Source: Escherichia phage EK8 | Reading direction: 5' to 3' (one strand) | DNA: 64,000 nucleotides | Sequence record: PQ805430.1 | Shown: piece by piece, positions 1 through 64,000 of the stretch | Layout of the letters: the number at the start of each line of letters is the position of its first letter | Numbering within the stretch: position 1 is the stretch's first letter | Made by a program: the position numbers and the translations under genes | Notes under the pieces: model-generated | Databases searched by the model: none | Seen by the model: the letters and a program-made list of their open reading frames with translations, nothing else | What the model was told of the DNA's origin: nothing

Positions 1-79
1 AACGCTTACTCGCACTTGAATCCAAATAATATAAGCCTCTTGGGGGGCTTTTCCATTGAGAATAACAACAGGAGCTACT

Positions 80-2089
80 ATGGAATCTCAATTCCGCCAA
101 CCAAAAAAAGTTATTAATGTCGAAGTTAATAAACAGAGTATTGCTCGTAACTTTGGCATTGGTGATAACGAGGTTTGCTACGCGAAAGCTGGGCAACCTC
201 TAGCAGGCTACAAAGCTATCTACGATAAAGCCAGCCAGCGAGCGTATATGCTTCCTGCTGGCTTGACTGGTACTGTTACGTCTTTTTCCACTGCGGGCGT
301 TCTGACGCATTCTGGTGGCACTGTAGACCTCAGTGCTCTGGCAGTAGAACGAGATGAATACTTTGATCTGAACCAGACGTTTACTTCTGGTGCTACGCTC
401 CAGCGTAAGAATGAGACTATTGGCCTCGGTGCTAAACGTTACCGCTGGGATGGGACACTTCCTAAGTCTATACCATCAGGATCCACCCCTACCTCTACGG
501 GTGGTGTAGGCATTGGAGCATGGATTTCTGTCGGCTATGCGTCATTACGGGAAAATCTTGACCAGAATGAATCTGATATTTCAGGACTGAAAACTACCAC
601 AACTAAAATACAGTCCCAGCACGGAAATAATCATCGGTATAAAGTGCTTTTCGAGTTGCCTTTAAAATTCAGCGCTTACGATGCAGTTTCCGTGGCAAAT
701 GGGTACGAATACTTATACGCAACTGGCCACGCTATTGATCATTCACAAAATGAATTGTGGGTTGTTTATCAGGCGTCTGGAGGTGATACGGCAAACTGGT
801 GGGTGGTATACGACCTTTTGACTCTCACCGAAAAAACATTTTTCAGGGCCGGGAAAAGATGGACAAAATGTTTTTCTCTTATTCATTCTGGTGGAGAAAG
901 ATTCATTTATGCCAGAAGTGCTTCTACTGGTTGGTTGGCTAAGTTTAATGTTACATCACTGCCGGCTTCTGGTACTACAATAACTGAAATGACACCTCCC
1001 AGAGATGAGGTGAAATACATTTACGCTTCTGAATTTAACGGGGAACTTCTTGTTCCTTATGACGCCCCAACTACAAATAGTACAGCGTATTCAAATACCT
1101 TTAATATTCTGGATAAAGATACCTGGGAAATTAAAAGAACTATAAGGATGGATACTATTGGGGCTGGCAACGAATACGGAGCAACGCCTTTACTGTATAA
1201 GAATCAGGGTACTGTAATGTGCGCTGACGGTATAGCTATGGCTTACGGCGGATATTATGACAGTGATAATCCAGGGACGGCAAGTAGTGACCTAAGGGTT
1301 GTTCAGGGTGTTGTTATAAAAAACCCTGATGGAGTGAATATTCTTAATGGATTGTTCGACCCAATCGGTGGAATGTCTATTTTAAACGCATTGGGCAGAT
1401 CAGCAAACAGGTTTGAGACGGAAGGTCTTTATTTTGATTCATACACCGGTAGGCTCACTACGCTTTGGCATTATACGGATGCTGCTGATGGTACGTTCCT
1501 GATTGTTGAGGCTTTTTCTGGTGATGTGAACGCTATCGACATGAAGCCAGCAGCCATAGAGTCGAGGCCACGAGTGCCTGACATTATCTCTCTGTGGCGT
1601 AGTGATTTCCAAAAAAACGTACCGTTAGATCCGAGTACAGGGCAGTCACTCCCGGATGTTATTGATATATGCAAGATGATGATTCGTTATGATCTCAGAA
1701 TGGCGGTATGGTATTCATCCAATTTCAGTGATTTGACATTTAATGGGGATACGTTTAATGGGAGCACTACATTTACATCATCCTCATTTGTAACTCTGGA
1801 AAGAGGAACGAATACTACGTTCTACCTCAGAATAAGAAATTCGGGGATGTATCAGGAATGGTTAATTTTAACCCCTGAGGCCACCCCTTCGTATAGCCAG
1901 TTAGGAATGGTGGCTACTCAGTACAGATTTCAGGGAACAAGCACAGGATTTTTCTGTGGCACCGGAAGCCCTGAGGGCGTTGTAACCGCGTCACCAGGTT
2001 CTATTTATTGCAACCGTTCTGGTGGTGCTTCTGGTAGTGTTTATTTTAAAACATCAGGTTCTGGTAATACGGGGTGGGTAGCTAAATGA
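80..2089 (+). CDS. large virion-associated protein, possible tail fiber/tailspike (function tentative)
   Basis: 670-aa ORF from ATG 80 with AGGAG upstream (track start 56 is TTG); Gly/Ser/Thr/Asn-rich composition; stop overlaps next start (ATGA); lies upstream of lysis cassette; no catalytic motif recognised. Confidence 0.4.
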   Translation: MESQFRQPKKVINVEVNKQSIARNFGIGDNEVCYAKAGQPLAGYKAIYDKASQRAYMLPAGLTGTVTSFSTAGVLTHSGGTVDLSALAVERDEYFDLNQTFTSGATLQRKNETIGLGAKRYRWDGTLPKSIPSGSTPTSTGGVGIGAWISVGYASLRENLDQNESDISGLKTTTTKIQSQHGNNHRYKVLFELPLKFSAYDAVSVANGYEYLYATGHAIDHSQNELWVVYQASGGDTANWWVVYDLLTLTEKTFFRAGKRWTKCFSLIHSGGERFIYARSASTGWLAKFNVTSLPASGTTITEMTPPRDEVKYIYASEFNGELLVPYDAPTTNSTAYSNTFNILDKDTWEIKRTIRMDTIGAGNEYGATPLLYKNQGTVMCADGIAMAYGGYYDSDNPGTASSDLRVVQGVVIKNPDGVNILNGLFDPIGGMSILNALGRSANRFETEGLYFDSYTGRLTTLWHYTDAADGTFLIVEAFSGDVNAIDMKPAAIESRPRVPDIISLWRSDFQKNVPLDPSTGQSLPDVIDICKMMIRYDLRMAVWYSSNFSDLTFNGDTFNGSTTFTSSSFVTLERGTNTTFYLRIRNSGMYQEWLILTPEATPSYSQLGMVATQYRFQGTSTGFFCGTGSPEGVVTASPGSIYCNRSGGASGSVYFKTSGSGNTGWVAK

Positions 2090-2289
2090 TTAAAACAACT
2101 GTTTTTCGTGATAAGAATGGAAGCGTAATCAATATTGGCCCATGGAATTACATGGAGATGCCAATGGTGGATGAAGAAAATGGCGAGCTAACGTGGGTAA
2201 TAAATAACCCACTACCGGAAGGGGCAACTTCAAGCGACGAGGACGTCATTCCTGATGGGCATGGGGGATTTATGGCTGTGAACCCCTAA
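2086..2289 (+). CDS. hypothetical acidic protein (67 aa)
   Basis: ATGA stop/start overlap with upstream gene; no motif recognised. Confidence 0.4.
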   Translation: MIKTTVFRDKNGSVINIGPWNYMEMPMVDEENGELTWVINNPLPEGATSSDEDVIPDGHGGFMAVNP

Positions 2290-2412
2290 TAGTCATCCTC
2301 AGCATCTTTTGACGCTGACCACATGATGACAGCAATGAGCACTATGACGGCAGGGATGCCGATTATCAACAGTGCTGTAAACATATGCGATTCCTTTTTA
2401 ATTGGAGGTTTT

Positions 2413-2889
2413 ATGCAACTTACTAATAATGAGCGAGCGTTTCTAAAAATGCTGACTGTTTCTGAAGGAACCAGTACCAGTAAATACACCAAAAATAACG
2501 GTTATGATGTAATCGTTAATGGTATTGGTGGTGAACCGAAGACCTTTACTGACTACAGCAAGCACCCCAATGTGCTGGTCACTGTAAACAACAAAGGTCT
2601 TAAGTCTACCGCTGCTGGGGCATATCAGATTCTTTATAAATACTGGGTTGCCTACAAAAAGCAGCTTGGACTTAAAGGATTCTATCCCGAAGATCAGGAT
2701 GCAATTGCAATGCAATTGATCAAAGAATGTAAGGCCCGTGACGACATTAACGCTGGTCGTATTGAGGCTGCTATCACTAAGTGTCGCTCCCGCTGGGCAT
2801 CTCTGCCTGGTGCAGGCTACGGCCAGTTTGAGCACAAGATGGATACTCTGGTTTCAGCGTATAAAAAAGCTGGGGGTACTGTAGCGTGA
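2413..2889 (+). CDS. endolysin, lambda R-type lytic transglycosylase
   Basis: 158-aa product from ATG 2413 (GGAGG upstream); blocks GYDVIV, KQLGLK, WASLPGAGYGQFEHK, KKAGGTV match lambda R as recalled. Confidence 0.85.
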   Translation: MQLTNNERAFLKMLTVSEGTSTSKYTKNNGYDVIVNGIGGEPKTFTDYSKHPNVLVTVNNKGLKSTAAGAYQILYKYWVAYKKQLGLKGFYPEDQDAIAMQLIKECKARDDINAGRIEAAITKCRSRWASLPGAGYGQFEHKMDTLVSAYKKAGGTVA

Positions 2890-3122
2890 AGCTGCGACTG
2901 GTACAAAACTGGCGATCAGCATGGAAGTGGTACTCAGTCCACATCATGATTGTAATCGTCGCTTTGCCAGAGATCTGGAGCTATTTTCCGCAGGAGTTCA
3001 AAGACTCCCTGCCTCCAGGTGCGTTGAAGTACGCCATGATGTTCCTGGGCGTATCAGCGATTCTGGCTCGCTTGTTCTCTCAGGAGAAGTCCAAAGATGA
3101 TGAACCTGATAAAGACGTATAA
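2886..3122 (+). CDS. putative holin
   Basis: 78 aa, two hydrophobic helices (YSVHIMIVIVALPEIW; ALKYAMMFLGVSAILARLF), charged C-terminus EKSKDDEPDKDV; start overlaps endolysin stop; sits between endolysin and spanins. Confidence 0.5.
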   Translation: MKLRLVQNWRSAWKWYSVHIMIVIVALPEIWSYFPQEFKDSLPPGALKYAMMFLGVSAILARLFSQEKSKDDEPDKDV

Positions 3123-3594
3123 GGTCTATATCGGTTTAGTCCTGGCCCTGGTTATAATAGCCGGGGCTTGTTGGCTAACGTGGACTGTCACGGATTCACG
3201 GTGGCAGTCGAAATATGATTCATTGGAAACACAGTATGCTGATGCTTCCGCAAAGGCCCAGAATGAAGCCAGGGCAAAGGAGTTGGAATATGACCTCAAT
3301 ATCTCTAAAGCCAATGCTGAGGGGGCTAAACGGGAAGCTGAGGCTAATACTGCTGCCGCTGATGCTAATGCTTCTGTTGTCCGGTTGCACCAACGACTCA
3401 ATACGCTACTTGCCAACACCAGCACCGAAACGACCGGCACTGGACTCAAGGGCAGAACCCCCAACGAAACCATCGTTCTGCTTACCAACGTGTTCCAAAA
3501 ATCTGTCGAACGAAATAGACAACTGGCTGAGTTCGCGGATAAAAGCTGGAACGCAGCTAAACAGTGTTATGACAGCTACAATTCGACACGATAA
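3097..3594 (+). CDS. i-spanin (Rz-like)
   Basis: N-terminal TM helix (IGLVLALVIIAGACWL) followed by Ala/Glu/Lys-rich helical periplasmic domain; carries an out-of-frame lipoprotein ORF. Confidence 0.7.
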   Translation: MMNLIKTYKVYIGLVLALVIIAGACWLTWTVTDSRWQSKYDSLETQYADASAKAQNEARAKELEYDLNISKANAEGAKREAEANTAAADANASVVRLHQRLNTLLANTSTETTGTGLKGRTPNETIVLLTNVFQKSVERNRQLAEFADKSWNAAKQCYDSYNSTR

Positions 3595-3616
3595 TTACGC
3601 TAATTATGTTGTTTAA
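3314..3616 (+). CDS. o-spanin (Rz1-like lipoprotein), overlapped with i-spanin gene
   Basis: ATG 3314 gives MLRGLNGKLRLILLPLMLMLLLSG-C: signal peptide with lipobox LSGC; Pro-rich mature part; starts inside Rz-like gene in another frame and ends 22 nt past it. Confidence 0.6.
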   Translation: MLRGLNGKLRLILLPLMLMLLLSGCTNDSIRYLPTPAPKRPALDSRAEPPTKPSFCLPTCSKNLSNEIDNWLSSRIKAGTQLNSVMTATIRHDNYANYVV

Positions 3617-3678
3617 ATTTTAATTAGTATTAAAATAAGACAGAGTTAACTTAACTATCTCTATAGAGGTTTAAATTT

Positions 3679-4134
3679 ATGGCTAATAAAGGTGTTTATA
3701 AAAAACCGGCACCTATCGGTTCTGGTGTAGTAACCACTGATGACGTTATCGCTCAGGGTTACGATTTCGTTTACCTGAAAATGGGCGGTATGCTCAAAGT
3801 TCAGGAAGCAACCGTTGAAGGCGATCTGACTATCAAAGGCGATACTGCCTATGAGCCTCCGGTTCCCCTGAGTCTGTCCACTGACCTGGCTGCAACTAAA
3901 TCTGTTGCTACCGGTGCCCAGTTGACTCTGACCGTTGCTGCTGCAAACGGCTTTGGTGATTACAGCTACCAGTGGTACAAAGACGGTGCTCCGATCTCTG
4001 GCCGTACTGGTGCGTCATTCTCCAAATCTTCTGCGGAAGCTGGCGATGCAGGTGATTATTACTGCGTGGCGACGGATAAGATGGGTGACACTGTTACCTC
4101 TAAAACTTGTAAAGTTACCGTTACTACTGCGTAA
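3679..4134 (+). CDS. Ig-like domain virion protein (possible capsid decoration protein)
   Basis: 151 aa; C-terminal YQWYKDG...GDAGDYYCVATD...KVTV resembles an Ig (I-set/BIG2-like) domain; AGAGG RBS. Confidence 0.55.
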   Translation: MANKGVYKKPAPIGSGVVTTDDVIAQGYDFVYLKMGGMLKVQEATVEGDLTIKGDTAYEPPVPLSLSTDLAATKSVATGAQLTLTVAAANGFGDYSYQWYKDGAPISGRTGASFSKSSAEAGDAGDYYCVATDKMGDTVTSKTCKVTVTTA

Positions 4135-4164
4135 GTGCTTCTACGTTGCTAAATATTGTAGACT

Positions 4165-4188
4165 AGCCCCCATTCGGGGGCTTTTTTA
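4165..4188 (+). terminator. rho-independent terminator closing the plus-strand lysis/structural unit
   Basis: GCCCCC-ATTC-GGGGGC hairpin followed by TTTTTT. Confidence 0.7.
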
Positions 4189-4440
4189 TAACATCTGCAC
4201 CCGGATATCCCGAACGTAGTGGTATCTTAACAGCCTGGCGGCTGTGTCCAGACTCATGAAGGTTCGAAGGCTATCATCGACACTATAGAGATGAAATTCC
4301 TCACCCTTATTGGGTTTACGAAACGCGATGTAATACTCGCTCATCCCGGTCTGTACGATATAGGCTGTCTTAATCTTAAGTCCGGTGATCTCTTTTTCAT
4401 AGATCCGTTTAAATACGGTCATTCTTCCCCCTTGCGGCAA
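4186..4440 (-). CDS. hypothetical protein
   Basis: ORF at distal end of leftward unit; start uncertain. Confidence 0.35.
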   Translation of the reverse strand: MPQGGRMTVFKRIYEKEITGLKIKTAYIVQTGMSEYYIAFRKPNKGEEFHLYSVDDSLRTFMSLDTAARLLRYHYVRDIRVQML

Positions 4441-4646
4441 CGGGAAAAGAATCCCGATTGACCGCCTACTATGTCTACCCTGCGAGCAGGGAGCACAACA
4501 CGGCTGGCCAGACGACCAGCCTTATCTTTCTGACGTTCGGCGTGAAGTGCCGTCCCAGGGGCGTACATGCGCTGCAATTCACGGGAGCATTTCCGGTGGT
4601 TCCCTACAGCTTTGGGCTTACCACAAATCTGACAGTTGAAGGCCAC
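4419..4646 (-). CDS. hypothetical protein with N-terminal CxxC motif
   Basis: MAFNCQICGKPKAVGNHRKC suggests a small zinc-binding module. Confidence 0.35.
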   Translation of the reverse strand: MAFNCQICGKPKAVGNHRKCSRELQRMYAPGTALHAERQKDKAGRLASRVVLPARRVDIVGGQSGFFSRCRKGEE

Positions 4647-4656
4647 GGTTTACTCC

Positions 4657-4842
4657 CTATGCTGCATTCTCCCGGAGGTCTTTGACCGTTCCGTCTACCA
4701 CCCATTCGTAAGGCACCAGCACTACGGCTGAACCTTTACTCACTGGTTTGATGGCGAACATGCTTTTGCATTGCACGATCCCAGATCCAATGATGGCATC
4801 GGTTGTACGCTTGGAGCGTAACTCAAAGTTGTATTCGAACAT
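4657..4842 (-). CDS. hypothetical protein
   Basis: 61-aa ORF directly downstream of dam. Confidence 0.35.
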   Translation of the reverse strand: MFEYNFELRSKRTTDAIIGSGIVQCKSMFAIKPVSKGSAVVLVPYEWVVDGTVKDLRENAA

Positions 4843-4848
4843 GGAGCC

Positions 4849-5655
4849 TCACTTTAATACGGCGATGATGTCGTTTACGGTTTCACGACTATCGGATTTG
4901 GCACTGATTGCCCGGCGAGCAGGTAGCTCAGTGATAGTAAAGCCAGATGACTCGTATAGGTCAATGATTCTTGGTGCCGAACTGTTTGTGATGACAGTCG
5001 GTACACCTTTCTTCCTGGCTTCCAGTGCCATAGTTACTAATCGCTTTTGGTCACCAAAACCGAAAGTCTTACCAGAATAAGTGGTAAAGCCTTTCTTGCC
5101 AGGCAGCGGTTCATACGGAGGATCGCAGAAGATAACATCACCTTCCTGGGCTAATGCCATATGGGTAGCGAAGTCCACGCAGAACGTCTTAGGCCGCAGG
5201 CCAGCGTTAACGTACTCTTCCAGTTCAGCACGCGGGAAGTAAGGCTGAGCCTTCTTGCCCCACGGCACATTGAACAGGCGATCATTGTTGTAACGGCAGA
5301 GGCCGTTAAAGCAGGTACGGTTAATGACCAGGAAGAACGCTGCCTGTGAGTAGGCTGAATAGCCCTCACTGTTCAGGCGATCCTGGACACGGTAATAATT
5401 CTCTTCCGAGTCCACCCACTTACAAAGCTGTTCAGCTTCGTTGATCAGTCGGTGGCCTTGATGGTTGAGGACGTTGTACAGATTGATGAGATCCGGGTTC
5501 ACGTCATTGATGAGGTTCTCTTCAAAACCAGCATTCATGAATACGGAACCGGCCCCAACAAAGGGTTCAATCAGGCGCTTACCTTTGGGAAGGTGGTGCA
5601 GAATTACAGGCAGTTGGCTATGTTTGCCACCCGCCCATTTCAGGAAGGGTTTCAT
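4849..5655 (-). CDS. dam: DNA adenine methyltransferase (Dam family, GATC-type)
   Basis: N-terminal FLKWAGGK...EPFVGAGSVF (AdoMet binding) and catalytic DPPY motif. Confidence 0.9.
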   Translation of the reverse strand: MKPFLKWAGGKHSQLPVILHHLPKGKRLIEPFVGAGSVFMNAGFEENLINDVNPDLINLYNVLNHQGHRLINEAEQLCKWVDSEENYYRVQDRLNSEGYSAYSQAAFFLVINRTCFNGLCRYNNDRLFNVPWGKKAQPYFPRAELEEYVNAGLRPKTFCVDFATHMALAQEGDVIFCDPPYEPLPGKKGFTTYSGKTFGFGDQKRLVTMALEARKKGVPTVITNSSAPRIIDLYESSGFTITELPARRAISAKSDSRETVNDIIAVLK

Positions 5656-5664
5656 AGATACCTC

Positions 5665-5688
5665 AATAAAAAAGCCCCTTACGGGGCT
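5665..5688 (-). terminator. rho-independent terminator (minus strand)
   Basis: AGCCCC-TTAC-GGGGCT hairpin with A-run on plus strand = U-run for minus transcripts. Confidence 0.55.
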
Positions 5689-6011
5689 GGTGGTGGTTTG
5701 GGTTTACCTAACTTTATACTGATGGCCAGTTCGGATAGCTGGAAAAATCTTCCCCCAAAGTGGGCACAAATTGCCACAAAGATGGGCAGGGTAACCCCTT
5801 TGGGCAAAGACTCTTTGTACTCAGGATAGGCTCCAGATGCCAGGTATCCGGCAAGCAGGCACGCAAGAAATTCGCAAAGCACCCACAAAACTGACGGGTC
5901 AGTTTCTCGCATAAATCTACGACCGACAGAGATAAAGCCACTCATCGCAGAGATGATCAGTACCCCAAACAAATCCCAGTATTGCTGATTTGGTTGGTTA
6001 TCTGGTGGCAT
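5679..6011 (-). CDS. hypothetical membrane protein
   Basis: multiple hydrophobic segments; Pro-rich C-terminus; start uncertain. Confidence 0.4.
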   Translation of the reverse strand: MPPDNQPNQQYWDLFGVLIISAMSGFISVGRRFMRETDPSVLWVLCEFLACLLAGYLASGAYPEYKESLPKGVTLPIFVAICAHFGGRFFQLSELAISIKLGKPKPPPAP

Positions 6012-6069
6012 ACCTACTCCAGGGTTAAAGATAGATGCTAAGAATTTTACATATATTTTGAGATAATAC

Positions 6070-6417
6070 CTAACCCTTACTGACGTTATGCTTGTTAGCT
6101 AACGCATTACGTAAACCTTTACTCATCTTAGCGTCATCATGGCCTTTAAATTCAAGATCCATAAAGATAAGATTAAAGCCTTTAACATTTACCTTAAGTT
6201 CACGTAAGTAGATGGGGCTATCTAAGGTTTCTTGATAAAAAGTTAAATCCTGATCATCCAGCTCTAACTTACCCATTACATACTTATCGTAGCCTTCTGC
6301 TATTTTCTGCTTATTGTAGGTAGGCGGGCTGATAGAAACTTGATCTCCTTCATCGCCATTATCACAAAAGAATCTGGCAGTAAGGAAAACACTAAGTTTA
6401 ATTTTTACTTCTGCCAT
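6070..6417 (-). CDS. hypothetical protein
   Basis: start moved to internal ATG 6417 to avoid 95-nt overlap with upstream gene. Confidence 0.4.
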   Translation of the reverse strand: MAEVKIKLSVFLTARFFCDNGDEGDQVSISPPTYNKQKIAEGYDKYVMGKLELDDQDLTFYQETLDSPIYLRELKVNVKGFNLIFMDLEFKGHDDAKMSKGLRNALANKHNVSKG

Positions 6418-6424
6418 ACTGATC

Positions 6425-6892
6425 TCACTTAAACGTGATGTGGTGCGGAATGAACTGCACCGAACGGTTGAACTGGAAACGTTCACAAAGCTGTTTGAGA
6501 GCAGGGAGATCGTCATCAAACATGTGAACTTCTACCGGGCCGGAATAAACCAGAAGGTTATACACCGTGGAGATTTTCCACTCTTTGGTTTTGCGGTTAT
6601 CGTCTGCACTACGCATATGATAACGGGCATCCGGGAAGCCGGAGTTTTTCAGGTAGATATGGGTGTCCTGCATGACGCTTTCGTCGCGGTTCGAGACAAC
6701 ACCAATTTCATAACCGGCACCGGCCATACAAGCGGCAGTGCGGATAAGACTCAGGTTGAGGCGCTCCATACGGAATGCCTTATGCCAACCCAACCAGGCT
6801 GCATTGTTGTTACGGTTTTCGGGGATGAGAGCACTACGAGCACTACTCGTATTGATTGTCCCATCCAGGTCGAACAGTGCCAGCTTACGCAT
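6425..6892 (-). CDS. HAD-superfamily phosphatase (possible nucleotidase)
   Basis: N-terminal LALFDLDGTI = HAD motif I (DxDGT). Confidence 0.6.
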   Translation of the reverse strand: MRKLALFDLDGTINTSSARSALIPENRNNNAAWLGWHKAFRMERLNLSLIRTAACMAGAGYEIGVVSNRDESVMQDTHIYLKNSGFPDARYHMRSADDNRKTKEWKISTVYNLLVYSGPVEVHMFDDDLPALKQLCERFQFNRSVQFIPHHITFK

Positions 6893-6894
6893 AG

Positions 6895-7056
6895 TTAACC
6901 TCTTGGTTTGCCCGCAGGCAGTTTATCGTTCAGGTTGTGCCGGTTGATGTACTCACGGCGTCCTTCGTGTAATTCCTTCACCTTTGCTTCCGCAATGGCG
7001 ATACGCATGTCGTAATTACGCAGCGTGTCTTCGTGATGCTTTTTCATCTCAGACAT
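6895..7056 (-). CDS. hypothetical small protein
   Basis: ATG 7056 with GAGGT RBS; track ORF extends to 7116 via alternative start. Confidence 0.35.
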   Translation of the reverse strand: MSEMKKHHEDTLRNYDMRIAIAEAKVKELHEGRREYINRHNLNDKLPAGKPRG

Positions 7057-7084
7057 AGTGACCTCAATAAAGCCCCCGAAGGGG

Positions 7085-7270
7085 CTAACCGATAAAGTAA
7101 TGTAGGATTTTGGCACCTACACCGAACATAACAGCAGTGGTGACACACGCTGTCAGGATGGCCATGATTACATCGCCAATCGACCATTCATCAAGTGCAT
7201 TGAAGAAAGTGGATACAGCAAAGAACCAGGCTACTGTCCAGTAGATGCCCCACATCATATTTGGATCCAT
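7085..7270 (-). CDS. small membrane protein
   Basis: 61 aa, two hydrophobic helices; immediately downstream of DNA polymerase. Confidence 0.45.
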   Translation of the reverse strand: MDPNMMWGIYWTVAWFFAVSTFFNALDEWSIGDVIMAILTACVTTAVMFGVGAKILHYFIG

Positions 7271-9982
7271 TTATGCTCCTGTCCACGTACCGTGGGCATC
7301 AACGTATTTAACCCAATCCTTCGGCTTCCACTTTGACGTGTCTTCCGCTGGTTTAGGGCATTTATAGGCTCCGGCCTCCGCCCACTTGATTTTGCGACGG
7401 TAGAGCATTTCAGCAGCTACAGCGTCACGGATCTCCTGCTCACTCAGGTTGTTGTCCAGCGTGATAGGCGTAGCCCAGTTCGGCCAATAGAGGTCGAGGT
7501 TGGCGGGCAACGGTACACGAGGGTCAGCAATCTCAGGCAGACCTTTCCAGGCCATTTCTTCGATCAGATGATCATTGGCGAATTTAACCGCTGTAATGTC
7601 TCTGCGAATAAGCAGGTAGATAGCATCGTGGATGAGTGCTACGGGGAGAATGTCATTACGGAAGGGACTTGCCCACACCTTCTGCATAAAAGCGTTTACA
7701 GCTCGGTTGGTGAGCAATCCGTATGACTGACCACTCACTGCGTTGCCGAGGCTCCGGCCTTCGGCCTCTGCCTCGCGCATCGTGCGTGAGCTTCCCATGA
7801 CGGAACGTTTGAGTAATGGTGTACGGATACGGAGGCCAAAGGCTCCGGTGCCATAACCATCCTCGGTTGCTTTCTGGATCTTGCCCTGTACCCACTTGCC
7901 CGATACTTCGTAGAGCTTGTGGAAGTTTTCTTCGATCCGCTGAGCTTCTTCTTTCGAGAAGCCGCAGTTCTTGACCAGGGTAAGCCAGGTGCCCAGATAT
8001 TGCAGAGCAAACGACACGGGCTTGGACTGACCACGCTCAGCTTTAAACTCTTCCTGGATTCGGTTAATCCCCTCAACGGTGTTCGGCAGGTGAGCAAATT
8101 TCTCCGGCCAGTATGCGTAGGTACGCATGGAGTGAGGGTCATACCCGTCCGTAAAGACTTTAATCTTGTTCGGATCCTGGGTGAGCAGAGCATTGATACG
8201 GTCTTCCAGAGCATTGAAGTCAGCCCCGGCAAAGATCCATCCATCGGGTGCCGAGAAGATGTATTTAATCAGCTTACCGAATGTAGAACCGGATGGGAGG
8301 TTTTGCAGGTTAGGATCTGACGAACTCAACCGCCCGGACAACGTACCGCCGAGGTTAAAGCAACCATGCAGATACCAGCGACCGTTACCTTTGTCGAAGC
8401 CAGCTTCAAACGCCGGAATGAACGACGACAAGATTTTGGAAACCTTGTTGTAGTCGATCAGTGCCCGCAGTAGAGCTTTGGCCTCTTCCGTCTTAGCATG
8501 GAACTCCAGCTTATCGATGGTGTCCGATGCAGCCGATGGCTGTTTGGTTTTGGTACGCTCAATCACCGGTAGCTGCATCACATCGTAAAGAAGGATGGCT
8601 ACCTGTTGATTACTGCCTGGGTTGAATTGAATGTGGCTAAAGTGCTCCAGCGGGTGCTGTTTCGTCTTGAGCTTGGCATTCGCAGCAACCATAGTGTTGG
8701 TCTGAATGATCTTCTCAGCCTGCTTCACGAAGCGGGTGCCACGCATTAACTGAATAGCGGCATTGAGGCCAGCCTCCAGCTTCTGTCTGGCTTCCTTGAT
8801 CTTCTCCGGTATCATTGGCATACCGGTAAGTTCGATTTGCAGGATGGTTTTCAACGACGGCAGGAATTGCTCTTTGTACAGCTTAAGCTGCCCATCCCGT
8901 ACCATGATCGGATAATACTTCTCCTTCACGTACATCGTTGACATGGTGTCAATGACGTTGTACTGGAGCAGTTCCGGCAACGGGATCGCCATGATGTTGT
9001 TGATATCGTCTTTGGCCCAGTTCCCGGCGAACTCGTGAGCCAGGGTTTTCAAGCCCAGTTCATTACCCGCAGTGGAGTTGGTAGCCAGATACGCGATGAG
9101 CTTGGTATCGTCGATGTTCTTGGTTAGGACTTCCAGACCTTCCAACAACCCGGCATTATCCAGAGGATCTGCCATATACAGGTTGTAGATGAGCACCTTG
9201 ATATCGTACCCGCCGTGGTGATAAACAACCTTACCGTTGTACGCTTCGAAGAACTTTTTCAGCTTATGGCGGAAGTAAGGATCGAAGATCCTGACGTTCT
9301 CTCCATTCTGCTGTATCAGGTCACAACGCATCCCGATACCACCAGTGGTATCTTTACTGAATGAGATCGTGCCGATACCGGCTTTAAACGGGTGCAGACT
9401 GAAAGTCTCAAGGTCAACTGCGACCTCATCCCACTTCATGATTTCGGCAAATGCCTTATCAATCTCACTGTCCGTTATCGGATAGTAAGCCCATTTCAGA
9501 ATGTCGTTACCCAGTGCCTCATACGTCCCTTTGAGGCTGGAAGCCAGGGTCTTAATGGATAAGTCCAGCTTTTCAGACACTGCCGGGTTATACGTCAGAG
9601 CCTGATAGTTGATGCCCAGGGTTACCTGGATATCTTCGTAGCCGGGGATTGCACACGGGAGCATGTAGCCTAATTGAGCCTCAGCCTTCGTATTCTTGGT
9701 CAAGACCTTGAAGTAGTTGGAGTCGGCACAATACACATGCTTGGTTTGCAGTTTCTTTAATGCTGGGAGTAGCTGTTCGAGGTACTTCTTGATATGCCCG
9801 ACAGGTGCTTTGTTATTGGGCTGATAGTCCAGCGTGAATACCACTAAATTCTCAGCTTTATAACCACTATCTTCCAGGGGATCAACATAGAAACGTTTTA
9901 TCTCAGATGGCTGCAATGCTGCCTCTTTGATAAGGATCGCCGTTTCATACGTTGGCCTGGTGGCATAAATGATGTGTCTCAT
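7271..9982 (-). CDS. DNA polymerase, family A, with 3'-5' exonuclease domain
   Basis: Exo motif VAVDLETFSL; pol motif A DFNALEDR; motif B RGQSKPVSFALQYLG; motif C LIHDAIYLL. Confidence 0.9.
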   Translation of the reverse strand: MRHIIYATRPTYETAILIKEAALQPSEIKRFYVDPLEDSGYKAENLVVFTLDYQPNNKAPVGHIKKYLEQLLPALKKLQTKHVYCADSNYFKVLTKNTKAEAQLGYMLPCAIPGYEDIQVTLGINYQALTYNPAVSEKLDLSIKTLASSLKGTYEALGNDILKWAYYPITDSEIDKAFAEIMKWDEVAVDLETFSLHPFKAGIGTISFSKDTTGGIGMRCDLIQQNGENVRIFDPYFRHKLKKFFEAYNGKVVYHHGGYDIKVLIYNLYMADPLDNAGLLEGLEVLTKNIDDTKLIAYLATNSTAGNELGLKTLAHEFAGNWAKDDINNIMAIPLPELLQYNVIDTMSTMYVKEKYYPIMVRDGQLKLYKEQFLPSLKTILQIELTGMPMIPEKIKEARQKLEAGLNAAIQLMRGTRFVKQAEKIIQTNTMVAANAKLKTKQHPLEHFSHIQFNPGSNQQVAILLYDVMQLPVIERTKTKQPSAASDTIDKLEFHAKTEEAKALLRALIDYNKVSKILSSFIPAFEAGFDKGNGRWYLHGCFNLGGTLSGRLSSSDPNLQNLPSGSTFGKLIKYIFSAPDGWIFAGADFNALEDRINALLTQDPNKIKVFTDGYDPHSMRTYAYWPEKFAHLPNTVEGINRIQEEFKAERGQSKPVSFALQYLGTWLTLVKNCGFSKEEAQRIEENFHKLYEVSGKWVQGKIQKATEDGYGTGAFGLRIRTPLLKRSVMGSSRTMREAEAEGRSLGNAVSGQSYGLLTNRAVNAFMQKVWASPFRNDILPVALIHDAIYLLIRRDITAVKFANDHLIEEMAWKGLPEIADPRVPLPANLDLYWPNWATPITLDNNLSEQEIRDAVAAEMLYRRKIKWAEAGAYKCPKPAEDTSKWKPKDWVKYVDAHGTWTGA

Positions 9983-10011
9983 ACAGAGCGACCTCTCTCG
10001 TCGATAAGCAT

Positions 10012-10038
10012 GAATAAAAAAGCCAGCCCGAAGGCTGG
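10012..10038 (-). terminator. rho-independent terminator (minus strand) after rIIB-like gene
   Basis: GCCAGCC-CGAA-GGCTGGC hairpin with adjacent A-run on plus strand. Confidence 0.6.
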
Positions 10039-10060
10039 CCAGGGTGATGCAGTTTACAGC

Positions 10061-12145
10061 TTACTTCGCCAGGGTTTCAATCATCGCAGCAACTTCGTCG
10101 CTGACGCCGAGTTTAGCCCAGGATTTCTTGGCCGAACGCTTAATAGCCAGTGCGTCACGCGCAATGCTTTCGTTGATGGTGCTGCCTTTCAGCAGAGCTT
10201 CCATCTGAGCTTTCGGTGAACCTGCTTTCGCTGGCTTAGCCTTTTTCTCAGTCAGGCCGTCAAAGTCATCGACTTTTTTAACGGCGACCGGAGGCTTAGC
10301 AGCATCAGCCGCTTCGGTAACAACTTTACCGATATCGTCGGACAGCCCAAGAGCAGTCCAGCTTTTCTTACTGGCTTTCTTAAACAGAGCCAGTTCGAGA
10401 GCTTTATTGCCCGCACCAGTGCTGGTCGTTGCAGACTTAAACTCAGCATACAGACGCTGAGCAGTCTGAGCTTTGGTTTCACGTTTCACGTCGTCACCTT
10501 TCGGTTTAACCGGGGTCAGGTTTTCAACAGAGTTGGCCTTAACCGGTTCCGGTTTCAGATCCGTTGCTTTCACTTCCGGGGAAGCTGGTGCAACCGGTAC
10601 ATGCTTTTCATCGCCAATCGGATCGATGTTGGTGTTACGGATATCACCTTCGACCAATTCGGCTACCGTGGTATCTACGCCGTCCAGATCGGTGATGGTC
10701 AGTTTGGAACCTTTCTGACCGCCAATCTGTACAGTCTGGATTACCGGGATGTGCTTACCGCGCAGGACTGCGTTGAGGATTTCAGCACCACCGTCGATAG
10801 ATGACAGCTTGCCACCACGGTTAACGTGATTGGCCTGCTTATCGTTCAGCAGAGCGACGATGTGATACCCGGCCACACGCATTTTATTGTTGTTGTACTC
10901 TGGCACCGCGATAACGTCTTCCGGGGCTACTTTACCAACAATGGTAAATTCACCAGAGAAGCCGCTCAGGTAGCTGAGTGCAGCAACATGCAGACCGTTG
11001 GAACAGTCCTGACGACGATCCGGGTCAACCAGAGATTCATCCATAAAGACACGGGAACCCACTTTCTGTTTGACGTTACGGGTGTGACAGTCAACCATGA
11101 TGCCCGCATCTTTTTCGGATTTAACACCGGATGCAGTCAGGCGTTTGTAGATCACGATGGAGCCATCGTCAGCAATCGGCAGATCGCCGTGCTTCATGAA
11201 CTTCATCAGGTCTTCAACGCTGAAACGGCGTTTGTGAACCACCGTACCCAGGCGTTCCAGGAATTTCTGGAAGCCAGTGAAGTCTTTCAGATCCGTGGCT
11301 GCTTTAACTTGTGCAGCCAGGTGCTGAGCTTCCGGGATGATGGTACGGCCACCGTTGGTAACCGCCACTACCGTTTCGTCTTCGGTCAGCTTTTCGTGGA
11401 ACTTCGGATCGGATGCAGGTACTGCTTCCTTCTCCAGAATGTCCAGTCGAGCATTGGCCTCAGCGATTTTCTGCTCATTGGTTTGAACCGGAGCAACCGG
11501 AGCCGGAGCATTGGCAGGCTTGTACGTTACCACACCGCCCAGGCGAGCCAGTTCGGTTACGAACAGCTTAACCCGTGCATCGTTAACATCATACGCCACG
11601 AGAACCGGCAGGCTGCTGGATACCAGGTCATGGGCTTCTTTCAGCCCAGCCCCGGCGACAGCACGGATAGCTTTGATAACAGCAACCTTCTGCCCCTGCG
11701 GGTATGCTTCCAGCATCACGTCATAGTTACCCGGAGGGATAACCACGTCGTCGAACTCAGTCTCTACCGACTCGCCGGGGATAACCCCCAGCTTGATCGG
11801 ATTGACATAAGCAGACGGTGCCGGTTGGGTAACCGCAGGCTGCTCAGGTTCATCACTGAACCAGTCAGCAATACGTTTTTTCGCCACTTTGAAGAAGCGA
11901 ACAACACCATTACTGGCTTTCTCTGCTTCATCAAATTCCGGCTGATGGACAACCGGTATAACCGGTGCCAGGGAGACTTCCACTGCACGAGGGGGAACCT
12001 CGGACAGCGGAGCCTTCACCGTTTCCATAATGCGGGTGACACGAGGATCACCCTGCTTTACGGTTACGGTATCACCGTCCTCGGTAAAGAGGACGATGTT
12101 CGCAGAGTCAACTGACACTGCGATCACCACAACTGAATTTTTCAT
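10061..12145 (-). CDS. rIIB: rIIB-like protein with N-terminal extension and C-terminal tandem repeats
   Basis: central DCSNGLHVAALSYL...VIAVPEYNNNKMRVAGYHIV resembles T4 rIIB core as recalled; adjacent to rIIA-like gene with 4-nt overlap; residues ~140-209 resemble ribosomal L7/L12 CTD; two ~35-aa repeats (KKSW..LG.SD) at C-terminus. Confidence 0.6.
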   Translation of the reverse strand: MKNSVVVIAVSVDSANIVLFTEDGDTVTVKQGDPRVTRIMETVKAPLSEVPPRAVEVSLAPVIPVVHQPEFDEAEKASNGVVRFFKVAKKRIADWFSDEPEQPAVTQPAPSAYVNPIKLGVIPGESVETEFDDVVIPPGNYDVMLEAYPQGQKVAVIKAIRAVAGAGLKEAHDLVSSSLPVLVAYDVNDARVKLFVTELARLGGVVTYKPANAPAPVAPVQTNEQKIAEANARLDILEKEAVPASDPKFHEKLTEDETVVAVTNGGRTIIPEAQHLAAQVKAATDLKDFTGFQKFLERLGTVVHKRRFSVEDLMKFMKHGDLPIADDGSIVIYKRLTASGVKSEKDAGIMVDCHTRNVKQKVGSRVFMDESLVDPDRRQDCSNGLHVAALSYLSGFSGEFTIVGKVAPEDVIAVPEYNNNKMRVAGYHIVALLNDKQANHVNRGGKLSSIDGGAEILNAVLRGKHIPVIQTVQIGGQKGSKLTITDLDGVDTTVAELVEGDIRNTNIDPIGDEKHVPVAPASPEVKATDLKPEPVKANSVENLTPVKPKGDDVKRETKAQTAQRLYAEFKSATTSTGAGNKALELALFKKASKKSWTALGLSDDIGKVVTEAADAAKPPVAVKKVDDFDGLTEKKAKPAKAGSPKAQMEALLKGSTINESIARDALAIKRSAKKSWAKLGVSDEVAAMIETLAK

Positions 12146-14580
12146 TTTTTATTTCCGTTTTTCATCGCGATTAAAACGAGGGATCGGAGAGCAGCTTTTC
12201 TCTCCGGGTACATGTCGGCAATCTCACGGACTTGCTCAATCGTTAATTTACGAATCACAATATCCGACTTGATGGCCTTAATTTGCTTGATCCAAGCAAA
12301 CTCGGTCAGGTGCAAGGTTTCAACAACCTTACACTGCTCGTACTCTTCTTCGGTCAAGACCTCATCGGTGTACAGGCGATAGAGGCTGCACTCGTCGATA
12401 GCTTTGATTACAGCTTCCAAATCCTTACGGAATGTTAGCTTCTTCAAGCCAGGGACTTTAATGTCCAGCTTCTCCAGCATACGCAATGTGCCAGATTCTA
12501 TGTTATGGGCAGTGGACAGATCCGATTGACGTTCTTTGGTCAGGTAGGTCTTCATCTCTTTGCTGAGATAAATCTCCAGCATAGGTTTGATGAAATACTG
12601 ATCTACCGGAACCGCACCACGGCGTGCTGCCATGTTACGCTCGATACCGTTACGGACTACCACTGCGTTATCCAGCAGATTGTCATCCAGCATGGATGGC
12701 GTGCAGAAACGGCCCAGCTTATTGTGCTTCACATCGTCGTACTCAACGTAGAACAGCGGAGCGTCGGTATTACCTTTCCACTCTTTAGCTGTCTTGATTT
12801 TCGAACGTGTGAACACCATAACGCCTTTGTCGCCAGTGTCCACCATGTTACGGATGGGCACCAGGCCATTTGCGATTACTGGTTTGGCTTCAGCAAGTTT
12901 TTTACGCTGCTTTTTGTACTTCTCGACCGGATCCCATTCATGATTCAGGGTCAGGTCAACGACAGTCCAGCCAGCGTCAGTGAAGGCTTTGATCGGTGCA
13001 ACCTTTGCATCCTTCTTCATGCCGATGTGGTAAATGTAATAGTTCTTACGGAAGTCAGAGCCATTAAAACCAGGCCACTGCTCGCAGGAATACTCTACTT
13101 CTTTCAGGCGGGTAGTGATGAACACCACACGCTGAGTCAGGCAGTAGAGATTGCTCAGGATTTCCATGTCCTTGTGGTACAGGTGGAAATTCTTTGCGGT
13201 CAGCGAACGATAGCCTTTGAACTGAACCACACGAAGTGATCTCAGATCCAGGTCTTTATGCTCAAAGACTTTGGCTACCGGCTTCCAGATGAACTGGTAA
13301 TGGAAACGACGTAACGCATCGTTGCGGCTGGTATTTTTAGCCACGTTAAGGGCACCCAGCAGGGCACTTTCGATGCTCGGATGAATATTCCGCTCCGCGA
13401 GGAACTTCTTATACGAAGCCAGTTCACAATTTTTGAAGTATTTACGCCAGTGCTCAACGAGATCTTTACCCAGAGGTGAGGTCAGATAACGCTGTTGCAG
13501 ATCGGAAAAGCCACGGATGAAGTGATACCAGTTTTTATCCTGCAAACGGTTGGCATTGACATCCCGCAGTTCCTCGCCAACTTTCATGGCTGTTACCGGA
13601 ATGCTGGCACGGATATCTTTTTCGACACGCTTGGTCAGGTTAACGCAGAGGTCAACGATACCGTTCTCCGTCATCTTCTGGCTTGACAGTGCCTCACGGC
13701 CCGGTGTTAAAGCCAGAGTGTCAGGAGCAGCCTGAACGAGCATACGACGGATGTTCACGATACGCATGAAACGACGGATGGTGTCCAGGGCAGGACGAGT
13801 TGCCGGGGTATCCAGTGCCGGATAAACGACGTTACCATAACGGATAAACACTGCGTGCTCACCCATATAATCGTCATACCAGCGGTTCGAGTCCATGTGA
13901 TAAGAACCTGGCTCGAAGGACATACCCAGTGTTTCCAGACGGCCAGTGGCACCACGGTAATAACCGGATACTTCCAGATCCACTTTCATTTCGCCATGCA
14001 GCGTGATGTAACGGATGTACTGGAGGAACTCGTACTCATCCCCATCTTCGACACGGATACGCACTTCCAGACCGGTTTCAGTGGTCGGAGCGTCCATGAT
14101 TTTGGTAATACCCGGACGGCCACCAGATTCTATTGAGGATTTAGTTATGTTGTATACCGTCTTAGTTCCCTGGTTATACGAGATAACCCGGAAGCTGTCG
14201 GTATACGCGAATGGTGATTTACAGCCCAGGCCAAAGCCACCAGTCACATTGCTGTTGGTCTTTTTGGTGGACGCACCATAGGTGCCGTACACTTCACCCA
14301 TTTTGTCATGGGGAATGCCTGTACCGAAGTCACGGAAGATGAGATCACCTTCTTCGTTGATGGATACTTTAACGGCTGTGTCTTTCAGGCCAGCCTCAAT
14401 ATGGGCATCCCAGGAGTTGCAGAGCGTTTCACGCACTACAGCTAATTTCTGGTTTGAATAGAGGTTGGCTGACAAAATCTGGAAGAACGCCGGATCGTCA
14501 GAGATACCGAAGTTGATGGTCTGGTTGGCACCGCCCAGAGTTGCGGAAGACGCCAGTTGTGTTGAGTCGGCTACCTGCAT
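12142..14580 (-). CDS. rIIA: rIIA-like protein (GHKL-type ATPase fold)
   Basis: FFQILSANLYSNQKLAVVRE, DFGTGIP and GGFGLGCKSPFAYTDSF match T4 rIIA N-terminal GHKL-like motifs as recalled. Confidence 0.75.
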   Translation of the reverse strand: MQVADSTQLASSATLGGANQTINFGISDDPAFFQILSANLYSNQKLAVVRETLCNSWDAHIEAGLKDTAVKVSINEEGDLIFRDFGTGIPHDKMGEVYGTYGASTKKTNSNVTGGFGLGCKSPFAYTDSFRVISYNQGTKTVYNITKSSIESGGRPGITKIMDAPTTETGLEVRIRVEDGDEYEFLQYIRYITLHGEMKVDLEVSGYYRGATGRLETLGMSFEPGSYHMDSNRWYDDYMGEHAVFIRYGNVVYPALDTPATRPALDTIRRFMRIVNIRRMLVQAAPDTLALTPGREALSSQKMTENGIVDLCVNLTKRVEKDIRASIPVTAMKVGEELRDVNANRLQDKNWYHFIRGFSDLQQRYLTSPLGKDLVEHWRKYFKNCELASYKKFLAERNIHPSIESALLGALNVAKNTSRNDALRRFHYQFIWKPVAKVFEHKDLDLRSLRVVQFKGYRSLTAKNFHLYHKDMEILSNLYCLTQRVVFITTRLKEVEYSCEQWPGFNGSDFRKNYYIYHIGMKKDAKVAPIKAFTDAGWTVVDLTLNHEWDPVEKYKKQRKKLAEAKPVIANGLVPIRNMVDTGDKGVMVFTRSKIKTAKEWKGNTDAPLFYVEYDDVKHNKLGRFCTPSMLDDNLLDNAVVVRNGIERNMAARRGAVPVDQYFIKPMLEIYLSKEMKTYLTKERQSDLSTAHNIESGTLRMLEKLDIKVPGLKKLTFRKDLEAVIKAIDECSLYRLYTDEVLTEEEYEQCKVVETLHLTEFAWIKQIKAIKSDIVIRKLTIEQVREIADMYPERKAALRSLVLIAMKNGNKK

Positions 14581-14619
14581 TTGAAATTCCTCAAGTAAGA
14601 TTTAGAAAGGCTTTTAGTA

Positions 14620-14644
14620 AGAAAAAGCCAGATTAAATCTGGCT
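14620..14644 (-). terminator. rho-independent terminator (minus strand)
   Basis: 8-bp stem AGCCAGAT/ATCTGGCT with TAA loop, A-run on plus side. Confidence 0.55.
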
Positions 14645-14651
14645 TATTGGG

Positions 14652-14984
14652 TTAGATTTTTGGCAGCTTACCCGCCATAGCTTGCAGTACAAATACGGCC
14701 ATATCTGATGCACGATCATCAGAAAGGTCAGATAATTGGAATCCCCAGTCTTCATCCCATTCATCAGCAATACGCTGAACTTCGGCCAGACCCGCCTGCA
14801 CCATATCCGGGGTCGGAGTGGTGAACGCTTCTTCTAACTGTTGAATACGCTGAACGAGGGCGAGAGCCAGATTATCTCCAGTAAGGTCGCGCCAAAGGTG
14901 GCCATTACGATGAGCAACGAAATGAGCACCGCAATCGTGAGAGACTTCATATTCGCCTACCTTCACAATGGTTTTGGTTGTCAT
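14652..14984 (-). CDS. hypothetical protein
   Basis: 110-aa ORF in replication gene block. Confidence 0.5.
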   Translation of the reverse strand: MTTKTIVKVGEYEVSHDCGAHFVAHRNGHLWRDLTGDNLALALVQRIQQLEEAFTTPTPDMVQAGLAEVQRIADEWDEDWGFQLSDLSDDRASDMAVFVLQAMAGKLPKI

Positions 14985-15508
14985 ACAAACACTCCTAAAG
15001 TGTTCTTGGTCGCACGCTGGAACAGCATATCCAGGTTATGCGCATGTTTGGTTTTAAACTCGGCTACCTGCTCATCACTGAGAGGCTGGAAGTGTTCCAG
15101 GTCGAGTTCCTCTTTGATGCCAATCTTCCGCATTTGTTCATGCAGAAGGCTCGGCAATAGTTGGTACAGGTGAGTTGCACTTTCACACCGGCCTACGGCA
15201 GCGATCAGTGCAGCATTAACGTAGGCACCTTCCTCATCCAGAATCTTCCGGCGTTTTGCCATCAGTTCGTGCATTTCGGGATACAGGAATTTGGCCAGTG
15301 TCTGGGGGAAACGTACCGGTTGCGATTCGAACCGGAATACTTCACCCCCGAACGTAAACGTTAATAACGGCGACTTTCTCGCTTCCTGGTTTCGCTGGGC
15401 AATCGACATGATCTTCTCATCGAAGTAGTCAATCGCCCCCTGAAACATGTAACGGTGCAATAGCTTCACCACAAGCTGGATATCTTTGGTTGTCAGGTCT
15501 TTGATCAT
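14981..15508 (-). CDS. hypothetical protein
   Basis: 175-aa ORF, overlapping stop/start with neighbours. Confidence 0.5.
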   Translation of the reverse strand: MIKDLTTKDIQLVVKLLHRYMFQGAIDYFDEKIMSIAQRNQEARKSPLLTFTFGGEVFRFESQPVRFPQTLAKFLYPEMHELMAKRRKILDEEGAYVNAALIAAVGRCESATHLYQLLPSLLHEQMRKIGIKEELDLEHFQPLSDEQVAEFKTKHAHNLDMLFQRATKNTLGVFV

Positions 15509-16860
15509 CAGTACAGATCCCCAGTAAGAAATAGCTGCTTACGGGCACGAGTGCAGGCCACATACAGAAGCCGCATACGGATTTCAGTGTCCACACAATA
15601 CCCGATATCAGCCAGGTCAATATAAACACGTCGGAAGGTGGAACCCTGTGACTTGTAGACTGTCTGGGCATAGACCGGGCGTAAGTCTACCCAGGTGTCT
15701 TTCACCTTACGCATCTGGTGCAGATAGGCTTCGGCTGCTTTAGGCTCCGGGGTATTCTCATACTCCCGGTACAGTCGGTTGATGATTTTGGAGATGGCCT
15801 TATGGTCATGTGGCATGAAGAACGTTCGTTCGTTCTCGTTGTTCATGTACACCCAATAGCCAGGCTCTCCATGCTGAACATCCTCTTCGAGGGCACTGAT
15901 ATAAACCAGGCCATCAGTACGGATGCCACCAGTGCCTTTCTTGCCAGCCACGTAGTGGTTGTTGATCGCATAATCCCCGGCCTGAAAGTCACGGCTACCG
16001 GTGATGATTCTGTTCATGCCTTTGTTGTAGGCTTGAACCCGGTTGTTACGAAAGGCCAGGAATTTGCTGGTGCTAAAGATCCAGTCGTCGGACGACATAT
16101 CCGCCAGCATTACCCGGTCGAACTGAGGACGTGGCATCCACACGATGTGTTTCCCGTCGATAGGACAGGGCGGGATACGCCAGTCCTTCGCCAGAATACG
16201 CTTACGCAGTTCCACGCTGAGTTTGAAGATGGGCGTATCAGTATCAAAACGCTCCACGATCTTAAGCTCAGCTTTACGGAAGCCAGATTCGAATGCAGGC
16301 ATCGACTTGGCATCGGCATTCTTCAACTGAGCAGGATCACCAACAAAGATAACTTTCGTATCCTTGCTGATTTTCTTCTTAATCCAGTCGAATAATTCCT
16401 CGTCGATATAGCTCGCCTCATCAATGATGAGGATGCACTTACCGGCCTTGAAATCGTATTTCCGGTCGGCCAGTCTGTCCTTCCTGGGATTGTTGGGATC
16501 CGGTGCCATAGTCAGCCCCAGATAGCTGTGAATAGTTTTCACCTCTGGATTCATGACAGTAATGTCATCACCAGTCACCGACGCATCCAGGCCACGGAGT
16601 TGAATCTCCATAGCCTCACATGCTTTATTGGTGGTGGCGGTGAAATTGATAGGCAGACCGGTTTTACCCTTCAAACCCAGCAGTCGCCGGGTCTTATGGA
16701 AGTCATGAAGGGTACGCACGAAGTGCTTTAGCACGAATGTCTTACCGGTTCCCCCGGCACCCTCCAGAACCATAAACTGTTCTGTGGAGCTACCGAGGAA
16801 CCCGTGCATTATCTGAATGGCCGATTCCTGATCGGCATTAAGTTTTACGTCTTCGGACAT
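15508..16860 (-). CDS. SF1 DNA helicase (RecD/Dda-like)
   Basis: Walker A LEGAGGTGKTF; Walker B LIIDEASYI; C-terminal YVACTRARKQLFL helicase motif. Confidence 0.8.
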   Translation of the reverse strand: MSEDVKLNADQESAIQIMHGFLGSSTEQFMVLEGAGGTGKTFVLKHFVRTLHDFHKTRRLLGLKGKTGLPINFTATTNKACEAMEIQLRGLDASVTGDDITVMNPEVKTIHSYLGLTMAPDPNNPRKDRLADRKYDFKAGKCILIIDEASYIDEELFDWIKKKISKDTKVIFVGDPAQLKNADAKSMPAFESGFRKAELKIVERFDTDTPIFKLSVELRKRILAKDWRIPPCPIDGKHIVWMPRPQFDRVMLADMSSDDWIFSTSKFLAFRNNRVQAYNKGMNRIITGSRDFQAGDYAINNHYVAGKKGTGGIRTDGLVYISALEEDVQHGEPGYWVYMNNENERTFFMPHDHKAISKIINRLYREYENTPEPKAAEAYLHQMRKVKDTWVDLRPVYAQTVYKSQGSTFRRVYIDLADIGYCVDTEIRMRLLYVACTRARKQLFLTGDLY

Positions 16861-16877
16861 GATTACCTCTTAGAGGA

Positions 16878-18047
16878 TCAATCGTCCTCCGGCATTTTAA
16901 AGTGTACAACCTGACCGAATGGCGGTGTGAAACCTGGGTTACCATAGACTGCCCAGATCACCGGTTTACGGGGGTTAGGAATGTTGTGCAGATTGTGGAT
17001 GTAACCATCCGTCAATACAACCAGCCAGCGGGACTGATCGGCAGCGTAGGATTCCATCAACTCGTCGATGACCGTACCACCACCGCCCTTCATCTCAATG
17101 TTCAGGAGAGCCTTGAGACTACGGACACGGTTTTTGCTACGCAGCACATGGTCAAACTGCATCACCTCGATATAGTCCGGGTTGAAGCCCTTCAATACGT
17201 GGTGAGTTTCACTGACGAAGAAGTTGAAGATCTTATCGGTTATTGATCCTGATGTATCCCAGCCGAAAGCACCTGGGCCTAAGCCAGGGGAATATTGACT
17301 CGGCAGATAGATACCCATCGGGTGATAACGACGGTTCGGACGCATCCAGTTGAAATCGCCTTTGGTCATGGCGAAAAACAGACGACGAAGCACACGCTGC
17401 CAGGGAATGGCAGGCTTAAGAATGCTGTCAATCAGTCGCTGTAAGTCTGGGCCAATATCGCTGGGCATTTTGCCAGCCATCTCAGCCATCGCCTTACCAC
17501 GCATGACAAGCTCTTGCACCTTCTGCTTAATTTCCTGTCTGGTTTCGGTCTGGTGAGGCCCGTTAGGTTCACGCAGATCCTTCATCGGCATACCGCCAAA
17601 CATATTGTCCGGGGTAGAGCCTTTACCATTCTCTTCCTCTTCATCCTGTAGCAGGCGATACACCTGCATAGTGGAGAGGTTACGGAAATCTTCACGCAGT
17701 AGACCACCCTTCGGCATTTTCAGGCCGACACGGGTGAGGATTAAGTTGATCACGTAATCCGCAGCTTTGTTCCAGAGGTCAGGATCCATACCCTGAGCAC
17801 GTTCAGTGCAGTGCTCCAGTGCGATATGCAGACCTTCATGGGCGACGATGAACTCACGCTCATCAGGGGTGAGGGATTTGAAAAATTCCTCGTTGTAGTA
17901 ACAGTTCAGCCCGTCCGTAAAGGCCGTGGCTTCTGTATTGTTAATGCTGTGCTTACAGCCCAGGATGATGTGAGTGAAGAACACCATCTCATCTTTTGTA
18001 AGTAGGCCGATCTTGGCCTTGCTCATAATTTTTTGGAAGTCCATCAC
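16878..18047 (-). CDS. vWA-domain protein with N-terminal HExxH motif (CobT-like)
   Basis: HEGLH within AHEGLHIALEH; MIDAS-like DTSGS; near AAA ATPase genes. Confidence 0.65.
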   Translation of the reverse strand: MMDFQKIMSKAKIGLLTKDEMVFFTHIILGCKHSINNTEATAFTDGLNCYYNEEFFKSLTPDEREFIVAHEGLHIALEHCTERAQGMDPDLWNKAADYVINLILTRVGLKMPKGGLLREDFRNLSTMQVYRLLQDEEEENGKGSTPDNMFGGMPMKDLREPNGPHQTETRQEIKQKVQELVMRGKAMAEMAGKMPSDIGPDLQRLIDSILKPAIPWQRVLRRLFFAMTKGDFNWMRPNRRYHPMGIYLPSQYSPGLGPGAFGWDTSGSITDKIFNFFVSETHHVLKGFNPDYIEVMQFDHVLRSKNRVRSLKALLNIEMKGGGGTVIDELMESYAADQSRWLVVLTDGYIHNLHNIPNPRKPVIWAVYGNPGFTPPFGQVVHFKMPEDD

Positions 18048-18588
18048 TGTTACCTTTCAGTAAGATCATGGTTTTAATTTCGAATGCCCGATCATTTATC
18101 AGCGACCAATCGAGTTGACGCAGATAATCGTCGAGCAGATATAGTTCACTTTTAATACCCTCATGGGTATCAACCACCATCCACTTATGTACCATGAACT
18201 CACTTTCGTCAGACCAGTAGTACATATCGCAATGCGCACGCATTGTTCTTGATGACTGTGGGTTGAATTTCTCCGTACTGATATTGATTATGCAGTGCGG
18301 AATGTAGGCTTGCCCCAGCAGCTTAGAAGGCGACGGGCTGGATGGTTTAATAAACCGGGAAAAGAGACAGAGAGGATTACGCTGGAATGACCACACGAGT
18401 GGCAACTGCATATCCTCTTGGATGGGTAGTATGATCCTCTGTGCCTCTTCTAAACGAGAATCGGGGACTACCACAAATATTTCTTCTGCCTTTTCGAATT
18501 GGGAAGCCCAGCTTTGTTCGTACTGTTCTTTCCATTCACGCCCGGAGGCCAGACGGGGCTGATCGTTTAGCCACGGATACTTGCTCAT
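17989..18588 (-). CDS. hypothetical protein
   Basis: 199-aa ORF between vWA and AAA genes. Confidence 0.5.
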   Translation of the reverse strand: MSKYPWLNDQPRLASGREWKEQYEQSWASQFEKAEEIFVVVPDSRLEEAQRIILPIQEDMQLPLVWSFQRNPLCLFSRFIKPSSPSPSKLLGQAYIPHCIINISTEKFNPQSSRTMRAHCDMYYWSDESEFMVHKWMVVDTHEGIKSELYLLDDYLRQLDWSLINDRAFEIKTMILLKGNSDGLPKNYEQGQDRPTYKR

Positions 18589-18603
18589 GATAGTCCCCTT
18601 TAC

Positions 18604-19236
18604 TTAGCCGACGATAGAACGGTCTTCTTTGCCGTGGCGTTTCACAATTTCAACGGCCATGTAATACGGCATTGCAGTGATGTTCAGGCTTTCCACTACA
18701 GCGGTTTTTCCGCCGTGCAGAATAGCGAACACATTAGGATTGTTACGGCTTTGGTAAACATCCACCGGGCCGGACATACCGTCCATACGAGTGATCTGCA
18801 CAAAACGCAGTTTGTTGGTCGGTTGTTTTGCTTCCGGCTTACCGAACATCGCGTTACATGCTTCGCAGTCGGTACGGCCACAATGCTTTTCAGGGATAGC
18901 CGCATCACGCAGAGCAGAGAACAGATAGCTCAGAGCGTCGATAGCATCATCCTGGCTTTGTGGATCAAAGATTTCGGGATCTTTATACTCCGGGTTCGGG
19001 CCAGCCGGTTCAGCCTGTTGATACGCAGTCTGGTCTTCGCCGGGTTTAGCCGGGTCAACAGCCACTTCGGGCATTACACCGACTTCCAGTGCAGCACCGG
19101 CAGCGACAACAGCCTCCTCTACGAGGTTACGCAGATTGGCTCGTTGATCCTGGCGAGCACGAGTGATTGCCAGTTCAATTGCCAGTTCTTGCAGGCTTTG
19201 TGGTAAAGAATTAAAGGTACGGATGGTATTAGACAT
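18604..19236 (-). CDS. hypothetical protein
   Basis: 210-aa ORF; CGRTDCEAC Cys cluster. Confidence 0.5.
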   Translation of the reverse strand: MSNTIRTFNSLPQSLQELAIELAITRARQDQRANLRNLVEEAVVAAGAALEVGVMPEVAVDPAKPGEDQTAYQQAEPAGPNPEYKDPEIFDPQSQDDAIDALSYLFSALRDAAIPEKHCGRTDCEACNAMFGKPEAKQPTNKLRFVQITRMDGMSGPVDVYQSRNNPNVFAILHGGKTAVVESLNITAMPYYMAVEIVKRHGKEDRSIVG

Positions 19237-19277
19237 TGACTGTCTCCAGTTAAAGTGGGGCCGAAGCCCCAGGGGGA

Positions 19278-20318
19278 TTAATGCCAGAGTTCTTTGCTGT
19301 TACGAGCGATCCAGTCCTTCATCGCTTCATGCTGGATGAGTGAATCGTCACGCGCCATGATGTGACGGAATGCGATTACCTGGTACTCCATCAGCATACG
19401 CTCGATGTACGGCACCAGTTTATCGATGTTGTCCTTATTGGCGTGCTGAGCCATTGAACCGGCTACAGCGTAAACCAGCGACGGATTATCATCGCTTTCC
19501 GGGCAACGGGCTTTCAGCGGGTCTGCCAGAATGTCAGCCAGCTTCGGCACCTGGTCGAAGATTTTACAGAATGCAATAAATTCAGCACCTACACCAGATG
19601 AGATACAGCCAGCCACCAGCGGCAGGTCAGCATCAGTTACCGGTTCGCCACGGATCAGCTTATCCAGGAACATCCAGGTACGCGGAGCAGCGAAGGTCAG
19701 GTCGTCGTGGTCAGGCTTGAAGTGATGCACATAGTCCGGTTTGAACTCCAGAAACGCAGCGATACGATAATCGATATTCTGCGTCAGGGCATACTTCATG
19801 AAGCAATCCAGGTTGGTATACACCTGGAAGTTGATCATACGAGACTGCAACGGAGTTGGTAACGGGTTAACGATGGCACCATCGTCTTCCATGTTACCGG
19901 CAGCGGCCAGGAGTGCATGGGAGTGCAGCTTACGCTGGCCTACCATTTTATCCAGGATCAGCTTGAATGCAGCAGCCTGTACGGACGGAGCCGCAGACGG
20001 CAGTTCATCCAGGAATACCAGCCAGCCTTTGTAGCCTTCGGGGATAGAATCCCCTTCGACCGGGAATACGTCGAACGGTACATACTCCGCAATGTTGCGG
20101 GCACCGGACGTGTTGAAGTATGGCAGACCGTTCATGTCAGCAGGGTCATACGTGCTCAGACGCACGTCAATGACCTTGAGGCTGAACTTTTCTGCGATGG
20201 TGCGAATGATATCGGATTTACCGATGGCAGGTGATCCATGCAGCATAGGCACCAGACGTTTTTTGAGCACACGTTCTACGAACGGGATGGAGTGATCCAG
20301 ACGGACTTGGGTTGTCAT
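19278..20318 (-). CDS. AAA+ ATPase (MoxR/CobS-like)
   Basis: Walker A LHGSPAIGKSD; Walker B LVFLDELP. Confidence 0.7.
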   Translation of the reverse strand: MTTQVRLDHSIPFVERVLKKRLVPMLHGSPAIGKSDIIRTIAEKFSLKVIDVRLSTYDPADMNGLPYFNTSGARNIAEYVPFDVFPVEGDSIPEGYKGWLVFLDELPSAAPSVQAAAFKLILDKMVGQRKLHSHALLAAAGNMEDDGAIVNPLPTPLQSRMINFQVYTNLDCFMKYALTQNIDYRIAAFLEFKPDYVHHFKPDHDDLTFAAPRTWMFLDKLIRGEPVTDADLPLVAGCISSGVGAEFIAFCKIFDQVPKLADILADPLKARCPESDDNPSLVYAVAGSMAQHANKDNIDKLVPYIERMLMEYQVIAFRHIMARDDSLIQHEAMKDWIARNSKELWH

Positions 20319-20320
20319 AA

Positions 20321-21088
20321 CTATACCTGTAAGAAGTAACGGTGAATGAGTTGATTCACAACACGGACGCCAATAGCATTCGTCTTGTAGACCATTTTAA
20401 GTTGGGCCTGCACTTCGTTGATGACCTTCTTCTTGTACTGGCTTAAGTTCTTGCCAGTACCGAACGCCTTAATGTACTCGTCCAGTAAACGAGACTCCGG
20501 CACCAGGTCGAGAAGGGATTGCAGGGACGGTCGGATGGTACTGAAATGCAGTGCCACACGTCCTAAAAATTCTGTACGCACACCCAGTTCACGCATACGG
20601 TCGTGGGTGAGGTTAGCTTCGCCATTGAAAGCACCAGCGAACACGAATAATACGTGCTCAACGGAGACTTTCTCGTACTTGCCATAGTCACCAAAGACAC
20701 TGGCGGTACTGCTTTCCAGCATGGTGAGGAACTCGTTCTGGACACCGGCCAGAGCTTCGTGAGTCTCACCGCCTACGCCATTGGTAAACAGCTTATCGAA
20801 CTCGTCTACGAAGATTACGATGCCGTTTACCCCGACCATTCCCCGGAGGGGAGCCAGGGCTTTGGATAACGAGTTACCCGATACACCTTCTTTGGTTAAA
20901 CCAGCAGCGTTGACTTCCAGCATCTGAATTTCACGCTCTTTGGCGAGAGTCGAGATCAGGTGAGATTTACCAGATCCTGATTCACCCGACAGGATGAAGT
21001 GAGGGCGGATCGCACCTTTAGATTTAGTGTAAGCATCAAAGACGCGGCCTAATACGCCCGCAACTTCTTCTTGTTCTGGGAGAATCAT
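20321..21088 (-). CDS. P-loop ATPase (AAA-like)
   Basis: Walker A SGESGSGKSHL; Walker B IVIFVDEFDKL. Confidence 0.65.
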   Translation of the reverse strand: MILPEQEEVAGVLGRVFDAYTKSKGAIRPHFILSGESGSGKSHLISTLAKEREIQMLEVNAAGLTKEGVSGNSLSKALAPLRGMVGVNGIVIFVDEFDKLFTNGVGGETHEALAGVQNEFLTMLESSTASVFGDYGKYEKVSVEHVLFVFAGAFNGEANLTHDRMRELGVRTEFLGRVALHFSTIRPSLQSLLDLVPESRLLDEYIKAFGTGKNLSQYKKKVINEVQAQLKMVYKTNAIGVRVVNQLIHRYFLQV

Positions 21089-21159
21089 AGATACCTCGAA
21101 TTAGGTTCAGGTGCCTACTCACGGTCGGCAGGGACTTTCATATTTCAGCACCAGAGGGA

Positions 21160-21552
21160 TTAACGACAGTCGAACGCAATACCGAATTGCTTCTGGCCTT
21201 CGTAGCGGAATACGCCATAGAAGCCCGCATACTGGCCTGTGCCTTTGCTGAACAGCAGACCAATGTTGTTGTAGCCCTGTATACCAGAAGGCTTCTGGAT
21301 GATGAGCTGAGGCGACACCATTGCTACTTTGCCTTTCGCGTTAATCACGGTGAATCGGTCACCCTGATCACGGATGAAGGAGATGGCCAACGGCTGATCC
21401 GGTTTACCCGTTTCAGTGCGAACAGCCTGACACCAGAGATCAGTAGCCGGGGCGGAGGCAACCGCCGTAACCTGCGTAGCAGGTGTAGGCTGGTTGACGA
21501 CGCACCCAGCAAGAGAAAAAACAGCGACAGCAACGAGAATAAGTTTTTTCAT
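21160..21552 (-). CDS. lipoprotein
   Basis: MKKLILVAVAVFSLAG-C signal peptide with lipobox LAGC; second Cys at C-terminus. Confidence 0.7.
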   Translation of the reverse strand: MKKLILVAVAVFSLAGCVVNQPTPATQVTAVASAPATDLWCQAVRTETGKPDQPLAISFIRDQGDRFTVINAKGKVAMVSPQLIIQKPSGIQGYNNIGLLFSKGTGQYAGFYGVFRYEGQKQFGIAFDCR

Positions 21553-21723
21553 TTCTTAACTTCCGGTACGAATTGCATTACACAATTCTGGTTTCGAGGT
21601 ATGTTGAGTTCGCACTCATCACGTTTTTGTGTAAGTTCACTAGTTACTGTCCAATAGGTCAGCAAACCCATAAGAAATGCTCCCAACACTAAACCAATAA
21701 CAAATTCCGGTTTATGATTCATC
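21552..21723 (-). CDS. small membrane protein (57 aa), coupled to lipoprotein gene
   Basis: hand-translated MNHKPEFVIGLVLGAFLMGLLTYW...; TGA overlaps lipoprotein ATG (ATGA); not in ORF track (<60 aa). Confidence 0.35.
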
Positions 21724-22044
21724 TTTGATGCCCCTTAAACCAGGGATTGAGTTAAGCCGGGAGATGTATTCACCGATGTAAAACAACTCATTAATTTCAT
21801 CTTGCGTACAAATTAATTTATTGCCTGCATCAGTGATGATTTCCCAGGTTGGTATGAATACTAAAGCCGGGATACCATTGCCTTCACGCAGAACGAACGC
21901 ATTACCGCAACGGCGACCATCTTTAGTGAAAAGCTGGCGACCAACCTCTACTACGCCATCAGGCTTATAAGCAGTGGCCCATTCGGGTAAAACTTCACGT
22001 TTGAATTGCTCATTTTGATCTTCAAAGTAATCTTCAAAGCTCAT
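21712..22044 (-). CDS. hypothetical protein
   Basis: 110-aa ORF. Confidence 0.5.
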   Translation of the reverse strand: MSFEDYFEDQNEQFKREVLPEWATAYKPDGVVEVGRQLFTKDGRRCGNAFVLREGNGIPALVFIPTWEIITDAGNKLICTQDEINELFYIGEYISRLNSIPGLRGIKDES

Positions 22045-22403
22045 ACCTGCTCCTTCTTGGCACGCTGCATTCGTTTACAATTCTCTTTCTGGCTTACCAG
22101 TTCGAGGTGTTCCGGATTACAGCAGAGACGGTTACGGCATTTATGATCCACCTGCTTATTGCCGGGGATGTAGCCGAAGTAATGGGTAGCCATGACGATG
22201 TGAGTAGCACACGTCTGGCTGTTAATACTGATACGGCCATAACCTCCACCACGTCCTTCGCCCGAAGTGGGGCCAGTCCAGATATGACAAGGGGATACGA
22301 CACCGTTAACGCGATAACCGCAGTCACGGATATCCACCCGCTTCATGATACGGTCGCAGATTTCCTGACGACGATCAGGATGGGGATGTTTTTTCGTGAT
22401 CAC
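22041..22403 (-). CDS. HNH endonuclease
   Basis: Cys/His-rich core QVDHKCRNRLCCNPEHLELVSQKEN. Confidence 0.8.
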   Translation of the reverse strand: MITKKHPHPDRRQEICDRIMKRVDIRDCGYRVNGVVSPCHIWTGPTSGEGRGGGYGRISINSQTCATHIVMATHYFGYIPGNKQVDHKCRNRLCCNPEHLELVSQKENCKRMQRAKKEQV

Positions 22404-22654
22404 TTTGAATCCAGAAATAGTAGGGCTTGCTCCAGATATAACCGAAGGTCAAGCAGTTCGTCATGATAGAGGAAGAGGCTATGAAACTTGTCGTGATACA
22501 TACTGCGCCCATGTTCAGTAGTCGAGTAATACTCTTCATGTAGTTCCAGTTTGTACCTGGAATCCTTCCTCCTGGTTTCTTTGGTGATTGTTACCGTCAC
22601 CGTACCATTGGTATGACGACGTTCGATCACTTGGGTCATACTGTCCATAAACAC
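22400..22654 (-). CDS. hypothetical protein
   Basis: 84-aa ORF, ATGA overlap with HNH gene. Confidence 0.45.
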   Translation of the reverse strand: MFMDSMTQVIERRHTNGTVTVTITKETRRKDSRYKLELHEEYYSTTEHGRSMYHDKFHSLFLYHDELLDLRLYLEQALLFLDSK

Positions 22655-22711
22655 TCCTGACTGTCTTACTCCCGAAGTGGGGAGATCGACTCATTGAGTG
22701 CCCGGAGGGCA

Positions 22712-22969
22712 CTACTCTTCGGGTTCAGCAATTTCCACTGAGAAGCCCTGCTGGGCTAACAGTGTGGCTACTTCACCGGTTTCGAGATAACGGGTAGGCT
22801 CGCAGTTCATGGTACGGCCTGCGGGCAGGTAGATGGTTTTGCCCACTTCTTTGATGAGGGTGTTGTGATACATCATCACCAGAGAGTGAACAGTGTTCTC
22901 ATCGTAGGGATACAGATGAGCTTTGATTTCGCTCAGGGCTTCGTCCAGGTTATTCGCTGTCCTGAACAT
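22712..22969 (-). CDS. hypothetical protein
   Basis: start placed at internal ATG to limit overlap; track ORF extends to 23026. Confidence 0.4.
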   Translation of the reverse strand: MFRTANNLDEALSEIKAHLYPYDENTVHSLVMMYHNTLIKEVGKTIYLPAGRTMNCEPTRYLETGEVATLLAQQGFSVEIAEPEE

Positions 22970-23543
22970 CGGCACCGGAGCCAGAGGGATCTTTGAAAGC
23001 ATTTGCATATACCTTAGCTGCAACACGACGCATTAAGGCAATGGCCTGTTCCTGCGTCATATCTTCCAGTTGTGAGTCGATATCCAGAGCACGTTCAAGC
23101 TGCTCAGGGGCGTAGATTTCTTTGTCGTGGAGAATGTCCAGCATTGCATGGCCAGACTTCTTCACATACTGGCTTAGGTAGCCCCAGAAAGCCGGTGTAG
23201 GCTGTCCTGACGGCGTAAAGAAGCCAGACAATACACGAGCTTCCAGACCAGCATAATCCGCATCGGATAATGTTTTATGGGCTTTAGCCAGTTGACAATT
23301 AGATTCTTTAAACAGGTCTTCTTGCAGACGTAAACCCATCTCCAGGGGAGTTTCCTGTTTACGTTTAGGGGCTAATAATTCATCGTACAGTTTGTCAATA
23401 GAAGTCTGGCCTTCATATGCCATCTGAACTTTGACAGCACGTACTGTAGCGACACGGAGGCCATACATGTTGGCTACCTGATACTCGCTGTACTGCAACA
23501 AAGCACGGCGAACCTTGTTTTCCATATCTTTGGTAAGTTGCAT
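22950..23543 (-). CDS. hypothetical protein, possible HTH DNA-binding regulator
   Basis: first gene after a 516-nt noncoding region; N-terminal ALLQYSEYQVANMYGLRVATVRA is helix-turn-helix-like. Confidence 0.45.
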   Translation of the reverse strand: MQLTKDMENKVRRALLQYSEYQVANMYGLRVATVRAVKVQMAYEGQTSIDKLYDELLAPKRKQETPLEMGLRLQEDLFKESNCQLAKAHKTLSDADYAGLEARVLSGFFTPSGQPTPAFWGYLSQYVKKSGHAMLDILHDKEIYAPEQLERALDIDSQLEDMTQEQAIALMRRVAAKVYANAFKDPSGSGADVQDSE

Positions 23544-23695
23544 TTTAATCTCCAGGGTTAAATTTAAGCCTATAGATAACCTGATTTGGTATATAGGATC
23601 GTTTAGTCAGACTGTCTCAAATGACTGTCTTCAACATATAGGTTTAAAACTTACGACACATACTATGTAAGGTCTAAAACTGTATGCTCAAAACT

Positions 23696-23720
23696 AAAAA
23701 CCCCTCACAAGGAGGGGTTT
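23696..23720 (-). terminator. hairpin terminator, potentially bidirectional
   Basis: AAAAA-CCCCTC-ACAAG-GAGGGG-TTT. Confidence 0.5.
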
Positions 23721-23964
23721 CTATTGCCATGTTTATCGTTGATTACAGGATCTGGAATCCTGCGCGTCTCAACCCTAGTGGGTCAGTCGCCGATTTCACT
23801 TTTACGACCAGAGGATCGTCTGTATGAACTACATCTGATACATGGCGGTACAGATGCAGCAACGATAAGATAAACCAGATTAGCATCAGGTATCCTCATC
23901 GTAAGGTGAATCACACTATGTAATTCACATTGGATTATATAACCATAATACAATGTAAACTAAG

Positions 23965-23995
23965 AAAAAGTAGGACACCCTAAGATGGGGTGTCC
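23965..23995 (-). terminator. rho-independent terminator (minus strand)
   Basis: 8-bp stem GGACACCC/GGGTGTCC, A-run on plus side. Confidence 0.55.
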
Positions 23996-24059
23996 TTTCA
24001 GAAAGTAAAAACTAAGTTATGCAGACGCAGAGCGTCATTCATTAAACGCACGGAGTGCG

Positions 24060-24305
24060 TCATTTAAGTTTAAAACGGAGCTTCTGGGTTCCACCCTGTT
24101 CATCGAATACGGACTGCACTTCCACTACACCCTCGTGATCCAGTACCAGTACCTTGTCAGCTTTATTGGTGAACTCACCCTCGATTTCAATGACCTTCAA
24201 GCCTAACAGCTTCTTGGTTTTGAACTCGTTCAGCTTATCTTCGGTGGTATAGATGACTCTGGTTTGTTGTGTAATATGTTGATAACCGCGAAATGGGTCG
24301 GCCAT
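24060..24305 (-). CDS. hypothetical protein
   Basis: 81-aa ORF. Confidence 0.5.
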   Translation of the reverse strand: MADPFRGYQHITQQTRVIYTTEDKLNEFKTKKLLGLKVIEIEGEFTNKADKVLVLDHEGVVEVQSVFDEQGGTQKLRFKLK

Positions 24306-24577
24306 TATTCCTCCAGGTATAGACGGATCAGCTTGTCCTCCCCGTCTTCGTAGACACTGACGCCAACCACGCCGAATACTGGCAGATTGATACGCATCCA
24401 GCCTTTCTCCAGCAGATCAGGAGTAATGCGGAACTCGGTCGGGTTAACTCCGGCCAGCATACTGGCCTTGACCGTCGAAACGAGAGAGGCGGGAACATTC
24501 AACCGGGCGACAGGCTTACCCGGTTGTGGCAGAGATTGCAGCAATTTCATAGTTACCTCGATTTGAAGGTGATGCAC
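24305..24577 (-). CDS. hypothetical protein
   Basis: 90-aa ORF. Confidence 0.5.
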   Translation of the reverse strand: MHHLQIEVTMKLLQSLPQPGKPVARLNVPASLVSTVKASMLAGVNPTEFRITPDLLEKGWMRINLPVFGVVGVSVYEDGEDKLIRLYLEE

Positions 24578-24798
24578 TTAAACGAGCCATAAACACTCTC
24601 ATACTGGATTGAGTCAGTATCTATGGGCATTAGTATGCAAGGGAATGTACGGTTAACCTCATCGATCCAGGCATTGGGTACGAGTACCTCATGATCCTTT
24701 ATACCGATGAGCATTTCAGTTCTGAGTTCATCCATGATATCGCCCGGCAACCGGACTTCTACCCTGGGATCTGAACCATTGGATATGAAGACAGCCAT
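24553..24798 (-). CDS. hypothetical protein
   Basis: 81-aa ORF. Confidence 0.5.
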   Translation of the reverse strand: MAVFISNGSDPRVEVRLPGDIMDELRTEMLIGIKDHEVLVPNAWIDEVNRTFPCILMPIDTDSIQYESVYGSFKCITFKSR

Positions 24799-24806
24799 AG
24801 GATCTC

Positions 24807-24953
24807 TTATCGTTTATACCAGTCTTTGATTTTGCAAGTAGTACAAACTGAGAATAGTTTTATGTATTGATTCGCTGTACCACCAAATTTTCTTGCACGT
24901 TCCTCAGCAGAAGGAACAAGTACAATTTCTTTATTACACTTCGAACATTTCAT
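24807..24953 (-). CDS. small Cys4 zinc-ribbon protein (48 aa)
   Basis: hand-translated MKCSKCNKEIVLVP...CTTCKIKDWYKR; CxxC...CxxC; GGAG RBS 8 nt upstream; not in ORF track (<60 aa). Confidence 0.45.
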   Translation of the reverse strand: MKCSKCNKEIVLVPSAEERARKFGGTANQYIKLFSVCTTCKIKDWYKR

Positions 24954-24971
24954 AGGATCTCCAAATGAAAT

Positions 24972-24992
24972 AGCCACCCCGAAGGGGTGGCT
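24972..24992 (-). terminator. hairpin terminator (minus strand)
   Basis: 9-bp stem AGCCACCCC/GGGGTGGCT with GAA loop immediately after upstream stop. Confidence 0.5.
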
Positions 24993-24997
24993 GGTGG

Positions 24998-25195
24998 TTA
25001 TTTCGGATACTTCGGGTCATTTTCTTTAAGCCAGATAACATGGCGATTGAAGGTATTAACCAGACGGTTGTATTCACCACCTGTGGCGACATTAATCATA
25101 TCAATGCCACATTCGAAGCTGCATGTTAGATTAGCAATCTGGATACTGGTCTTTCTGGCTTGTCGCTTATGCCACCAGATTTTAAGAAAGAGCAT
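24998..25195 (-). CDS. hypothetical small protein
   Basis: 65 aa from internal ATG 25195, 11 nt after RNAP II large subunit stop. Confidence 0.4.
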   Translation of the reverse strand: MLFLKIWWHKRQARKTSIQIANLTCSFECGIDMINVATGGEYNRLVNTFNRHVIWLKENDPKYPK

Positions 25196-26456
25196 AGTTT
25201 GAGTTCCTGATCTTATCGCCCAGGTCGTTGCTGAGCTTCTCGTAGACACCATCGGTGGTCTGATATAACTGGTTCATGAGCATAGCCAGCATGTCGCTAT
25301 CAGCGAAGTCAGCCATGATCTCTTTGTACCAGTAACGGGTGATATCGCAGTTGTTTGCATGGCAACCAAACGCATCATGCACCGTGATAATCGGGAACGG
25401 TTTGTACGTCAGCATGTCATCAGTGATAGACAGCAGCTTGGTAACAATCCACTCCGGCAGGCACATAACGTTGCTCCAGGTCAGCAGTGGCAGGATGGAC
25501 AGGTCAGCGATGTGAGCCTTTTCCATCAAAGCCAGAGCTTCAACCAGTTCAGCATGTACAGGCAGACGGTTAGCACCGTTGGCATACATGATTTGAGCAT
25601 TGGCCAGCATCTCATTCGCAGGGTGAACGATAGCCGGATCGTAGTTACAGCGACGTTCCATCCCACGCAGGAGATAGGCGTCACAACCGTGAATGGTATT
25701 GGCAACGTTGGCACGGCCACGCTCAGTACCTTCGTTCACCTTGTATTGCAGCGTGAACGTAGCGTGGTCGAGTTCGTCTACTTCAATCCTGGTTTCCTTC
25801 GACTCCATGACTTTCATCACGGCTACGAAGCCATCCGGGAACACCAGAGTGTGATCCAGTGCGAACGGACGCCAGGACTCCAGCAGTTCATCCATTAACT
25901 GGAATGCACCCGGAGCGATGATCATCGCAGCGTTGTAGAACACGTCCAGCATTTCACCTTCACCGAATACACGCTTTGGTACGGCCTTAGAGCCATAGCC
26001 AGAGGTCATCACGGCTTGTTTCACGTCCTTACGTGGAACAGTGATGGTAGCGTGACCGGTTTCCAGCAGGAGTTTATTCATCTCTGCTGTGGTGTTGCTG
26101 TACGCATCCATACGGGAGCGAGGGTCAATCATGCCAGTGTTGTAGGCACCAGAGATGCAGCCCGTGAGGGCTGACATAATCTGGATACCAGAGCAGCAGG
26201 CATCGAAGTGAACGATATGCCCAACAGGGATACCACGGCGAGCACGGTCAATGACCATTGCAGCCTTACGGAACAGGGCAGGTTCTTCTGCCTGATCCGC
26301 GATAGCTTCGAGGTTGTTGATGTTGTTCTGGATGAACTCGATACGAGTATCGAACAGTTCTTTATCCATACCAAAGTGGTTGGCAGCATCTATACAGAGG
26401 TATTCCCAGCCAGTGAACGTCTGGAACCCGGAACCGAAATTGATAGTCTTTTGCAT
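25182..26456 (-). CDS. phage RNA polymerase II, catalytic C-terminal subunit (T7-like single-subunit RNAP, split)
   Basis: motif A FDACCSGIQIMSAL; motif B RKDVKQAVMTSGYGSK; motif C VHDAFGC, all T7 RNAP-like. Confidence 0.85.
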   Translation of the reverse strand: MQKTINFGSGFQTFTGWEYLCIDAANHFGMDKELFDTRIEFIQNNINNLEAIADQAEEPALFRKAAMVIDRARRGIPVGHIVHFDACCSGIQIMSALTGCISGAYNTGMIDPRSRMDAYSNTTAEMNKLLLETGHATITVPRKDVKQAVMTSGYGSKAVPKRVFGEGEMLDVFYNAAMIIAPGAFQLMDELLESWRPFALDHTLVFPDGFVAVMKVMESKETRIEVDELDHATFTLQYKVNEGTERGRANVANTIHGCDAYLLRGMERRCNYDPAIVHPANEMLANAQIMYANGANRLPVHAELVEALALMEKAHIADLSILPLLTWSNVMCLPEWIVTKLLSITDDMLTYKPFPIITVHDAFGCHANNCDITRYWYKEIMADFADSDMLAMLMNQLYQTTDGVYEKLSNDLGDKIRNSNYALS

Positions 26457-26466
26457 AAGTTAATCC

Positions 26467-27468
26467 TCATTTTCTGAATTTATCAGGTACACCAATTACC
26501 GGCTCTTGATCGGCCAGGTTAATCATTGCTTTTTTGAAGCTGGTGCCCTGTGGGGTGATATGGTAGCCACAAGCGTACATGCGCCCGCGTTTGTCTACCT
26601 TGTTGCTGATATAGAACCGGTTACCCTGGTTCACCATCAGGCTGTAGAAGTAGTAGGACTGCTCCTTATAGGATGCCCAGTTCTCCTTCTGTTTGCGGAT
26701 CATATCCGCTATCTGCCAGTCACTGAGATCCTCATCAGACTCAATGCTATCCAGATCGTGAGTTGGTTCTTCCTCCACTGAGCATAGGAACTCAACGTCC
26801 AGGGACAGAGGAACACGATTGCGTGAATTAAGTACATCAAGGCAGATGTTTCCGTCATGATGGTTGAACCCTCCACCCAGAATGAGGCTATCGCTCTTGT
26901 GGGTATAGTAGGCAGTTGAACGGTTATTCGTGAGCTTACGAGGCTCACAAACCAGTGGTGGTAAATAGCATGAATATTCAATGAAGTTGCTTAATTCTTC
27001 ACTGAACTGAATGTTACTGATTATCTGGATTGGGCTGTTACGGTGATGCTTGTTCAGGTCGAACACGTCGGTTGTAGCGAGTACAGCCAGCACCTCAGCG
27101 ATGGTCTGCACGCTATCACGTTTGTCATCGAAGCCCAGACGGGAAGCCAGTTGACCGATGGCATTGACCAGAGGCGTTTCAGCCTGGAAGTAGGTCACAC
27201 CAACGAAGATCTCTTTGACGAGATTCTCCAGGTCAAGCTGGGCTAAGTGATGCAGCCGGACAGCTTTGCTGTCGTAATACTGCTCACTCATCCACTGCTT
27301 CAATAACTCAACGCCCTGCTCCACTTCTGGCAGCAGGTTCTCGGTGCCCTCAAATAACTCCTTACGGATGTATCCGTCGATATGACGGCGATTGAACTGA
27401 CGTTCGTTTACGAGTTGTAACTCTTTTGGTGGCAACCACTTATGTTCCATAATTCCCTCTAATCTCAA
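26467..27468 (-). CDS. phage RNA polymerase II, N-terminal subunit (T7-like RNAP, split)
   Basis: DKRGRMYACGY matches T7 RNAP DWRGRVYA region; directly upstream of catalytic subunit with 10-nt gap. Confidence 0.8.
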   Translation of the reverse strand: MRLEGIMEHKWLPPKELQLVNERQFNRRHIDGYIRKELFEGTENLLPEVEQGVELLKQWMSEQYYDSKAVRLHHLAQLDLENLVKEIFVGVTYFQAETPLVNAIGQLASRLGFDDKRDSVQTIAEVLAVLATTDVFDLNKHHRNSPIQIISNIQFSEELSNFIEYSCYLPPLVCEPRKLTNNRSTAYYTHKSDSLILGGGFNHHDGNICLDVLNSRNRVPLSLDVEFLCSVEEEPTHDLDSIESDEDLSDWQIADMIRKQKENWASYKEQSYYFYSLMVNQGNRFYISNKVDKRGRMYACGYHITPQGTSFKKAMINLADQEPVIGVPDKFRK

Positions 27469-27501
27469 ATAAAGAGGCCAACCCTAAGGTTGGCCGATTG
27501 G

Positions 27502-27801
27502 TTACGCGAGTTCGAACTTTGCACCTTCCGGCGTGGCTTCGCCATACGACAGGACGATGCGGGATGCCAGCGCTTTCAGTTGTTTCTCAACGTCAGCCTC
27601 AGACTTACAGTCTTTCAGCATGTCGATGATCATCCCTTCCAGGGGATGAGACTCACGCAGGCCAATACCCTGACCACCCAGACGTTTCAGACCTTGTTTG
27701 GTCATCACGCCGATGTTCAGATAGCCAGCGATTTTGTTGCGGTTAGCATCAGCAGCAGGAGCGGAGTTGTTAGAACCAGAAGAACGACGATTGAAAGCCA
27801 T
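27502..27801 (-). CDS. hypothetical protein, possible RNAP II accessory/DNA-binding factor
   Basis: 99 aa, basic Gly-rich N-terminus; directly upstream of RNAP II genes; GAGGT RBS. Confidence 0.4.
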   Translation of the reverse strand: MAFNRRSSGSNNSAPAADANRNKIAGYLNIGVMTKQGLKRLGGQGIGLRESHPLEGMIIDMLKDCKSEADVEKQLKALASRIVLSYGEATPEGAKFELA

Positions 27802-27864
27802 GATATATACCTCGAAGAATGAGTAGATGAATGATATTTAAAGGATTGGGGGGTTTTCCCCTCT

Positions 27865-27879
27865 GAGGCGCTATGCGCC
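27865..27879 (-). promoter_or_regulatory. candidate hairpin promoter (GC stem, TAT loop)
   Basis: AGGCGC-TAT-GCGCCT, ~65 nt upstream of 27801 start. Confidence 0.3.
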
Positions 27880-27881
27880 TT

Positions 27882-28163
27882 CTAACAGATGATGAGGCAG
27901 CTAACAGCGTCCCTCCAGGCTGCATAGAGCACCGGATTGCTGTTGACCTCATCATTGTATTGGGACAGGTCTTCGAACGCTTCACGACCCAGGTGGGCAG
28001 CAGCAATCTCGACCTGAATTTCCAGCGATATGTCTTCCATCACAAGCTGTGACAGACCTTTACGAAACAGGAACAATGCCAGAGCACGCATCTCCCCGTC
28101 TTTCCATGCACGGGAAGCCCAACGAAGGTTGGTTTGAGCGTGGTCAATATTCATATTTGGCAT
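27882..28163 (-). CDS. hypothetical early protein
   Basis: 93-aa ORF. Confidence 0.45.
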   Translation of the reverse strand: MPNMNIDHAQTNLRWASRAWKDGEMRALALFLFRKGLSQLVMEDISLEIQVEIAAAHLGREAFEDLSQYNDEVNSNPVLYAAWRDAVSCLIIC

Positions 28164-28230
28164 ACAGATAGTCCTTAAGGGTGAGCGAGGATCCCAGCAG
28201 CCCTGGAATCCCCGGTAGTTATTCTGTTCG

Positions 28231-28245
28231 ACGCGCTATGCGCGT
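28231..28245 (-). promoter_or_regulatory. candidate hairpin promoter (GC stem, TAT loop)
   Basis: ACGCGC-TAT-GCGCGT, ~70 nt upstream of 28163 start. Confidence 0.3.
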
Positions 28246-28529
28246 TTTCCTTCCAGAGTGACGTAGGACATTTCAACCGTGATAGTGGAGTAGACACCCA
28301 GCAAACACTTTGTGGCTATGGCATAACGCTCATCCCTACGCAGGGTAAATGCGTAGTAAACGTTATCCTGTTTGAACTGGTAGCTCTCGTTGATATCCAG
28401 CTTCGAGGGTGTATAGGCATAGATGCTCACATCAGCTAACACCACGCCTTCAATGGCATCGGTTATCTGGTTTATATCCCAGTCGATCACTGCGGTTAAG
28501 TCTTTGGATTTATACGTATGCTCGGCCAT
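28236..28529 (-). CDS. hypothetical early protein
   Basis: 97-aa ORF. Confidence 0.45.
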   Translation of the reverse strand: MAEHTYKSKDLTAVIDWDINQITDAIEGVVLADVSIYAYTPSKLDINESYQFKQDNVYYAFTLRRDERYAIATKCLLGVYSTITVEMSYVTLEGKRA

Positions 28530-28843
28530 TACATGCCCTTAATAGTTGCCTCCACCATTGTTACCTCTGGCTTCTTGAGCATGTGATGCGTCACGTAGAC
28601 AGCCAGGATGACAAACTTGTTGTCGATACCCGGTATGGTAACGATGGTCTGAATGGTTCCACCCAGGTTATTCGGGCCTAAACTGACGTTGGCCAGGTTA
28701 ACCGGGAAGGTGTCCTTGTACACGAATTTGGGGCTTATCAGCCGCATTGTACGAAGATGATCATACTGCTCAGCACTCAGCCAGCCTATGGCTTCACCAT
28801 CGTTTACCTTACGGATTTCGTACTCACGTACCTTAGTAGTCAC
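28529..28843 (-). CDS. hypothetical early protein
   Basis: 104-aa ORF, overlapping start/stop with neighbours. Confidence 0.45.
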   Translation of the reverse strand: MTTKVREYEIRKVNDGEAIGWLSAEQYDHLRTMRLISPKFVYKDTFPVNLANVSLGPNNLGGTIQTIVTIPGIDNKFVILAVYVTHHMLKKPEVTMVEATIKGM

Positions 28844-29205
28844 TCGGCTTCTCCTGTAAGTTTCAGCGGTGGTTTATATTTCAGAAACCAGCGTGAGATG
28901 ATACGGCGATTAACCTGTGGAATTAACTCACCACGGTCTACAGCACGTCCACGCCAGTCTTCCGGGCAGTCCATAAATATGGGCTTAGGCGGATCGCCTC
29001 CGTCATACCAGTACACGATGGACGGTAGTTCGAACACCGTATCGGGAGTTATCAACGTAGTGGTACGCATGGCATCAAACTCTTCCTGAGTTATCTTGGC
29101 CTCAACGATGAGGCTAATACCATTCGGGCTTCGTTGTAATATATCCCGTAAGTAAATTGATTTTGACATTAAAAGGGTATCTCCTTGGTGAAGTTGAATA
29201 CCCAC
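28840..29205 (-). CDS. hypothetical early protein
   Basis: 121-aa ORF. Confidence 0.45.
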   Translation of the reverse strand: MGIQLHQGDTLLMSKSIYLRDILQRSPNGISLIVEAKITQEEFDAMRTTTLITPDTVFELPSIVYWYDGGDPPKPIFMDCPEDWRGRAVDRGELIPQVNRRIISRWFLKYKPPLKLTGEAE

Positions 29206-29462
29206 GTCATCGGTTGAATAACATCTTCGATACGTTCGTATTCTTCACTGGTTAAAGTATCAGGACGACCTTCGAGATATAAATCTTCGGTCACATTCAG
29301 ATAGCTGGATACACCAAAGTCAGATTTGAATGTATCTACCACTTTACGGTATACAGCGCCTTCACCTAATAAGGTTAAAGCAGTACGTATAGCATCTACT
29401 TCATTCTGGCTTAACTGACATACCACACGAGAGAACCCTCTAGATCTTAGTTCGTATCCCAT
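29169..29462 (-). CDS. hypothetical early protein
   Basis: 97-aa ORF. Confidence 0.4.
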   Translation of the reverse strand: MGYELRSRGFSRVVCQLSQNEVDAIRTALTLLGEGAVYRKVVDTFKSDFGVSSYLNVTEDLYLEGRPDTLTSEEYERIEDVIQPMTWVFNFTKEIPF

Positions 29463-29785
29463 GGTGTATTAAACCTCGCTATTAGTTGACCGTTCTTTTC
29501 AAAGTACAGGAAATTAATACGGACTGAATCCAGATATAGAAGGCTGCTATTACCGGACACTAATAAATGCGGTACAGCCAGTTCTTCTTTTTTAAAAATA
29601 GGCACATCCAGGATGCAGTCCTCCACACCTAATAAGTGTTGAGTACGCATGTTTAATATCAGATCATCATTAATCTCGAAATAACGATGACCATTATCAT
29701 TAACGCTGGTGGCACGACAATAACGTTTCATGCACCCTCCACTCGAACAAAGTGATACATTTCCTGCACCGAAGGTGTAGGCCAT
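29447..29785 (-). CDS. hypothetical early protein
   Basis: 112-aa ORF. Confidence 0.4.
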   Translation of the reverse strand: MAYTFGAGNVSLCSSGGCMKRYCRATSVNDNGHRYFEINDDLILNMRTQHLLGVEDCILDVPIFKKEELAVPHLLVSGNSSLLYLDSVRINFLYFEKNGQLIARFNTPWDTN

Positions 29786-30039
29786 TCGAACTGGGAATTA
29801 GAGCATGGCTCTAATGTAATACGTAATTCAGTACCAGGTATCTGATATTGCATATATACGTTGGTCTGGATTAAGTGAATTTGTTCGGGTTTTAATATCG
29901 TCAATGAATCACGATAATTTATCATTCGATTGCCCAACAAATAGTTGGTACGAATAACCCCAATATCCTCTTCACTTAATTTACGTGAGATCAGATAACC
30001 ATGCTGTATGGCAGCAAGTATTATCTCGTTCACTTGCAC
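29728..30039 (-). CDS. hypothetical early protein
   Basis: 103-aa ORF. Confidence 0.4.
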   Translation of the reverse strand: MQVNEIILAAIQHGYLISRKLSEEDIGVIRTNYLLGNRMINYRDSLTILKPEQIHLIQTNVYMQYQIPGTELRITLEPCSNSQFEWPTPSVQEMYHFVRVEGA

Positions 30040-30689
30040 TCCTTATAACAGTAGGCAACGATTTCAACATCGACCTCTTTACGCCGGGCAACCATATCTT
30101 CATGCTCTTGAATACGAGCACGACCATACGGTGACAGCCAGTCATCAGGATCAGCTTTAGCGTAACGGGCTTCGATACAGCCACGACGCCACTTGATCAA
30201 ATAGCGATGAGCAGCCAGATATGACTTGAAGAACTGAGCACGATAAACGCACTCTTCATCAAACTCTCTGGCTTCATCACCCATTACACGGTTGGAGATA
30301 AACTTATCGGTAAGGAACTTACCGGTGCCAACCTCACGCAGGAAATACATGGTCTTGAATTGGGTATCACCCCCACGATATTCATGCAGTCGCAACATCG
30401 TGATTTCCATATCCTCACGTTGACGTGTGGGTACAGGAATAGGTTTACCCGGATAAGTCCAGTAATAGCTGTGGTATTCATCGCCATCCCAGTCTTCTTC
30501 ACGAGGGATCTGACCTTGCAGCCAGATGGTGAGATAGATTTTGGCATGGCGTAATTCCGGGAATACACGCGGATATGCTAACCGTGGATCAATGGGTTCA
30601 ACCCATGAACCACCACGCATACGACTGGACTTGGGTTTAGGCAGAAACTCCTTACGTCGTTTAATGGCATACACATGCTGAGTTAACAT
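30030..30689 (-). CDS. hypothetical early protein (219 aa)
   Basis: largest ORF in early block; Trp/Tyr/Arg-rich. Confidence 0.5.
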   Translation of the reverse strand: MLTQHVYAIKRRKEFLPKPKSSRMRGGSWVEPIDPRLAYPRVFPELRHAKIYLTIWLQGQIPREEDWDGDEYHSYYWTYPGKPIPVPTRQREDMEITMLRLHEYRGGDTQFKTMYFLREVGTGKFLTDKFISNRVMGDEAREFDEECVYRAQFFKSYLAAHRYLIKWRRGCIEARYAKADPDDWLSPYGRARIQEHEDMVARRKEVDVEIVAYCYKECK

Positions 30690-30928
30690 TAACGAAACCT
30701 CATTTGTGTTACAGGTTCAATGTGGAATTGCCAGTGGTTATTACCCAGGTATTCCACGGAATAGTAATTACCCATATGGTGGGTTTTATCCTTACCCATA
30801 TGGTTAATACTTACAGCCGGTGCATCAATGACATTAATACCCAGTAGTTTGAATATACGCATTTGATCCATCATGGCTTTAGTTAGCCAGATGCCTTTAC
30901 CGGTCTTACTACATCTGAGCTTTTGCAT
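30689..30928 (-). CDS. hypothetical early protein
   Basis: 79-aa ORF. Confidence 0.4.
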   Translation of the reverse strand: MQKLRCSKTGKGIWLTKAMMDQMRIFKLLGINVIDAPAVSINHMGKDKTHHMGNYYSVEYLGNNHWQFHIEPVTQMRFR

Positions 30929-31199
30929 AGGCTTCCTCTACTAATAAACGTAGAGCGTGCATAGCCTGATTACAGGTTTCACCCTCTTTGGTGATGTGGA
31001 TAATGTCAGCCGGTGTACCGTCTTCCAGGGTTTTACCAATATCCGCATACAGAATGTAATTACCACGGCCATCGGATTCCATAGACAGCTTTACGTCTTT
31101 CTCTTTGAAATAACGCTCATCATCTTCGTCGATAGCGTTAATTTCTGTATTGGTTCGATTACCGAAAGGACGGGTATAGATTAAGCAATTAATTGGCAT
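30909..31199 (-). CDS. hypothetical early protein
   Basis: 96-aa ORF. Confidence 0.4.
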   Translation of the reverse strand: MPINCLIYTRPFGNRTNTEINAIDEDDERYFKEKDVKLSMESDGRGNYILYADIGKTLEDGTPADIIHITKEGETCNQAMHALRLLVEEAYAKAQM

Positions 31200-31321
31200 A
31201 AGATTTACCTTTTAACCATGCAGCTTTATAGATATCCCATAAGTCTATCTCAATAGCTTTAGGGCCATAATTAGCAGTGAGCCACATTCTGTAATCACTG
31301 CGGCATTGAATGAGTTCTTGT

Positions 31322-31570
31322 TCAGTCACGGAATAATTGCTCCATATCGGTTAACAATTCGTATTTAAGGCTGACCTGCACTTCCATTGGAATGGGTTGA
31401 GGTGTCACGCCTAACATAAGCTGGGTTCGATGCTGACTTATAAAGTCCTCATCAATAATTTTGGTAATGAGTTGAGTTATATCTAACTCCACTTCACCAT
31501 CTTTAAGGTAATACCTTAAGATAATTGGTTTAAGTTTACTCATACGATTAGTCCAGGACGGGAAACTCAT
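31322..31570 (-). CDS. hypothetical early protein
   Basis: 82-aa ORF. Confidence 0.4.
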   Translation of the reverse strand: MSFPSWTNRMSKLKPIILRYYLKDGEVELDITQLITKIIDEDFISQHRTQLMLGVTPQPIPMEVQVSLKYELLTDMEQLFRD

Positions 31571-31590
31571 AAATATGGCCGGAGGCCATA

Positions 31591-31618
31591 AAAAATAAGA
31601 TAAGCCCCGAAGGGCTTA
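31591..31618 (-). terminator. rho-independent terminator (minus strand)
   Basis: TAAGCCC-CGAA-GGGCTTA hairpin with A-run on plus side. Confidence 0.55.
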
Positions 31619-31622
31619 TTTA

Positions 31623-31793
31623 GATTTAAACAAAGATATGGGATAACCAATCATAAATATCACAAAGCCCATTACGAGAATGAAGGCAGTGAATACCAGT
31701 TCAGCAATAAGCATGGCAATGGCAAACACAAACGGCAGCAGGCCAGTGAAGTAAAGTACGACCATTACGATCAGGAATGTGATCATTCAAATG
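31623..31793 (-). CDS. small membrane protein (~56 aa)
   Basis: hand-translated MITFLIVMVVLYFTGLLPFVFAIAMLIAELVF...; not in ORF track; coordinates approximate. Confidence 0.3.
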
Positions 31794-32175
31794 TTACCTT
31801 TTTCCAATACTGCATATTGATATAACCACCCTTACGAATATGTTTATCGATACGGTTAAGCGTATGCTCCACCTGAGCTTTAAGTTCTGGCTTGCAGCCG
31901 TCACGGTACTCAGCGGAATGCGCGAGGTAATAATCCTCGCCATAGATCGTTATCTCGATCCGATTGATGTAATACTGCTGTCCCAGGTGCGTCTGCATCA
32001 GACGACGAGCAATACGAGGGAATGTCAATGCGCGAGCATGTTCACGCTCTAAACGCATTTCGAAGCCCGCAGCACGGGCTTTAACGATTTCGTCATGTAC
32101 CATTAAATGTGATTGCATAATATGTCCCCAGTCCCGAAGCGATGATGAACAACCATACAGCGAGAATAATGGCAA
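31783..32175 (-). CDS. hypothetical early protein
   Basis: 130-aa ORF. Confidence 0.45.
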   Translation of the reverse strand: MPLFSLYGCSSSLRDWGHIMQSHLMVHDEIVKARAAGFEMRLEREHARALTFPRIARRLMQTHLGQQYYINRIEITIYGEDYYLAHSAEYRDGCKPELKAQVEHTLNRIDKHIRKGGYINMQYWKKVTFE

Positions 32176-32383
32176 TAATGCCTATCTCCAGTGCATGGTT
32201 AGGTTTGGTTCCGAACATGCGAGCACGTTCTTCCTCATGCCGAATACCCCAATAGAGCATCGGCACAACGATGATAGTGAACAACGCAAAGCCTAAGAGG
32301 TAACCCATACTTAGTCCTCGTACTGATTCATGCTTACCAGACGGACAGCAGCGAAGGTTGCTACTACGGATACAGCAGCCCAT
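32093..32383 (-). CDS. small membrane protein
   Basis: 96 aa with two hydrophobic helices. Confidence 0.45.
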   Translation of the reverse strand: MGCCIRSSNLRCCPSGKHESVRGLSMGYLLGFALFTIIVVPMLYWGIRHEEERARMFGTKPNHALEIGIIAIILAVWLFIIASGLGTYYAITFNGT

Positions 32384-32443
32384 ACGAGCAGACCGGTTAA
32401 AATAGTCATAATTAATACCTCTGGTTTAAATGGAATCACCCGA

Positions 32444-32456
32444 CTCGCTATGCGAG
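32444..32456 (-). promoter_or_regulatory. candidate hairpin promoter (GC stem, TAT loop)
   Basis: CTCGC-TAT-GCGAG in intergenic gap, ~35-60 nt upstream of next gene start. Confidence 0.3.
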
Positions 32457-32471
32457 CCAGGTTTTGATTAT

Positions 32472-33026
32472 TTATGCACGGATGACAAGTTGCATGTCTG
32501 GTACAGTCAAAGCAGCGTTCGTGTCCTGCACGTAGACTGCGTTATGTGGGTCACCCTCTTCCAGTGTCTTCTGTAACTTTTGACGACCACCATACGCATA
32601 TCCCTGGGCCATATAGAACAGAGTACCATCAGGTAGGTCACCAAACCGCTCCACACGCGGTAAATCGCTTGCACCTACATCAACTACAGGCAGATTGAGT
32701 TCAGTCGCTCTGTGAGCGATACAGGCGCTTTTAGAGGGATTGACCATCTCGCTACGCTCAATGGTCGCTTCGCTGCACTTCATGCAATTACAAGCATCAC
32801 CACATACAGATAAGTCAGTAAGTGGTTTGATTGGACGACAGAACTCAATAACATCTGACCAGCCATCTACAGGCTCATTATCACCGTGGAACAGTGTGAT
32901 GTAGTGGAAGTCAGATTCACGCTGTCCTAACAGCCATGCGTATACAGATGCTTTATCTTCAAACTCTTTCTCTGTCGAGTGAGTTGCATCAAAGGTCAGA
33001 TAGTCCAGTACGAATAACGTAGTCAT
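32472..33026 (-). CDS. first early protein (Cys-rich)
   Basis: ATG 33026 with GGAG RBS (track start 33095 alternative); CGDACNCMKCSE Cys cluster; first gene of leftward unit. Confidence 0.5.
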   Translation of the reverse strand: MTTLFVLDYLTFDATHSTEKEFEDKASVYAWLLGQRESDFHYITLFHGDNEPVDGWSDVIEFCRPIKPLTDLSVCGDACNCMKCSEATIERSEMVNPSKSACIAHRATELNLPVVDVGASDLPRVERFGDLPDGTLFYMAQGYAYGGRQKLQKTLEEGDPHNAVYVQDTNAALTVPDMQLVIRA

Positions 33027-33122
33027 AGTATGTCTCCAATAAGTTAAGTGTATTACTTCACTTAAAGTGCTATGCACTACTACCGGTCGTAACACTACGG
33101 TACTACGTACCTACGTGTTACT

Positions 33123-33174
33123 GACTAACCAATACTTCGTACTACGCTTCGCTACGTACTCGTATTGGTTAGTC
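33123..33174. repeat. perfect 13-bp inverted repeat flanking a 26-nt TACG-rich core
   Basis: GACTAACCAATAC (33123-33135) and GTATTGGTTAGTC (33162-33174); spacer TTCGTACTACGCTTCGCTACGTACTC. Confidence 0.6.
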
Positions 33175-33202
33175 TTACATCCCTAGTTATGTATACACAT
33201 AC

Positions 33203-33384
33203 TAATAGTAAGGTTATTAGATATAAGGTAGATATGAGTTATAGATATAGGATAGGTATAGGTATAGAGATAGTAGTTGATAGGGTATAGGTAGAGATAA
33301 GTGATATAGATATAGATAAAGTAGTAGTAAGAGTAAGTAGTAACAAAGTAGTAAGTAAGTAGAGATAGTAGTAACAGGTAGATA
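33203..33384. repeat. strand-asymmetric low-complexity tract almost devoid of C on the plus strand
   Basis: ~180 nt of GTA/TAG/GATA-type units with only two C residues by manual count. Confidence 0.6.
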
Positions 33385-33461
33385 CTAAACATAAGTAAGT
33401 AGTGTTTTACTCAGTAAATACATCCTAATCTCTGTCAACCTTTTCCACTAATATAAATTTC

Positions 33462-33476
33462 CGATAAGGGTTATCG
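33462..33476 (-). promoter_or_regulatory. hairpin with 3-nt purine loop (candidate promoter/regulatory element)
   Basis: CGATAA-GGG-TTATCG upstream of leftward early unit. Confidence 0.25.
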
Positions 33477-33610
33477 ATAAAAGTGGTATAGGAAACTTAC
33501 TGTATGATTTCTGACCGTCATACCTAGCGCGAGTAAAAGCTGTAAAGTTTTGGTAACTTATAGCGCGCCTTACTGTCTCAGTGGTGAGTTGTGTAATGTG
33601 TAATTGTGTA

Positions 33611-33641
33611 GAAAAGAAATAGCCTACTCCGAAGAGTAGGC
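33611..33641 (-). terminator. rho-independent terminator (minus strand)
   Basis: 8-bp stem GCCTACTC/GAGTAGGC, CGAA loop, A-run on plus side. Confidence 0.6.
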
Positions 33642-33648
33642 ATTGATG

Positions 33649-33903
33649 TTATGCAGTAGCAGTAGCTGATGCAGCCAGAGCTTTGACTTGGTTATCAAGC
33701 TCAGACTTAGCTGCGTTGTAAATCATCTGGTCTTTGATTTCGATGAGTTCACCGAAGCGTTTAGCTTTGTTCTCTGCTACCTTAGCCAGCTCATCACCAG
33801 CAGTAGCCAGACGATTGACTGCGGTTGCAGTTGTGGTGACAGTGGATACGGTTGCAACTACAGCACCAGTGAGAGCAGCGAACAGACCTTGTGGTTGGGA
33901 CAT
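33649..33903 (-). CDS. hypothetical protein (84 aa, Ala/Thr-rich)
   Basis: stand-alone ORF with its own terminator inside the switch region. Confidence 0.45.
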   Translation of the reverse strand: MSQPQGLFAALTGAVVATVSTVTTTATAVNRLATAGDELAKVAENKAKRFGELIEIKDQMIYNAAKSELDNQVKALAASATATA

Positions 33904-34217
33904 GAGTAATACTCCATAGCTATTGGATTAATGTAAGGGATGAAGGCATCTCACCTTCAAGACTCTGAAGCCTCCCACATCGCAGAGCTACGATTGTGGG
34001 TGCATACATGTGATTAATCTCAAGCAGACAATGTATGAAAACACTGAATGAGATGGATACGTATATCCATATGATGGCCTATGGCCTGAATTGTGTAAGG
34101 CGTAGTAAGAATCCTTTTTCAGCCAGCACTATGGAGGGGGTATCCACCCAAAGCTACAGCCAGAGTAGTAAGTTGAGCACTCGTACCTAAATTAAAAAAT
34201 TTTATAAAAGTTTTCCC

Positions 34218-34418
34218 TTAAACTTTTTTATCTCTATCCAGCGGAGCTATCCTGTTTACCCACCCTTCAAACTTATCCCTGAGTTTATCCATACCGTTCC
34301 AAATACTTTCAAAGATATAAGCAAGCACTAACGCTATACCACCCACCAACCATATCACTAACCAAACTGGCAGCAGAGAGATACGGATAGCCTTGCTCTT
34401 GGTACTCATGCGATACAT
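34218..34418 (-). CDS. small membrane protein
   Basis: 66 aa; hydrophobic LLPVWLVIWLVGGIALVLAYIF. Confidence 0.4.
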   Translation of the reverse strand: MYRMSTKSKAIRISLLPVWLVIWLVGGIALVLAYIFESIWNGMDKLRDKFEGWVNRIAPLDRDKKV

Positions 34419-34506
34419 AAAATTTTCCTCATAAAATTTTTAAAAATTGCCCAACCTTTCGACCCTATTTATACTCTGGCTTAGAACCTATAGGGAGACT
34501 ATATCA

Positions 34507-35193
34507 ATGGCATTGCTCGATTTAAATACACTCAAAGCTGCGTTGCCTGACAACATCCGTAAGACTATCACTGATGAAGTGTTGAATGGGATTAACGCTG
34601 CTGTGGCTGACCCCCAGTTTTACGAGTATTACCGTAACAACCTGTTGAGCTATGGCCATGTGCTGAAAGAAGGGAAGTTTACGGTTAAGCAGTACAGTGC
34701 AGCAGTCCGGTATGTGTCGTATAAGCTGATGGGCTTAACGAACCAGGAAGCGTGGATGAAGACCTTCCCGGACAAGTATGCGTACTTCGCTCAGAAGGGC
34801 ACCAGTGCAAAAGACATTTCAAGTTACGTCCATGCGTACCATAATACTAAACTGGTAAACCTGGTAATGGAGCAGTCGCTTGTTCCTGTGCATGTGGTAG
34901 GCCGTGACCTGTTCTGGAAAGCTCTCAACGTTCAGGCTGAGTTAATGGTCAGTGCTACCAGTGAAAAGGTACGCAGCGATGCTGCGAACAGCGTACTGAA
35001 CACGTTGCGCCCGCCTGAGACTAAGAAGATGGAACTGGATATCAACCACAAGGACGATGGTACGCTGGAGGCGTTGCGTGCTGCTACGCAGGCTCTGGTA
35101 GACCAGCAATCGAATGCGATTGCTAGTGGGACAGTAACAGCAGGGCAGGTGGCCGCGTACCGTGTCATTGAAGCGGAGAAACTCGATGAGTAA
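34507..35193 (+). CDS. hypothetical protein, possible terminase small subunit (position only)
   Basis: ATG 34507 with GGGAG RBS (track start 34447 is TTG); first gene of rightward late unit, upstream of terminase large subunit. Confidence 0.35.
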   Translation: MALLDLNTLKAALPDNIRKTITDEVLNGINAAVADPQFYEYYRNNLLSYGHVLKEGKFTVKQYSAAVRYVSYKLMGLTNQEAWMKTFPDKYAYFAQKGTSAKDISSYVHAYHNTKLVNLVMEQSLVPVHVVGRDLFWKALNVQAELMVSATSEKVRSDAANSVLNTLRPPETKKMELDINHKDDGTLEALRAATQALVDQQSNAIASGTVTAGQVAAYRVIEAEKLDE

Positions 35194-35356
35194 GCCAGAA
35201 CTGATAGTGACACTGTTTGGGATAGGTGCGTTTTTACTGGGTGCATTCATGGCCTGGCTTAAGCGTTGTCGGCATTCATATTACTTTGTACGCACGGCCA
35301 CTGATGGAAAAAAGGTGCTGTGCTGTGCGAAATGCGGGAAGGTTAAAGTCCAATGA
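35186..35356 (+). CDS. small membrane/Cys-motif protein (56 aa)
   Basis: TM helix LIVTLFGIGAFLLGAFMAWL then CCAKCGK; overlapping start/stop with both neighbours. Confidence 0.35.
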   Translation: MSKPELIVTLFGIGAFLLGAFMAWLKRCRHSYYFVRTATDGKKVLCCAKCGKVKVQ

Positions 35357-35496
35357 TTACCTTATGGCCCGATTTCAAAGATCAATCCCTGGCTTTCAAC
35401 GAAGAAGAAGGTAAGTGGGAATTTAATAGCCGCCTCTACAGACGTAGGGGCCAGGCCGAAAAAGCAGCCTGGAAAGCATGGAATAAGATGCGATGA
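35353..35496 (+). CDS. small hypothetical protein (47 aa)
   Basis: hand-translated MITLWPDFKDQSLAFNEEEGKWEF...; stop overlaps terminase ATG (ATGA). Confidence 0.3.
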   Translation: MITLWPDFKDQSLAFNEEEGKWEFNSRLYRRRGQAEKAAWKAWNKMR

Positions 35497-37106
35497 AAGA
35501 CCTGGTAATGGGAGAACAGATCACCGCCCGCACCGTGGATAGCTGGTTGGCAGACGTTGACTATAACGACGATCCGACTTACCAGCCGTCCCGGTTCGCG
35601 CTGGAATTTGTGCTGTTCATCAAGATGGTGAACGGCGGGCAGGGGGAGGAAAACAAATCCCCCGTCCTGCACTACAAAATGTTGGATCAGGTTGTGTCCG
35701 GCGATACCCGTATCGCCAACATGATTCACCGTGGTGCCGCTAAGACGACCATCATGGGTGAATACCTGTTCCTGTATATCGGCGTTTATGGGGAGATCCC
35801 CGGCTTCGGTAAAATTGAACTGGCCTTGTACGTGTCGGACTCCATCGATAACGGCGTGAAGAACATGCGTAAGAACCTGGAGTTCCGCTATGAGAACAGC
35901 CCGTTCTTGCAGCAGTACATCCCGGTAGCGAAGTTCACTGATATCCGCTGGGAGTTCCAGAACGTCGATGGTAATAAGTTCGTGGTCAAGGGCTACGGTG
36001 CGAAGACCGGCGTTCGTGGTACGAAAGAAATGGGTAAACGTCCCCGTCTGGCGGTACTCGATGACCTGGTTTCGGATGAGGACGCACGTTCTCCGACTGT
36101 TATCGCGGCCATCGAAGATACCATCTACAAGGCAGTGGAATACGCCCTCCACCCTGAACGTAACATGATGATCTGGTCGGGTACGCCGTTTAACGCATCC
36201 GATCCACTGTACAAAGCAGTCGAGTCCGGTGCCTGGTCGGTTAACGTCTACCCGGTGTGCGAGCGTTTCCCCTGCACGAAAGAAGATTTCCGGGGTAGCT
36301 GGCCTGACCGTTTCCCGTATGAGTACGTCAAACGCCAGTACGATAAGGCGTTACAGGCCGGAATGATTTCGATGTTTAACCAGGAGCTTATGCTTCGCAT
36401 TATGTCCGACGAGGATCGCCTGATCGCAGATGGTGATATTCGTTGGTACAAAATCGACCTGGTTAAAAATAACCCGACCAACTTCAACTTCTACATCACC
36501 ACTGACTTTGCGACCGGCGAGAAGCAGGCGAATGACTTCTCGGTTATCTCCGTGTGGGCTTATAACAACAACGGTGACTGGTTCTGGGTAGACGGGATCT
36601 GTAAACGACAGGATATGGCCAAGAACATTGATGACCTCTTCCGGCTCAATGCAAAATACAGGCCAATCTCCGTGGGTGTTGAAGTCTCCGGGCAACAGCA
36701 GGGCTTTATCTCAATCATCCAGGAGCGTATGGGCCGAACCAACAACTGGTTCACTCTGGCTTCAAACGAGAACTCAAACCAGCCTGGTATCAGGCCGAAT
36801 ACGAACAAGCTGCAACGCTTTAACGTAGTCGTGCCCTGGTTTAAGGCCGGTAAGATGTATTTCCCGATTGAGCACAAACATGAAGCCCCGCTCATGGAAA
36901 TGATGGATGAACTTAAGCTGGCCTCAGTCGGAGGGTTTAAGTCCAAGCACGATGACGCCGTTGATACCATCTCCATGCTCGCCAGCATGAAACCGTTCAA
37001 GCCGAGCGAAGAAAGCACGCAGACAACCTGGGAGGATGGTAATATTTGGGATCAGAAAGTTGATGATGGTTGGGGCGATAGTGGCCTTAACTCCTACCTA
37101 CCGTGA
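35493..37106 (+). CDS. terminase large subunit
   Basis: Walker A-like HRGAAKTT; Walker B LAVLDDLVSDE; nuclease-domain block ITTDFATGEKQANDFSVISVWAY. Confidence 0.85.
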   Translation: MKDLVMGEQITARTVDSWLADVDYNDDPTYQPSRFALEFVLFIKMVNGGQGEENKSPVLHYKMLDQVVSGDTRIANMIHRGAAKTTIMGEYLFLYIGVYGEIPGFGKIELALYVSDSIDNGVKNMRKNLEFRYENSPFLQQYIPVAKFTDIRWEFQNVDGNKFVVKGYGAKTGVRGTKEMGKRPRLAVLDDLVSDEDARSPTVIAAIEDTIYKAVEYALHPERNMMIWSGTPFNASDPLYKAVESGAWSVNVYPVCERFPCTKEDFRGSWPDRFPYEYVKRQYDKALQAGMISMFNQELMLRIMSDEDRLIADGDIRWYKIDLVKNNPTNFNFYITTDFATGEKQANDFSVISVWAYNNNGDWFWVDGICKRQDMAKNIDDLFRLNAKYRPISVGVEVSGQQQGFISIIQERMGRTNNWFTLASNENSNQPGIRPNTNKLQRFNVVVPWFKAGKMYFPIEHKHEAPLMEMMDELKLASVGGFKSKHDDAVDTISMLASMKPFKPSEESTQTTWEDGNIWDQKVDDGWGDSGLNSYLP

Positions 37107-37114
37107 GGTGAGGC

Positions 37115-38023
37115 ATGAAATTAAGACTGTCCGACGTATTGGATAACCTTCTGGTCGGAGAGTTCGCACAAACAGGCTGGGCACAAGATGGTGAGTTTTC
37201 CGTAGCGACGGTGAACAAGATTATCATCCTGCTCAATGCTGCATTGGGCGATATCTCTTCTCGGTTCTGGATTAAGAGGAAAGAAGTCTTCCTCCAGACC
37301 TGCCGGGGCCAGACGCTGTACGTGATCGATAACTCGGTCGCAAGTGCCCAGATGAAATTGCAGGGTGGCAACTGTAATTTAACCACCAGCACTGGTGAAG
37401 TCTGGGAAGATGATCTCCAGCAGATCTATGAAGTCTATGACTGCAACGGGAATGAGATGCCTCTCGCGCACGACGTAGGTTCGCCGCACGCCAGTGCAAG
37501 GCGAACCTGCAAGTGCGGGGCACCGATTAGCCCGGAAGAACTGGATGAGATGTGTTACAAATGCCGTAACGCCCGGTTCAGTAAAACCGTGGATAAACCA
37601 GGTACGATTGTTACCCGGCACCATCCGTTTGGTGTACCGAACATTCGTCCGGGCGACTCGTGCTCTATCCAGCTTGCAGCGTATAACACGATCCGTGTAC
37701 CGGATAACCTGACTCCGCAGAAACTGCGTGTCGTGTACCGGGCAACGGCGAAGCGTGTTAAGAAAATTGAAAACAACGGTGTCCCATATGACCCAACTCG
37801 AATTTTTATTGATGTGCCTTACGAGTATCTCCAGGCGATTCTTTTTTATATTGCTTCTCGTAAGTTCAACTCTAATAAATCCGGGGTACAGGGTGGGATG
37901 CACGAAGGGAACAACTACTACCAAAAATACATTGCAGCCTGTACACTACTGCAAGACCAGGGAGCCGGTGTCGAACCGGTAGGGAACTCAGGAAGTAAGT
38001 TCGAACAGAACGGATTTGTATAA
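37115..38023 (+). CDS. hypothetical virion/packaging-associated protein
   Basis: 302 aa; CKCGAPISPEELDEMCYKCRN Cys motif; start 9 nt after terminase stop. Confidence 0.45.
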   Translation: MKLRLSDVLDNLLVGEFAQTGWAQDGEFSVATVNKIIILLNAALGDISSRFWIKRKEVFLQTCRGQTLYVIDNSVASAQMKLQGGNCNLTTSTGEVWEDDLQQIYEVYDCNGNEMPLAHDVGSPHASARRTCKCGAPISPEELDEMCYKCRNARFSKTVDKPGTIVTRHHPFGVPNIRPGDSCSIQLAAYNTIRVPDNLTPQKLRVVYRATAKRVKKIENNGVPYDPTRIFIDVPYEYLQAILFYIASRKFNSNKSGVQGGMHEGNNYYQKYIAACTLLQDQGAGVEPVGNSGSKFEQNGFV

Positions 38024-38045
38024 TAAAAAGCCCCTCATTGAGGGG
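38014..38045. terminator. bidirectional terminator between convergent genes
   Basis: AAAAA-GCCCCTC-ATT-GAGGGGC-TTAATTATTT. Confidence 0.6.
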
Positions 38046-38054
38046 CTTAATTAT

Positions 38055-38501
38055 TTAAATGCTACAGGCACCGCTTTCACACTTGTTGTTCTCAGCAAAC
38101 TCAGCCAGTGCAGCTTTGGTCTGAATTTCTTCAAACAGACGCTGTTTCAGGCGATAACCTTCCACCAGCCAGATCTTCTCAATGGCGTTTTCACGGGCAA
38201 CATCGCAGCCAATGGAGAAGTTAAAGTTCTCCGGGCTGGCGCAGGCAGAATGACCAATCACGGTGAAGCCGTTTTCCAGAGTCAGTACGCAGATGGTCAC
38301 CAGCTTATGGGACTCCAGCGTTTCCTGGGTGGTATCCGGGGAATCACTGTTCTGGTTTGCACCGGAGATACCTTCGGCAGCGGTGAAGAAGACTTCGGAT
38401 TTAATCAGGGACTTGATGTAATCCGGGGTAAGACGCGGAGCTTTATCGGCACCAGCAGCAACAATTTTCTGTTCGAGATCAGACATTGGGTTTCTCTTCA
38501 T
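38055..38501 (-). CDS. hypothetical protein (island gene)
   Basis: 148-aa ORF on reverse strand inside late module; alternative start 38486. Confidence 0.45.
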   Translation of the reverse strand: MKRNPMSDLEQKIVAAGADKAPRLTPDYIKSLIKSEVFFTAAEGISGANQNSDSPDTTQETLESHKLVTICVLTLENGFTVIGHSACASPENFNFSIGCDVARENAIEKIWLVEGYRLKQRLFEEIQTKAALAEFAENNKCESGACSI

Positions 38502-38596
38502 AGAGTGGTTTCATGGAATAGCCGAACATGACTGCATTGTCATACTCGACACTGTTGGCAAATACCAGGTACTTCTTGCCACGGCGATCCGTGACT

Positions 38597-38782
38597 TCAT
38601 AAGCATAAGGTATCGGCATAATTTGTACCTTTTCTTACCCGTGAGAGTATACGTCTGCACATGGATTTAGTGATCGGGGAGCTATGCTCAAAGAACATTA
38701 GCTTATTACACATTGTTACCACAGCGAGACAGAATACTCCCTGCTCATCTGGTTTAGTCCGGTAATAACGTTTAATTTTCAT
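38597..38782 (-). CDS. hypothetical small protein (61 aa)
   Basis: start moved to internal ATG 38782 (AAGGA RBS) because the longer track ORF runs through a terminator hairpin. Confidence 0.35.
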   Translation of the reverse strand: MKIKRYYRTKPDEQGVFCLAVVTMCNKLMFFEHSSPITKSMCRRILSRVRKGTNYADTLCL

Positions 38783-38795
38783 AGGTATCCTTAAT

Positions 38796-38820
38796 GGAAA
38801 AAGCCCCTCCAAAGAGGGGC
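38796..38820 (-). terminator. rho-independent terminator (minus strand)
   Basis: GCCCCTC-CAAA-GAGGGGC hairpin with A-run on plus side. Confidence 0.55.
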
Positions 38821-38920
38821 TATTCCAGGCTTGCAGGTGCATAGGCGCTTTTATATTCCCTATGCGGATAACCTTGTCGGGTATTTCCAACCATTACGCA
38901 CCAGGCGTAACGACGGGAAC

Positions 38921-39166
38921 TTATAAGCCAGCCTTGATAACTTCCAACTGGCTTTTCATCATCACCCAGAATACGGCTGGTATCTTCTCGTAACCGAGGT
39001 TTATAAACATGTCACGTATCTGAATGTTATGAATACGTTTGGCTATAAGCAGACTACAACATCTGAGCTTATCGTCAACGGGTTCGTTATACTTTTTTGC
39101 CATAGCAATACAGAGATCTACCGTATCCACGGCATCAAGAAACTCATCAATAGGATCGGGGAACAT
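38921..39166 (-). CDS. hypothetical protein
   Basis: 81-aa ORF upstream of tRNA pair. Confidence 0.45.
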   Translation of the reverse strand: MFPDPIDEFLDAVDTVDLCIAMAKKYNEPVDDKLRCCSLLIAKRIHNIQIRDMFINLGYEKIPAVFWVMMKSQLEVIKAGL

Positions 39167-39198
39167 GATTGTTACTCTGGTTTAGGGAGGGTATGAAT

Positions 39199-39274
39199 TG
39201 GATGGGGTATCTGGATTCGAACCAGAGAATGCCGATATCAAAGACCGGTGCCGTAACCACTTGGCTATACCCCA
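39199..39274 (-). tRNA. tRNA-Gln (anticodon UUG)
   Basis: hand-folded cloverleaf: acceptor TGGGGTA/TACCCCA, anticodon loop CTTTGAT, T-arm CTGGTTCGAATCCAG, encoded CCA; close to E. coli tRNA-Gln as recalled. Confidence 0.8.
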
Positions 39275-39279
39275 GAAGG

Positions 39280-39355
39280 TGGCGATGGGATGGAGATTCG
39301 AACTCCAATGTCGCGGATTAACAGTCCGGTGCTTTACCGAGTTAGCTATCCCATC
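39280..39355 (-). tRNA. tRNA-Asn (anticodon GUU)
   Basis: hand-folded: acceptor GATGGGA/TCCCATC, anticodon loop CTGTTAA, T-arm TGGAGTTCGAATCTCCA, discriminator G and encoded CCA; 5-nt spacer to tRNA-Gln. Confidence 0.8.
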
Positions 39356-39464
39356 TTATTAATTAAGACACTCTGTTACCTGCCGATCCATGTGGCTGCA
39401 TGGAATGATAACACACTGAGATTAGGGTATGAGCCTGTTCAATGTTGAGTGTCCTAATTAATAA
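39356..39464. repeat. 18-bp inverted repeat (17/18) enclosing a 73-nt spacer, abutting tRNA-Asn
   Basis: TTATTAATTAAGACACTC (39356-39373) vs complement GAGTGTCCTAATTAATAA (39447-39464). Confidence 0.5.
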
Positions 39465-39745
39465 GCCCCCTGTAAAGCCGGGGGGGCAACTCCGAGTTCG
39501 GTAATCTGGTTCTGGTTCCAGAGCACTCCAGGTATTAAGCCTTTGTGCAGGGACGGGTCACTGCCCGTATTATCAAATCGTATTCCCAAAGTAGAACATG
39601 GTTCTTAGTCGCTGGCGTCACCGGTGCTTCTAAGCATCAACACACTCGTAAGTATGTTCAGGTTTAAAAGCTCCCCCATCGCTGAGGGAGAAAATTGATA
39701 ATGCAGGTGGTGTAAGTTAAGTATTACCGCACCCGCAGCCAGATA

Positions 39746-40294
39746 TCAAGCCTGGTTTGGAAGAAGTTGAGAAAAATCTGGTTCGGTGAAAGTCACCATG
39801 TTTTTCAGGAACTTCCCTTCCGGGTAGAATTTACCGTTCAGTTTGATATCACGCTTAACCTTAATGCACATAGTCGGGTAGTTACCGTGCAGATACAGGT
39901 CGTCAGGCTGGAAGCCCAGATCATAGTAATAAGCCAGGGCTTTAATCTTGTCGCCTTCGCTGCTAATGAACTTAGACATGTTAGATTCATGCACCAGGTC
40001 ATAGCAGGAGTTACCATCGAAACCAGCCACATGAGCTACTCCGTCGTTAACGGTGGTCAGGTCACCCTGTGCATCCAGGATACCGGGCATATCGATACTG
40101 GTTTCATCCGTATCGCCATTCAGATCCCAGACTACCTTCATACCAGGGTGTGCAGCTTCGACCATTTCGATAGCTTCCTCTAAACAAAGCATTGCCTGTT
40201 TACGGATAGCCTTAACGTTAGGGTTGTTCAGATCGCCTTTCGCGTTACCAAATGCTAAATTAAGTGCAGTAACTTTTTCGAAAGTAGTTTTCAT
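39746..40294 (-). CDS. possible MazG/HisE-like nucleotide pyrophosphohydrolase
   Basis: 182 aa; helical Glu-rich LCLEEAIEMVEA resembles EExxE metal-binding motif. Confidence 0.4.
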   Translation of the reverse strand: MKTTFEKVTALNLAFGNAKGDLNNPNVKAIRKQAMLCLEEAIEMVEAAHPGMKVVWDLNGDTDETSIDMPGILDAQGDLTTVNDGVAHVAGFDGNSCYDLVHESNMSKFISSEGDKIKALAYYYDLGFQPDDLYLHGNYPTMCIKVKRDIKLNGKFYPEGKFLKNMVTFTEPDFSQLLPNQA

Positions 40295-40359
40295 GAAAGG
40301 TTTCCTTTCTCTTTAAATTGACAATAATGGGTGAAATTATTCACCAGAGCAGAGGACAT

Positions 40360-42597
40360 ATGACTGACCTTGCCCCCGATGACGTACAGATTGCTGCTGG
40401 GGTAGAGGTGCCTAAGCTGACCGACTGGTCGCGTGAACCGACGCTTTCCATTTTCAAACAGGACTTGCAGAGTTGCGAATCCTCGCACCAGGCTCAGATG
40501 AGCAAGGTCGAAGAATGGAATGACTATCGGAATGCGACCGGTAAAGCGGCACCGAAAACCACTAAAGGGCAATCCAAAGTTCAGCCTAAACTTATTCGTA
40601 AGCAGGCTGAGTGGCGGTATGCTGCATTATCGGAGCCGTTCTTAGCAAGCCCAGATCTGTTTAAAGTCTCCCCGATTACCTGGGAAGATAAGAAGGGGGC
40701 TGTTCAGAACGAACTCCTGTTGAACATGCAGTTTACTAACAAGATGAACCGTGTTGCTTTTATCGATGAGTACGTTCGTGCTGCTGTCGATGAGGGCACC
40801 GTTGTGCTGCGTACTGGTTGGGACTTCGAAGAGGTTGAAGAAACCGTCGAAGAACCTATTTACCAGGGTATGGTTGATCCTCGCATGAGCGATATCTATC
40901 AGCAGATGCAGCAACTGGAAATGGAAAACCCAGTCCAACTGCTCAGTCTTGACCAATCACTGCAAGACGGATATGCCCAGTTCAAACAGACTGGCTTACC
41001 AATCCGTTTAATTCAAACCGGCGTGCGTATGGTTAAAAAGATGCGCACCGTCAAAAATCAGCCAACTCTGGAAGTATGTCGGTTGGCAAACCTCTATATT
41101 GATCCTTCATGTAATGGTGATATTAAAAAGGCCAACTTTGTAGTTTATGCCTTCGAAACCTCCATCGCGGAATTGAAGGCAGAGGGCCGTTACCGAAACC
41201 TGGAGAAACTCAATGTCTCATCTGAATCGCCTTTATCGGCTGCTAACTTCACCCCGAATGCTGCCCCCGATTTCCAGCCAGCAGGTAAATCCCGTAAGAG
41301 AATTGTTGCTTACGAGTATTGGGGATATTGGGATATTGACGGTAGCGGTCGTCTTACTGCAATTGTCGGCACATGGGTAGGTGATACCCTCATCCGTCTG
41401 GAAGAGAACCCTTTCCCTGACGGTGAACTTCCATTCACTATCGTGCAATACCTGCCGGTGCGTAAGGCCGTATACGGTGAACCCGATGGCGAACTCCTGA
41501 AAGATAACCAGGATATCGCTGGTGCTGTAACCCGTGGGATGATTGACCTGCTCGGCAAATCGGCTAACTCGCAGACTGGCTTCGCCAAGTCTCTGCTCGA
41601 TAGCCTCAACAAGAAACGTTACCAGCAGGGACTCGACTATGAGTTTAACCCTGGGGTATCACCGGAAAATGGTATCTATAGCCACAAGTACCCGGAGATT
41701 CCGGTATCTGCTCAGTACATGCTGAGCCTGATGAATACCGAAGCCGAATCCATGACAGGTGTTAAAGCGTTTGCCAATACCGGTCTGGACGGTGACTCCC
41801 TGGGTGGTACTGCTACGGCAGTCCGTGGGGCACTGGATGCAGCATCCAAACGTGAGATGGGTATCCTCCGTCGTTTATCCACTGGCTTAGTGGAAGTGGC
41901 CCGTAAGGTCATTGCCATGAATGCTGTATGGCTGGACGAGGAAGAGGTAGTCCGTGTTACCGAAGATGAGTTTATCCCGGTACGTCGTGACGATCTGAAA
42001 GGTGAGTTTGACCTCAAGGTCACTATCTCCACCGCAGAAGCCGATGAGCAACAAGCTCAGGATCTGGCATTCATGCTCCAGACTCTGGGTAACAATATCG
42101 ACTTCGGTATGACTCAGATGATCCTCGGTGAGATTGCCCGTCTGCGTAAGATGCCTGATCTGCAACACAAGATCATGTCCTTCCAGCCGCAGCCTGATCC
42201 GATGCAGCAAGCTATCCAGCAAGCTCAGCTTGAACTGCTGCAAGCTCAGATTGAACTTACCCGTGCTCAGGCTCTCGAAGCTGGTACTAAAGGTTCTCTC
42301 AACCAGAGCAAGGTTCCTGTTGAACAGGCTCGTGCTAACCACATTCAATCCAGTGCGGATAAAAACAATCTGGATTTCCTCCAGGAACAGAATGGGGTTA
42401 AACACCAGCAACAACTGGAACTTACCCGGACGAAAACTGATGAGCAAATGGCACTCGCTGAGTTGCAAAGTAACCATCAATCCACGTTGGCTAAGCTCAC
42501 CCATAACTTAAATCTGTTGCAGGAACATGCGAAGGCTGGCTTAAACAGACAGACTCAACGTATGAATAACGCTGGACGAAGCCCAGCAACTGCGTAA
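40360..42597 (+). CDS. portal protein
   Basis: 745 aa from ATG 40360 (GAGG RBS); Gln-rich coiled-coil C-terminus; two genes upstream of major capsid gene as in N4. Confidence 0.6.
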   Translation: MTDLAPDDVQIAAGVEVPKLTDWSREPTLSIFKQDLQSCESSHQAQMSKVEEWNDYRNATGKAAPKTTKGQSKVQPKLIRKQAEWRYAALSEPFLASPDLFKVSPITWEDKKGAVQNELLLNMQFTNKMNRVAFIDEYVRAAVDEGTVVLRTGWDFEEVEETVEEPIYQGMVDPRMSDIYQQMQQLEMENPVQLLSLDQSLQDGYAQFKQTGLPIRLIQTGVRMVKKMRTVKNQPTLEVCRLANLYIDPSCNGDIKKANFVVYAFETSIAELKAEGRYRNLEKLNVSSESPLSAANFTPNAAPDFQPAGKSRKRIVAYEYWGYWDIDGSGRLTAIVGTWVGDTLIRLEENPFPDGELPFTIVQYLPVRKAVYGEPDGELLKDNQDIAGAVTRGMIDLLGKSANSQTGFAKSLLDSLNKKRYQQGLDYEFNPGVSPENGIYSHKYPEIPVSAQYMLSLMNTEAESMTGVKAFANTGLDGDSLGGTATAVRGALDAASKREMGILRRLSTGLVEVARKVIAMNAVWLDEEEVVRVTEDEFIPVRRDDLKGEFDLKVTISTAEADEQQAQDLAFMLQTLGNNIDFGMTQMILGEIARLRKMPDLQHKIMSFQPQPDPMQQAIQQAQLELLQAQIELTRAQALEAGTKGSLNQSKVPVEQARANHIQSSADKNNLDFLQEQNGVKHQQQLELTRTKTDEQMALAELQSNHQSTLAKLTHNLNLLQEHAKAGLNRQTQRMNNAGRSPATA

Positions 42598-42663
42598 AAC
42601 TATAGGCAGGTTGGATAATTTATTGTATTGTCCACCTGCCTTAACTCTATATGAGGTTACCGT

Positions 42664-42984
42664 ATGTCTTTAGAAACCGAACTCGAAAGCCAGATTAGCC
42701 GTGATACAAAAGTCATGGAGAAAGGTAAAGCGTTACGACGACTCCTTAATAGCTCCGACTTTAAATCCGTAATCATTAACGGCTTCCTTCGTGAATATGC
42801 GCTCCACCTGGTTTACCAGCGTGCGGAATCCACGGAAGATGGGGATAAAGTTTCTCGTAAGATCGATGCAGTAGCCGAATTTAAAGCGTACATCGATAAA
42901 GTATTATTGGACGCTGCAACCGCAGAGAAGACAGTTGGCGAAGCCAGCGAAGCACTTCTCTCTATTCGAAATAACGAGGAATAA
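42664..42984 (+). CDS. hypothetical head-assembly protein
   Basis: 106-aa ORF between portal and scaffold-like genes. Confidence 0.45.
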   Translation: MSLETELESQISRDTKVMEKGKALRRLLNSSDFKSVIINGFLREYALHLVYQRAESTEDGDKVSRKIDAVAEFKAYIDKVLLDAATAEKTVGEASEALLSIRNNEE

Positions 42985-42986
42985 GC

Positions 42987-44171
42987 ATGAGTGGAAACGC
43001 CGAGCAACTAGGTCAGGACGTTGACGTATTCGCAATGTCGGATGACGAATTAAGCCGGTTGGATATCTCTCAATACCTGGGTGGTGCAGAACCGTCCCCG
43101 AAAGAAGATCCCCAACCTGAACAAACTACCGTTACCGAACCGGAACCGGAAACTCCGAACCCGGATGATAACGGTGAAGTTGTAGAGACAGGTGAGGGCG
43201 ACCCAAAACCGGGTGACGATGCTGAAGCACCTAAACCGGGTGAAGGCGAAGATGAGCCGAAGCCGGAGGCGGAGCCGGAAGGCAAGGCGAAATCTGAGCC
43301 GGATGCTGATCCTAAAAAGCCTGATCCTTCATCTCAGAATGTACCGGATTACAAAGCGTTTTATGAGCAACTCACCAAACCCTTTAAAGCCAATGGGCGT
43401 GACCTGACTCTCTCCAGCCCGGAAGAGATGATTACGCTTATGCAGATGGGCGCGAACTACAACGCGAAGATGGCTGCTCTGAAACCCAACCGTCGCTTTA
43501 TGAAGATGCTTGAGCAGAACGAACTGCTGGACGAAGGTAAGCTCGGTTTCCTTATCGACCTGAGCAAGCGTGATCCTAAAGCAATCGCCAAGCTGGTGAA
43601 GGACAGCGGATTTAATTTCGACGAGTATGATCCTGATGCCGAAGTGGACTATCAGTCCAAGCACACTGCACCTCCGGTTGAACAGATCGACCTCGAAGAT
43701 GTTGTTACTGAACTCGGCCAGCAACCTGGTTTCGCAGATATGCTGAACGTGGTTACTACTGGCTGGGATGCTGCAAGCCAGGAAATCGTTGGTAAGAACC
43801 CGCAGATTCTGCGTGTCCTCCAGCAACAAAAAGCCCTGGGCCACTTTGACCTGATCCAGGCAGAAGTAGATCGCTCCGCATTGTTAGGTAAAGCCAATGG
43901 CATGACCACGCTTCAACTGTACTCTGCTGCTGAGCAAAAACTGATGCAGGAAGGTAAGCTGGGTGTTGCACCGCAACCTCAACCTACCCCTGCTCAGCAA
44001 GCTGCACCGGTAGTAACTGCTCCGGCTAAGAAGGACAATACTGCTGCTAAAAAAGCTGCTGCTGCACCGAAGCAAACCGTACAGGGCAAAACCTCTGCAC
44101 CGGTAAGTGATAATTTATTTTCACTTTCTGATGAAGAGTTTGCTAAGATTGACCCAACTAAATTTAAGTAA
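42987..44171 (+). CDS. scaffolding-like protein
   Basis: 394 aa; acidic Pro/Glu-rich low-complexity N-terminus, helical remainder; immediately upstream of major capsid gene. Confidence 0.45.
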   Translation: MSGNAEQLGQDVDVFAMSDDELSRLDISQYLGGAEPSPKEDPQPEQTTVTEPEPETPNPDDNGEVVETGEGDPKPGDDAEAPKPGEGEDEPKPEAEPEGKAKSEPDADPKKPDPSSQNVPDYKAFYEQLTKPFKANGRDLTLSSPEEMITLMQMGANYNAKMAALKPNRRFMKMLEQNELLDEGKLGFLIDLSKRDPKAIAKLVKDSGFNFDEYDPDAEVDYQSKHTAPPVEQIDLEDVVTELGQQPGFADMLNVVTTGWDAASQEIVGKNPQILRVLQQQKALGHFDLIQAEVDRSALLGKANGMTTLQLYSAAEQKLMQEGKLGVAPQPQPTPAQQAAPVVTAPAKKDNTAAKKAAAAPKQTVQGKTSAPVSDNLFSLSDEEFAKIDPTKFK

Positions 44172-44185
44172 GAGGCTGACTATTT

Positions 44186-45358
44186 ATGGTTATGCAATAT
44201 AAAGACCCCGCTAATGGGCGTGAGTCCAGTGTTGGCCCGCAGATTATCACTGCGTACTACCAGCGCCAGGCTTTGACCGAACTGCGTAAAGAGCAGTTCT
44301 TCACCCAGTTGGCTAACGCTCAATCTATTCCGTCGAACTACGGTAAGAAAATTAAGCGTTTCCACTACATGCCGATCCTCGACGAACGCAATATTAACGA
44401 CGAAGGTATCGACGCAACCGGTGCGAAAATCGTTAACGGTAACCTGTACGGCTCCAGCAAAGATATCGGCTCTGTGCCGAACAAGCTGCCGGTACTGGGC
44501 GAAAACGGTGGTCGTGTTAACCGCGTTGGTGTTACCCGTCTGGAACTGGAAGGCACCTTTGAGAAGTTCGGCTTCTTCACTGAGTACACCCGTGACTCTC
44601 TGAACTTCGACACTGATGCTGACCTGTTGATGCACATCAACCGCGAACTGCTGACTGCCGCGAACCAGATCACCGAAGATGCCCTGGGCATCGACCTGAT
44701 CAACAACGCCGGTACAATCCGTTATGCGGGCGAAGCAACCCAGCGTAGTGAAATCGGCCAGGGTGACGTGGTTACCTACGTTGACCTGATGCGTCTGTCT
44801 ATCGACCTCGATAACAACCGCACTCCGAAACACACCACGATCCTGACTGGTACTCGTAACATCGATACCAAAGTCGTTCCGGCTGCACGTTATGCGTACA
44901 TCGGTTCCGAACTGATCCCAACCCTTCGCGCGATGACTGACCTGCATGGTAATCCGGCGTTTATTTCTGCCGAGCATTACGCTGCTGGTACTACCCTGGC
45001 GACCGGTGAAGTTGGCCAGATCGACCAGTTCCGTTTCATCGTTAACCCGAACATGTTCAAGTGGGAAGGTGCCGGTGCGACTCTGGAATCTGGCGATGAC
45101 GCTGTGTACTACAACAACGGCGAGAACTATGACGTGTTCCCGATTCTGGTTGTTGGTGACGAGTCCTTTGCGACCATCACTTTCCAGACTTCCGGTAACT
45201 CCGTTAAGTTTGAAATCAACCACAAGAAACCGGGCGAAAACCTCGACCGTCTTGACCCGTATGGCGAAACTGGCTTCATCTCTATTCGCTGGTTCTACGG
45301 CTTCATGGCACTGCGTCCTGAGCGTATCGCACTGGTTCAAACTGCTGCCAAGATGTAA
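44186..45358 (+). CDS. major capsid protein
   Basis: 390 aa; AAGAGG RBS; high-expression-type codon usage; followed by strongest terminator in window. Confidence 0.65.
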   Translation: MVMQYKDPANGRESSVGPQIITAYYQRQALTELRKEQFFTQLANAQSIPSNYGKKIKRFHYMPILDERNINDEGIDATGAKIVNGNLYGSSKDIGSVPNKLPVLGENGGRVNRVGVTRLELEGTFEKFGFFTEYTRDSLNFDTDADLLMHINRELLTAANQITEDALGIDLINNAGTIRYAGEATQRSEIGQGDVVTYVDLMRLSIDLDNNRTPKHTTILTGTRNIDTKVVPAARYAYIGSELIPTLRAMTDLHGNPAFISAEHYAAGTTLATGEVGQIDQFRFIVNPNMFKWEGAGATLESGDDAVYYNNGENYDVFPILVVGDESFATITFQTSGNSVKFEINHKKPGENLDRLDPYGETGFISIRWFYGFMALRPERIALVQTAAKM

Positions 45359-45391
45359 TTCTGGCTTCGGCTTGTGAGATGAGCTAAAGTA

Positions 45392-45422
45392 AGACCGGGG
45401 ATAATACCCCGGTCTTTTTTTA
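45392..45422 (+). terminator. rho-independent terminator after major capsid gene
   Basis: 9-bp stem AGACCGGGG/CCCCGGTCT, loop ATAATA, then TTTTTTT. Confidence 0.8.
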
Positions 45423-45446
45423 TTTAATCAATGAGGTATTTACTTT

Positions 45447-46022
45447 ATGTCACAGTTTGATGAAACCACCGACCAGGGCGAGATCCCGGAACAAGATGAA
45501 CGTGCAGCCCTTGAAGCCCGTGCTAAAGTGCTGAACATTTCCTATCACACCAATATTTCTACCGAGAAGCTGCGTGAACGTGTTAACGCTGCAATCTCCG
45601 GTACTCGTGAACAAGACTCCGAACGTCCGGCAAAAGATGAGTCTGACGTTGCACGTCGTAGCCGACTGAAAAAGAAAGCCAGTCGCCTGATTCGTGTACG
45701 TATCCACTGTAATGACCCGGCTAAAAAAGACTGGCCCGGTGAGTATATTACCGTGGGCAATAACGCGGTTGGTACGTATCGTAAGTACGTTCCGTACAAC
45801 CAGGACGAACCTTTCCACCTGCCGGAAATCATCGTCAATGCTCTGCGTGAAAAGCGCGTTCAGGTGTTTGCCACCAAGAAAAGCAAGAACGGTATTCCGG
45901 TACGTGAATCCAAATCCATCGCTGCTTACGCTATCGAAGTCGTTCAGCCTCTGACCGAAGAAGAACTGACTCAGTTGGCGAACTCCCAGATGGCCCGTAA
46001 CGCTTTAAGCGATAACGTTTAA
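45447..46022 (+). CDS. virion protein (hypothetical)
   Basis: 191-aa ORF in capsid-to-vRNAP block. Confidence 0.5.
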   Translation: MSQFDETTDQGEIPEQDERAALEARAKVLNISYHTNISTEKLRERVNAAISGTREQDSERPAKDESDVARRSRLKKKASRLIRVRIHCNDPAKKDWPGEYITVGNNAVGTYRKYVPYNQDEPFHLPEIIVNALREKRVQVFATKKSKNGIPVRESKSIAAYAIEVVQPLTEEELTQLANSQMARNALSDNV

Positions 46023-46033
46023 GGTAATCGACA

Positions 46034-46801
46034 ATGGCAGAGATTATTACCCCACCAGACGTAACTAGTGATCCGCTAAACATCACGGATCTGACGTTAA
46101 AGACACTGGATGGTACTGGTGTTCTGGATCAGATGCTGGCTACGATGCGTGTGCATTTAGGTGAGCAGTTTGAAAAGGAACGAATCCAGGGTACTGAGTA
46201 TGCTGAGGTTTACCTCGGTGCATTCCAGTCAACGTTGGCTGCTGCCATTCAGTTCCTTCTGGCACGTCGTAAGTTGGGACTTGACCTTAAGCTACAGGAA
46301 GCACAAATCAGTCTGACCACTGCTCAGGAAGAACAGATTCGGGCTGAGATGCAGAAGATCCCTTATGAGATCCAGGCGCTCCAGAAACAACTTGAACTGG
46401 CTGATAAGCAGATTGCCCAGGCTGATAAGCAACTGGAACTGACCGAAGCTCAGATTCAGGTTCAACTGAAACAGCTCGACCTGATGGCTGAACAGCTCGA
46501 ACAGGCTAAAGCCCAGACTGCCTACTATGAGCAACGCACCATTACGGAGAAAGCTCAGACCTCGGCTGGTGTGGCTGCAACTGGTTCTGTTATTGGTACT
46601 CAGGTTGCACTGATGAATAAACAGGCTGATGGTTACGACCGTAACGCTGAACAGCAAGCTGCTCAGATTATCACTAACACCTGGAACGTTCGTCGTCAGA
46701 CTGATGAAGATACGTCTGCCAACACCACCAACAAACTGGATGATGCCTCTGTCGGGGCGGTTATTTCTAAACTGGCCGCAGGTATAAACGTGGTTCTGTA
46801 A
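46034..46801 (+). CDS. virion protein with coiled-coil (hypothetical)
   Basis: 255 aa; heptad-like Q/L/E repeats. Confidence 0.5.
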   Translation: MAEIITPPDVTSDPLNITDLTLKTLDGTGVLDQMLATMRVHLGEQFEKERIQGTEYAEVYLGAFQSTLAAAIQFLLARRKLGLDLKLQEAQISLTTAQEEQIRAEMQKIPYEIQALQKQLELADKQIAQADKQLELTEAQIQVQLKQLDLMAEQLEQAKAQTAYYEQRTITEKAQTSAGVAATGSVIGTQVALMNKQADGYDRNAEQQAAQIITNTWNVRRQTDEDTSANTTNKLDDASVGAVISKLAAGINVVL

Positions 46802-46827
46802 TCACTCTGGTTTAAAGGTATACTCAA

Positions 46828-46848
46828 GGGAGCTTCGGCTCCCTTTTC
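46828..46848 (+). terminator. rho-independent terminator
   Basis: GGGAGC-TTCG-GCTCCC followed by TTTTC. Confidence 0.6.
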
Positions 46849-46863
46849 ATTGTGAGGTTCCCG

Positions 46864-49638
46864 ATGGGATTATTCGGCAGTAAGAAAAAGACCTACCGTG
46901 ACCTGTCGTATTCCCGGCTTATCGAAGATGACTATCTGCCGGATGTTATCGGCCAGGCCATTACCACCTATGTACTTGACGAAGACAACACGTCCAGCCT
47001 TGCTGACCTGATGATTGAGTATGGGTGGAAAAGTAACGCAGTTAAATGGAATGCTGCTTATCGCTGGGCAAGTAAACCAGGTAAGTATGCTTATGGCGTG
47101 CCATCGGCATCCATCGTAAACCAGACGGATTTTACCGGGGCTGCATCCCTCAATGAGGTATTGGAGTCACTGACCGGGCAGACCAATCTGAATTACATCT
47201 ACAGCAAATTCGGCTCCATCAACATGCGTCATGCCATGTGGCAGTTGCTGATTAGCCAGTATTCCTATAACCCAACTACCAACCAGCTTAACGGGCTGAA
47301 TGCTTCGTTGGGGGCTACGGCATATCTGTACTCAGCCAAATCATTCTTCAATGCACAAGTCTGGTTACTGGCAGATCCGTTTACTCTGGAACACTGGGGC
47401 TTCTCCCCGGAATCCGGTGCAACGCAGAACCGTGCTCAGAACCTGGCCGCTGCTGATGTGCCCGATGGTACTGCCATTGGCCAAGAGAACTATACCCGTG
47501 TGGAATACACCTTCCGCTTCACTGGTTTGACCAAGACTGACGTTGTGACGACCACGGAAGTAGAGACTACCGTTCGTACACCGAATGAATCTGGTGGCTA
47601 CGACAATGAGACTACGACCACCAGCAGTGATTCTACAACCTCGACGACGGATAATAACGGGCAGACTCTGCCTCCAGCATCCAACATCATAAGCCAGGAT
47701 AAGACAGTAACGGATACCACTACCAATACTGAAACTGACGATCCTACCACCACCACGACTACTGACCCGGATACCGGCGTCATTACCATTGTGAAGACTA
47801 CCGTTAGCCGTAAGACTACGGTTACGACTTCCAGCAATGATGTGGTGGCATTTTTCAATATGGGCTTCGGCCAGTACGATTATTCTTCTGATCTGTTCGT
47901 CGATACCACAACGGTACTGGACGACAACGATATGAATAACTATGACCCGAATGCTGTACTGGATCCGTCCGGGGAAAGTGTGGGTGGGGATGATGACTAT
48001 TTCCAGGTGCTGTATACCTATGCCGTGGGTGATACTACACACATCGGTTATTTCACCTATCAGTATGGTTCCGGTAACTATCCAGACCTGGATGGCATCT
48101 CTGATACTACAGTAACGGATTTTGGTAAGTCATACCCTCGAATGTATTTCCGACTGAATGGCAACAAGTTATCCGATTCACGTTATGTGGATACGGCTGC
48201 TTATAAGACCTCCATCAAGTTCGGCAAGAAACTTGATATGGACTGGCTTGAGATCTTGGGCAAGATTTATGACAGTCTCAGTTCTTTGAAAAAAATTCGT
48301 GACGTACTGATGATCCAGTGTGTTCCGGCCAATACCAGTAACAAACTGGAGCAGGAATATCTGTTCCGTTATTTCAAAACGCTATATGGCATCCGACCTG
48401 TTATAACCGATTCGAATATCGGTACAACGACCGTAATGGGTGACGGTGGGGGTAGTTCTACCCGTCCAACCACTGATTACGATACGTATGCTGCTCATGC
48501 CGGTACGACTATGAAGTCCACTGATGGGACGATTAACGTCTACAACTCAATGGATGCTATCGGCTGGCGAAGCATTACAGGAACGATTGGCCCGGTCGGT
48601 TCAGTGGCCTCCGGGCGGGGTACTGGTACTAAGCTCGTAATTTACAAGCGTACTACCAGTGACGACCGAGGTAAGACCTCAACCCAGACGACATATGGCA
48701 CGGCAAACACCAGCTACCACTACTACCGTATGCAGGTTTCTGCCACGGTATACGAGGAAGTCCGGGTGTATGAGTTAAGTCATAAAGTCGATGTAGGTGG
48801 TAAAGGGGTAGGGCGATCCGGTGACAGTGATGAACTGATGGTTCCACTGGATTACGCCTTCCGTAAAGAGTTCTCCCCACATGAGCGTGAAACCCTCTAT
48901 GCACGGGCAACCCACATTCTGATCTGTACGGAATACACGGTTAAAACCAAATGGTATCAATCGGGTATTTTCAAAGCAGTAGTTGTGGTGATTGCTGTTG
49001 TGCTGTCCTGGTGGACAGGAGGTGCGTCTCTTACGCTCATCGGTGCGGTTACTGCTGCTGCTACAGCGATAGGGGCTATGATAGTTATGTCCCTGCTCAG
49101 CAAATATGTGTTCAGTAAGCTGGGTGGGGTATTTGCTATTATCGCTACCGTGGTAGCTATAGCTGTTGCTATATACACTGGTTATCTATATCTGACTAGC
49201 ACAACAGGGCCGTTCAGTGTTACAGCCACTCAAATGATGCAGGTAAGTAATGTTGCATTCCAAGCGGCTCAGTCTGCTCAGCAAGGTGCTATCGCCAAAG
49301 AAATGCAGAAAATTGCTACGCTGGAAGAAGAGATCGCCGATAAGCAAGAAGCGTTGAAAGTAGCCCAGAAGGAACTAACTAATCCTTACAATACCATCGA
49401 AGATGGTGTGTTTCTTAAAGCGCTTCAAGGTTACGCTTACCTGGGAGAGAAACCGCAGGAATACTATGCTCGTACCCTAAATACTAACATTGGTGCTGAA
49501 ACAAATAACCTGGTTGAAATGTATTACAGCCAATCTATCCAGCTTCCTTCGGATGTGGCTATTAACCAGCTTATACTGCAAAATATACAAAGACCGTTCG
49601 AACTCTTCAATGAGTTAAGCAATCTTATTAACCAATAG
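46864..49638 (+). CDS. large virion protein, Thr-rich with C-terminal TM helices (possible ejection protein)
   Basis: 924 aa from ATG 46864 (track start 46852 is GTG); long Thr/Ser-rich tract; hydrophobic VVVIAVVLSWW / LTLIGAVTAAATAIGAMIVM / VFAIIATVVAIAVAIY near C-terminus. Confidence 0.55.
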   Translation: MGLFGSKKKTYRDLSYSRLIEDDYLPDVIGQAITTYVLDEDNTSSLADLMIEYGWKSNAVKWNAAYRWASKPGKYAYGVPSASIVNQTDFTGAASLNEVLESLTGQTNLNYIYSKFGSINMRHAMWQLLISQYSYNPTTNQLNGLNASLGATAYLYSAKSFFNAQVWLLADPFTLEHWGFSPESGATQNRAQNLAAADVPDGTAIGQENYTRVEYTFRFTGLTKTDVVTTTEVETTVRTPNESGGYDNETTTTSSDSTTSTTDNNGQTLPPASNIISQDKTVTDTTTNTETDDPTTTTTTDPDTGVITIVKTTVSRKTTVTTSSNDVVAFFNMGFGQYDYSSDLFVDTTTVLDDNDMNNYDPNAVLDPSGESVGGDDDYFQVLYTYAVGDTTHIGYFTYQYGSGNYPDLDGISDTTVTDFGKSYPRMYFRLNGNKLSDSRYVDTAAYKTSIKFGKKLDMDWLEILGKIYDSLSSLKKIRDVLMIQCVPANTSNKLEQEYLFRYFKTLYGIRPVITDSNIGTTTVMGDGGGSSTRPTTDYDTYAAHAGTTMKSTDGTINVYNSMDAIGWRSITGTIGPVGSVASGRGTGTKLVIYKRTTSDDRGKTSTQTTYGTANTSYHYYRMQVSATVYEEVRVYELSHKVDVGGKGVGRSGDSDELMVPLDYAFRKEFSPHERETLYARATHILICTEYTVKTKWYQSGIFKAVVVVIAVVLSWWTGGASLTLIGAVTAAATAIGAMIVMSLLSKYVFSKLGGVFAIIATVVAIAVAIYTGYLYLTSTTGPFSVTATQMMQVSNVAFQAAQSAQQGAIAKEMQKIATLEEEIADKQEALKVAQKELTNPYNTIEDGVFLKALQGYAYLGEKPQEYYARTLNTNIGAETNNLVEMYYSQSIQLPSDVAINQLILQNIQRPFELFNELSNLINQ

Positions 49639-49646
49639 GAGGATTC

Positions 49647-50060
49647 ATGGGTGAATTAACTTCTCTCATCCAGAACCTGTTTGGTGGGGGTACTCAGGCA
49701 GACACGGTGCCTATTACTCCTAATATGGCAGGGGCAAGTATCAGCTCTAATGCCTCACCGAATGCGTTCAATACCCCGACTATTACTGACACCCTCAGTA
49801 ATGGTATGTCTGGTTTGCAGATCGGCCAGCTTGGACTGGGTGCTGCTAATGGCCTGCTCAATGGTTATCTTGGTTTCCAGAACCTCAGACTTGCTAAAAG
49901 CCAGGCACGTCAAGCTCAACAGAACTGGGATAAACAGTGGTCTGCCAATGTGAAGAACACTAATGCTGCGCTGTCTGACCGACAGGCTGCTCGTGTCGCT
50001 TCTAACCCTAATGCGTATGAGTCCGTGGACTCCTACATGAAAAAATACGGGATCAGCTAA
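49647..50060 (+). CDS. virion protein (hypothetical)
   Basis: 137 aa, Gly/Asn/Leu-rich. Confidence 0.5.
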   Translation: MGELTSLIQNLFGGGTQADTVPITPNMAGASISSNASPNAFNTPTITDTLSNGMSGLQIGQLGLGAANGLLNGYLGFQNLRLAKSQARQAQQNWDKQWSANVKNTNAALSDRQAARVASNPNAYESVDSYMKKYGIS

Positions 50061-51223
50061 TGGCAACTATTCGGACACAACAACTGGCTCCGGTAAACTT
50101 CGGTGATTCCAATCAACTCCTGCGGGTTGCACAACAGCTCATTCAGCAGGGTGCTGGTGGCCTCGTCGATACCTTCGGACAGTTACGTCAGAATGTTGTG
50201 GATCGAAACACTGCTAATGCGGTTAACCTGCTTACTGGTGCTCAGTCAACCGATGAGTTGGCTCAGCGTCAGGGGCAGGTTGCCCAGATTCTCCAGGCTG
50301 CAAATGGGGATATCAACAACGAAGCAGTGCAACGAGCGCAACTGACCATGCCGGATACACTGTTAGGCCGTCAGCTTAACACCAACCGGATTACGGAGTT
50401 CAACCAACAACAACATGACCAGCCTCTGTTAAACCAGGCTATGGCTCTGTACGCTGCTGGCGATAAAGCCGGTGCTCAGCAAATTCTGTCTGGTGTTCAG
50501 GGTGATGCTTCCAAAGCATTGACCTTTGGTGCCAGCCGGGAAGACGCTGCTGCTCAGCGTAGTCTGCAAGAACGTCAGCTTGGTATTCAGGCTGCTGGTT
50601 TGGCATTACGTCGTCAGGCCGCTGCACAACGTGCTGCTGCTGCGGGGAATAGCAGTAAACAGTTACAGGGGATGCTTAATAAGATCCTCGGTATCACTGG
50701 TGATGCGAATATCGCTTCTACCGAAGCTGCGGTCAAAGAAGAGAACGCTCGTTTGAAGGATGCGGAGAGTAACAACCCTCTGCTGAATCCGAACAACGAC
50801 TCTACTGCGGCTGCTGCTAAGATCACCAATGACAACCGGTCTGTATTGACCAGTTTGCTTCCTAACTCCTGGCGTAGTGACCGGGGCGGTCGTCTTTTAG
50901 GACTCATTGATCAACTGGATCCTGATAAGAAGCTCACCGAAAAAGAACGCACCAACATGCTTAAGGGCATGAACGATGTGTTTGAGAACGCGAACCTTAA
51001 CGAAGATCCAGATAAAGCTGCTTTAGACTGGGGTAAAAAAGCTCTGGATAACTTAGGTAAAGTTCGTACCCAGCGATTGCAAAATACTCAATCTCAGATT
51101 GATCAGAAGAAGGCTACCCGACTCGCTCAAATGCAGGTATTATTACAAAGCATGTTAGCGAACGGTAATGGTCAACTCGACCCAATGGCCCTTCAACTGC
51201 TCAATCAAGATTATGAGGAATAG
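50060..51223 (+). CDS. virion protein (hypothetical), Gln/Ala-rich
   Basis: 387 aa; immediately upstream of vRNAP gene. Confidence 0.5.
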   Translation: MATIRTQQLAPVNFGDSNQLLRVAQQLIQQGAGGLVDTFGQLRQNVVDRNTANAVNLLTGAQSTDELAQRQGQVAQILQAANGDINNEAVQRAQLTMPDTLLGRQLNTNRITEFNQQQHDQPLLNQAMALYAAGDKAGAQQILSGVQGDASKALTFGASREDAAAQRSLQERQLGIQAAGLALRRQAAAQRAAAAGNSSKQLQGMLNKILGITGDANIASTEAAVKEENARLKDAESNNPLLNPNNDSTAAAAKITNDNRSVLTSLLPNSWRSDRGGRLLGLIDQLDPDKKLTEKERTNMLKGMNDVFENANLNEDPDKAALDWGKKALDNLGKVRTQRLQNTQSQIDQKKATRLAQMQVLLQSMLANGNGQLDPMALQLLNQDYEE

Positions 51224-51225
51224 CA

Positions 51226-54200
51226 ATGGCAGACTCTCTGTTGTCCCAGGCTCTTAATGCTTTAAGCAACGGCGAGTTCACCAATCCTACCGAAGCTGTT
51301 TCCGTTCCGCAGGCTGCTCCCCAGCAGCCTGTCTCCAAAGATTCTCAAGTCCTTGACGCCACCCAACGTATTAATACTGGCTTTGCTGCTAAGGGCATCT
51401 ATCCGTCTATCTCTGGTGAAATCGAACGTTTAAATCAGCAAAAAGCAGGACGTGAACAAGTCGTTCAAGCATACGAAGAAGATATGCAACGTCTGGTTCC
51501 AACCAACGCTTTAGAGTCTGGTTCCCCGGTAATTCGCACCGGTGCCCAGATTACCAACGCAATGGCTGGTTTCGGCAGTTCAATTGCACGTATCGCTCTC
51601 CAGGTGAAAAACCTTAACAATCTCGGTGCTGTAGCTGCCGGGATGGACGGTGCCACCGATGAAGAAAAACTCGCCTTTAACCGTGAAGCCACTCAACGTG
51701 GTGCTGAGGCTGCTGCACTGGTAGGCAATAATGCCCGTCGTGTTCAGGATATCCTCGGCGGTGTTCCGGGTGCGTCTGCTAAGGCGATTGCCGAAGCATC
51801 TGAAATCCCGAATCAGCTTAAGGCTTACCCTTCTGATACCAACCTGCTTGACCGTGAGATTCCTCGTGGTGCAGCAAAAATTCCTTCTGCAACTCAGGAC
51901 GATTCTCTTCTGGGTTCGGTAGGTCAATACTTCAATAACCTGAATGATCGACTTGTCGGATCGGTAAATGGCATGACTGGTGAAGACCAGACCGGCCAGA
52001 CTGAATCTGTACGTGACCGACTGCAACGTGCTCAGACTGCCCTTACCCAAACTCAGAAATCCCTGGGTAACACTGCACAAGGCGTCGATAACGAATGGGG
52101 AACGGACTCCTGGGTTAACCGTGAACAAACTCAACGTATGGCTCAGCAACTGGAAGAAGAGAATAAAGATCTCTCCATCCCTGGTGCTATTGCTAACACT
52201 GTTGGGGAATATCTGGCTAACCCTTCACTGGTTATCCAATCTGCCGCAGAGTCCTTACCTTACGCACTTGGTCGTGTCGGTATCATTGCCGGTACTACCG
52301 GTCAGGCGGTACAAAACCAGACTGATGGTTACCGTGGTCAGGCAGATGGACAGCTTCCTACTGATGAGCAAATCAGTGATGTAACCCGACTCAATGCGTT
52401 GCATTCTGGTTTGAACTTTGTGGAGAACGTAGTCAATGCACGCGCTCTTACCGGTCTTAGCAATGCTGCTATCACTGCTCCACTTCGCCGTGGTGGTGAA
52501 GCACTGGCTGATACTGCCCTCGGACGAGCGATTACCAACGCTGTCGCTCGGAATGGCGTATCTCGTGCTGCTCTGGCAGCAGGGCGAGCAATTACTCCCG
52601 AACCTGTTAGGGAACTTGGCCTGACTATGGCCATTAACGGTCTGACCGAAGCTGCACAAAATCAGATCGAAACTCGCAACCTGCTCGGTGATGATCGCTG
52701 GGATACCGAAGGCAACATCAATGCTGGTGTGCTTGGTGCCCTGTCTGCTGGTGTAATGACTGGCCCATCTACTCTGGCGGCTGGTGCCGGTGCCGTAGGT
52801 GAGCGTATTGCCCGTGCTGCTCAGGAACGTCGTGACGCTGCTAACCCACAAGCTGCCGAAGCTCGTCGTGCTGCACAAGACGCTGCTAAGCCGTTTGAAG
52901 ATCTGACCAACCCGGAACATGCGGATTACAACCCGCAGGCTGCTATTCGCCAACAGACCAACGTGTTTGCTGATGAATCAACTACTCCTGAAGTACGTCA
53001 GGCTGCTATCGACCGTGCTCAGTCCGTCCGTGATTCTGCCGAACAGAACCTGGCTTCGGTTACTGATGAAGTACGCCAAATCCAGAAAGATATGGCTACC
53101 CGTCAGGAAATCGAACGTCGTCTGGAAGATATCCAGACCAACCCGGATTCTGAGTACAAAGGTAGCGAAGCTCAACTGACCACTATCCGTGACCAGATTG
53201 ATGAGCGTATGCCGGATGAAGCTGCTCAACAGGATCTGGTTTCCCGCTTCCAGGCTGCAAACGAAAACGTTGAACGTGTGCGTAGTGCCTACGATCAGTT
53301 TGAGAATGCTGCTGGTCTGCGTGAACGTCAGGCTCCAGAAGAAGCTCAGGCTCAGATGGATACTGCTACCAATCCTGATGCAACTCAGGAACAGGTTGAT
53401 ACGGCTGCTGACCATGTGGTTACGCACCCTATGCAGTACACCCCGGAACAACTCCGTACTCTGGCCGATGATACGACCAACCGTTTCAGCGACACTCAGC
53501 GTGAAGCGATTCGTAAACTGGCTGATGCCCGTGTTGCCCAGAACAACCTGAAAGATGATCTGCGTGTAAACCAGGATATTATGCAGGGTGGTAAGGGCTA
53601 CCGTTCCCTGGGTGAATACACCTCTGCTTATGCTGCTGCTATCCGTTCCGGTGATAAGACTATGGCTACCAACCTGCGTGAGCAGTTAGGTCGCTTCCAG
53701 GCTTCTCATGAACAGAAAGCTGCCGTTGCTCAGCAAATGATGGACTCTGGTAACTACGGCCAGCTTATCCGTCAGAACAGTCAGTGGGTGGCTAACGAAG
53801 GTAAGAAACTTCGTGGTAAAGATAAGACCCGTAACGGTGCTCTGGATATTCATTCTGGCTCCGGTCGTCTGGTTGCTCGTCTTCAAGAAGAAGCCGAAGC
53901 AATCCGTGCAACTTCCGCTGCCCTGGATGCAATGTCTCAGGCTCGTCCGGCTGCTCCCGCTACCGCTCCGCAGCCGTCCTCCCCTGCACCAGCGAACGAC
54001 GCAACCACAACGGTGGAGGCGAAGCCGGAACCGGCAGTGGTGGAGTCGGAAGCGACTGTTACCAAATCATCCCTCTCTCACTATGCCAATGACGGCGTAC
54101 TGACTCAGGATGCTGATGGTGATATGGCTCTGCGTCTGGATCAGTTCTCTCCGGCTGAACAACAGTTCCTGCGTGACAACAATATGGTTGATGCTCAGAA

Positions 54201-57200
54201 CATGGTTAAAGCTGCTTTCTTACGCCGTGCTGAACCGCGTAAAGATGACGCCCATAAACCACGTACTCTGAACCAGCAAGACCGCATTGCCCCGGCAGAA
54301 CAACAGACTCAGCAAGAGCAGGTACAGGCTCAGGATACCAATGAGAATGACCCTACTCCGGCCAGCACTGTAGAAACCGACACCAACGTAACTACCGATC
54401 AGACTACGGCAACGAAGACTGACGAGAACACGAAGGCAGACGGTGCTACCCGTGTCCTACGTCCAGAAGGTAAATCTCTGGAGACTGCCCGTACCGAAGA
54501 ACGAGCTAAGCCATTCTCAGAACAGAACCTTGTTCTCACTGGTTTCGTTCAGCGTGTCCGTGAAGGTTTCGTTAACCCACTGGTTACCGTTGAAAACTTC
54601 ATGTCCAGCGTTATGGATAAAGCTGACTGGTCTGGTCGCTTCACCGAAGTGAACCGTTACCTTGCTCAGCCGATGAACGCTGCCCAGAAGAATCTGGTCG
54701 GTATGTTCACCAAATTCCATAAAGCAGTGGAAGGTGATATCGATCCTGCTATTAAACAGAAGATCGGTAAAACCCGTGGTGGTCTGGATCGCTCTGCTTA
54801 TAACTACCAGGATTTTGTCCAGTTTCTTACCACTGACGGTAAACTGGATGAAAACACGAAGACGGCCCTGACCGCCTCTATGTTCACCTGGCTTGCAGAG
54901 AACGGTAACAAGCTCATCGCCACTCGTGACGATATGGCTGGCCTGTTCCATATGGATAAAGGTGAAGTACCGGTAGAGATCCATAATCGCTTCTCTGAGA
55001 TCGGTTCTTCTCAGCGTGCTGTTATCCAGTCCCTTGGCCAACGTGCTTACCAGATGCTGGGCTTCAAGGTACTGAAAGACGTTGACCCTAACCGTGCTGG
55101 ACGTATGCAGCAAGCTCTCGGCATGTACGCAATGCACGTTATGATGAAACGTGGCTACCTGGAGCAGACAACTATGACTGCTCGTGAGTACGCCGACGTT
55201 ATCACTACTGGTTTGGATCCTGAAGCTGCTCAGGCTAAACGTGCAGAGTTTGCTCGTGACTTCCTGAATGGTGAGTCCATCGATAAAGCGAAAGAGACAT
55301 TCAACTTTGTTCGTGTACCACGTAAAGAAGTAAACGGTAAACTCGTACCGGCAGATAACATTGCCCGTATCGTTGAAGCCAACAAAGGGACTTCCGGGGT
55401 TATGAGCAAGCTGTTTAGCTTTGACTCATCCCAGACTTTCCCGTTGACTAAGAAGCCAGGTAAATTCATTCAGAATACCGTAGGTGACTTTGGTCAGCAG
55501 GTTCCTTCTGAATTGGCAGAACGTCTGACTAAAGCCCAGCAACAACCGTACCGGATCAATGAGTCCCTGGTTAACGCCATGAACACGATCCGCAATGTGG
55601 ATGAAGCTGCATTGCTGCACATGATGGGTGTTCGTACTGAGACAGAAACTCCGTTCATGCACGCTCGTGACCGTATCGGGCAGCAGGCCAAAAACGACGA
55701 TATCATTCGTGCTCTGGCTAATGCTGATGAGGTAATGGGTACTCTGGATTCCATCGACCAGCAGATCTATATGCCGCTGGCAGTATGGAGTAACAACCGT
55801 GTCGGCGTAGCGTCCAACATGCTCAACCCGCAGGGGAACAAAGTTCACCGTGCAATGGTAGGCATGGAAGCACACCGTGTTGATATCCCGGTAAACCAGG
55901 CACCAATCGACGCCAACGGTAACATCACTGAGTACGGCCAGTTCTTACTGACTGTGGCTCAGGGTATGGAAGAGGCGCCGATCAAGAAACCAGGCACTAC
56001 TGATAAGATGCCTACGGTTGATAAAGTGACTGGTGGTACTTATCTGCAAGGTATGCAGGAATACCTGAAAAGTGACAGCGTTCGTGCTGGCATTAAAGCC
56101 ATGCAGAATATCGTTGAGGGTAACTCCACTCCGCGTGATATCGAAACCGTTAAGCAAACCGTTGCCGAATTTGGCATGGGGCCACACTCCTTCCAGTCAC
56201 TCCATGCACTGGCTCTGGTTAACCAGGCTCGTGAACAGGGTGCTGAAAAAGTGCAGGTTGCTATCGGTGGCGAATCAGATGGTGTCACCAACGGGCCGAT
56301 CCTTACCAATGTGCTCTATGGTACGGCAGACACTGACCTTCTCGCTCGTGGTGGCCTTTACACTGCTGACGCTGGTGTTACCAACGTACCGCAGTACCGC
56401 GAACAAGGTGGGCAGGACTACTACCAGTTATTGGGGACAGCTCAGAAGGAAGCATGGGATGCCATGTATCCTCCGACGACTGGCCGGGTAACGGATCAGA
56501 ACCAGAAGTTCCGTCGTGCAATTGATTACTTATCTCCTGGTTTCGGCTCTCGTTCGAAAGCCAAAGTACAGGCTACCCCATTCAACTACGGTTCCGGTAT
56601 GGACTCGCTCAAGCGAGCAAGTGCCAGAGACACCATTGATAGTGTCTACGGTCATATCACTGATATTGCCGAAGCCTATAGCCGTTCCAAAGTTGAGGGT
56701 GATTTTGCTCGCCATAAACTGGAGAAAGCAATCGAGATCGTACTGGCCCAGGGCAAGACGCTAGGGATTAAAGTTCCCGCATTTTCCGGCCTGGGTAAAA
56801 CGGAATCACTGTTAACCACCGAATTGCCACGTCCAATTGTGGACGCGATTATGCAGATCGATATGGCTATCCGTGGTGAAGCATCCGAGACTGCGATTGA
56901 GCGTGTTGCTGCTCACTACATCAAAACCCGTGACACTAACACTGCGATTACTAATGCAGCGTTTGAAGTGGGCAAAGTTGTACGTGACCGTGCAGAGGCT
57001 CTGGCTCTGGAACAGGCAGTTAAAGACGGGCAAGTAGGTTCCATCAACGATATCGCCGTAGAAGGCTTATCGACTGATGCAAAAGCTAACCTGTCTGAAC
57101 AACTGCGTGAAGCCAGTGCTATCGTCCCTACCGCTACCGGATCCCTTTCCAAAAATAAACTGGAATCAGGTTACGTGGCTGCTAAGGTCGGTACTACCTT

Positions 57201-60200
57201 CAAAACCAATGACCCAACCACCGAGGTATATGCCTCGTTCCGTGAGGGTGCTAACCCTACTGGTACTGGCTTAACCAACACCAAACCGACGACCTTTAAG
57301 GACGTAAGATCTGGCGCTCAGGTTAAAGAACAGATCGCTCCGGGTGTGTCTACAAGTGCATTGGTTGTGCAGGGTACTGATGCTGCAATCTCAACTCGTG
57401 TTATCGCTGAGCGTCCGGCTCAGAACTTCCATGATGCGAACCTGTTCGCTATTACGGATATGATTGAAGGTGCCAAAGCGCAGAACAAAGCCATGTGGGA
57501 TACAGTGGTCGGTTATGACTCTCAGTTAGCGAATACCGAAGCATTAATCCGCACCCTAGAAGGTGTTACCCAACAAGACGGATTAACGTCACTGGATTGG
57601 ATTAATATTGCCGGGTCTTTGCAACAACTGGCTTTCAAGGCTGAACTAATTGGATCCCCTAAAGAGTCCGTATCGGCGGTAGCCGTACTTGGACGGGTAG
57701 TCGGTGATGCTTATAACCGTGAGATTGCCAAGCTCAACACACTCAACGAAGTTGAGTATGTAAACCAGTATGGTTATGAGGGTGGTGAATACCAGGTTAC
57801 TGCTGCCGACCGTAAAGCTCTGGCTGACAAAATTGACTCTCTACGCATATCACGGGATAAAGCGGTTGATAAGGCAATGACTCTTGGCGGTGAACTAAAT
57901 ACCCTGCTACAGCAAGGTACAACCACATCCAAGCGTAAAGCCGATGCTGTTAATGCTGCTCAACGCCGTCAGGCTATTGAACAAGCTGCTGCTGATAGCG
58001 TACCGGTTACCCGTGATGCCAAAGGCAAGAACGCTCTTGAGCGTTTCCTGACTGAAAGCAAAGACGGCACCGTTAATGCTAAAGACCTGATGAACTTTAC
58101 CGTTAAGTCCCTGGCTTCCGGTCGTACTGATGGTTCAGCACTGCAAAGCCGTATGCGTACCACTTACAGCGAACTTGCTAAAGTGCTCGCAGCGACTCTG
58201 CCGGAAAACCTGACCGTTAATATCCTGTCTGCTCAACATAATCCAAAAGGGGTTATGGGTGCTGAGCAGAACGTTAACTCACGAGCATGGTTTTATAGTG
58301 ACGGTAAGGTAAACCAGATCAACATCAAGATGGATGGCCCGGAAGCACCGGGGCTGGAAGTTGTGCTGCATGAAATGCTTCACGCTGCCACTGCCCGTGC
58401 TCTGGATGCTGCTCGCCGTGATCCTAAAGCTAACCCGGCTCTGACCGAAATCGTTGGCCGACTGGAATCACTGCGTAGCGAGATCGAACAGTCCGTACAG
58501 AGTATGCCTCAGTTTGCACCGGCAGTCCGTAACGTGGACGAGTTAATCTCGTGGGGTATGACTAATCCGGCATTTCAGCAACATCTTGATGGTTTGCAGT
58601 CCTCCATGTACCCACGTCAACGCGAAGGTGTACGTGGTCGTCTGGGTTCCATGTTTAAACAGTTTGCCAACACTGTGCTGCGTGCGGTCTACGCCTTTAC
58701 TGGTCGTAAGCCTTCCGCTAAACAGATGACGGCAATGGAAGCCCTAATTCTGGATACTGCTGACGTACTCCAGACTGCCACGGTTAATCCGGGCAATGCT
58801 GGTAACGTTAATCTGGCAATGGCCTCATCTACCCGTGCAGCACAAACTGCCGGACAGTACACCCATCGCCAGATATTCGATGCTCTGTCGTCCTCGACTG
58901 CTGGTAAGCGGAACACTTCTGCCTTTACCGGAAATCTGGGTAAGATCATCGAAAATGTATCGGATAAACTGTTTAGTCAAATTGGTGGTGATCACCTGAC
59001 CAACCTTCCGGCAGGTCACGGTTATACACCGGGCCAGGTATGGGCGAATGCTCTTACCGGGGGCAAGGCACCGTTCACTACCAAAGCATTGGCTGCTGGT
59101 TTCCACATGACTGACCAGGAAGCATTCGCTATCGAGTCCATTGAGACTGCGGTTGCTGCTGCTCTGGATTCTGGTTTCGGTACTGCTGTGAACCGTGAGA
59201 TCCGTAAATCCTGGGAAGCTGCCCGTAAGCAGGTAACCCCGGAACAGTTCCATAACGGTAACTGGAATACGGCTACCCCGGCAGAGAAAGCTGCTGCACA
59301 AGCAAAGTGGGATCACCTGTTCAAACTGGAAGCCAGCCAGAACGGTAAGAACCGCTACCTCGCACAGTTTGTGGCAATGACTCTGGGTCATGAAGAAACC
59401 AGTAAACTGATGGGCTTCACCAATGAAGTTGCCGATGCTAACGCTCCGGTCACTCCGTTCGAGAAAGCTGCTGCCTTCTTTAACCATTCGGTTAACTGGG
59501 CATCGGGTTACCTGACTCGCACCAACAATGGCCAACTGGTAAACCAGAAGGCTCAGGCACTGGCTCAACAGTTGATTGAAATCGACTTGAAGAACCGTGA
59601 CAAATCCGTTGATGCACTTGAGAAAGCGTTTATCTACGTCAGCGATCTGGGTGAGAAAGCTGGTAATAAAATCTGGGATGCTGCTCATGCAACTGCTGAT
59701 GCGAAACTGATTCGTGAGAACCCTCTCGGTATCGTTCGTATGGCCGGGTCTATTACCCGTCTGGCTGCTAAGCGTAATCTGGATGTGCTGAGCGATACCA
59801 TTCGTCAGGTACGTGATATGAATAACCCGAATACCGCTGATGGTTGGGCTGCTCAAATCCTGTCTGATATCGCTAACCCGGATAAAGTACGTAGTGCGTT
59901 CGAATCGCTGCAACGACACACGAACCTCATTGAACAACGTCGCCGTAATTTCGCAGAAATTACTCGTGGCAACGTGATGGGAGCGTTCGAAAATAACGGT
60001 GAGTATCTGACCAACGAAGATAAAACTGCGTTGTCTTATACCCTGCTGCGAACCGAAGCACACTCACTGCTCAATACCCGCTCCCTGGATGACGTTCAGC
60101 AACTGGTTTCCAGCAAAGCTAAACGTAATGCAGAGATTCGTAATCTGGAGCAAATCGTATTGGCAGATCCGAATGGTAATGATATGGTTATCCGCGCTAA

Positions 60201-62316
60201 AGCACTCGGCTATTATATGGTGACTGGGAAACCAACTGATGTAGGTTTAGCTAAGAATGCACAAGCCATTGCTTCTGGAGCTGGTACTCACTACGTCACG
60301 ACTGGTTTAGCAGACCGCAATGGTGCCCTGACAGAGGCAATAGATCAACTGGCTACTCTGTACGCCATAGACTACTCAAAACCAGAGCATTTATCGGCTA
60401 CTGCTGCCGTCATGAAACGTGAGATGGCTAACCCTTACAATGGCATTAAAGCGTTGCTGAATGTGCATAAAGTGCTGGCCGAGGACGCAGCCTCTACCCT
60501 GTTCCAGGATAACGAGATCTCCCGGATTAAAGGCTACGTTCCAGAGGTAACCAACCCTTATCGTGATGTGAAGATTGTTGAAGAGGGTGACCGTGCTCAA
60601 CGTTCAGAGCTTGAGGCAATGGGGTATCAGTTTGTAGGCATGGTGCCGACTGATCCGACTATCCCAAGCATGGGCAAGAAAGCAATGTACGCCACTAAGG
60701 ACAACGGCTCTCAACGTTACGTGTCTGGTGCTGTGAGCTTAACCAGCAATCAACGTAAAGGTTCGTCGGCTATCCGTAACCAGAACTACCGCAAAGGGCA
60801 AGGCCCGACTGTGGCCGATGGCAGCAAAGCTGTGTATGCCGCTGCTCGTCGCCGTGCTCAAATGAGTTATAAAGACTTTGACCCTACTCAGGTTAAAGAT
60901 ACTTATATGATTCCGGTGTTCGGAACTGATGGCCGTATTATGGACTTCCAGTACGAGATGAATGCCACTAACCGTGACACTCTGCTGGATCGTAACAATG
61001 ACTTTGCACACCTGCTGGGTCAGTACGCAGGGCAGAACTTCGATAAGCTGCATAGCCCGACTCAGAACCGAGTCATTATGGAAGCTTTACACGAAGACTA
61101 CCGATCCAACTACGCTGCCAATCCAGAGCGTTACGTTGCAATTGGGCCACAAGTTGCTGATGCCCGCTCCAGAGAAATCTGGGCTATGCTGCCGCAACAG
61201 ACCCGTTACGACGCTGAATCAATCTGGGGTGCAGGCGAACCTATGCAGGTACGCAGTGATCTGGTCAACCTCGTGTTCGGTTTCCGTAAGCTGACAGTGG
61301 CGAATGCCTTTGATAAGGATGCCCAGGATCGCAATATGGCCGAGTCTTTAGCGACCTCCGTTTTCAACACTCTGGGCCTCCTGACCAATTCCAACGGGAA
61401 AGTCATGGCTGCTCAGACTGAACGTGGTGTTCAAGGGGGTGTTGAACTACTGAAAGATATTATCGTGATCCGTAACGTCACCACTTTGATGCGCAACCTA
61501 GTGGGTAATGCAGCATTGCTGAAAGCCTATGGCGTGTCTCCGACTGATATTGTGAAGGACACCAAGACTGCTTTACAGGCTGGTTTGAGCTACCGCAAAA
61601 ACACTGCACTGCTGCTGAAATACCAACAGCAACAACGTGCAGGTATCGGTAACTACGAACAGCTTGAGCAGAAGATCATTCAACTGGAAGACCAGCTTGC
61701 TCGTAACCCGATCAAGGACTTCATCGAAGCCGGTACTATGCCGAGCATAGTTGATGATGTAGATACTTCTGATACTGCGTATACTTTTACGTCAGGCTTA
61801 CAGCAGAAGATCTCTGGTGTGACTGATAAAATCCCGGCATCTGTACGGACGGCGGCTAAGTGGGCGTTTGTGACTAAAGACACACCGCTTTACAAATTCC
61901 TGTCCAATACCGCTCAGTTCGGTGACTTTACGTCGAAATATGTGCTGTACAAATACAGTATGAATAAGGCGGATACTAAACTGAACCACGCAGAAGCGGT
62001 ACAGCGTGCAACCGATGCGTTCGTTAACTACGACCTGCCGACTTCGCCAGAGTTGCAGTATATGAACGACATGGGTTTGTTCATGTTTACGAAGTATCGT
62101 CTGCGGATCCAGCGTGCAATGCTGACCCTGATGAAGGAACGTCCGGGCACTGCACTGGCTCAATCCGTACTGGTGTCGCGCTTTACCGATGCACCTCCGG
62201 CACTGGAGCCTAACTTAATTACTGGTTTGGGTAATCCGTTCTCATCCGGCGTATTGCAGTTGCCGAATGCACTGACCCAGCCGATGCCGATTAAGTTAAT
62301 CCTCGGATCGCTGTAA
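51226..62316 (+). CDS. virion-encapsidated RNA polymerase (N4 vRNAP-like giant protein)
   Basis: uninterrupted 3696-aa ORF; size and position at end of late structural unit match N4 gp50; catalytic motifs not mapped by eye. Confidence 0.8.
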   Translation: MADSLLSQALNALSNGEFTNPTEAVSVPQAAPQQPVSKDSQVLDATQRINTGFAAKGIYPSISGEIERLNQQKAGREQVVQAYEEDMQRLVPTNALESGSPVIRTGAQITNAMAGFGSSIARIALQVKNLNNLGAVAAGMDGATDEEKLAFNREATQRGAEAAALVGNNARRVQDILGGVPGASAKAIAEASEIPNQLKAYPSDTNLLDREIPRGAAKIPSATQDDSLLGSVGQYFNNLNDRLVGSVNGMTGEDQTGQTESVRDRLQRAQTALTQTQKSLGNTAQGVDNEWGTDSWVNREQTQRMAQQLEEENKDLSIPGAIANTVGEYLANPSLVIQSAAESLPYALGRVGIIAGTTGQAVQNQTDGYRGQADGQLPTDEQISDVTRLNALHSGLNFVENVVNARALTGLSNAAITAPLRRGGEALADTALGRAITNAVARNGVSRAALAAGRAITPEPVRELGLTMAINGLTEAAQNQIETRNLLGDDRWDTEGNINAGVLGALSAGVMTGPSTLAAGAGAVGERIARAAQERRDAANPQAAEARRAAQDAAKPFEDLTNPEHADYNPQAAIRQQTNVFADESTTPEVRQAAIDRAQSVRDSAEQNLASVTDEVRQIQKDMATRQEIERRLEDIQTNPDSEYKGSEAQLTTIRDQIDERMPDEAAQQDLVSRFQAANENVERVRSAYDQFENAAGLRERQAPEEAQAQMDTATNPDATQEQVDTAADHVVTHPMQYTPEQLRTLADDTTNRFSDTQREAIRKLADARVAQNNLKDDLRVNQDIMQGGKGYRSLGEYTSAYAAAIRSGDKTMATNLREQLGRFQASHEQKAAVAQQMMDSGNYGQLIRQNSQWVANEGKKLRGKDKTRNGALDIHSGSGRLVARLQEEAEAIRATSAALDAMSQARPAAPATAPQPSSPAPANDATTTVEAKPEPAVVESEATVTKSSLSHYANDGVLTQDADGDMALRLDQFSPAEQQFLRDNNMVDAQNMVKAAFLRRAEPRKDDAHKPRTLNQQDRIAPAEQQTQQEQVQAQDTNENDPTPASTVETDTNVTTDQTTATKTDENTKADGATRVLRPEGKSLETARTEERAKPFSEQNLVLTGFVQRVREGFVNPLVTVENFMSSVMDKADWSGRFTEVNRYLAQPMNAAQKNLVGMFTKFHKAVEGDIDPAIKQKIGKTRGGLDRSAYNYQDFVQFLTTDGKLDENTKTALTASMFTWLAENGNKLIATRDDMAGLFHMDKGEVPVEIHNRFSEIGSSQRAVIQSLGQRAYQMLGFKVLKDVDPNRAGRMQQALGMYAMHVMMKRGYLEQTTMTAREYADVITTGLDPEAAQAKRAEFARDFLNGESIDKAKETFNFVRVPRKEVNGKLVPADNIARIVEANKGTSGVMSKLFSFDSSQTFPLTKKPGKFIQNTVGDFGQQVPSELAERLTKAQQQPYRINESLVNAMNTIRNVDEAALLHMMGVRTETETPFMHARDRIGQQAKNDDIIRALANADEVMGTLDSIDQQIYMPLAVWSNNRVGVASNMLNPQGNKVHRAMVGMEAHRVDIPVNQAPIDANGNITEYGQFLLTVAQGMEEAPIKKPGTTDKMPTVDKVTGGTYLQGMQEYLKSDSVRAGIKAMQNIVEGNSTPRDIETVKQTVAEFGMGPHSFQSLHALALVNQAREQGAEKVQVAIGGESDGVTNGPILTNVLYGTADTDLLARGGLYTADAGVTNVPQYREQGGQDYYQLLGTAQKEAWDAMYPPTTGRVTDQNQKFRRAIDYLSPGFGSRSKAKVQATPFNYGSGMDSLKRASARDTIDSVYGHITDIAEAYSRSKVEGDFARHKLEKAIEIVLAQGKTLGIKVPAFSGLGKTESLLTTELPRPIVDAIMQIDMAIRGEASETAIERVAAHYIKTRDTNTAITNAAFEVGKVVRDRAEALALEQAVKDGQVGSINDIAVEGLSTDAKANLSEQLREASAIVPTATGSLSKNKLESGYVAAKVGTTFKTNDPTTEVYASFREGANPTGTGLTNTKPTTFKDVRSGAQVKEQIAPGVSTSALVVQGTDAAISTRVIAERPAQNFHDANLFAITDMIEGAKAQNKAMWDTVVGYDSQLANTEALIRTLEGVTQQDGLTSLDWINIAGSLQQLAFKAELIGSPKESVSAVAVLGRVVGDAYNREIAKLNTLNEVEYVNQYGYEGGEYQVTAADRKALADKIDSLRISRDKAVDKAMTLGGELNTLLQQGTTTSKRKADAVNAAQRRQAIEQAAADSVPVTRDAKGKNALERFLTESKDGTVNAKDLMNFTVKSLASGRTDGSALQSRMRTTYSELAKVLAATLPENLTVNILSAQHNPKGVMGAEQNVNSRAWFYSDGKVNQINIKMDGPEAPGLEVVLHEMLHAATARALDAARRDPKANPALTEIVGRLESLRSEIEQSVQSMPQFAPAVRNVDELISWGMTNPAFQQHLDGLQSSMYPRQREGVRGRLGSMFKQFANTVLRAVYAFTGRKPSAKQMTAMEALILDTADVLQTATVNPGNAGNVNLAMASSTRAAQTAGQYTHRQIFDALSSSTAGKRNTSAFTGNLGKIIENVSDKLFSQIGGDHLTNLPAGHGYTPGQVWANALTGGKAPFTTKALAAGFHMTDQEAFAIESIETAVAAALDSGFGTAVNREIRKSWEAARKQVTPEQFHNGNWNTATPAEKAAAQAKWDHLFKLEASQNGKNRYLAQFVAMTLGHEETSKLMGFTNEVADANAPVTPFEKAAAFFNHSVNWASGYLTRTNNGQLVNQKAQALAQQLIEIDLKNRDKSVDALEKAFIYVSDLGEKAGNKIWDAAHATADAKLIRENPLGIVRMAGSITRLAAKRNLDVLSDTIRQVRDMNNPNTADGWAAQILSDIANPDKVRSAFESLQRHTNLIEQRRRNFAEITRGNVMGAFENNGEYLTNEDKTALSYTLLRTEAHSLLNTRSLDDVQQLVSSKAKRNAEIRNLEQIVLADPNGNDMVIRAKALGYYMVTGKPTDVGLAKNAQAIASGAGTHYVTTGLADRNGALTEAIDQLATLYAIDYSKPEHLSATAAVMKREMANPYNGIKALLNVHKVLAEDAASTLFQDNEISRIKGYVPEVTNPYRDVKIVEEGDRAQRSELEAMGYQFVGMVPTDPTIPSMGKKAMYATKDNGSQRYVSGAVSLTSNQRKGSSAIRNQNYRKGQGPTVADGSKAVYAAARRRAQMSYKDFDPTQVKDTYMIPVFGTDGRIMDFQYEMNATNRDTLLDRNNDFAHLLGQYAGQNFDKLHSPTQNRVIMEALHEDYRSNYAANPERYVAIGPQVADARSREIWAMLPQQTRYDAESIWGAGEPMQVRSDLVNLVFGFRKLTVANAFDKDAQDRNMAESLATSVFNTLGLLTNSNGKVMAAQTERGVQGGVELLKDIIVIRNVTTLMRNLVGNAALLKAYGVSPTDIVKDTKTALQAGLSYRKNTALLLKYQQQQRAGIGNYEQLEQKIIQLEDQLARNPIKDFIEAGTMPSIVDDVDTSDTAYTFTSGLQQKISGVTDKIPASVRTAAKWAFVTKDTPLYKFLSNTAQFGDFTSKYVLYKYSMNKADTKLNHAEAVQRATDAFVNYDLPTSPELQYMNDMGLFMFTKYRLRIQRAMLTLMKERPGTALAQSVLVSRFTDAPPALEPNLITGLGNPFSSGVLQLPNALTQPMPIKLILGSL

Positions 62317-62323
62317 AAAATAA

Positions 62324-62349
62324 AGCCTCCCTATTCGGGAGGCTTTTTA
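62324..62349. terminator. bidirectional terminator after vRNAP gene
   Basis: AGCCTCCC-TATTC-GGGAGGCT followed by TTTTT, A-run upstream. Confidence 0.7.
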
Positions 62350-62510
62350 CTTTCATGGTGCTCTTTCAATGCAGCCACGATAAAAGCGGCAACGATAATG
62401 ACTGCCGCTAAAAGTCCAACCCCATACAGGATGAACTTAAATACCATGAGCGCACCTATCAGAGCCAGGGCACCAAAGATGCCCAATATCCAGTAGATGA
62501 CACTGAGCAT
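62337..62510 (-). CDS. small membrane protein (~57 aa)
   Basis: hand-translated MLSVIYWILGIFGALALIGALMVFKFILYGVGLLAAVIIVAAFIVAAL...; stop inside terminator hairpin; not in ORF track. Confidence 0.3.
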
Positions 62511-62519
62511 CTATGCTCC

Positions 62520-63281
62520 TTAATCAAACAGATCCAACACTGCATCACCGCCAGCCGGTTTTACAAAACCTTCCTCAGTGGAGGTGACAGGTTTACCTGC
62601 ATCCTGAGTCGGAGCCGGGTCAGAAAACAGATCGAGGCTGTCTTCCGATACCTCCGTCTGCTGTTCACCGCCGAACGGATTGGATGCTGCCGTAGTGCTT
62701 TCAGCTTCGCCTTCATCTGCGAACAGATTTTCCGTCTGAGTTTCCACCGACTGCTCGGCTACGCTGCCTGACTGAGTATCAGCGAACAGATCAGTTGCTG
62801 CTTCTGTTCCTGCTCCTGCTGCCGCCGCAACCGTACTCGCTGCCGTCGTCGCTTTATCTGATCCCGTTTCAGGTTTGGTTTCCAGAACTGTTTCGGTTTC
62901 CGTACCTTTGGTTTCAGGCTGCTGCGCGTCCTGGCTTTCGCCTGCGGCTTCGCCAGACGCTTGCTGTGGTTGCTGAGTTTCTGCTGCTTGTTTAGCTTTC
63001 GCTTCATCGGCTGCAATTTCCTCTTTGGTGCGACGTTTACGACGCTTACGCGGAGTTGCAGGTTCAGCTTCACCAGTCGGTTTAGCTTCGCTTTCAGCTA
63101 CCGGATCAGTGTCGTCATCGTCGAAAGTGCCCTGGGGAACTTCCTCACCGACGCCAGCTACCGCTTTGATTTCGCCACCAATCGGGCCGATGTGAATTTC
63201 AACCGGTGCCAGGCCAGTTTCGGATTTCAGACCTAACAGTACCAGACGTAGAATGTCGTCGGTATTCAAAATGATTTGCAT
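62520..63281 (-). CDS. acidic, largely disordered protein with repeated D-L-F motifs
   Basis: 253 aa; ~45-aa N-terminal module, then Asp/Glu/Thr/Ala-rich low-complexity tail with TDLFAD, ENLFAD, LDLFSD, VLDLFD; basic RKRRKRR patch. Confidence 0.5.
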   Translation of the reverse strand: MQIILNTDDILRLVLLGLKSETGLAPVEIHIGPIGGEIKAVAGVGEEVPQGTFDDDDTDPVAESEAKPTGEAEPATPRKRRKRRTKEEIAADEAKAKQAAETQQPQQASGEAAGESQDAQQPETKGTETETVLETKPETGSDKATTAASTVAAAAGAGTEAATDLFADTQSGSVAEQSVETQTENLFADEGEAESTTAASNPFGGEQQTEVSEDSLDLFSDPAPTQDAGKPVTSTEEGFVKPAGGDAVLDLFD

Positions 63282-63286
63282 CTGGA

Positions 63287-63850
63287 TTATTCCTTCTTGG
63301 CTACCATAGCCATAGTTTTAAAGAGATCGGTTTCCATCGCTGCGTAGATCGCTGCAATGGCATCAGCCATGTGTTCAGCGAGGCTTGCATTCACCTCGCC
63401 CCGGTGCATAGGCCACGGTGCCTCCGGGTGCTTAGCCATTGCCCAAGCAATTGCCTGGGCTTTGGTTGCTTCCCTGGTGCCGGTAATTACCATTCTGGTT
63501 TCGATAGCGTTAACTTCGATCAGAGGTACGCGGGTATTTGAAGCCAGACTGAGTATACCGATACAAACGCCATACCCGGCCATAGCACGGGCAGATTGAC
63601 TACCATGAGGGACTTCGGCTGCGATGAGGTCACTTACCCTCATCCTGTCGATAAAGCCCTTAGAGAGCTGTTTAGCGCGGTTTAAATCGATAGCACTCTG
63701 CCGAGTTTGTTTACCCTTTGGAGTTACCGGTCGGATAACGTCCAGCCGTTCAATGATCAGCTTAGACGTTTCCGGGTTGTACAGACCTTCGGCAATGCCC
63801 CAGTTACTAAATGAGGGGTCACACCCCAGGATCCGTAAACCTTTAGGCAT
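63287..63850 (-). CDS. RuvC-like Holliday junction resolvase
   Basis: ATG 63850 (AAGGTGA RBS; track start 63877 alternative); LRILGCDPSFSNWG resembles RuvC N-terminal catalytic-Asp motif; C-terminal EHMADAIAAIYAA resembles RuvC acidic helix. Confidence 0.55.
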   Translation of the reverse strand: MPKGLRILGCDPSFSNWGIAEGLYNPETSKLIIERLDVIRPVTPKGKQTRQSAIDLNRAKQLSKGFIDRMRVSDLIAAEVPHGSQSARAMAGYGVCIGILSLASNTRVPLIEVNAIETRMVITGTREATKAQAIAWAMAKHPEAPWPMHRGEVNASLAEHMADAIAAIYAAMETDLFKTMAMVAKKE

Positions 63851-64000
63851 CGGTATCACCTTCAACCGCTTGCTCAATTTCCTGCTCTACGAACTGGAAC
63901 GGCAGCGTTTTGAAGATGGCACCGGCTACCTGCACACCGGCGATGAACGCATCACGCTCATTAGGTGTCAGCACTTTTTCCTTCCCACGGATGGTGGCTT
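63843..64000 (-). CDS. hypothetical protein, 5'-truncated at window edge
   Basis: open frame running off window end; stop overlaps resolvase start region. Confidence 0.4.
   Translation of the reverse strand, partial: ATIRGKEKVLTPNERDAFIAGVQVAGAIFKTLPFQFVEQEIEQAVEGDTDA

Follow-up and report, generated by a model that had tools for sequence, protein, structure and literature searches.

A strand-biased, C-depleted repeat tract at the predicted inner boundary of the terminal repeat in an N4-like phage

What might a phage gain from a stretch of DNA in which one strand nearly lacks cytosine? The question is raised by positions 33203-33384 (+) of the 64-kb stretch analyzed here (the window; 64,000 nt in all). 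Base counting of these 182 nt gave A78 T52 G50 C2, in exact agreement with the two C residues that an earlier reading of the letters alone (the sequence-only reading) had counted in a tract of ~180 nt. The sole C residues lie at 33344 and 33375, and 33203-33343 forms a 141-nt run without C; C-free runs elsewhere in the window reach no more than 44 nt, and the longest A-, G-, and T-free runs are 38, 36, and 44 nt, respectively. Among all 182-nt intervals of the window, which contain on average 44.3 C (sd 6.2), the tract is the only region with 12 C or fewer. At the genome-wide C content of 24.3%, the probability that a given 141-nt stretch is C-free is by our own arithmetic ~0.757^141, or ~1e-17, and the tract is thus not a product of chance. 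Its GC content is 28% (vs. ~49% for the window), its plus strand is 70% purine, the GC skew there reaches +0.9, and the cumulative GC skew has a local minimum at 33100-33250. Read in minus sense, the composition is U43 A29 C27 G1 percent, the early-sense (-) strand being G-less.

The tract is built from short repeats, and the GTA/TAG/GATA-type units first described in it are borne out by trinucleotide counts (TAG x23, ATA x21, GTA x20), with A following T at 45 of the 52 T residues (TA observed/expected 2.0). TRF reported degenerate periods of 6 and 11 with the consensus TAGATA in the proximal two thirds (17 and 8.5 copies, 65-66% matches); for the distal third (AGTA, AAGTAGTAACA) the periods were 4, 7, and 11. 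All repeat units are C-free, lie on one strand, and have one orientation. Two segments can be distinguished: a core at 33246-33291 (+), TATAGG.TAGGTATAGGTATA...GATAGTAG.TGATA.GGTA.AGG, and a distal array of AGTA and GTAGTAAC(A) units at 33296-33403 (+), which closes with AAGTAGTG.

Folded as single-stranded DNA, the tract region is no more stable than its shuffles (z +0.9) and the tract is left unpaired, as it is in the RNA fold. The only stable element in the single-stranded fold of the tract and promoter region is a 13-bp inverted repeat, and pairing of the CTAC-rich promoter region with the GTAG-rich tract in a long imperfect hairpin was rejected on the same z value of +0.9. Fourier analysis with G, A, T, and GC indicators showed no helical 10-11-bp period in the tract and a weak period of 6 within the shuffle range; helical phasing, as for bending or wrapping by gyrase or the small terminase, was rejected for lack of the 10-11-bp period. 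No sigma-70-like promoters or terminators were found inside the tract, and Rfam gave no match at E <= 1 in 32500-35000. A purely mutational origin, through deamination of cytosine in exposed 3′ tails, was rejected by inference from composition, since the missing C is replaced mainly by A (43%) and not by T (29%), a misfit with C-to-T pressure. Canonical Chi requires a C, and a Chi-like function is excluded by the composition of the tract. An N4 virion-RNAP hairpin promoter calls for a G/C-containing stem of 5-7 bp and a 3-nt loop with a central purine on the template strand; a C-free strand forms no G-C stems, so the tract itself is not such a promoter.

The nearest records to the window belong to the family Schitoviridae, genus Cbunavirus, with patchwise identity of ~84-88% to the Pectobacterium phages CB1, CB3, CB4, Nepra, Possum, and phiA41; at ~86% identity, the original N4-like assignment stands. 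By this sequence comparison the window, a permuted assembly, comes from an N4-like phage near Cbunavirus and is oriented opposite to the standard Cbunavirus map. The left genome end of CB1 carries an annotated 647-bp ‘redundant terminal repeat’ with a small membrane-protein gene, then a C-poor stretch, followed by ‘CB1_promoter_1’ (an N4-type hairpin) and the early genes, and homology to this end suggests that the window holds one collapsed copy of the direct terminal repeat (DTR).

On the early side of the tract, the unique region opens with its first early gene at 32472-33026 (-), which encodes 184 aa from ATG 33026, has a GGAGA ribosome-binding site, and is preceded by its predicted N4-type virion-RNAP hairpin promoter at 33089-33121 (-). 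The promoter hairpin, GGTAC-TAC-GTACC at 33099-33111 on the template (+) strand, has a loop with a central purine, and its outer stem covaries among relatives. Between promoter and tract lies the perfect inverted repeat that had been noticed beside the tract, with 13-bp arms at 33124-33136 and 33162-33174 and a 25-nt loop; the nearest relatives lack this insertion.

On the other side, following the plus-strand map, a spacer of ~200 nt separates the tract from a set of TGTGTAA repeats and includes, at 33512-33580, the most conserved non-coding block of the region (GACCGTCATACCTAGCGCGAG...TAGCGCGCCTTACTGTC, with the direct repeat TAGCGCG), which falls within the DTR. The TGTGTAA-type heptamers at 33585-33612 (+), seen also in distant relatives, adjoin an intrinsic terminator (hairpin and T-run, 33622-33641, minus strand) downstream of the small gene of the DTR at 33649-33903 (-). 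The 84-aa product of this gene has homologues annotated as putative membrane proteins, and no homology to N4 gp1 was detected for it. To the right of the predicted left genome end follow a 66-aa minus-strand ORF within 34171-34450, with AT-rich palindromes alongside, and a gp69-like small terminase gene at 34507-35193 (+), TerL also being on the plus strand. Genes on both sides of the tract are thus on the minus strand, and early and late genes diverge at 33904-34446, ~0.5-1 kb to the right of the tract. The tract is therefore not the early/late divergence point, and its placement at an early/late switch in the sequence-only reading has to be abandoned: its right-hand neighbor (33649-33903), a gene within the DTR, is likewise a minus-strand gene.

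We infer from sequence that the genome of this phage ends at ~33405 and ~34170, which would give a DTR of ~766 bp at 33405-34170, collapsed to one copy. The predicted inner DTR boundary, equivalent to the predicted right physical end, lies within 33395-33420, where the CB1-homologous boundary (33403|33404) and the maximum of the skew statistic described below (33405-33409) meet. The first proposal of a genome-end region thus appears right in substance, the distal edge of the tract coinciding with the inner DTR boundary predicted from CB1 homology and the skew signature. In CB1 and CB4, the annotated DTR end is the exact distal edge of the homologous tract, and in CB3 and Possum it lies 54 nt further in; the Cbunavirus limits are read-depth estimates, which two research groups set 54 nt apart on identical sequence.

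The left physical end is predicted at 34170|34171 (...CCAGAGTAGTA|AGTTGAGC; feature 34136-34173), because position 1 of CB1 aligns there and a poly-C run occurs ~30 nt from the end. Such a run at this distance from the left end is common to N4, LIT1, LUZ7, Pokken, Pylas, Pollock, and CB1, and its counterpart in the window is the G5 run at 34136-34140 (+), 30 nt inside the predicted end, which reads C5 on the early-sense strand. The distal array contains a left-end-like unit of variable copy number: CAAAGTAGTAAGT (33344) and CAGAGTAGTAAGT (34161) are identical at 12 of 13 positions. The left-end motif has three matches in the tract vs. 1.24 expected, a count that is not significant alone because 15 of 100 shuffles reach it, and its recurrence was rejected as standalone evidence for a cut-site signature. 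The two exact junctions of LUZ7 have only GTAC-type words in common. Contig ends were also rejected as a proxy for physical ends; one Logan contig stops at window-equivalent 33424, but strain variation starts at 33424 too, and a graph break is therefore as likely as a true end.

A C-poor tract lies between the same two anchors in all Cbunavirus-type genomes and in Enterobacter phage SABI; its C content there is 0-3 per 100 nt, and its C-free runs measure 70-105 nt. The sequence-only reading would have taken a lack of any comparable tract in related phages, together with physical ends elsewhere, as a sign of a neutral spacer; all Cbunavirus relatives carry a tract. In an alignment of these sequences (alignment A1), the core at 33246-33291 is invariant and the distal part varies in length and unit content. 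This 46-nt core is common to phages of three host genera (Pectobacterium, Kosakonia, and Enterobacter), in which the neighboring non-coding DNA and the adjacent genes vary. Among closer relatives, comprising ten Logan contigs with an identical DTR protein and one IMG/VR contig with 98% TerL identity, the proximal part and the core are kept in all, the C-free runs measure 100-167 nt, and the distal arrays, the first early genes, and the promoter flanks differ. Indels occur in the distal array even between phages with identical DTR protein.

Variant columns in a 16-sequence alignment were compared between the tract and the adjacent DTR-side spacer. T>C changes occurred in 1/31 T columns of the tract vs. 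13/39 of the spacer (Fisher p = 0.002), and changes to C made up 5/68 variant types in the tract vs. 22/87 in the spacer (p = 0.005), an effect that misalignment in the low-complexity array may inflate. Purine transitions are frequent in the tract (A>G 18, G>A 13). These substitution patterns point to maintained avoidance of C in the tract.

Beyond the genus, Efbeekayvirus MIF8 and pKP-BM327-1.2 carry C-poor TAGG/GTAG tracts at the equivalent place. In a survey of IMG/VR, 40 loci were found via TerL and scored for their most base-depleted 100-nt interval; at 12 of the 40 loci vs. 3.1 expected, this interval was C-depleted and 1.0-4.5 kb upstream of TerL, with a strong signal (z < -4.8) only at TerL identities of at least 70%. 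The tract is real, non-random, and conserved. We found no mention of it in the published descriptions of Cbunavirus phages that we consulted.

Genome ends have been determined by run-off sequencing for LIT1 (DTR 1-655) and LUZ7 (1-660), and by PhageTerm for Pokken (1-627). Within the first 2.5-3 kb of these genomes, the most G-depleted stretch starts 4 nt (LIT1), ~25 nt (LUZ7), and 0 nt (Pokken) after the DTR end, and in all three the final 50 nt of the DTR are G-rich and C-poor. In standard orientation, these G-free tracts have the same polarity as the tract in the window and, in phages of the same family, occupy the same position (0-25 nt after the determined DTR end). They differ from it in being shorter (80-130 nt), C-rich instead of A/T-rich (37-39 C vs. 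5-10 G per 100 nt of early-sense strand), unalignable to it, and not adjoining a predicted hairpin promoter. In Pokken the tract leads directly into a ribosome-binding site, and in LUZ7 the predicted hairpin promoters precede genes 1, 12, and 13 and not the gene after the tract; the position of the tract is independent of the hairpin promoter in both phages. Presley has a layout like these three. The G-free tracts of LIT1, LUZ7, and Pokken are unannotated and were found in the present analysis.

We defined a skew-inversion statistic as the (G-C) density in 50 nt minus that in the next 100 nt, read on the early-sense strand. With this statistic, which was devised after LIT1, LUZ7, and Pokken and tested after the fact on T7, Pylas, phiAxp-3, Presley, Pollock, and the window, the maximum fell no more than 15 nt from the annotated DTR boundary in 6 of 8 phages, an outcome with a chance of ~1.3% per genome. 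The offsets were -15 nt in T7, +9 nt in LIT1, +13 nt in LUZ7, -2 nt in Pokken, +4 nt in Pylas, and -6 nt in phiAxp-3. The Presley boundary is in the top 2.6% of positions, though not the maximum, and Pollock shows no skew peak at its annotated boundary. Over the whole 64-kb window, the global maximum lies at 33405-33409 and matches the CB1-homologous boundary at 33403|33404.

N4 and JWAlpha have DTRs but neither a tract nor a skew peak at the repeats, indicating that the tract is no universal requirement of Schitoviridae packaging. The comparison with N4 termini that had been proposed as a check fails as a test, N4 being without a tract whereas other genera have one. N4 is of the same family and shares the genome plan, with a DTR, a unique left end, early hairpin promoters near that end, and a poly-C run ~30 nt from it; it differs in that its DTR (390-440 bp) ends inside gene 1, where no C- or G-free tract occurs. 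The only classic datum on the ends of N4-like phages is that N4 reportedly has a single left end but more than one right end (Ohmori et al. 1988, summarized in PMC3896407 and PMC3715699). Right ends of such heterogeneity are what a repeat array at a cut site might produce.

The closest known system is found in T7. Dunn and Studier are said to have described, in 1983, an array of short repeats termed ‘SRL’ just inside the left terminal repetition of T7. We know of no established function of the SRL array, and a literature search on it turned up nothing usable. In the T7 sequence, which we re-examined, an array of CCTAAAG units, poor in G, directly follows the 160-bp repeat and precedes the first promoters; positions 161-400 comprise A89 C67 T58 G26, and G is scarcest at position 172 (8 per 100 nt). 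T7 too is a podovirus with exact DTRs, the left end of its genome being injected first, and in both phages a same-orientation short-repeat array lies directly inside the inner DTR boundary (predicted in the window) and before the first early promoters, with a G-poor early-sense strand and an inversion of skew at the boundary.

The two arrays have no sequence similarity, the T7 unit being CCTAAAG with a 13-nt period vs. the TAGRTA and AGTA units of the window, and the window tract is the more extreme, with 1% of the depleted base vs. 11% in T7. In contrast to T7, in which a partner array (SRR) lies before the right repeat, no comparable mirror array was seen on the far side of the DTR at 34171-34450; a G-poor zone at 34184-34450 was considered as a mirror tract and rejected, as it is a small minus-strand ORF. 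We regard the resemblance to SRL as analogy and not homology, and since the function of the T7 array is not established, the analogy transfers position and not mechanism.

The explanation that we favor, with a probability of roughly 0.4, is that the tract acts in cis in end formation or in packaging, as an analogue of SRL of T7. Best supported by the sequence is its assignment as the unique-sequence flank of the left DTR, starting where the DTR is predicted to end, and among the short-repeat arrays beside the terminal repeats of exact-DTR podoviruses it is best placed as a novel, extreme form. In the proposed mechanism, C-free short direct repeats, TAGRTA hexamers followed by AGTA and GTAGTAAC units, would begin at the predicted DTR end. 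In a concatemer with the order late genes-DTR-tract-early genes, the right genome end would be cut at the DTR/tract junction, and the tract would position or license this cut; alternatively, what it positions or licenses might be a strand-specific nick and the synthesis by which the DTR is duplicated. Because the tract begins where the right end would be made, it most likely belongs, as a cis-acting component, to the signal for end formation or packaging, and the fact that the closest known counterpart is SRL, with its array checked in the T7 sequence, favors the same role. Selection appears to act on strand composition (one strand without C, its complement without G, no self-pairing) more than on a fixed sequence. 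Since composition and polarity, and not sequence, are conserved across genera, the element is probably read strand-specifically or as a single strand.

A narrower form of this explanation, which we consider doubtful, is that the strand-composition switch itself, from G-rich and C-poor to G-free in early sense, might be the signal that sets the inner DTR boundary. Reading of the switch would take place on nicked or single-stranded DNA, either while the right end is cut or while the DTR is duplicated. Were this so, its scope might extend, a possibility that we hold equally doubtful, to podoviruses with exact DTRs in two families (T7 and several genera of Schitoviridae), and the tract in the window would be its most extreme known form.

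That the tract instead serves as an upstream activating element of the first early promoter seems rather unlikely to us. Supercoiled by gyrase within the first ~1 kb to enter the cell, the tract would melt and load host SSB, and the bubble would spread to the hairpin promoter, where the injected virion RNAP would start and pull the genome in. N4 early promoters require E. coli SSB as well as gyrase and supercoiling, and the leading end is the first part to enter; the tract lies 25-190 nt upstream of the GGTAC-TAC-GTACC hairpin in all Cbunavirus-type relatives and, with 28% GC, richness in TpA, and no pairing in the single-stranded fold (z +0.9), might melt readily. However, AT-richness gives no reason for the exclusion of C from one strand only, a 180-bp region that melts easily would be expected to compete with hairpin extrusion for superhelical energy, and N4, in which the mechanism was worked out, has no tract. 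The tracts of LIT1, LUZ7, and Pokken, moreover, are neither AT-rich nor beside predicted hairpin promoters. Their C-rich, G-free early-sense strands would accord with an action as RNA, which we think unlikely. Early-sense transcripts leaving the DTR would then contain an unstructured, pyrimidine-rich, G-less segment of ~180 nt in which no AUG, GUG, UUG, or Shine-Dalgarno sequence is possible, and which might form a Rho-loading (rut-like) insulator behind the intrinsic terminator, or an unstructured leader where the tract directly precedes a gene; in antisense, translation would be stopped in three frames. The minus-sense composition given above, the unpaired state in the RNA fold, the intrinsic terminator ~230 nt upstream, the Pokken tract that ends at a ribosome-binding site, and the stops in every plus-strand frame all agree with this. 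If transcribed in early sense, the tract would resemble a rut site in giving a G-poor RNA that is long and unstructured and follows an intrinsic terminator; such sites call for unstructured RNA of at least 80 nt in which C far exceeds G, as it would here (minus-sense C 27%, G 1%). Yet C is not enriched in it (27% vs. 24% genome-wide), its transcription is hypothetical, and in the Cbunavirus group the tract precedes the predicted promoter and follows a good terminator. There is no reason for a rut site at a DTR boundary, and the start of the tract within a few nucleotides of that boundary is left unexplained.

We judge quite improbable that the tract is a neutral low-complexity spacer, a decayed micro- or minisatellite of C-free units produced by slippage in a tolerated non-coding gap and shared only by recent common ancestry. 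Slippage would agree with the degenerate periods of 4, 6, 7, and 11 and with a distal part that changes length between near-identical phages; the tract has no helical periodicity, Rfam match, or promoter-like site, N4 does without one, and misalignment and unit shuffling in a C-free array could mimic avoidance of C. A neutral spacer is nevertheless hard to reconcile with a 46-nt core invariant across phages of three host genera, with the depletion of T>C relative to the flank (p = 0.002), and with the tracts of LIT1, LUZ7, Pokken, Presley, and T7, which share its place and polarity without being homologous. We consider a replication element very unlikely. A plus-sense transcript without C and rich in purines might form a stable RNA-DNA hybrid with the pyrimidine-rich strand and prime DNA synthesis, or the tract might be the unwinding element of an origin close to the left end; its plus strand of 70% purine, the cumulative GC skew minimum at 33100-33250, and its low GC content would suit such a role, and N4 replication in vivo reportedly requires the virion RNA polymerase. 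But the search for a plus-sense promoter was negative, the hairpin promoter faces the opposite way, the tract contains no iterons or initiator sites, and the tracts of other genera are not AT-rich. A literature search found no paper that places the N4 origin at the tract.

To our knowledge, how the DTR is defined and duplicated in exact-DTR phages is poorly understood, even for T7. The boundary signature, which falls within ~15 nt of the DTR end in most phages tested, could serve as a predictor of ends for permuted or metagenomic assemblies. Deleted, inverted, or recoded, it would also offer a handle on end formation, DNA entry, and early-promoter activation.

The tract also has a bearing on gene calling. 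Stop codons occur throughout the plus-strand frames, as had been described (14, 5, and 18 per 60 codons in the three frames), and on the G-less strand the only possible stop is TAA. A 69-aa Tyr/Leu/Ile repeat ORF is present there at 33183-33392 (-). We agree with the sequence-only reading that it is very probably an artefact, because its stops are limited to TAA, no G-containing ribosome-binding site lies upstream of its ATG, and its region carries 85- and 110-nt indels among close relatives. Tracts of this kind thus flag spurious ORF calls by annotation pipelines.

The predicted early-promoter hairpin of the N4 virion-RNAP type, which precedes the first unique early gene (window 33089-33121, minus strand), was compared with the homologous sites in two phages whose direct terminal repeat (DTR) protein is identical to that of the window (L088 and L091). 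Its outer stem covaries among these close relatives, GGTAC/GTACC being replaced by GTGTGTAC/GTACACAC around a constant GTAC-TAC-GTAC core; this covariation supports the hairpin being real. Between promoter and tract, a perfect 13-bp inverted repeat with a 25-nt loop (window 33124-33174; arms GACTAACCAATAC ... GTATTGGTTAGTC) is an insertion relative to the nearest relatives, L016 and L087-L094, which do not carry it. In phages CB3 and CB4 a comparable short palindrome (GACTACCT...CGCTACGCTCG...AGGTAGTC) is inserted elsewhere, within their own tract, and CB1 has no insert of this type; the pattern suggests a mobile palindromic element of small size. Downstream of the promoter (approximately 3730-4550 in standard orientation), the first early genes of L087-L091 differ (184, 109 + 60, 129, and 195 aa) despite the identical DTR protein, and sequence comparison places a mosaic junction in these phages directly on the early side of tract and promoter.

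Gene callers report 71-aa ORFs over the tract in L087, L088, and L092-L095, and ORFs are also called over single-base-free tracts in Pokken (623-727, CPT_Pokken_002) and Presley (443-661, Presley_2). Because TAA is the only stop codon possible on a G-less strand, such calls are probably spurious.

The non-coding block with the highest conservation in the region lies inside the predicted DTR (window 33512-33580); it is nearly invariant as far as Enterobacter phage SABI and contains a TAGCGCG direct repeat, about 37 nt apart. Directly adjoining the DTR-gene terminator are three to four copies of a TGTGTAA/TGTGTAG heptamer (window 33585-33612), with counterparts in relatives L011 (~2078-2112), L012 (~2000-2035), L022 (~760-790), L053 (~810-835), and L078 (~7755-7800). 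This layout is retained in relatives with TerL identity as low as 53%, indicating that the heptamer sequence is conserved more widely than that of the C-free tract.

In GenBank, both DTR limits annotated for CB1 and CB4 lie 54 nt away from those given for CB3 and Possum, although the four sequences are essentially identical. As these limits are read-depth estimates, at least one of the two pairs has misplaced DTR limits. Within their first 60 nt (L010, L013, L098, L101, L103, and L104), N4, LIT1, LUZ7, Pokken, Pylas, Pollock, and CB1 share a run of 5-11 C that begins approximately 28-40 nt in from the physical left end; its window counterpart by homology is G5 on the plus strand (34136-34140). 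The C run is a candidate for a left-end (terminase) motif shared by Schitoviridae generally. Just beyond the cut predicted for the left end lie AT-rich repeats, both palindromic and direct (window 34192-34214 and 34416-34445; TTAAAAAATTTTATAAAAGTTTT; CATAAAATTTT twice), which bracket a 66-aa ORF (34218-34418, minus strand).

Follow-up and report, generated by a model that had tools for sequence, protein, structure and literature searches.

Introduction

The closest described counterparts of the locus studied here are found in Cbunavirus genomes (Pectobacterium phages CB1, CB3 and CB4; Kosakonia phage Kc283), where an annotated block of a MazG-like gene, tRNAs and genes for hypothetical proteins has the slot, orientation and gene order seen in Escherichia phage EK8. 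This Cbunavirus block was described in part by Buttimer et al. (2018; PMC6027278), without the Acb4 family or the RNA element reported below. Its MazG-like protein is 79-85% identical to that of EK8, its DNA is about 83% identical, and CB4 has the same Asn and Gln tRNA pair; EK8 differs in representing another species-level lineage, in its tRNA-Asn allele and in a unique segment of ~170 bp. A second parallel comes from the Migulavirinae, in which LUZ7 gp83 and DEV gp81, reversed dUTPases of family PF00692, are flanked by the portal and gp67-like genes and match the EK8 block in slot and orientation. LUZ7, DEV and EK8 thus share a nucleotide pyrophosphatase (a predicted activity in EK8) directly beside the portal gene. 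The LUZ7 and DEV dUTPases, however, are of the trimeric type with a fold unrelated to that of the EK8 MazG-like protein, and their slot lacks the tRNAs, the RNA element and the PF13876 gene that are present in EK8.

Here we analyzed a 64,000-nucleotide stretch of EK8 (PQ805430.1), referred to as the window. We read the interval as a conserved, oppositely oriented accessory module of Cbunavirus/Efbeekayvirus/SABI-like N4-like phages, for which we propose early/middle expression and functions in nucleotide cleaning, tRNA supply and CBASS counter-defence; the probability that we attach to this reading is roughly 70%. The block itself is already known, and what is new is the Acb4-family assignment, the tRNA hotspot with no rare-codon signal, and the structured RNA-like element.

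Results and Discussion

Position, gene content and conservation of the block

The original prediction was of a 2.2-kb minus-strand block, equipped with its own terminators, amid plus-strand genes, and this description agrees with the ORF limits, with the strands of the flanking genes and with the four hairpin terminators found (Table 1). The block has the gp67-like virion gene on one side and the portal gene on the other; for the latter, gene calls of 745 aa in relatives back a start at 40360. The corresponding stretch of N4, from portal to gp67, is occupied by late-strand genes for the Rz spanin, endolysin, holin, gp63, gp64, the gp65 sheath and the gp66 appendage, in line with the tail and lysis genes originally ascribed to it; the tailspike, endolysin and spanin genes of EK8 lie elsewhere (56-3594, plus strand). 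On the minus strand the order is the MazG-like gene, a terminator, a putative structured RNA of ~220 nt with a second terminator hairpin, tRNA-Asn, tRNA-Gln, the DUF7740 gene, a third terminator, an exchangeable cassette ending in the Acb4-family gene, and a bidirectional terminator that also serves the convergent late operon.

Table 1. Features of the EK8 block and its flanks (positions in the window)
Feature	Position	Strand	Basis or remark
Large terminase	35493-37106	plus	upstream flank
302-aa virion protein, phrog_2125, N4 gp67-like	37115-38023	plus	adjoining flank
Reverse-strand block, 2.2 kb	38055-40294	minus	outermost ORF limits exactly 38055 and 40294
Bidirectional intrinsic terminator, 9-bp stem AAGCCCCTC/GAGGGGCTT	38028-38048	both	between convergent gp67-like and Acb4-family genes
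Acb4-family protein, PF13876 ('N4 Gp49/Sf6 gene 66'), 143 aa, putative cyclic-dinucleotide sponge	38055-38486	minus	Pfam
44/46-aa conserved protein	38479-38619	minus	stop overlaps Acb4-family start (ATGTCTGA); phrog_34266, E=8.5e-17
Doubtful 61-aa ORF (ATG version)	38597-38782	minus	inside EK8-specific segment, about 38616-38786
Intrinsic terminator, AGCCCCTC-TTTG-GAGGGGCT, then TTTTT	38802-38821	minus	after DUF7740 gene
81-aa DUF7740 protein	38921-39166	minus	PF24886, E=1.3e-6, 28.9 bits (cut-off 28); phrog_6022, E=4.2e-29
tRNA-Gln(UUG), encoded CCA, U73 discriminator base	39199-39274	minus	ARAGORN (ttg); Rfam RF00005, 59.9 bits
tRNA-Asn(GUU), encoded CCA	39280-39355	minus	ARAGORN (gtt); Rfam RF00005, 59.9 bits
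Variable leader segment just upstream of tRNA-Asn	39356-39447	minus	alignments A1, A2
RNA element core: hairpin A, two nested/adjacent helices, small hairpin, terminator hairpin	39448-39584	minus	covariance model R1
Terminator hairpin of RNA element, then UUAUUAAUU	39465-39487	minus	compensatory variation among relatives
RNA element 5' part: conserved hairpin 39639-39658 (AACAUAC...GUGUGUU), then variable linker	39585-39670	minus	RNAalifold
Terminator-like hairpin (CUCCC...GGGAG, then CUUUU)	39671-39690	minus	directly 3' of MazG-like gene; read from sequence
182-aa predicted all-alpha (MazG-like) NTP pyrophosphohydrolase, C-terminal beta-rich extension	39746-40294	minus	motif, homologues, PHROG
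Divergent intergenic region, 65 bp	40295-40359		between MazG-like and portal genes; alignment A9
SU10-type portal	from 40318/40360 to 42597	plus	other flank

A reversed, MazG-led block is present at the same slot in the Cbunavirus phages Kc283, CB1, CB4, phiA41 and Possum, in the Efbeekayvirus-type phages FBKp27, P19-618 and MIF8, and in Enterobacter phage SABI together with over 25 metagenomic contigs. Slot and orientation did not vary among the Cbunavirus, Efbeekayvirus and SABI-like loci examined, all of which have the block, and it is thus a feature of a clade rather than of the EK8 genome; an entire group of N4-like phages has it conserved and already annotated. A recent insertion specific to EK8 could be suspected from the GC content of the block (0.46-0.47, slightly below the value of about 0.50 in the flanks) and from the absence of the block from N4, KP8, JWAlpha, phiEaP8 and DSS3phi2. 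Such an origin is nevertheless extremely improbable, given that all close and moderately distant relatives examined hold the block at the same site and that the only part unique to EK8 is a segment of ~170 bp (38616-38786), which is missing from 99%-identical relatives. We therefore rejected a genome-specific insertion (moron), and the lineage-specific insertion that had been proposed was not borne out by the synteny comparison, in which the same block recurs across the relatives.

The MazG-like protein

The first gene of the block encodes a protein of 182 aa that is a predicted all-alpha (MazG-like) NTP pyrophosphohydrolase, in keeping with the MazG-like helix noticed at the outset. Its helical-bundle fold is common to the solved family members, and the metal-binding motif (EExxE ... 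DxxxD/E) consists of residues E39, E40, E43, D74 and D78, all invariant in 27 homologues with identities down to 53%. The protein matches PHROG 2144 with E=3.8e-67. Pfam MazG and PRA-PH models gave no match to the protein itself at E ≤ 0.1, NCBIfam gave no match, and a Foldseek search of the PDB returned only noise; among the 27 homologues, seven matched PF01503 (PRA-PH), three PF12643 (MazG-like) and one PF03819 (MazG). In comparison with the known all-alpha NTP pyrophosphohydrolases (MazG, PRA-PH, DR2231, dimeric dUTPases and the structural-genomics protein 3nl9), the EK8 protein stands apart in having no direct Pfam match and in carrying a conserved C-terminal beta-rich extension at residues ~130-175 (GKFYPxGKFLKNM...EPDFS).

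The enzyme would remove dUTP or another unwanted nucleotide and so support phage DNA synthesis, and it may fill the role of the canonical dUTPase found at the same slot in LUZ7 and DEV. A search of the 64-kb window for a canonical dUTPase gave a best tblastn E-value of 0.77, while ~11 kb of genome outside the window could encode one. We also considered that the protein might be an alarmone hydrolase which degrades (p)ppGpp, averting the stringent response and blocking toxin-mediated abortive infection, with no part in dUTP or dNTP house-cleaning. Atd1, a MazG-like protein of Pectobacterium phage PcCB7V, provides a precedent, as it hydrolyses ppGpp but not rNTPs and protects against TIR effectors (bioRxiv 10.1101/2022.06.09.495361), and in EK8 the MazG-like gene shares one module with an anti-CBASS family gene. 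We nevertheless regard alarmone hydrolysis as rather unlikely, since LUZ7 and DEV have a canonical dUTPase at this slot, the DR2231 entries are the best solved sequence relatives of the EK8 protein, and tblastn with the 182-aa protein listed 14 Pectobacterium records, as many as the DNA searches had found for Pectobacterium, all of them N4-like. In addition, Rihtman and colleagues reportedly observed in 2019 that a cyanophage MazG does not hydrolyse (p)ppGpp. Nucleotide signalling, suggested originally for the block, would apply through the Acb4-family gene described below, which had been listed only as a small protein, and not demonstrably through MazG.

tRNAs and codon usage

ARAGORN and Rfam RF00005 (gathering score 29) both recovered the two predicted tRNAs, confirming them as real by two methods, and ARAGORN reported no tRNA in the window other than Gln and Asn. 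The tRNA-Gln is 96% identical to that of Erwinia phage Cronus, and its discriminator base is U73 as against G73 in the Klebsiella-phage copies. The tRNA-Asn, with a standard anticodon loop (CUGUUAA), is one of two allelic forms in this phage group. Among relatives the array comprises 0-7 genes drawn from a small fixed set (Asn, Asp, Tyr, Pro, Ser and Gln), with Asn usually first and Gln last or trailed only by tRNA-Ser(GGA). The tRNAs are dispensable in CB1, CB3, phiA41 and MIF8; no tRNA could be detected in CB1, phiA41 or MIF8, and the tRNA-Asn of Possum has the anticodon ATT. Whatever the tRNA content, the MazG-like gene and the RNA element are retained. Judged from these loci, the tRNA array is a hotspot of gain and loss, which is a new result.

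Late genes are 1.4-1.5 times richer in the two amino acids than early/middle genes (Gln 5.9% and Asn 5.8% of codons versus 3.8% and 4.2%), and the tRNAs may top up the decoding of these Asn- and Gln-rich late proteins. Codon choice carries no rare-codon signal, because the share of CAA among Gln codons is 31% for late and 27% for early/middle genes and the phage prefers CAG for Gln and AAC for Asn. The block might still be mainly a translation-tuning island, with tRNAs reading CAA and AAC/AAT codons used more heavily by the phage than by its host and the other genes as passengers; both tRNAs are intact with CCA encoded, related phages hold up to seven tRNAs at the same place, and the late genes have the enrichment just described. 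Considering the codon usage, however, and the retention of the MazG-like gene and RNA element where tRNAs are missing or, as in Possum, altered, we find this possible and on balance doubtful, so that translation tuning as originally suggested has weak support.

The array could alternatively be a counter-defence device in which phage copies stand in for host tRNAs that have been cut by anticodon nucleases or depleted. Colicin-E5-type nucleases cut tRNAs with GUN anticodons, a group to which Asn, Asp and Tyr belong, and the array turns over quickly yet within a limited set and adjoins an anti-CBASS family gene. Furthermore, a polynucleotide-kinase-like protein is encoded at 6425-6892 (minus strand), and in T4 polynucleotide kinase activity serves tRNA repair. 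No nuclease-resistance feature was found in the tRNAs, however, the Asn anticodon loop being standard, and several relatives lack any tRNA, which makes this role somewhat improbable.

An Acb4-family gene within an exchangeable cassette

The last gene of the block belongs, by its profile match, to the Acb4 family (PF13876), an assignment that is new. The 143-aa product matches positions 1-82 of the 82-position profile with E=1.5e-27 (96.3 bits, cut-off 27). Its gene starts at 38486 and not at the upstream ATG at 38501; 143 aa are also called in near-identical contigs. In comparison with Acb4 of Bacillus phage SPO1 (PDB chain 9e4w, E=5.3e-5), the core strands align, as fits a full-length PF13876 match, whereas SPO1 Acb4 has 97 aa and the EK8 protein adds N- and C-terminal extensions and an internal insert. 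We compared ten SPO1 ligand-contact residues (K36, F48, E49, V56, Y57, F62, N63, I66, T70 and K81), four of which (F48, F62, N63 and I66) are clearly kept; E49 is changed to T, V56 to C, Y57 to A and T70 to V, and the alignment does not extend to K36 and K81. The Acb4 family has been defined as PF13876, all eight of eight homologues tested, apparently not including the EK8 protein, bound 3'3'-cGAMP, and the tested members sequester CBASS cyclic dinucleotides (bioRxiv 10.1101/2024.12.30.630793). By analogy the EK8 protein may bind these dinucleotides so that host abortive-infection effectors stay off. The assignment offers a directly testable reason why some therapeutic-candidate phages of Pectobacterium, Klebsiella and Enterobacter may escape CBASS.

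Three of the four small proteins predicted for the block have support, namely the 81-aa DUF7740, 44/46-aa and 143-aa PF13876 proteins. The DUF7740 protein shows 92-100% identity in 12 of the related loci fetched and only 31-32% in four more, Kc283 and Possum among them, and the 44/46-aa protein gave tblastn identities of 65-98% in 11 related loci, with 44 aa called in L096 and L097. The fourth ORF is doubtful: its 61-aa version gave no PHROG, Pfam, NCBIfam or PADLOC match and no tblastn match in any fetched locus, and its TTG version of 97 aa encloses a terminator hairpin.

The hairpins at 38028-38048 and 38802-38821 have the same stem, a sequence found in the window at these two sites only, and they bracket the Acb4 cassette. 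Contigs with an identical MazG protein hold different Acb4 alleles between these same two hairpins. The EK8 allele is of the 143-aa type found in Kc283 (77% identical) and is 46% identical to the 130-aa CB type. Additionally, recombination breakpoints relative to loci L096-L099 fall at 38848 and 38787, flanking the 38802-38821 hairpin. The two same-stem terminators thus appear to serve as joints for cassette exchange, and Acb4 cassettes may be swapped by recombination at their identical stems.

Terminators, promoters and timing

The stem of the hairpin directly 3' of the MazG-like gene (39671-39690) differs in sequence yet pairs in Kc283, CB4, SABI and P19-618, and FBKp27 has an annotated terminator at the matching position. 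Leaky terminators may grade expression along the unit. A scan for the sigma-70 consensus gave no match within 40295-40359 or immediately upstream of tRNA-Asn and only weak 9-of-12 matches inside the block, where matches were fewer than in shuffled sequence. The divergent region 40295-40359 is conserved, with TTGACAATAATGGGTGAA and a GGTGAA...TTCACC palindrome, and is a candidate site of back-to-back promoters.

The DNA polymerase and other replication genes of EK8 are on the minus strand. In LUZ7 and LIT1, early/middle transcription comes almost wholly from the strand opposite the structural genes and runs through the late region (PMC9163698); LUZ7 gp83 is on that strand. In N4 itself, the genes of the early/middle strand (plus in the N4 record) end with gp48, of family PF13876, and gp49, which is Tad2-like, and these converge on the vRNAP gene. 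Timing, promoters and processing of the EK8 module are what we infer: it would be transcribed with the early/middle genes, ahead of the late genes.

A structured RNA element in the 390-bp spacer

The spacer between the MazG-like gene and tRNA-Asn holds what is apparently a conserved structured RNA-like element, a new finding and the only apparently undescribed part of the block. Covariance model R1 scored 137.4 bits on 39448-39584 and detected 37 related loci with exactly one copy apiece (93-151 bits), whereas none was found at E below 0.01 in the fetched loci of N4, LUZ7, DEV, JWAlpha, phiEaP8, KP8 and DSS3phi2. An Rfam 15 search of 2.6 kb on both strands gave no match to 39448-39670 at E ≤ 1, and 185,579 bacterial and archaeal genomes contained no copy of the core motif. 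Nucleotide identity of the element stays at ~80% between genera, two at least, in which the adjoining MazG-like proteins are only 55% identical, and the element is retained in at least one relative, MIF8, that has lost all tRNAs and the downstream genes. The only ORF across it is broken by indels of 1 and 5 nt, leaving no conserved reading frame. Between the core and tRNA-Asn, the leader segment has an insertion/deletion polymorphism of ~70 nt with its own hairpin, the insertion being common to EK8, SABI, FBKp27, CB1 and phiA41 and absent from Kc283, CB4 and P19-618.

Compensatory base changes are seen among the 37 phage loci, and five helices are kept paired through changes on both sides. Of the cells at paired positions, 93% were paired, in comparison with 26-57% for slid-partner controls, and both-side changes occurred in 10 of 25 pairs, observed values that were reached by none of 500 shuffles; the structure was derived from the same sequences on which it was tested, and the covariation is drawn from a few clades and thus represents few independent events. 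G-U cells numbered 57 versus 15 A-C cells, which favours the minus-sense strand. Hairpin A forms in all 13 sequence variants by means of three different stems, and the terminator stem of the element in MIF8 is rebuilt from a different sequence. For the 5' hairpin (39639-39658), which is also in the minimum-free-energy fold of the EK8 sequence, RNAalifold on alignment A2 gave UA:10 and CG:8 at pair 22/39 and AU:16 and GC:2 at pair 21/40.

The conservation of the spacer might instead be at the DNA level, reflecting a late promoter or activator-binding site for the plus-strand portal operon, or a recombination site, with no RNA gene. A promoter for the portal operon does have to lie beyond the 38028-38048 terminator, in FBKp27 a late-direction promoter is annotated over the terminator hairpin of the element, and the AT-rich tail TTATTAATT resembles a -10 box on the opposite strand. 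Yet both-side changes preserve the helices, the excess of G-U cells fits only folding of a minus-sense transcript, the MIF8 stem has been rebuilt, and a better conserved promoter-like stretch adjoins the portal gene; we consider a purely DNA-level function quite unlikely. Returning to the RNA reading, the element may be the leader of a tRNA precursor, freed by processing or ending at its own hairpin. Its action could be in cis, as a leader setting read-through into the tRNA and anti-defence cassette, or in trans, with a regulatory or decoy function.

The module in comparison with known systems

Taken together, we read the module as a replication-support and counter-defence cassette. A more specific proposal, for which we see slightly less than even odds, is that the spacer encodes an undescribed phage-specific structured RNA (core of ~130 nt, unit of ~220 nt, six helices including the terminator) which, with the MazG-like enzyme, the tRNA array and the Acb4-family sponge, forms a counter-defence island transcribed against the late genes. 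One fixed slot of N4-like phages, beside the portal gene and on the early/middle strand, would collect host-manipulation functions: an enzyme that is either a dUTPase or MazG-like, tRNAs whose array changes quickly, and sponges directed at nucleotide-based immunity. In a stretch that current annotation treats as empty spacer, the element represents a candidate for a new family of RNAs.

Late sRNAs of LUZ7 are a precedent for sRNAs in N4-like phages, although they map between orf69 and orf70 and not, as the EK8 element does, beside the portal gene (gp82 in LUZ7; PMC9163698). Neither these sRNAs nor RNAs C and D of T4 have any sequence or Rfam relationship to the EK8 element. The tRNA cluster of T4 includes two small stable RNAs, species 1 and 2, or RNA C and D. 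In its organization this cluster is like the EK8 block, both combining a tRNA array with a structured non-coding, non-tRNA RNA of 100-200 nt, a predicted one in the case of EK8.

Conservation and placement of the reversed block

By DNA identity, EK8 is placed as an N4-like phage (Schitoviridae) belonging to Cbunavirus or close to it, since the Pectobacterium Cbunavirus phages CB1, CB3, CB4, phiA41, Nepra and Possum were about 83% identical to it over 72-79% of a 24-kb query, and Kosakonia phage Kc283 was 80.6% identical across 73% of a 24-kb query. Five assembled contigs from public read sets encoded an identical MazG-like protein, and three of these contigs were 72-76 kb long. The minus-strand ORF ends and starts of the block coincided exactly with the positions first proposed (Table).

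Features of the EK8 window and of the N4 record referred to in the text
Feature	Coordinates	Strand	Basis
Tailspike, endolysin, spanin, Hoc-like protein	56-4134	+	
Methylase, polynucleotide-kinase-like, DNA polymerase, other replication genes	4849-33095	-	
Late genes, up to 3696-aa virion RNA polymerase	34447 to 62316	+	
gp69-like protein	34447-35193	+	
Large terminase	35493-37106	+	
302-aa virion protein	37115-38023	+	phrog_2125
Reversed block	38055-40294	-	ORF calls
tRNA-Gln(ttg)	39199-39274	-	ARAGORN
tRNA-Asn(gtt)	39280-39355	-	ARAGORN
Candidate RNA element, core	39448-39584	-	
Candidate RNA element, 5' part	39585-39670	-	
SU10-type portal	start 40360	+	PF23899, E=5e-152
N4 gp48	5633-6004	+ in N4 record	Pfam
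N4 gp49	6004-6486	+ in N4 record	Pfam

The interval between portal and gp67 in N4 had been taken to hold lysis and tail genes, and this was right: from the portal (gp59) to gp67, all on the late strand, N4 carries gp60 (spanin), gp61 (endolysin), gp62 (holin), gp63, gp64, gp65 (sheath) and gp66 (appendage). A lysis cassette also lies ahead of the portal in KP8, JWAlpha and phiEaP8, as in N4, and DSS3phi2 has small same-strand ORFs in the portal-side interval. A reversed block headed by a MazG-like gene and adjoining the portal was present in all Cbunavirus genomes examined, and likewise in the Efbeekayvirus-type phages FBKp27, P19-618 and MIF8, in Enterobacter phage SABI and in metagenomic contigs containing both flanks; we therefore regard the block as a clade-level feature. 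In the Migulavirinae LUZ7 and DEV, this slot is filled by a canonical dUTPase gene, again reversed (PF00692, E about 1e-24).

The original prediction of a lineage-specific insertion did not hold. Compared with N4, the block does stand in place of the lysis and tail genes, but synteny comparison showed that it is not confined to the EK8 genome, the same reversed block occurring in every relative of the clade examined, which is the outcome named beforehand as refuting the prediction. It was already annotated in GenBank ("MazG-like pyrophosphatase" and tRNAs) and has been partly described for CB1, CB3 and CB4 (PMC6027278). The module is thus known and conserved, and was correctly observed; what we add is the equivalence of slot between the MazG-like gene here and the dUTPase of Migulavirinae, the assignment of the last gene of the block to the Acb4 family, a view of the tRNA array as fast-changing and of the cassette as swappable, and a candidate structured RNA in the 390-bp spacer.

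Two side observations concern genome layout. The plus-strand cluster at the start of the window encodes a tailspike of 677 aa, an endolysin, an Rz-like spanin and a Hoc-like Ig-domain protein, functions which N4 has between portal and gp67, and here lies ~34-36 kb from the portal region (distance within the window). The record of Enterobacter phage SonariX (PQ898399.1; 248,734 bp) contains, at ~174-189 kb, the same N4-like late region and block as the 76-kb phage SABI, and its match statistics are near-identical; a 249-kb N4-like genome being implausible, this record may have arisen by concatenation or from a mixed assembly.

Gene content and terminators

Of the four small proteins originally predicted, three are supported (81-aa DUF7740, 46-aa and 143-aa proteins) and the fourth is doubtful. 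Its 97-aa version with a TTG start was rejected as a gene since it contains a terminator hairpin (38802-38821), and no homologue of the 61-aa ATG version was found in any related locus searched. When the five block proteins were searched against Pfam, NCBIfam and PADLOC, three of them (MazG-like, 46-aa and 61-aa) had no match; the PDB likewise yielded none for the DUF7740 protein or the 46-aa one, and no description of DUF7740 turned up in a literature search. The prediction that the block has its own terminators was borne out by a terminator scan, with a bidirectional hairpin at 38028-38048 and the minus-strand hairpin within the rejected ORF. Two further hairpins read from the sequence, at 39671-39690 (directly 3' of the MazG-like gene) and at 39465-39487, showed compensatory variation across relatives.

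Candidate promoters and expected timing

Gene calls in relatives give a 745-aa portal, which sets the portal start in EK8 and leaves a divergent intergenic region of 65 bp. This region, conserved in Cbunavirus, SABI and MIF8 and not in two aligned Klebsiella-type sequences, contains TTGACAATAATGGGTGAA and a GGTGAA...TTCACC palindrome, and is our best candidate for divergent promoters. The segment 40318-40350, immediately 5' of the ribosome-binding site of the portal gene, has a perfect TTGACA hexamer followed by the inverted repeat GGTGAA(N5-7)TTCACC; it might serve as a late promoter or an operator, or form a hairpin in the 5' UTR. Within the block, no convincing promoter match emerged from a scan for the sigma-70 consensus. 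Upstream of the MazG-like gene, ATTTAAAG is a possible match to what we take to be the N4 middle-promoter consensus, and no claim made here rests on it.

The replication genes of the window are on the minus strand, and the block is therefore oriented like early and middle genes. In phages LUZ7 and LIT1, early and middle transcription proceeds almost only on the strand opposite to the structural genes, running through the late region, and the late strand takes over after this phase (PMC9163698); the reversed dUTPase of LUZ7 sits on the early/middle strand. By analogy with this strand timing, the block would be expressed before the late genes, a schedule which would suit an enzyme that supports replication, a sponge for immune evasion and tRNAs for late translation.

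The MazG-like protein

The MazG-like call for the 182-aa protein agreed with PHROG, homologue, motif and PDB-profile evidence, even though the EK8 protein itself matched no Pfam MazG or PRA-PH model. It matched phrog_2144 ("MazG-like pyrophosphatase") with E=3.8e-67, and a large protein search returned 270 homologues, with tblastn matches in 339 phage records; identity was 55-98% in N4-like relatives and about 50-57% for Ackermannviridae copies. Among 27 aligned homologues, 7 matched PF01503, 3 matched PF12643 and one matched PF03819, and residues E39, E40, E43, D74 and D78 were invariant. A PDB profile search found the MazG-like enzyme DR2231 (E=0.005), which is dUTP-specific. Because the same slot holds a dUTPase in LUZ7 and DEV, because no canonical dUTPase was found within the 64-kb window, and because of the specificity of DR2231, we favor by analogy a role in the clean-up of dUTP or non-canonical dNTPs that would support replication. 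The rival reading, also by analogy, is that the protein hydrolyses (p)ppGpp, as has been reported for Atd1, a MazG-like protein of another Pectobacterium phage (bioRxiv 10.1101/2022.06.09.495361).

The tRNA array

Both predicted tRNA genes were accepted by ARAGORN, which found exactly two in the 64-kb window, and by the Rfam tRNA model, which gave 59.9 bits for either gene (gathering score 29); each encodes its 3' CCA. Across 35 related loci with enough sequence, array size varied from 0 to 7 tRNAs in a regular order, usually with Asn first, Gln last or followed by Ser(GGA), and Asp, Pro, Tyr, Ser(UGA) and Ser(GCU) as the possible middle members. The EK8 array is the minimal one, Asn and Gln separated by 5 nt. 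Recognizable tRNAs were lost in CB1 and phiA41, the latter with an annotated pseudo-tRNA.

tRNA-Asn occurs in two allelic forms in related phages, and in Possum (locus L094, 2810-2884) its anticodon is ATT rather than GTT, so that the gene is either in decay or has an unusual decoding role. tRNA-Gln of the Cbunavirus type, as in EK8, has U1-A72 and a U73 discriminator, whereas Klebsiella-phage copies (P19-618, locus L005, 7180-7256; locus L090, 3719-3795) have U1-G72 and G73. As G73 is an identity element for GlnRS in E. coli, the charging efficiency of the two types may differ. The EK8 tRNA-Gln was also 95-96% identical to copies in the unrelated ~175-kb Erwinia phages Cronus and IT22, a likeness which points to exchange of tRNA genes across phage families or to a shared host source, with a hint that the host is Erwinia- or Pectobacterium-like.

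The suggestion that the tRNAs tune translation found no backing in codon usage, which gave no rare-codon signal for CAA or AAT: the CAA share of Gln codons was 31% for late and 27% for early/middle genes, and AAC was preferred. Late genes were richer than early/middle genes in both Gln (5.9% vs. 3.8%) and Asn (5.8% vs. 4.2%). It is plausible that the tRNAs supply abundant residues of late proteins, and also plausible that they replace host tRNAs lost to defense nucleases. The polynucleotide kinase activity of T4 repairs tRNA cut by anticodon nuclease; a 155-aa protein at 6425-6892(-) that matches this kinase family (phrog_415, E=1.2e-23) may be relevant to the presence of tRNAs in these phages.

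A candidate structured RNA ahead of the tRNAs

The 390 bp from the MazG-like stop codon to tRNA-Asn could be aligned across genera, and its core retained about 80% identity in Klebsiella phages too, although identity of the MazG-like protein is only 55% there. The sole ORF of this stretch is broken by 1- and 5-nt indels, and neither a tRNA relic nor a known RNA was found in it with Rfam at E ≤ 1. RNAalifold predicted 35 pairs, 9 with compensatory changes. A 25-pair model, itself derived from the same sequences as those tested, was scored on an alignment made without fitting to the structure; it had 93.1% paired cells vs. 25-57% with slid partners, and changes on both sides in 8 pairs vs. 4.3 ± 1.2 in shuffles; none of 500 shuffles reached the observed values. 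With 37 copies (29 distinct), both-side changes were seen in 10 pairs, and these represent few independent events as the sequences fall in few clades, with MIF8 and L111 as the only two divergent copies. Hairpin A formed in all 13 variants, each folded separately, by means of three different stems, and is undercounted in the covariation counts because the covariance model left a one-base register shift in Klebsiella-type sequences. G-U cells (57) outnumbered A-C cells (15), which points to a minus-sense transcript, and the EK8 sequence had a folding z of -2.3. These results make the spacer a candidate new structured RNA.

The covariance model detected one copy per related locus (93-151 bits) and none below E=0.01 in the compared regions of N4, LUZ7, DEV, JWAlpha, phiEaP8, KP8 and DSS3phi2. 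Searches for a host origin gave no exact match to a 24-base core pattern in 185,579 species genomes and nothing by sensitive blastn (11-base words) in 5,426 E. coli genomes. The late sRNA locus of LUZ7 (orf69-orf70) was ruled out as the same slot, the LUZ7 portal being gp82 (PMC9163698). In MIF8 both the MazG-like gene and the element are retained, but tRNAs and downstream genes are absent, and locus L111 likewise has no tRNAs. Since no consensus promoter was found ahead of tRNA-Asn, the tRNAs are probably made from transcripts crossing the element, which would make it the leader of a tRNA precursor. Between the element terminator and tRNA-Asn there is an insertion of ~70 nt (39356-39447; also in related loci L003, L090, L092 and L093), whose presence or absence cuts across genera and whose hairpin keeps its pairing with different sequence (CCATG...CATGG in EK8, CAACCT...AGGTTG in SABI).

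Apparent cassette exchange and the Acb4-family gene

Hairpins with the stem AGCCCCTC/GAGGGGCT occur exactly twice in the window, flanking the 46-aa and 143-aa genes, and contigs with the identical MazG-like protein carry either the same 143-aa allele or one of 124 aa inside the same hairpin pair. Breakpoints relative to these contigs lie at 38848, 38787 and 38615, and the segment found in the window alone is limited to ~170 bp (38616-38786), where the doubtful 61-aa ORF lies.

The 143-aa protein matched PF13876 over the entire profile (E=1.5e-27) and the crystal sequence of SPO1 anti-CBASS 4 (9e4w, E=5.3e-5). A PF13876 gene also closes the block in CB4, Kc283, SABI, P19-618 and FBKp27. After this gene, P19-618 has a different last gene of 158 aa (L005, 8028-8504) with a RyR domain (PF02026, E=5.7e-11), and FBKp27 one of 139 aa with no Pfam match; as last genes differ in these Klebsiella relatives, the module end is a variable accessory slot. 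In N4, gp48 matched PF13876 (E=8.8e-35) and the adjacent gp49 is Tad2-like (PF11195, E=8e-24), the two being the final genes of the early/middle strand and convergent with the vRNAP gene. Judging by these domain matches, the prototype N4 appears to have a neighboring pair of candidate sponges for immune signals.

The Acb4 family corresponds to PF13876, with 1,331 members, and all eight purified homologues bound 3'3'-cGAMP (bioRxiv 10.1101/2024.12.30.630793). On the strength of the full-profile PF13876 match and the 9e4w match, the 143-aa protein is by domain a member of this family, with putative ligand binding. When compared with the ligand contacts of SPO1 Acb4, E49, Y57 and T70 are clearly replaced and V56 is Cys in the EK8 protein, K36 and K81 lie beyond the aligned stretch, and 4 of the 10 contacts (F48, F62, N63 and I66) are conserved.

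Follow-up and report, generated by a model that had tools for sequence, protein, structure and literature searches.

A conserved AU-rich hairpin with a variable apex directly upstream of the tRNA genes of N4-like phages

Described hairpins beside phage tRNA genes

The classical RNase III substrate is a regular RNA helix, about two turns long, lying between the units of one transcript. The enzyme accommodates about 22 bp of double-stranded RNA and introduces staggered cuts; in vivo, the two cuts usually flank a G-C pair that has about 11 positions on either side (PMC6212723). RNase III is reported to participate in the maturation of the phage T4 tRNAs (PMC4810235, citing McClain 1979 and Gurevitz & Apirion 1983). 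In the T4 cluster, an AU-rich inverted repeat of 9 bp (AUUAUUAAC/GUUAAUAAU) directly adjoins +1 of tRNA-Gln, the first tRNA, and small structured RNAs termed species 1 and species 2 (rnaC and rnaD) are encoded on the 3′ side of the cluster. A related arrangement is found in the 16S/23S stems of rRNA operons, also RNase III substrates, in which distant arms enclose a separately folded RNA and the cut releases the enclosed piece (PMC4810235). Described hairpins of the N4-like phages include promoters: those of the N4 virion RNA polymerase (vRNAP; early), formed on the template strand, combine stems of 5 to 7 bp with 3-nt loops (PMC6027278, PMC4496689), and the LUZ7 middle promoters are GC-rich hairpins with stems of at least 6 bp and loops of 3 to 4 nt (PMC9163698).

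The window analyzed here (the whole stretch of DNA, 64 kb in length) belongs to an N4-like podophage (Schitoviridae) near the Pectobacterium Cbunavirus phages. The region under study is about 87% identical to that of the Cbunavirus phages phiA41, Nepra, and CB1 and also matches Enterobacter phage SABI and the Klebsiella Efbeekayvirus phages. On the minus strand, the order is a MazG-like open reading frame (ORF), about 280 nt of noncoding sequence, the element described here, tRNA-Asn, tRNA-Gln, a DUF7740 ORF, and an N4 gp49-like ORF. The first ORF (39746-40294) is a MazG-like pyrophosphatase according to the annotation of relatives; a Pfam search of this ORF gave no match. The features of the locus are as follows.

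39626-39671, minus strand: second long AU-rich hairpin, beginning in the U-tract of a terminator-like hairpin (39670-39690) behind the upstream ORF
39488-39568, minus strand: conserved structured block of small hairpins with compensatory changes, upstream of the GC hairpin
39465-39487, minus strand: GC-rich terminator-like hairpin (GCCCCCCC GGCUUUACA GGGGGC), adjoining the 5′ arm without a linker in every relative
39447-39464, minus strand: 5′ arm of the basal stem (RNA UUAUUAAUUAGGACACUC), directly 3′ of the GC hairpin
39413-39445, minus strand: hairpin H1 (RNA ACAUUGA AC AGG CUCAUAC CCU AAUC UCAGUGU), with a 7-nt loop at 39427-39433
39375-39412, minus strand: hairpin H2, holding a CCAUG/CAUGG stem (39387-39392/39399-39404)
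39356-39373, minus strand: 3′ arm of the basal stem (RNA GAGUGUCUUAAUUAAUAA); the next base, 39355, is +1 of tRNA-Asn
39280-39355, minus strand: tRNA-Asn (GUU), called by ARAGORN and Rfam, the first tRNA downstream of the element
39199-39274, minus strand: tRNA-Gln (UUG), called by ARAGORN and Rfam, the second of the pair

The element shares with the T4 tRNA precursor and with phage RNase III hairpins a long, mostly regular helix between functional units of one transcript, and with the T4 repeat its end at the first base of the first tRNA. It has no sequence similarity to the T4 repeat, which is much shorter and is missing from the minimum-free-energy fold (a fold containing the T4 stem lies within 1 kcal/mol of the optimum). 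In addition, the apex in the window bears a conserved three-way-junction module, and cleavage of the stem would here be an extrapolation from the described cases. Compared with the rRNA operon stems, the phage element encloses 0 to 73 nt and no rRNA; in some relatives, it encloses nothing. Like rnaC and rnaD, it would be a small structured RNA beside phage tRNA genes on the same strand; unlike them, it lies on the 5′ side and lacks a tRNA-like 3′ end, and neither sequence similarity nor a shared Rfam family was detected. The N4 and LUZ7 promoters offer the parallel of an intergenic, hairpin-forming inverted repeat in the same phage family, but the stem in the window has 18 bp, is AU rich, and holds 73 nt at its apex, and selection on it acts on the nontemplate (RNA) strand. 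Finally, YrlA, a bacterial Y-RNA-like molecule with a long terminal stem and a tRNA-like module, resembles the element in that its paired 5′ and 3′ ends form a long stem bearing a branched apical domain; the element differs in having no Rfam YrlA match and no mimic of a T-arm or D-arm.

The phage N4 counterpart of the locus is a 1.5-kb gap without annotation that separates gp47 from gp48 (L043 7100-8650; EF056009, approximately 32.1 to 33.6 kb), the site of N4's own four tRNAs (Asn, Ser, Thr, and Pro). The N4 cluster contains three elements bracketed by inverted repeats with 13- to 27-nt arms (L043 7703-7796, 7934-8046, and 8134-8217), one of which includes a T-arm-like sequence (GGUUCGAAUCC). 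One long element of this kind is present inside the tRNA cluster of Salmonella phage As2. The N4 and As2 elements gave no Rfam match. In these sequences, long elements bracketed by inverted repeats recur in the tRNA clusters of Schitoviridae.

Structure, strand, and conservation of the element

On the plus strand, positions 39356 to 39373 read TTATTAATTAAGACACTC and positions 39447 to 39464 read GAGTGTCCTAATTAATAA. The two arms are complementary at 17 of 18 positions, and the sole mismatch (A39366/C39454) becomes a U-G wobble in the minus-strand RNA. This agrees with the earlier note on this DNA, which had reported an 18-nt inverted repeat around 73 nt with one G-U-compatible mismatch. When C39355/G39465 is counted, the repeat extends to 19 nt with 95% complementarity, and the arms lie 73 nt apart. 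A whole-window inverted-repeat scan identified this pair as the top-quality inverted repeat of the 64 kb, and a search of the window with the arm sequence (up to three mismatches allowed) returned two sites, both of them the arms themselves, against a chance expectation of 0.03. The opening 10 nt of the 5′ arm consist exclusively of A and U, so that the arm could also serve as the U-rich tail of the GC hairpin. Two further details of the earlier note hold as well: the inner CCATG..CATGG stem is real (tccatg at 39387-39392 and catgga at 39399-39404, at the tip of H2), and the repeat lies immediately 5′ of tRNA-Asn on the minus strand.

A folding check, which the earlier note had proposed, predicted a stable three-way junction for the minus-strand RNA (−37.9 kcal/mol; z = −5.7), and none of 200 shuffled sequences equaled it. 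The plus-strand fold is weaker (−31.7 kcal/mol; z = −3.4). Sequences of this site were gathered from phages in GenBank, from IMG/VR, and from contigs of metagenomes, and a covariance model built from 14 sequences recovered 19 distinct full-length members from phages of Pectobacterium, Klebsiella, and Enterobacter. In the 19-member alignment, standard pairs occupy 95.2% of the cells, compared to 34 to 40% when the partners are slid by one to three columns; 12 of the 40 pairs show changes on both sides, and none of 500 shuffles matched the observed pairing or covariation score. RNAalifold, applied to a plain MAFFT alignment, independently recovered the basal stem, H1, and the base of H2, which matters because the covariance-model alignment leans toward the model's own structure.

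One-sided changes in the basal stem and H1 yielded 42 G-U or U-G cells versus 2 A-C (nonpair) cells. The 42 G-U cells would be A-C mismatches on the opposite strand, which indicates that selection acts on the tRNA-sense strand. The sequence of H1 is near invariant across all 19 homologs. The sequence of H2 drifts, and compensatory changes preserve its pairing: where the window has CCAUG/CAUGG, Klebsiella phages have CCGUG/CACGG, the SABI group has CAACCU/AGGUUG, and phiA41 has CCAG/CUGG. Taken as comparative evidence, these patterns point to a transcribed RNA element of the N4-like phage clade, read on the minus (tRNA-sense) strand. A small structured RNA on the minus strand had been one option of the earlier note, and it is backed by the covariation in the 19 homologs and by the strand-specific G-U pattern.

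In every member, a GC-rich hairpin (GCCCC..GGGGC) is followed without a linker by a long AU-rich hairpin, and in all members but one, +1 of tRNA-Asn directly follows the last base of the AU hairpin. The basal stem measures 16 to 27 bp across members; its bottom 10 to 13 bp are purely A-U and G-U pairs, and G-C pairs are confined to the upper third, near the apex. The apex itself takes four forms.

No apex: hairpin of 37 to 38 nt with 16 to 17 bp (Halo_KS_7, CB4, Tribble, and Kc283)
One unrelated hairpin as apex (41-nt insert): 77 nt (contig L026)
Near-perfect 27-bp hairpin: 82 nt (Horatius)
Three-way junction like that of the window: 105 to 109 nt (phiA41 group, SABI group, and FBKp27 group)

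Since the same arms surround absent or differing apices, the inverted repeat is the constant feature and the 73-nt spacer an optional apical insertion. Insert-free sites retain both arms, which therefore do not form the termini of a mobile insert, and the bare hairpins and unrelated inserts of close relatives mark the apical module as dispensable. The conserved part is therefore the inverted repeat itself rather than the spacer. The element is also linked to the upstream GC hairpin at least as closely as to the tRNA. Both points are absent from the earlier note.

The GC hairpin (39465-39487) is terminator-like by eye and was not called in a consensus terminator scan; a scan for sigma-70 promoters and terminators gave no call within or adjoining the element. 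The block at 39488-39568 always accompanies the GC hairpin and the AU stem. It contains the motifs …GGGCAGUGACCCG…GCACAAAGG…CUGGAGUGCUCUGGAACCAGAACCAGAUUACCGAACUCGGAGU, its compensatory changes occur across Pectobacterium, Klebsiella, and Enterobacter phages, and its indel lengths are not multiples of three. The records of relatives place conflicting "hypothetical protein" genes over it. The block is present in a single copy in the window and has no Rfam match; it is apparently noncoding and, judging by its pattern of change, a candidate for a new phage noncoding RNA. Farther upstream, the second AU hairpin (39626-39671), in a module at a distance of about 200 nt from the element, is kept in all relatives, with compensatory changes. 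As it follows the GC hairpin at 39670-39690, the layout of a GC hairpin plus an AU hairpin occurs twice in about 230 nt. A window-wide scan for more AU-rich hairpins gave noisy output and no further clear module of this type. That scan included an isolated 18-pair AU-rich hairpin at 23921-23962 (minus strand; UAGUUUACAUUGUAUUAUGGUUAUAUAAUCCAAUGUGAAUUA), which has no GC hairpin before it and is unrelated to the module.

In two relatives, a "promoter" is annotated over the AT-rich arm on the strand opposite the tRNAs (FBKp27, L006 1304-1336; Halo_KS_7, L007 1233-1264). This annotation is probably a software-prediction artifact of the AT-rich palindrome.

Several identities were rejected for the element. 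The AU stem is not GC rich and has no U-tract after it, which excludes an intrinsic terminator. An N4-type hairpin promoter was discarded on account of the 18-bp stem, the 73-nt apex, and the G-U pattern on the nontemplate (RNA) strand, and a repeated promoter motif was discarded since the arm and the conserved upstream motifs are unique in the window. YrlA or another Y RNA was dismissed for lack of an RF02553 match in the Rfam scan, and there was no GC-skew signal of a replication origin.

The tRNA genes downstream of the element are less constant. In phiA41 (L001 1800-1882), CB1, CB3, and Nepra, they are replaced by a dead chimera of the 5′ part of tRNA-Asn and the anticodon arm and 3′ part of tRNA-Gln. 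ARAGORN found no tRNA gene in this chimera, and phages of the phiA41/CB1 type have been described as having "no tRNA genes" (PMC6027278). The upstream element is intact in this group and shows compensatory changes of its own. In contig L033 (1433-1624), an ORF of 63 amino acids sits exactly between the AU stem and tRNA-Asn; its hydrophobic sequence suggests a membrane protein. The retention of the element in relatives without a functional tRNA and in L033 implies that tRNA maturation cannot be its sole role.

Further observations concern the tRNA cluster itself. The tRNA-Asn of Horatius (L004 1582-1656) has the anticodon ATT rather than GTT according to both ARAGORN and the GenBank record; A34 is unusual for tRNA-Asn. 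The gaps between tRNAs hold multihairpin elements of about 70 to 110 nt in CB4 (L002 1872-1993), Kc283 (L029 1578-1702), Tribble (L008 939-1062), FBKp27 (L006 715-787), and SABI (L003 2055-2144). These have a 7- to 8-bp closing stem followed by CC or CCA and resemble tRNAs; standard ARAGORN made no tRNA call on them, and the window contains no such element. Two copies of a 9-mer, UCAUACCCU (RNA sense), lie within about 250 nt of each other in the window, one in the H1 loop and 3′ side (39424-39432) and one just past tRNA-Gln, before the DUF7740 ORF (39188-39196). The leader of T4 tRNA-Gln has CUCAUACC and AAUACCCUC; these recurrences may be due to chance.

Candidate functions of the stem and its apex

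A two-turn helix between units, the role of RNase III in T4 tRNA maturation, and the T4 inverted repeat led us to propose an RNase III model. We lean tentatively, short of calling it probable, toward the AU stem being an RNase III-type processing site that would part the upstream RNA from the tRNA precursor and release the apical module. A processing signal had been another option of the earlier note; it is the one that we favor, and we infer that it is plausible. In transcripts reading past the GC hairpin, host RNase III would cut the AU stem. The upstream RNA would retain the GC hairpin as a stable, protective 3′ end, and on the tRNA side the short remaining AU-rich half-stem would melt into a single-stranded 5′ leader to be removed by RNase P. 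The 73-nt two-hairpin apex would be freed as a small RNA of high stability. Either the GC hairpin or H1 may stack coaxially on the stem and extend the helix, as the absence of linkers suggests.

The z-score of the fold, the covariation in 19 homologs, the constant basal stem, the repeated module, and the parallels in T4, N4, and As2 are all consistent with processing. The stem has 18 to 19 bp here and 16 to 27 bp in relatives; with a neighboring helix (H1 or the GC hairpin) stacked coaxially on it, and only then, it would reach about 22 bp here. Several points speak against RNase III. The insert-free hairpins, with 16 to 17 bp, fall below the preferred length of about 22 bp, and their few G-C pairs adjoin the loop, unlike those of the usual in vivo sites (PMC6212723). 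Moreover, the element persists without functional tRNAs (phiA41/CB1 type) and with an ORF in between (L033), a processing role leaves the strict sequence conservation of H1 unexplained, and the GC hairpin received no terminator call in the consensus scan. Neither the element nor any RNase III processing in N4-like phages was described in the literature retrieved by our searches.

The conservation of H1 is the point from which a second reading starts. Its near invariance suggests a partner or ligand of its own, and on the strength of the alignment, H1 probably binds one. It is possible, but on balance unlikely, that the element is mainly a free-standing small RNA in which the long stem merely shields the ends and H1 is the working part, binding a protein or an RNA; its 3′ end would then arise from the RNase P cut at +1 of tRNA-Asn, and in one version H1 would be an anticodon-arm look-alike. 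Such a role would fit the constancy of H1 over phages of three host genera, in contrast to the variable H2 and flanks, the survival of the element after tRNA loss, and the stable small RNAs of unknown role (rnaC and rnaD) that adjoin the T4 tRNA genes. The H1 loop, YUCAUAC closed by AGG/CCU, resembles a CAU anticodon loop, and the H1 search pattern also matches the anticodon arm of the genuine tRNA-Met of phage As2 as well as a second tRNA-like element in the SABI group. This likeness spans only about 13 nt and could be due to chance; we regard the CAU-anticodon-loop form of H1 as a lead suggested by the motif, not as a finding. Against a small RNA stands the dispensability of the module, as close relatives have a bare 37- to 38-nt hairpin or unrelated inserts at the same site. 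Furthermore, a search of the window for the complement of the H1 loop gave matches no better than chance and hence no complementary target there, and the H1 motif had no match in 185,579 bacterial genomes.

Still more doubtful is a passive insulator, in which the stem would not be cleaved. On read-through, the stem would pair the AU-rich tail of the terminator, hide it from RNase E or Hfq, and prevent mispairing between leader and tRNA. The zero linker on both sides of the stem, the all-AU lower stem of every variant, and the same layout at two consecutive terminator-like hairpins would be expected of an insulator, but a stable helix adjoining +1 of the tRNA should impede RNase P rather than aid it, and the 27-bp stems and the conserved apical module are left unexplained.

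A function at the DNA level is improbable. The AT-rich repeat would in this case serve a phage RNA polymerase as its promoter or melting element, or else be a recombination hotspot at which inserts are exchanged. The minimal promoter of N4 RNAPII is AT rich from −7 to +2 (PMC4496689), and in LUZ7 the hairpins of the middle promoters precede the transcription start by about 15 bp (PMC9163698). The element itself comes right after a terminator-like hairpin, at a place where one would look for a promoter, and its apex is polymorphic among close relatives. However, N4 hairpin promoters form on the template strand, which here would bear the A-C mismatches (42 cells versus 2), and a 73-nt spacer disfavors cruciform extrusion. 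Unlike a promoter motif, neither the arm nor the upstream block recurs in the 64 kb, and with a transcription start within the repeat, the covariation of H1 and H2 would have no explanation.

Equally improbable, in our estimation, is a composite of processing and mimicry, in which the AU stem would be a conserved "socket" for small-RNA modules exchanged among phages and freed by host RNase III and RNase P. The module of the window would be a trans-acting RNA, and its H1 (loop CUCAUAC on AGG/CCU) would mimic a CAU anticodon arm and could act as a decoy for a host enzyme or toxin directed against tRNA-Met or tRNA-fMet.

The tRNA-sized spacer (73 nt), its place inside a tRNA cluster, and the inverted termini could bring to mind a tRNA gene in decay or a miniature transposable element with inverted repeats at its ends. 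This reading is highly improbable and already largely refuted, given that H1 and H2 are under structural selection and that the tRNA searches, the single copy, and the sites of relatives oppose it. ARAGORN found 0 genes on the element in six modes (standard, mitochondrial, relaxed, and tmRNA among them), in line with the earlier remark that the spacer is not a canonical tRNA. The earlier note had also raised a degenerate tRNA remnant and suggested an Rfam scan: with Rfam 15 and E ≤ 10, positions 38500 to 40500 gave nothing overlapping 39356-39464 on either strand, and the tRNA model matched only the two real tRNAs. The remnant does not survive these results, nor relatives whose arms hold no insert or an unrelated one. 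The arm is confined to a single locus in the 64 kb and the insert-free relatives keep both arms, on which grounds a miniature inverted-repeat transposable element was rejected.

Significance for N4-like phages

The element is a previously undescribed processing or structural hairpin of a phage tRNA transcription unit; hairpins of this kind are familiar, and its lineage-specific apical module is unusual. N4-like phages of Klebsiella, Enterobacter, and Pectobacterium are under development for therapy and biocontrol. Their conserved noncoding region at this locus is unannotated or misannotated, and several GenBank records assign to it a "promoter" or "hypothetical protein" genes that differ from record to record. 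It holds at least three conserved RNA structures, namely, two modules of a GC hairpin plus an AU hairpin and the structured block between them. Natural controls for experiments are supplied by the variation of the apex, which is absent, a single hairpin, or a three-way junction. To our knowledge, RNA processing around phage tRNA genes has scarcely been studied after the early work on T4. The conserved structures suggest that this processing is organized in N4-like phages, and if the apical module is a functional small RNA, it would be an addition to the short list of regulatory or decoy RNAs encoded by phages.
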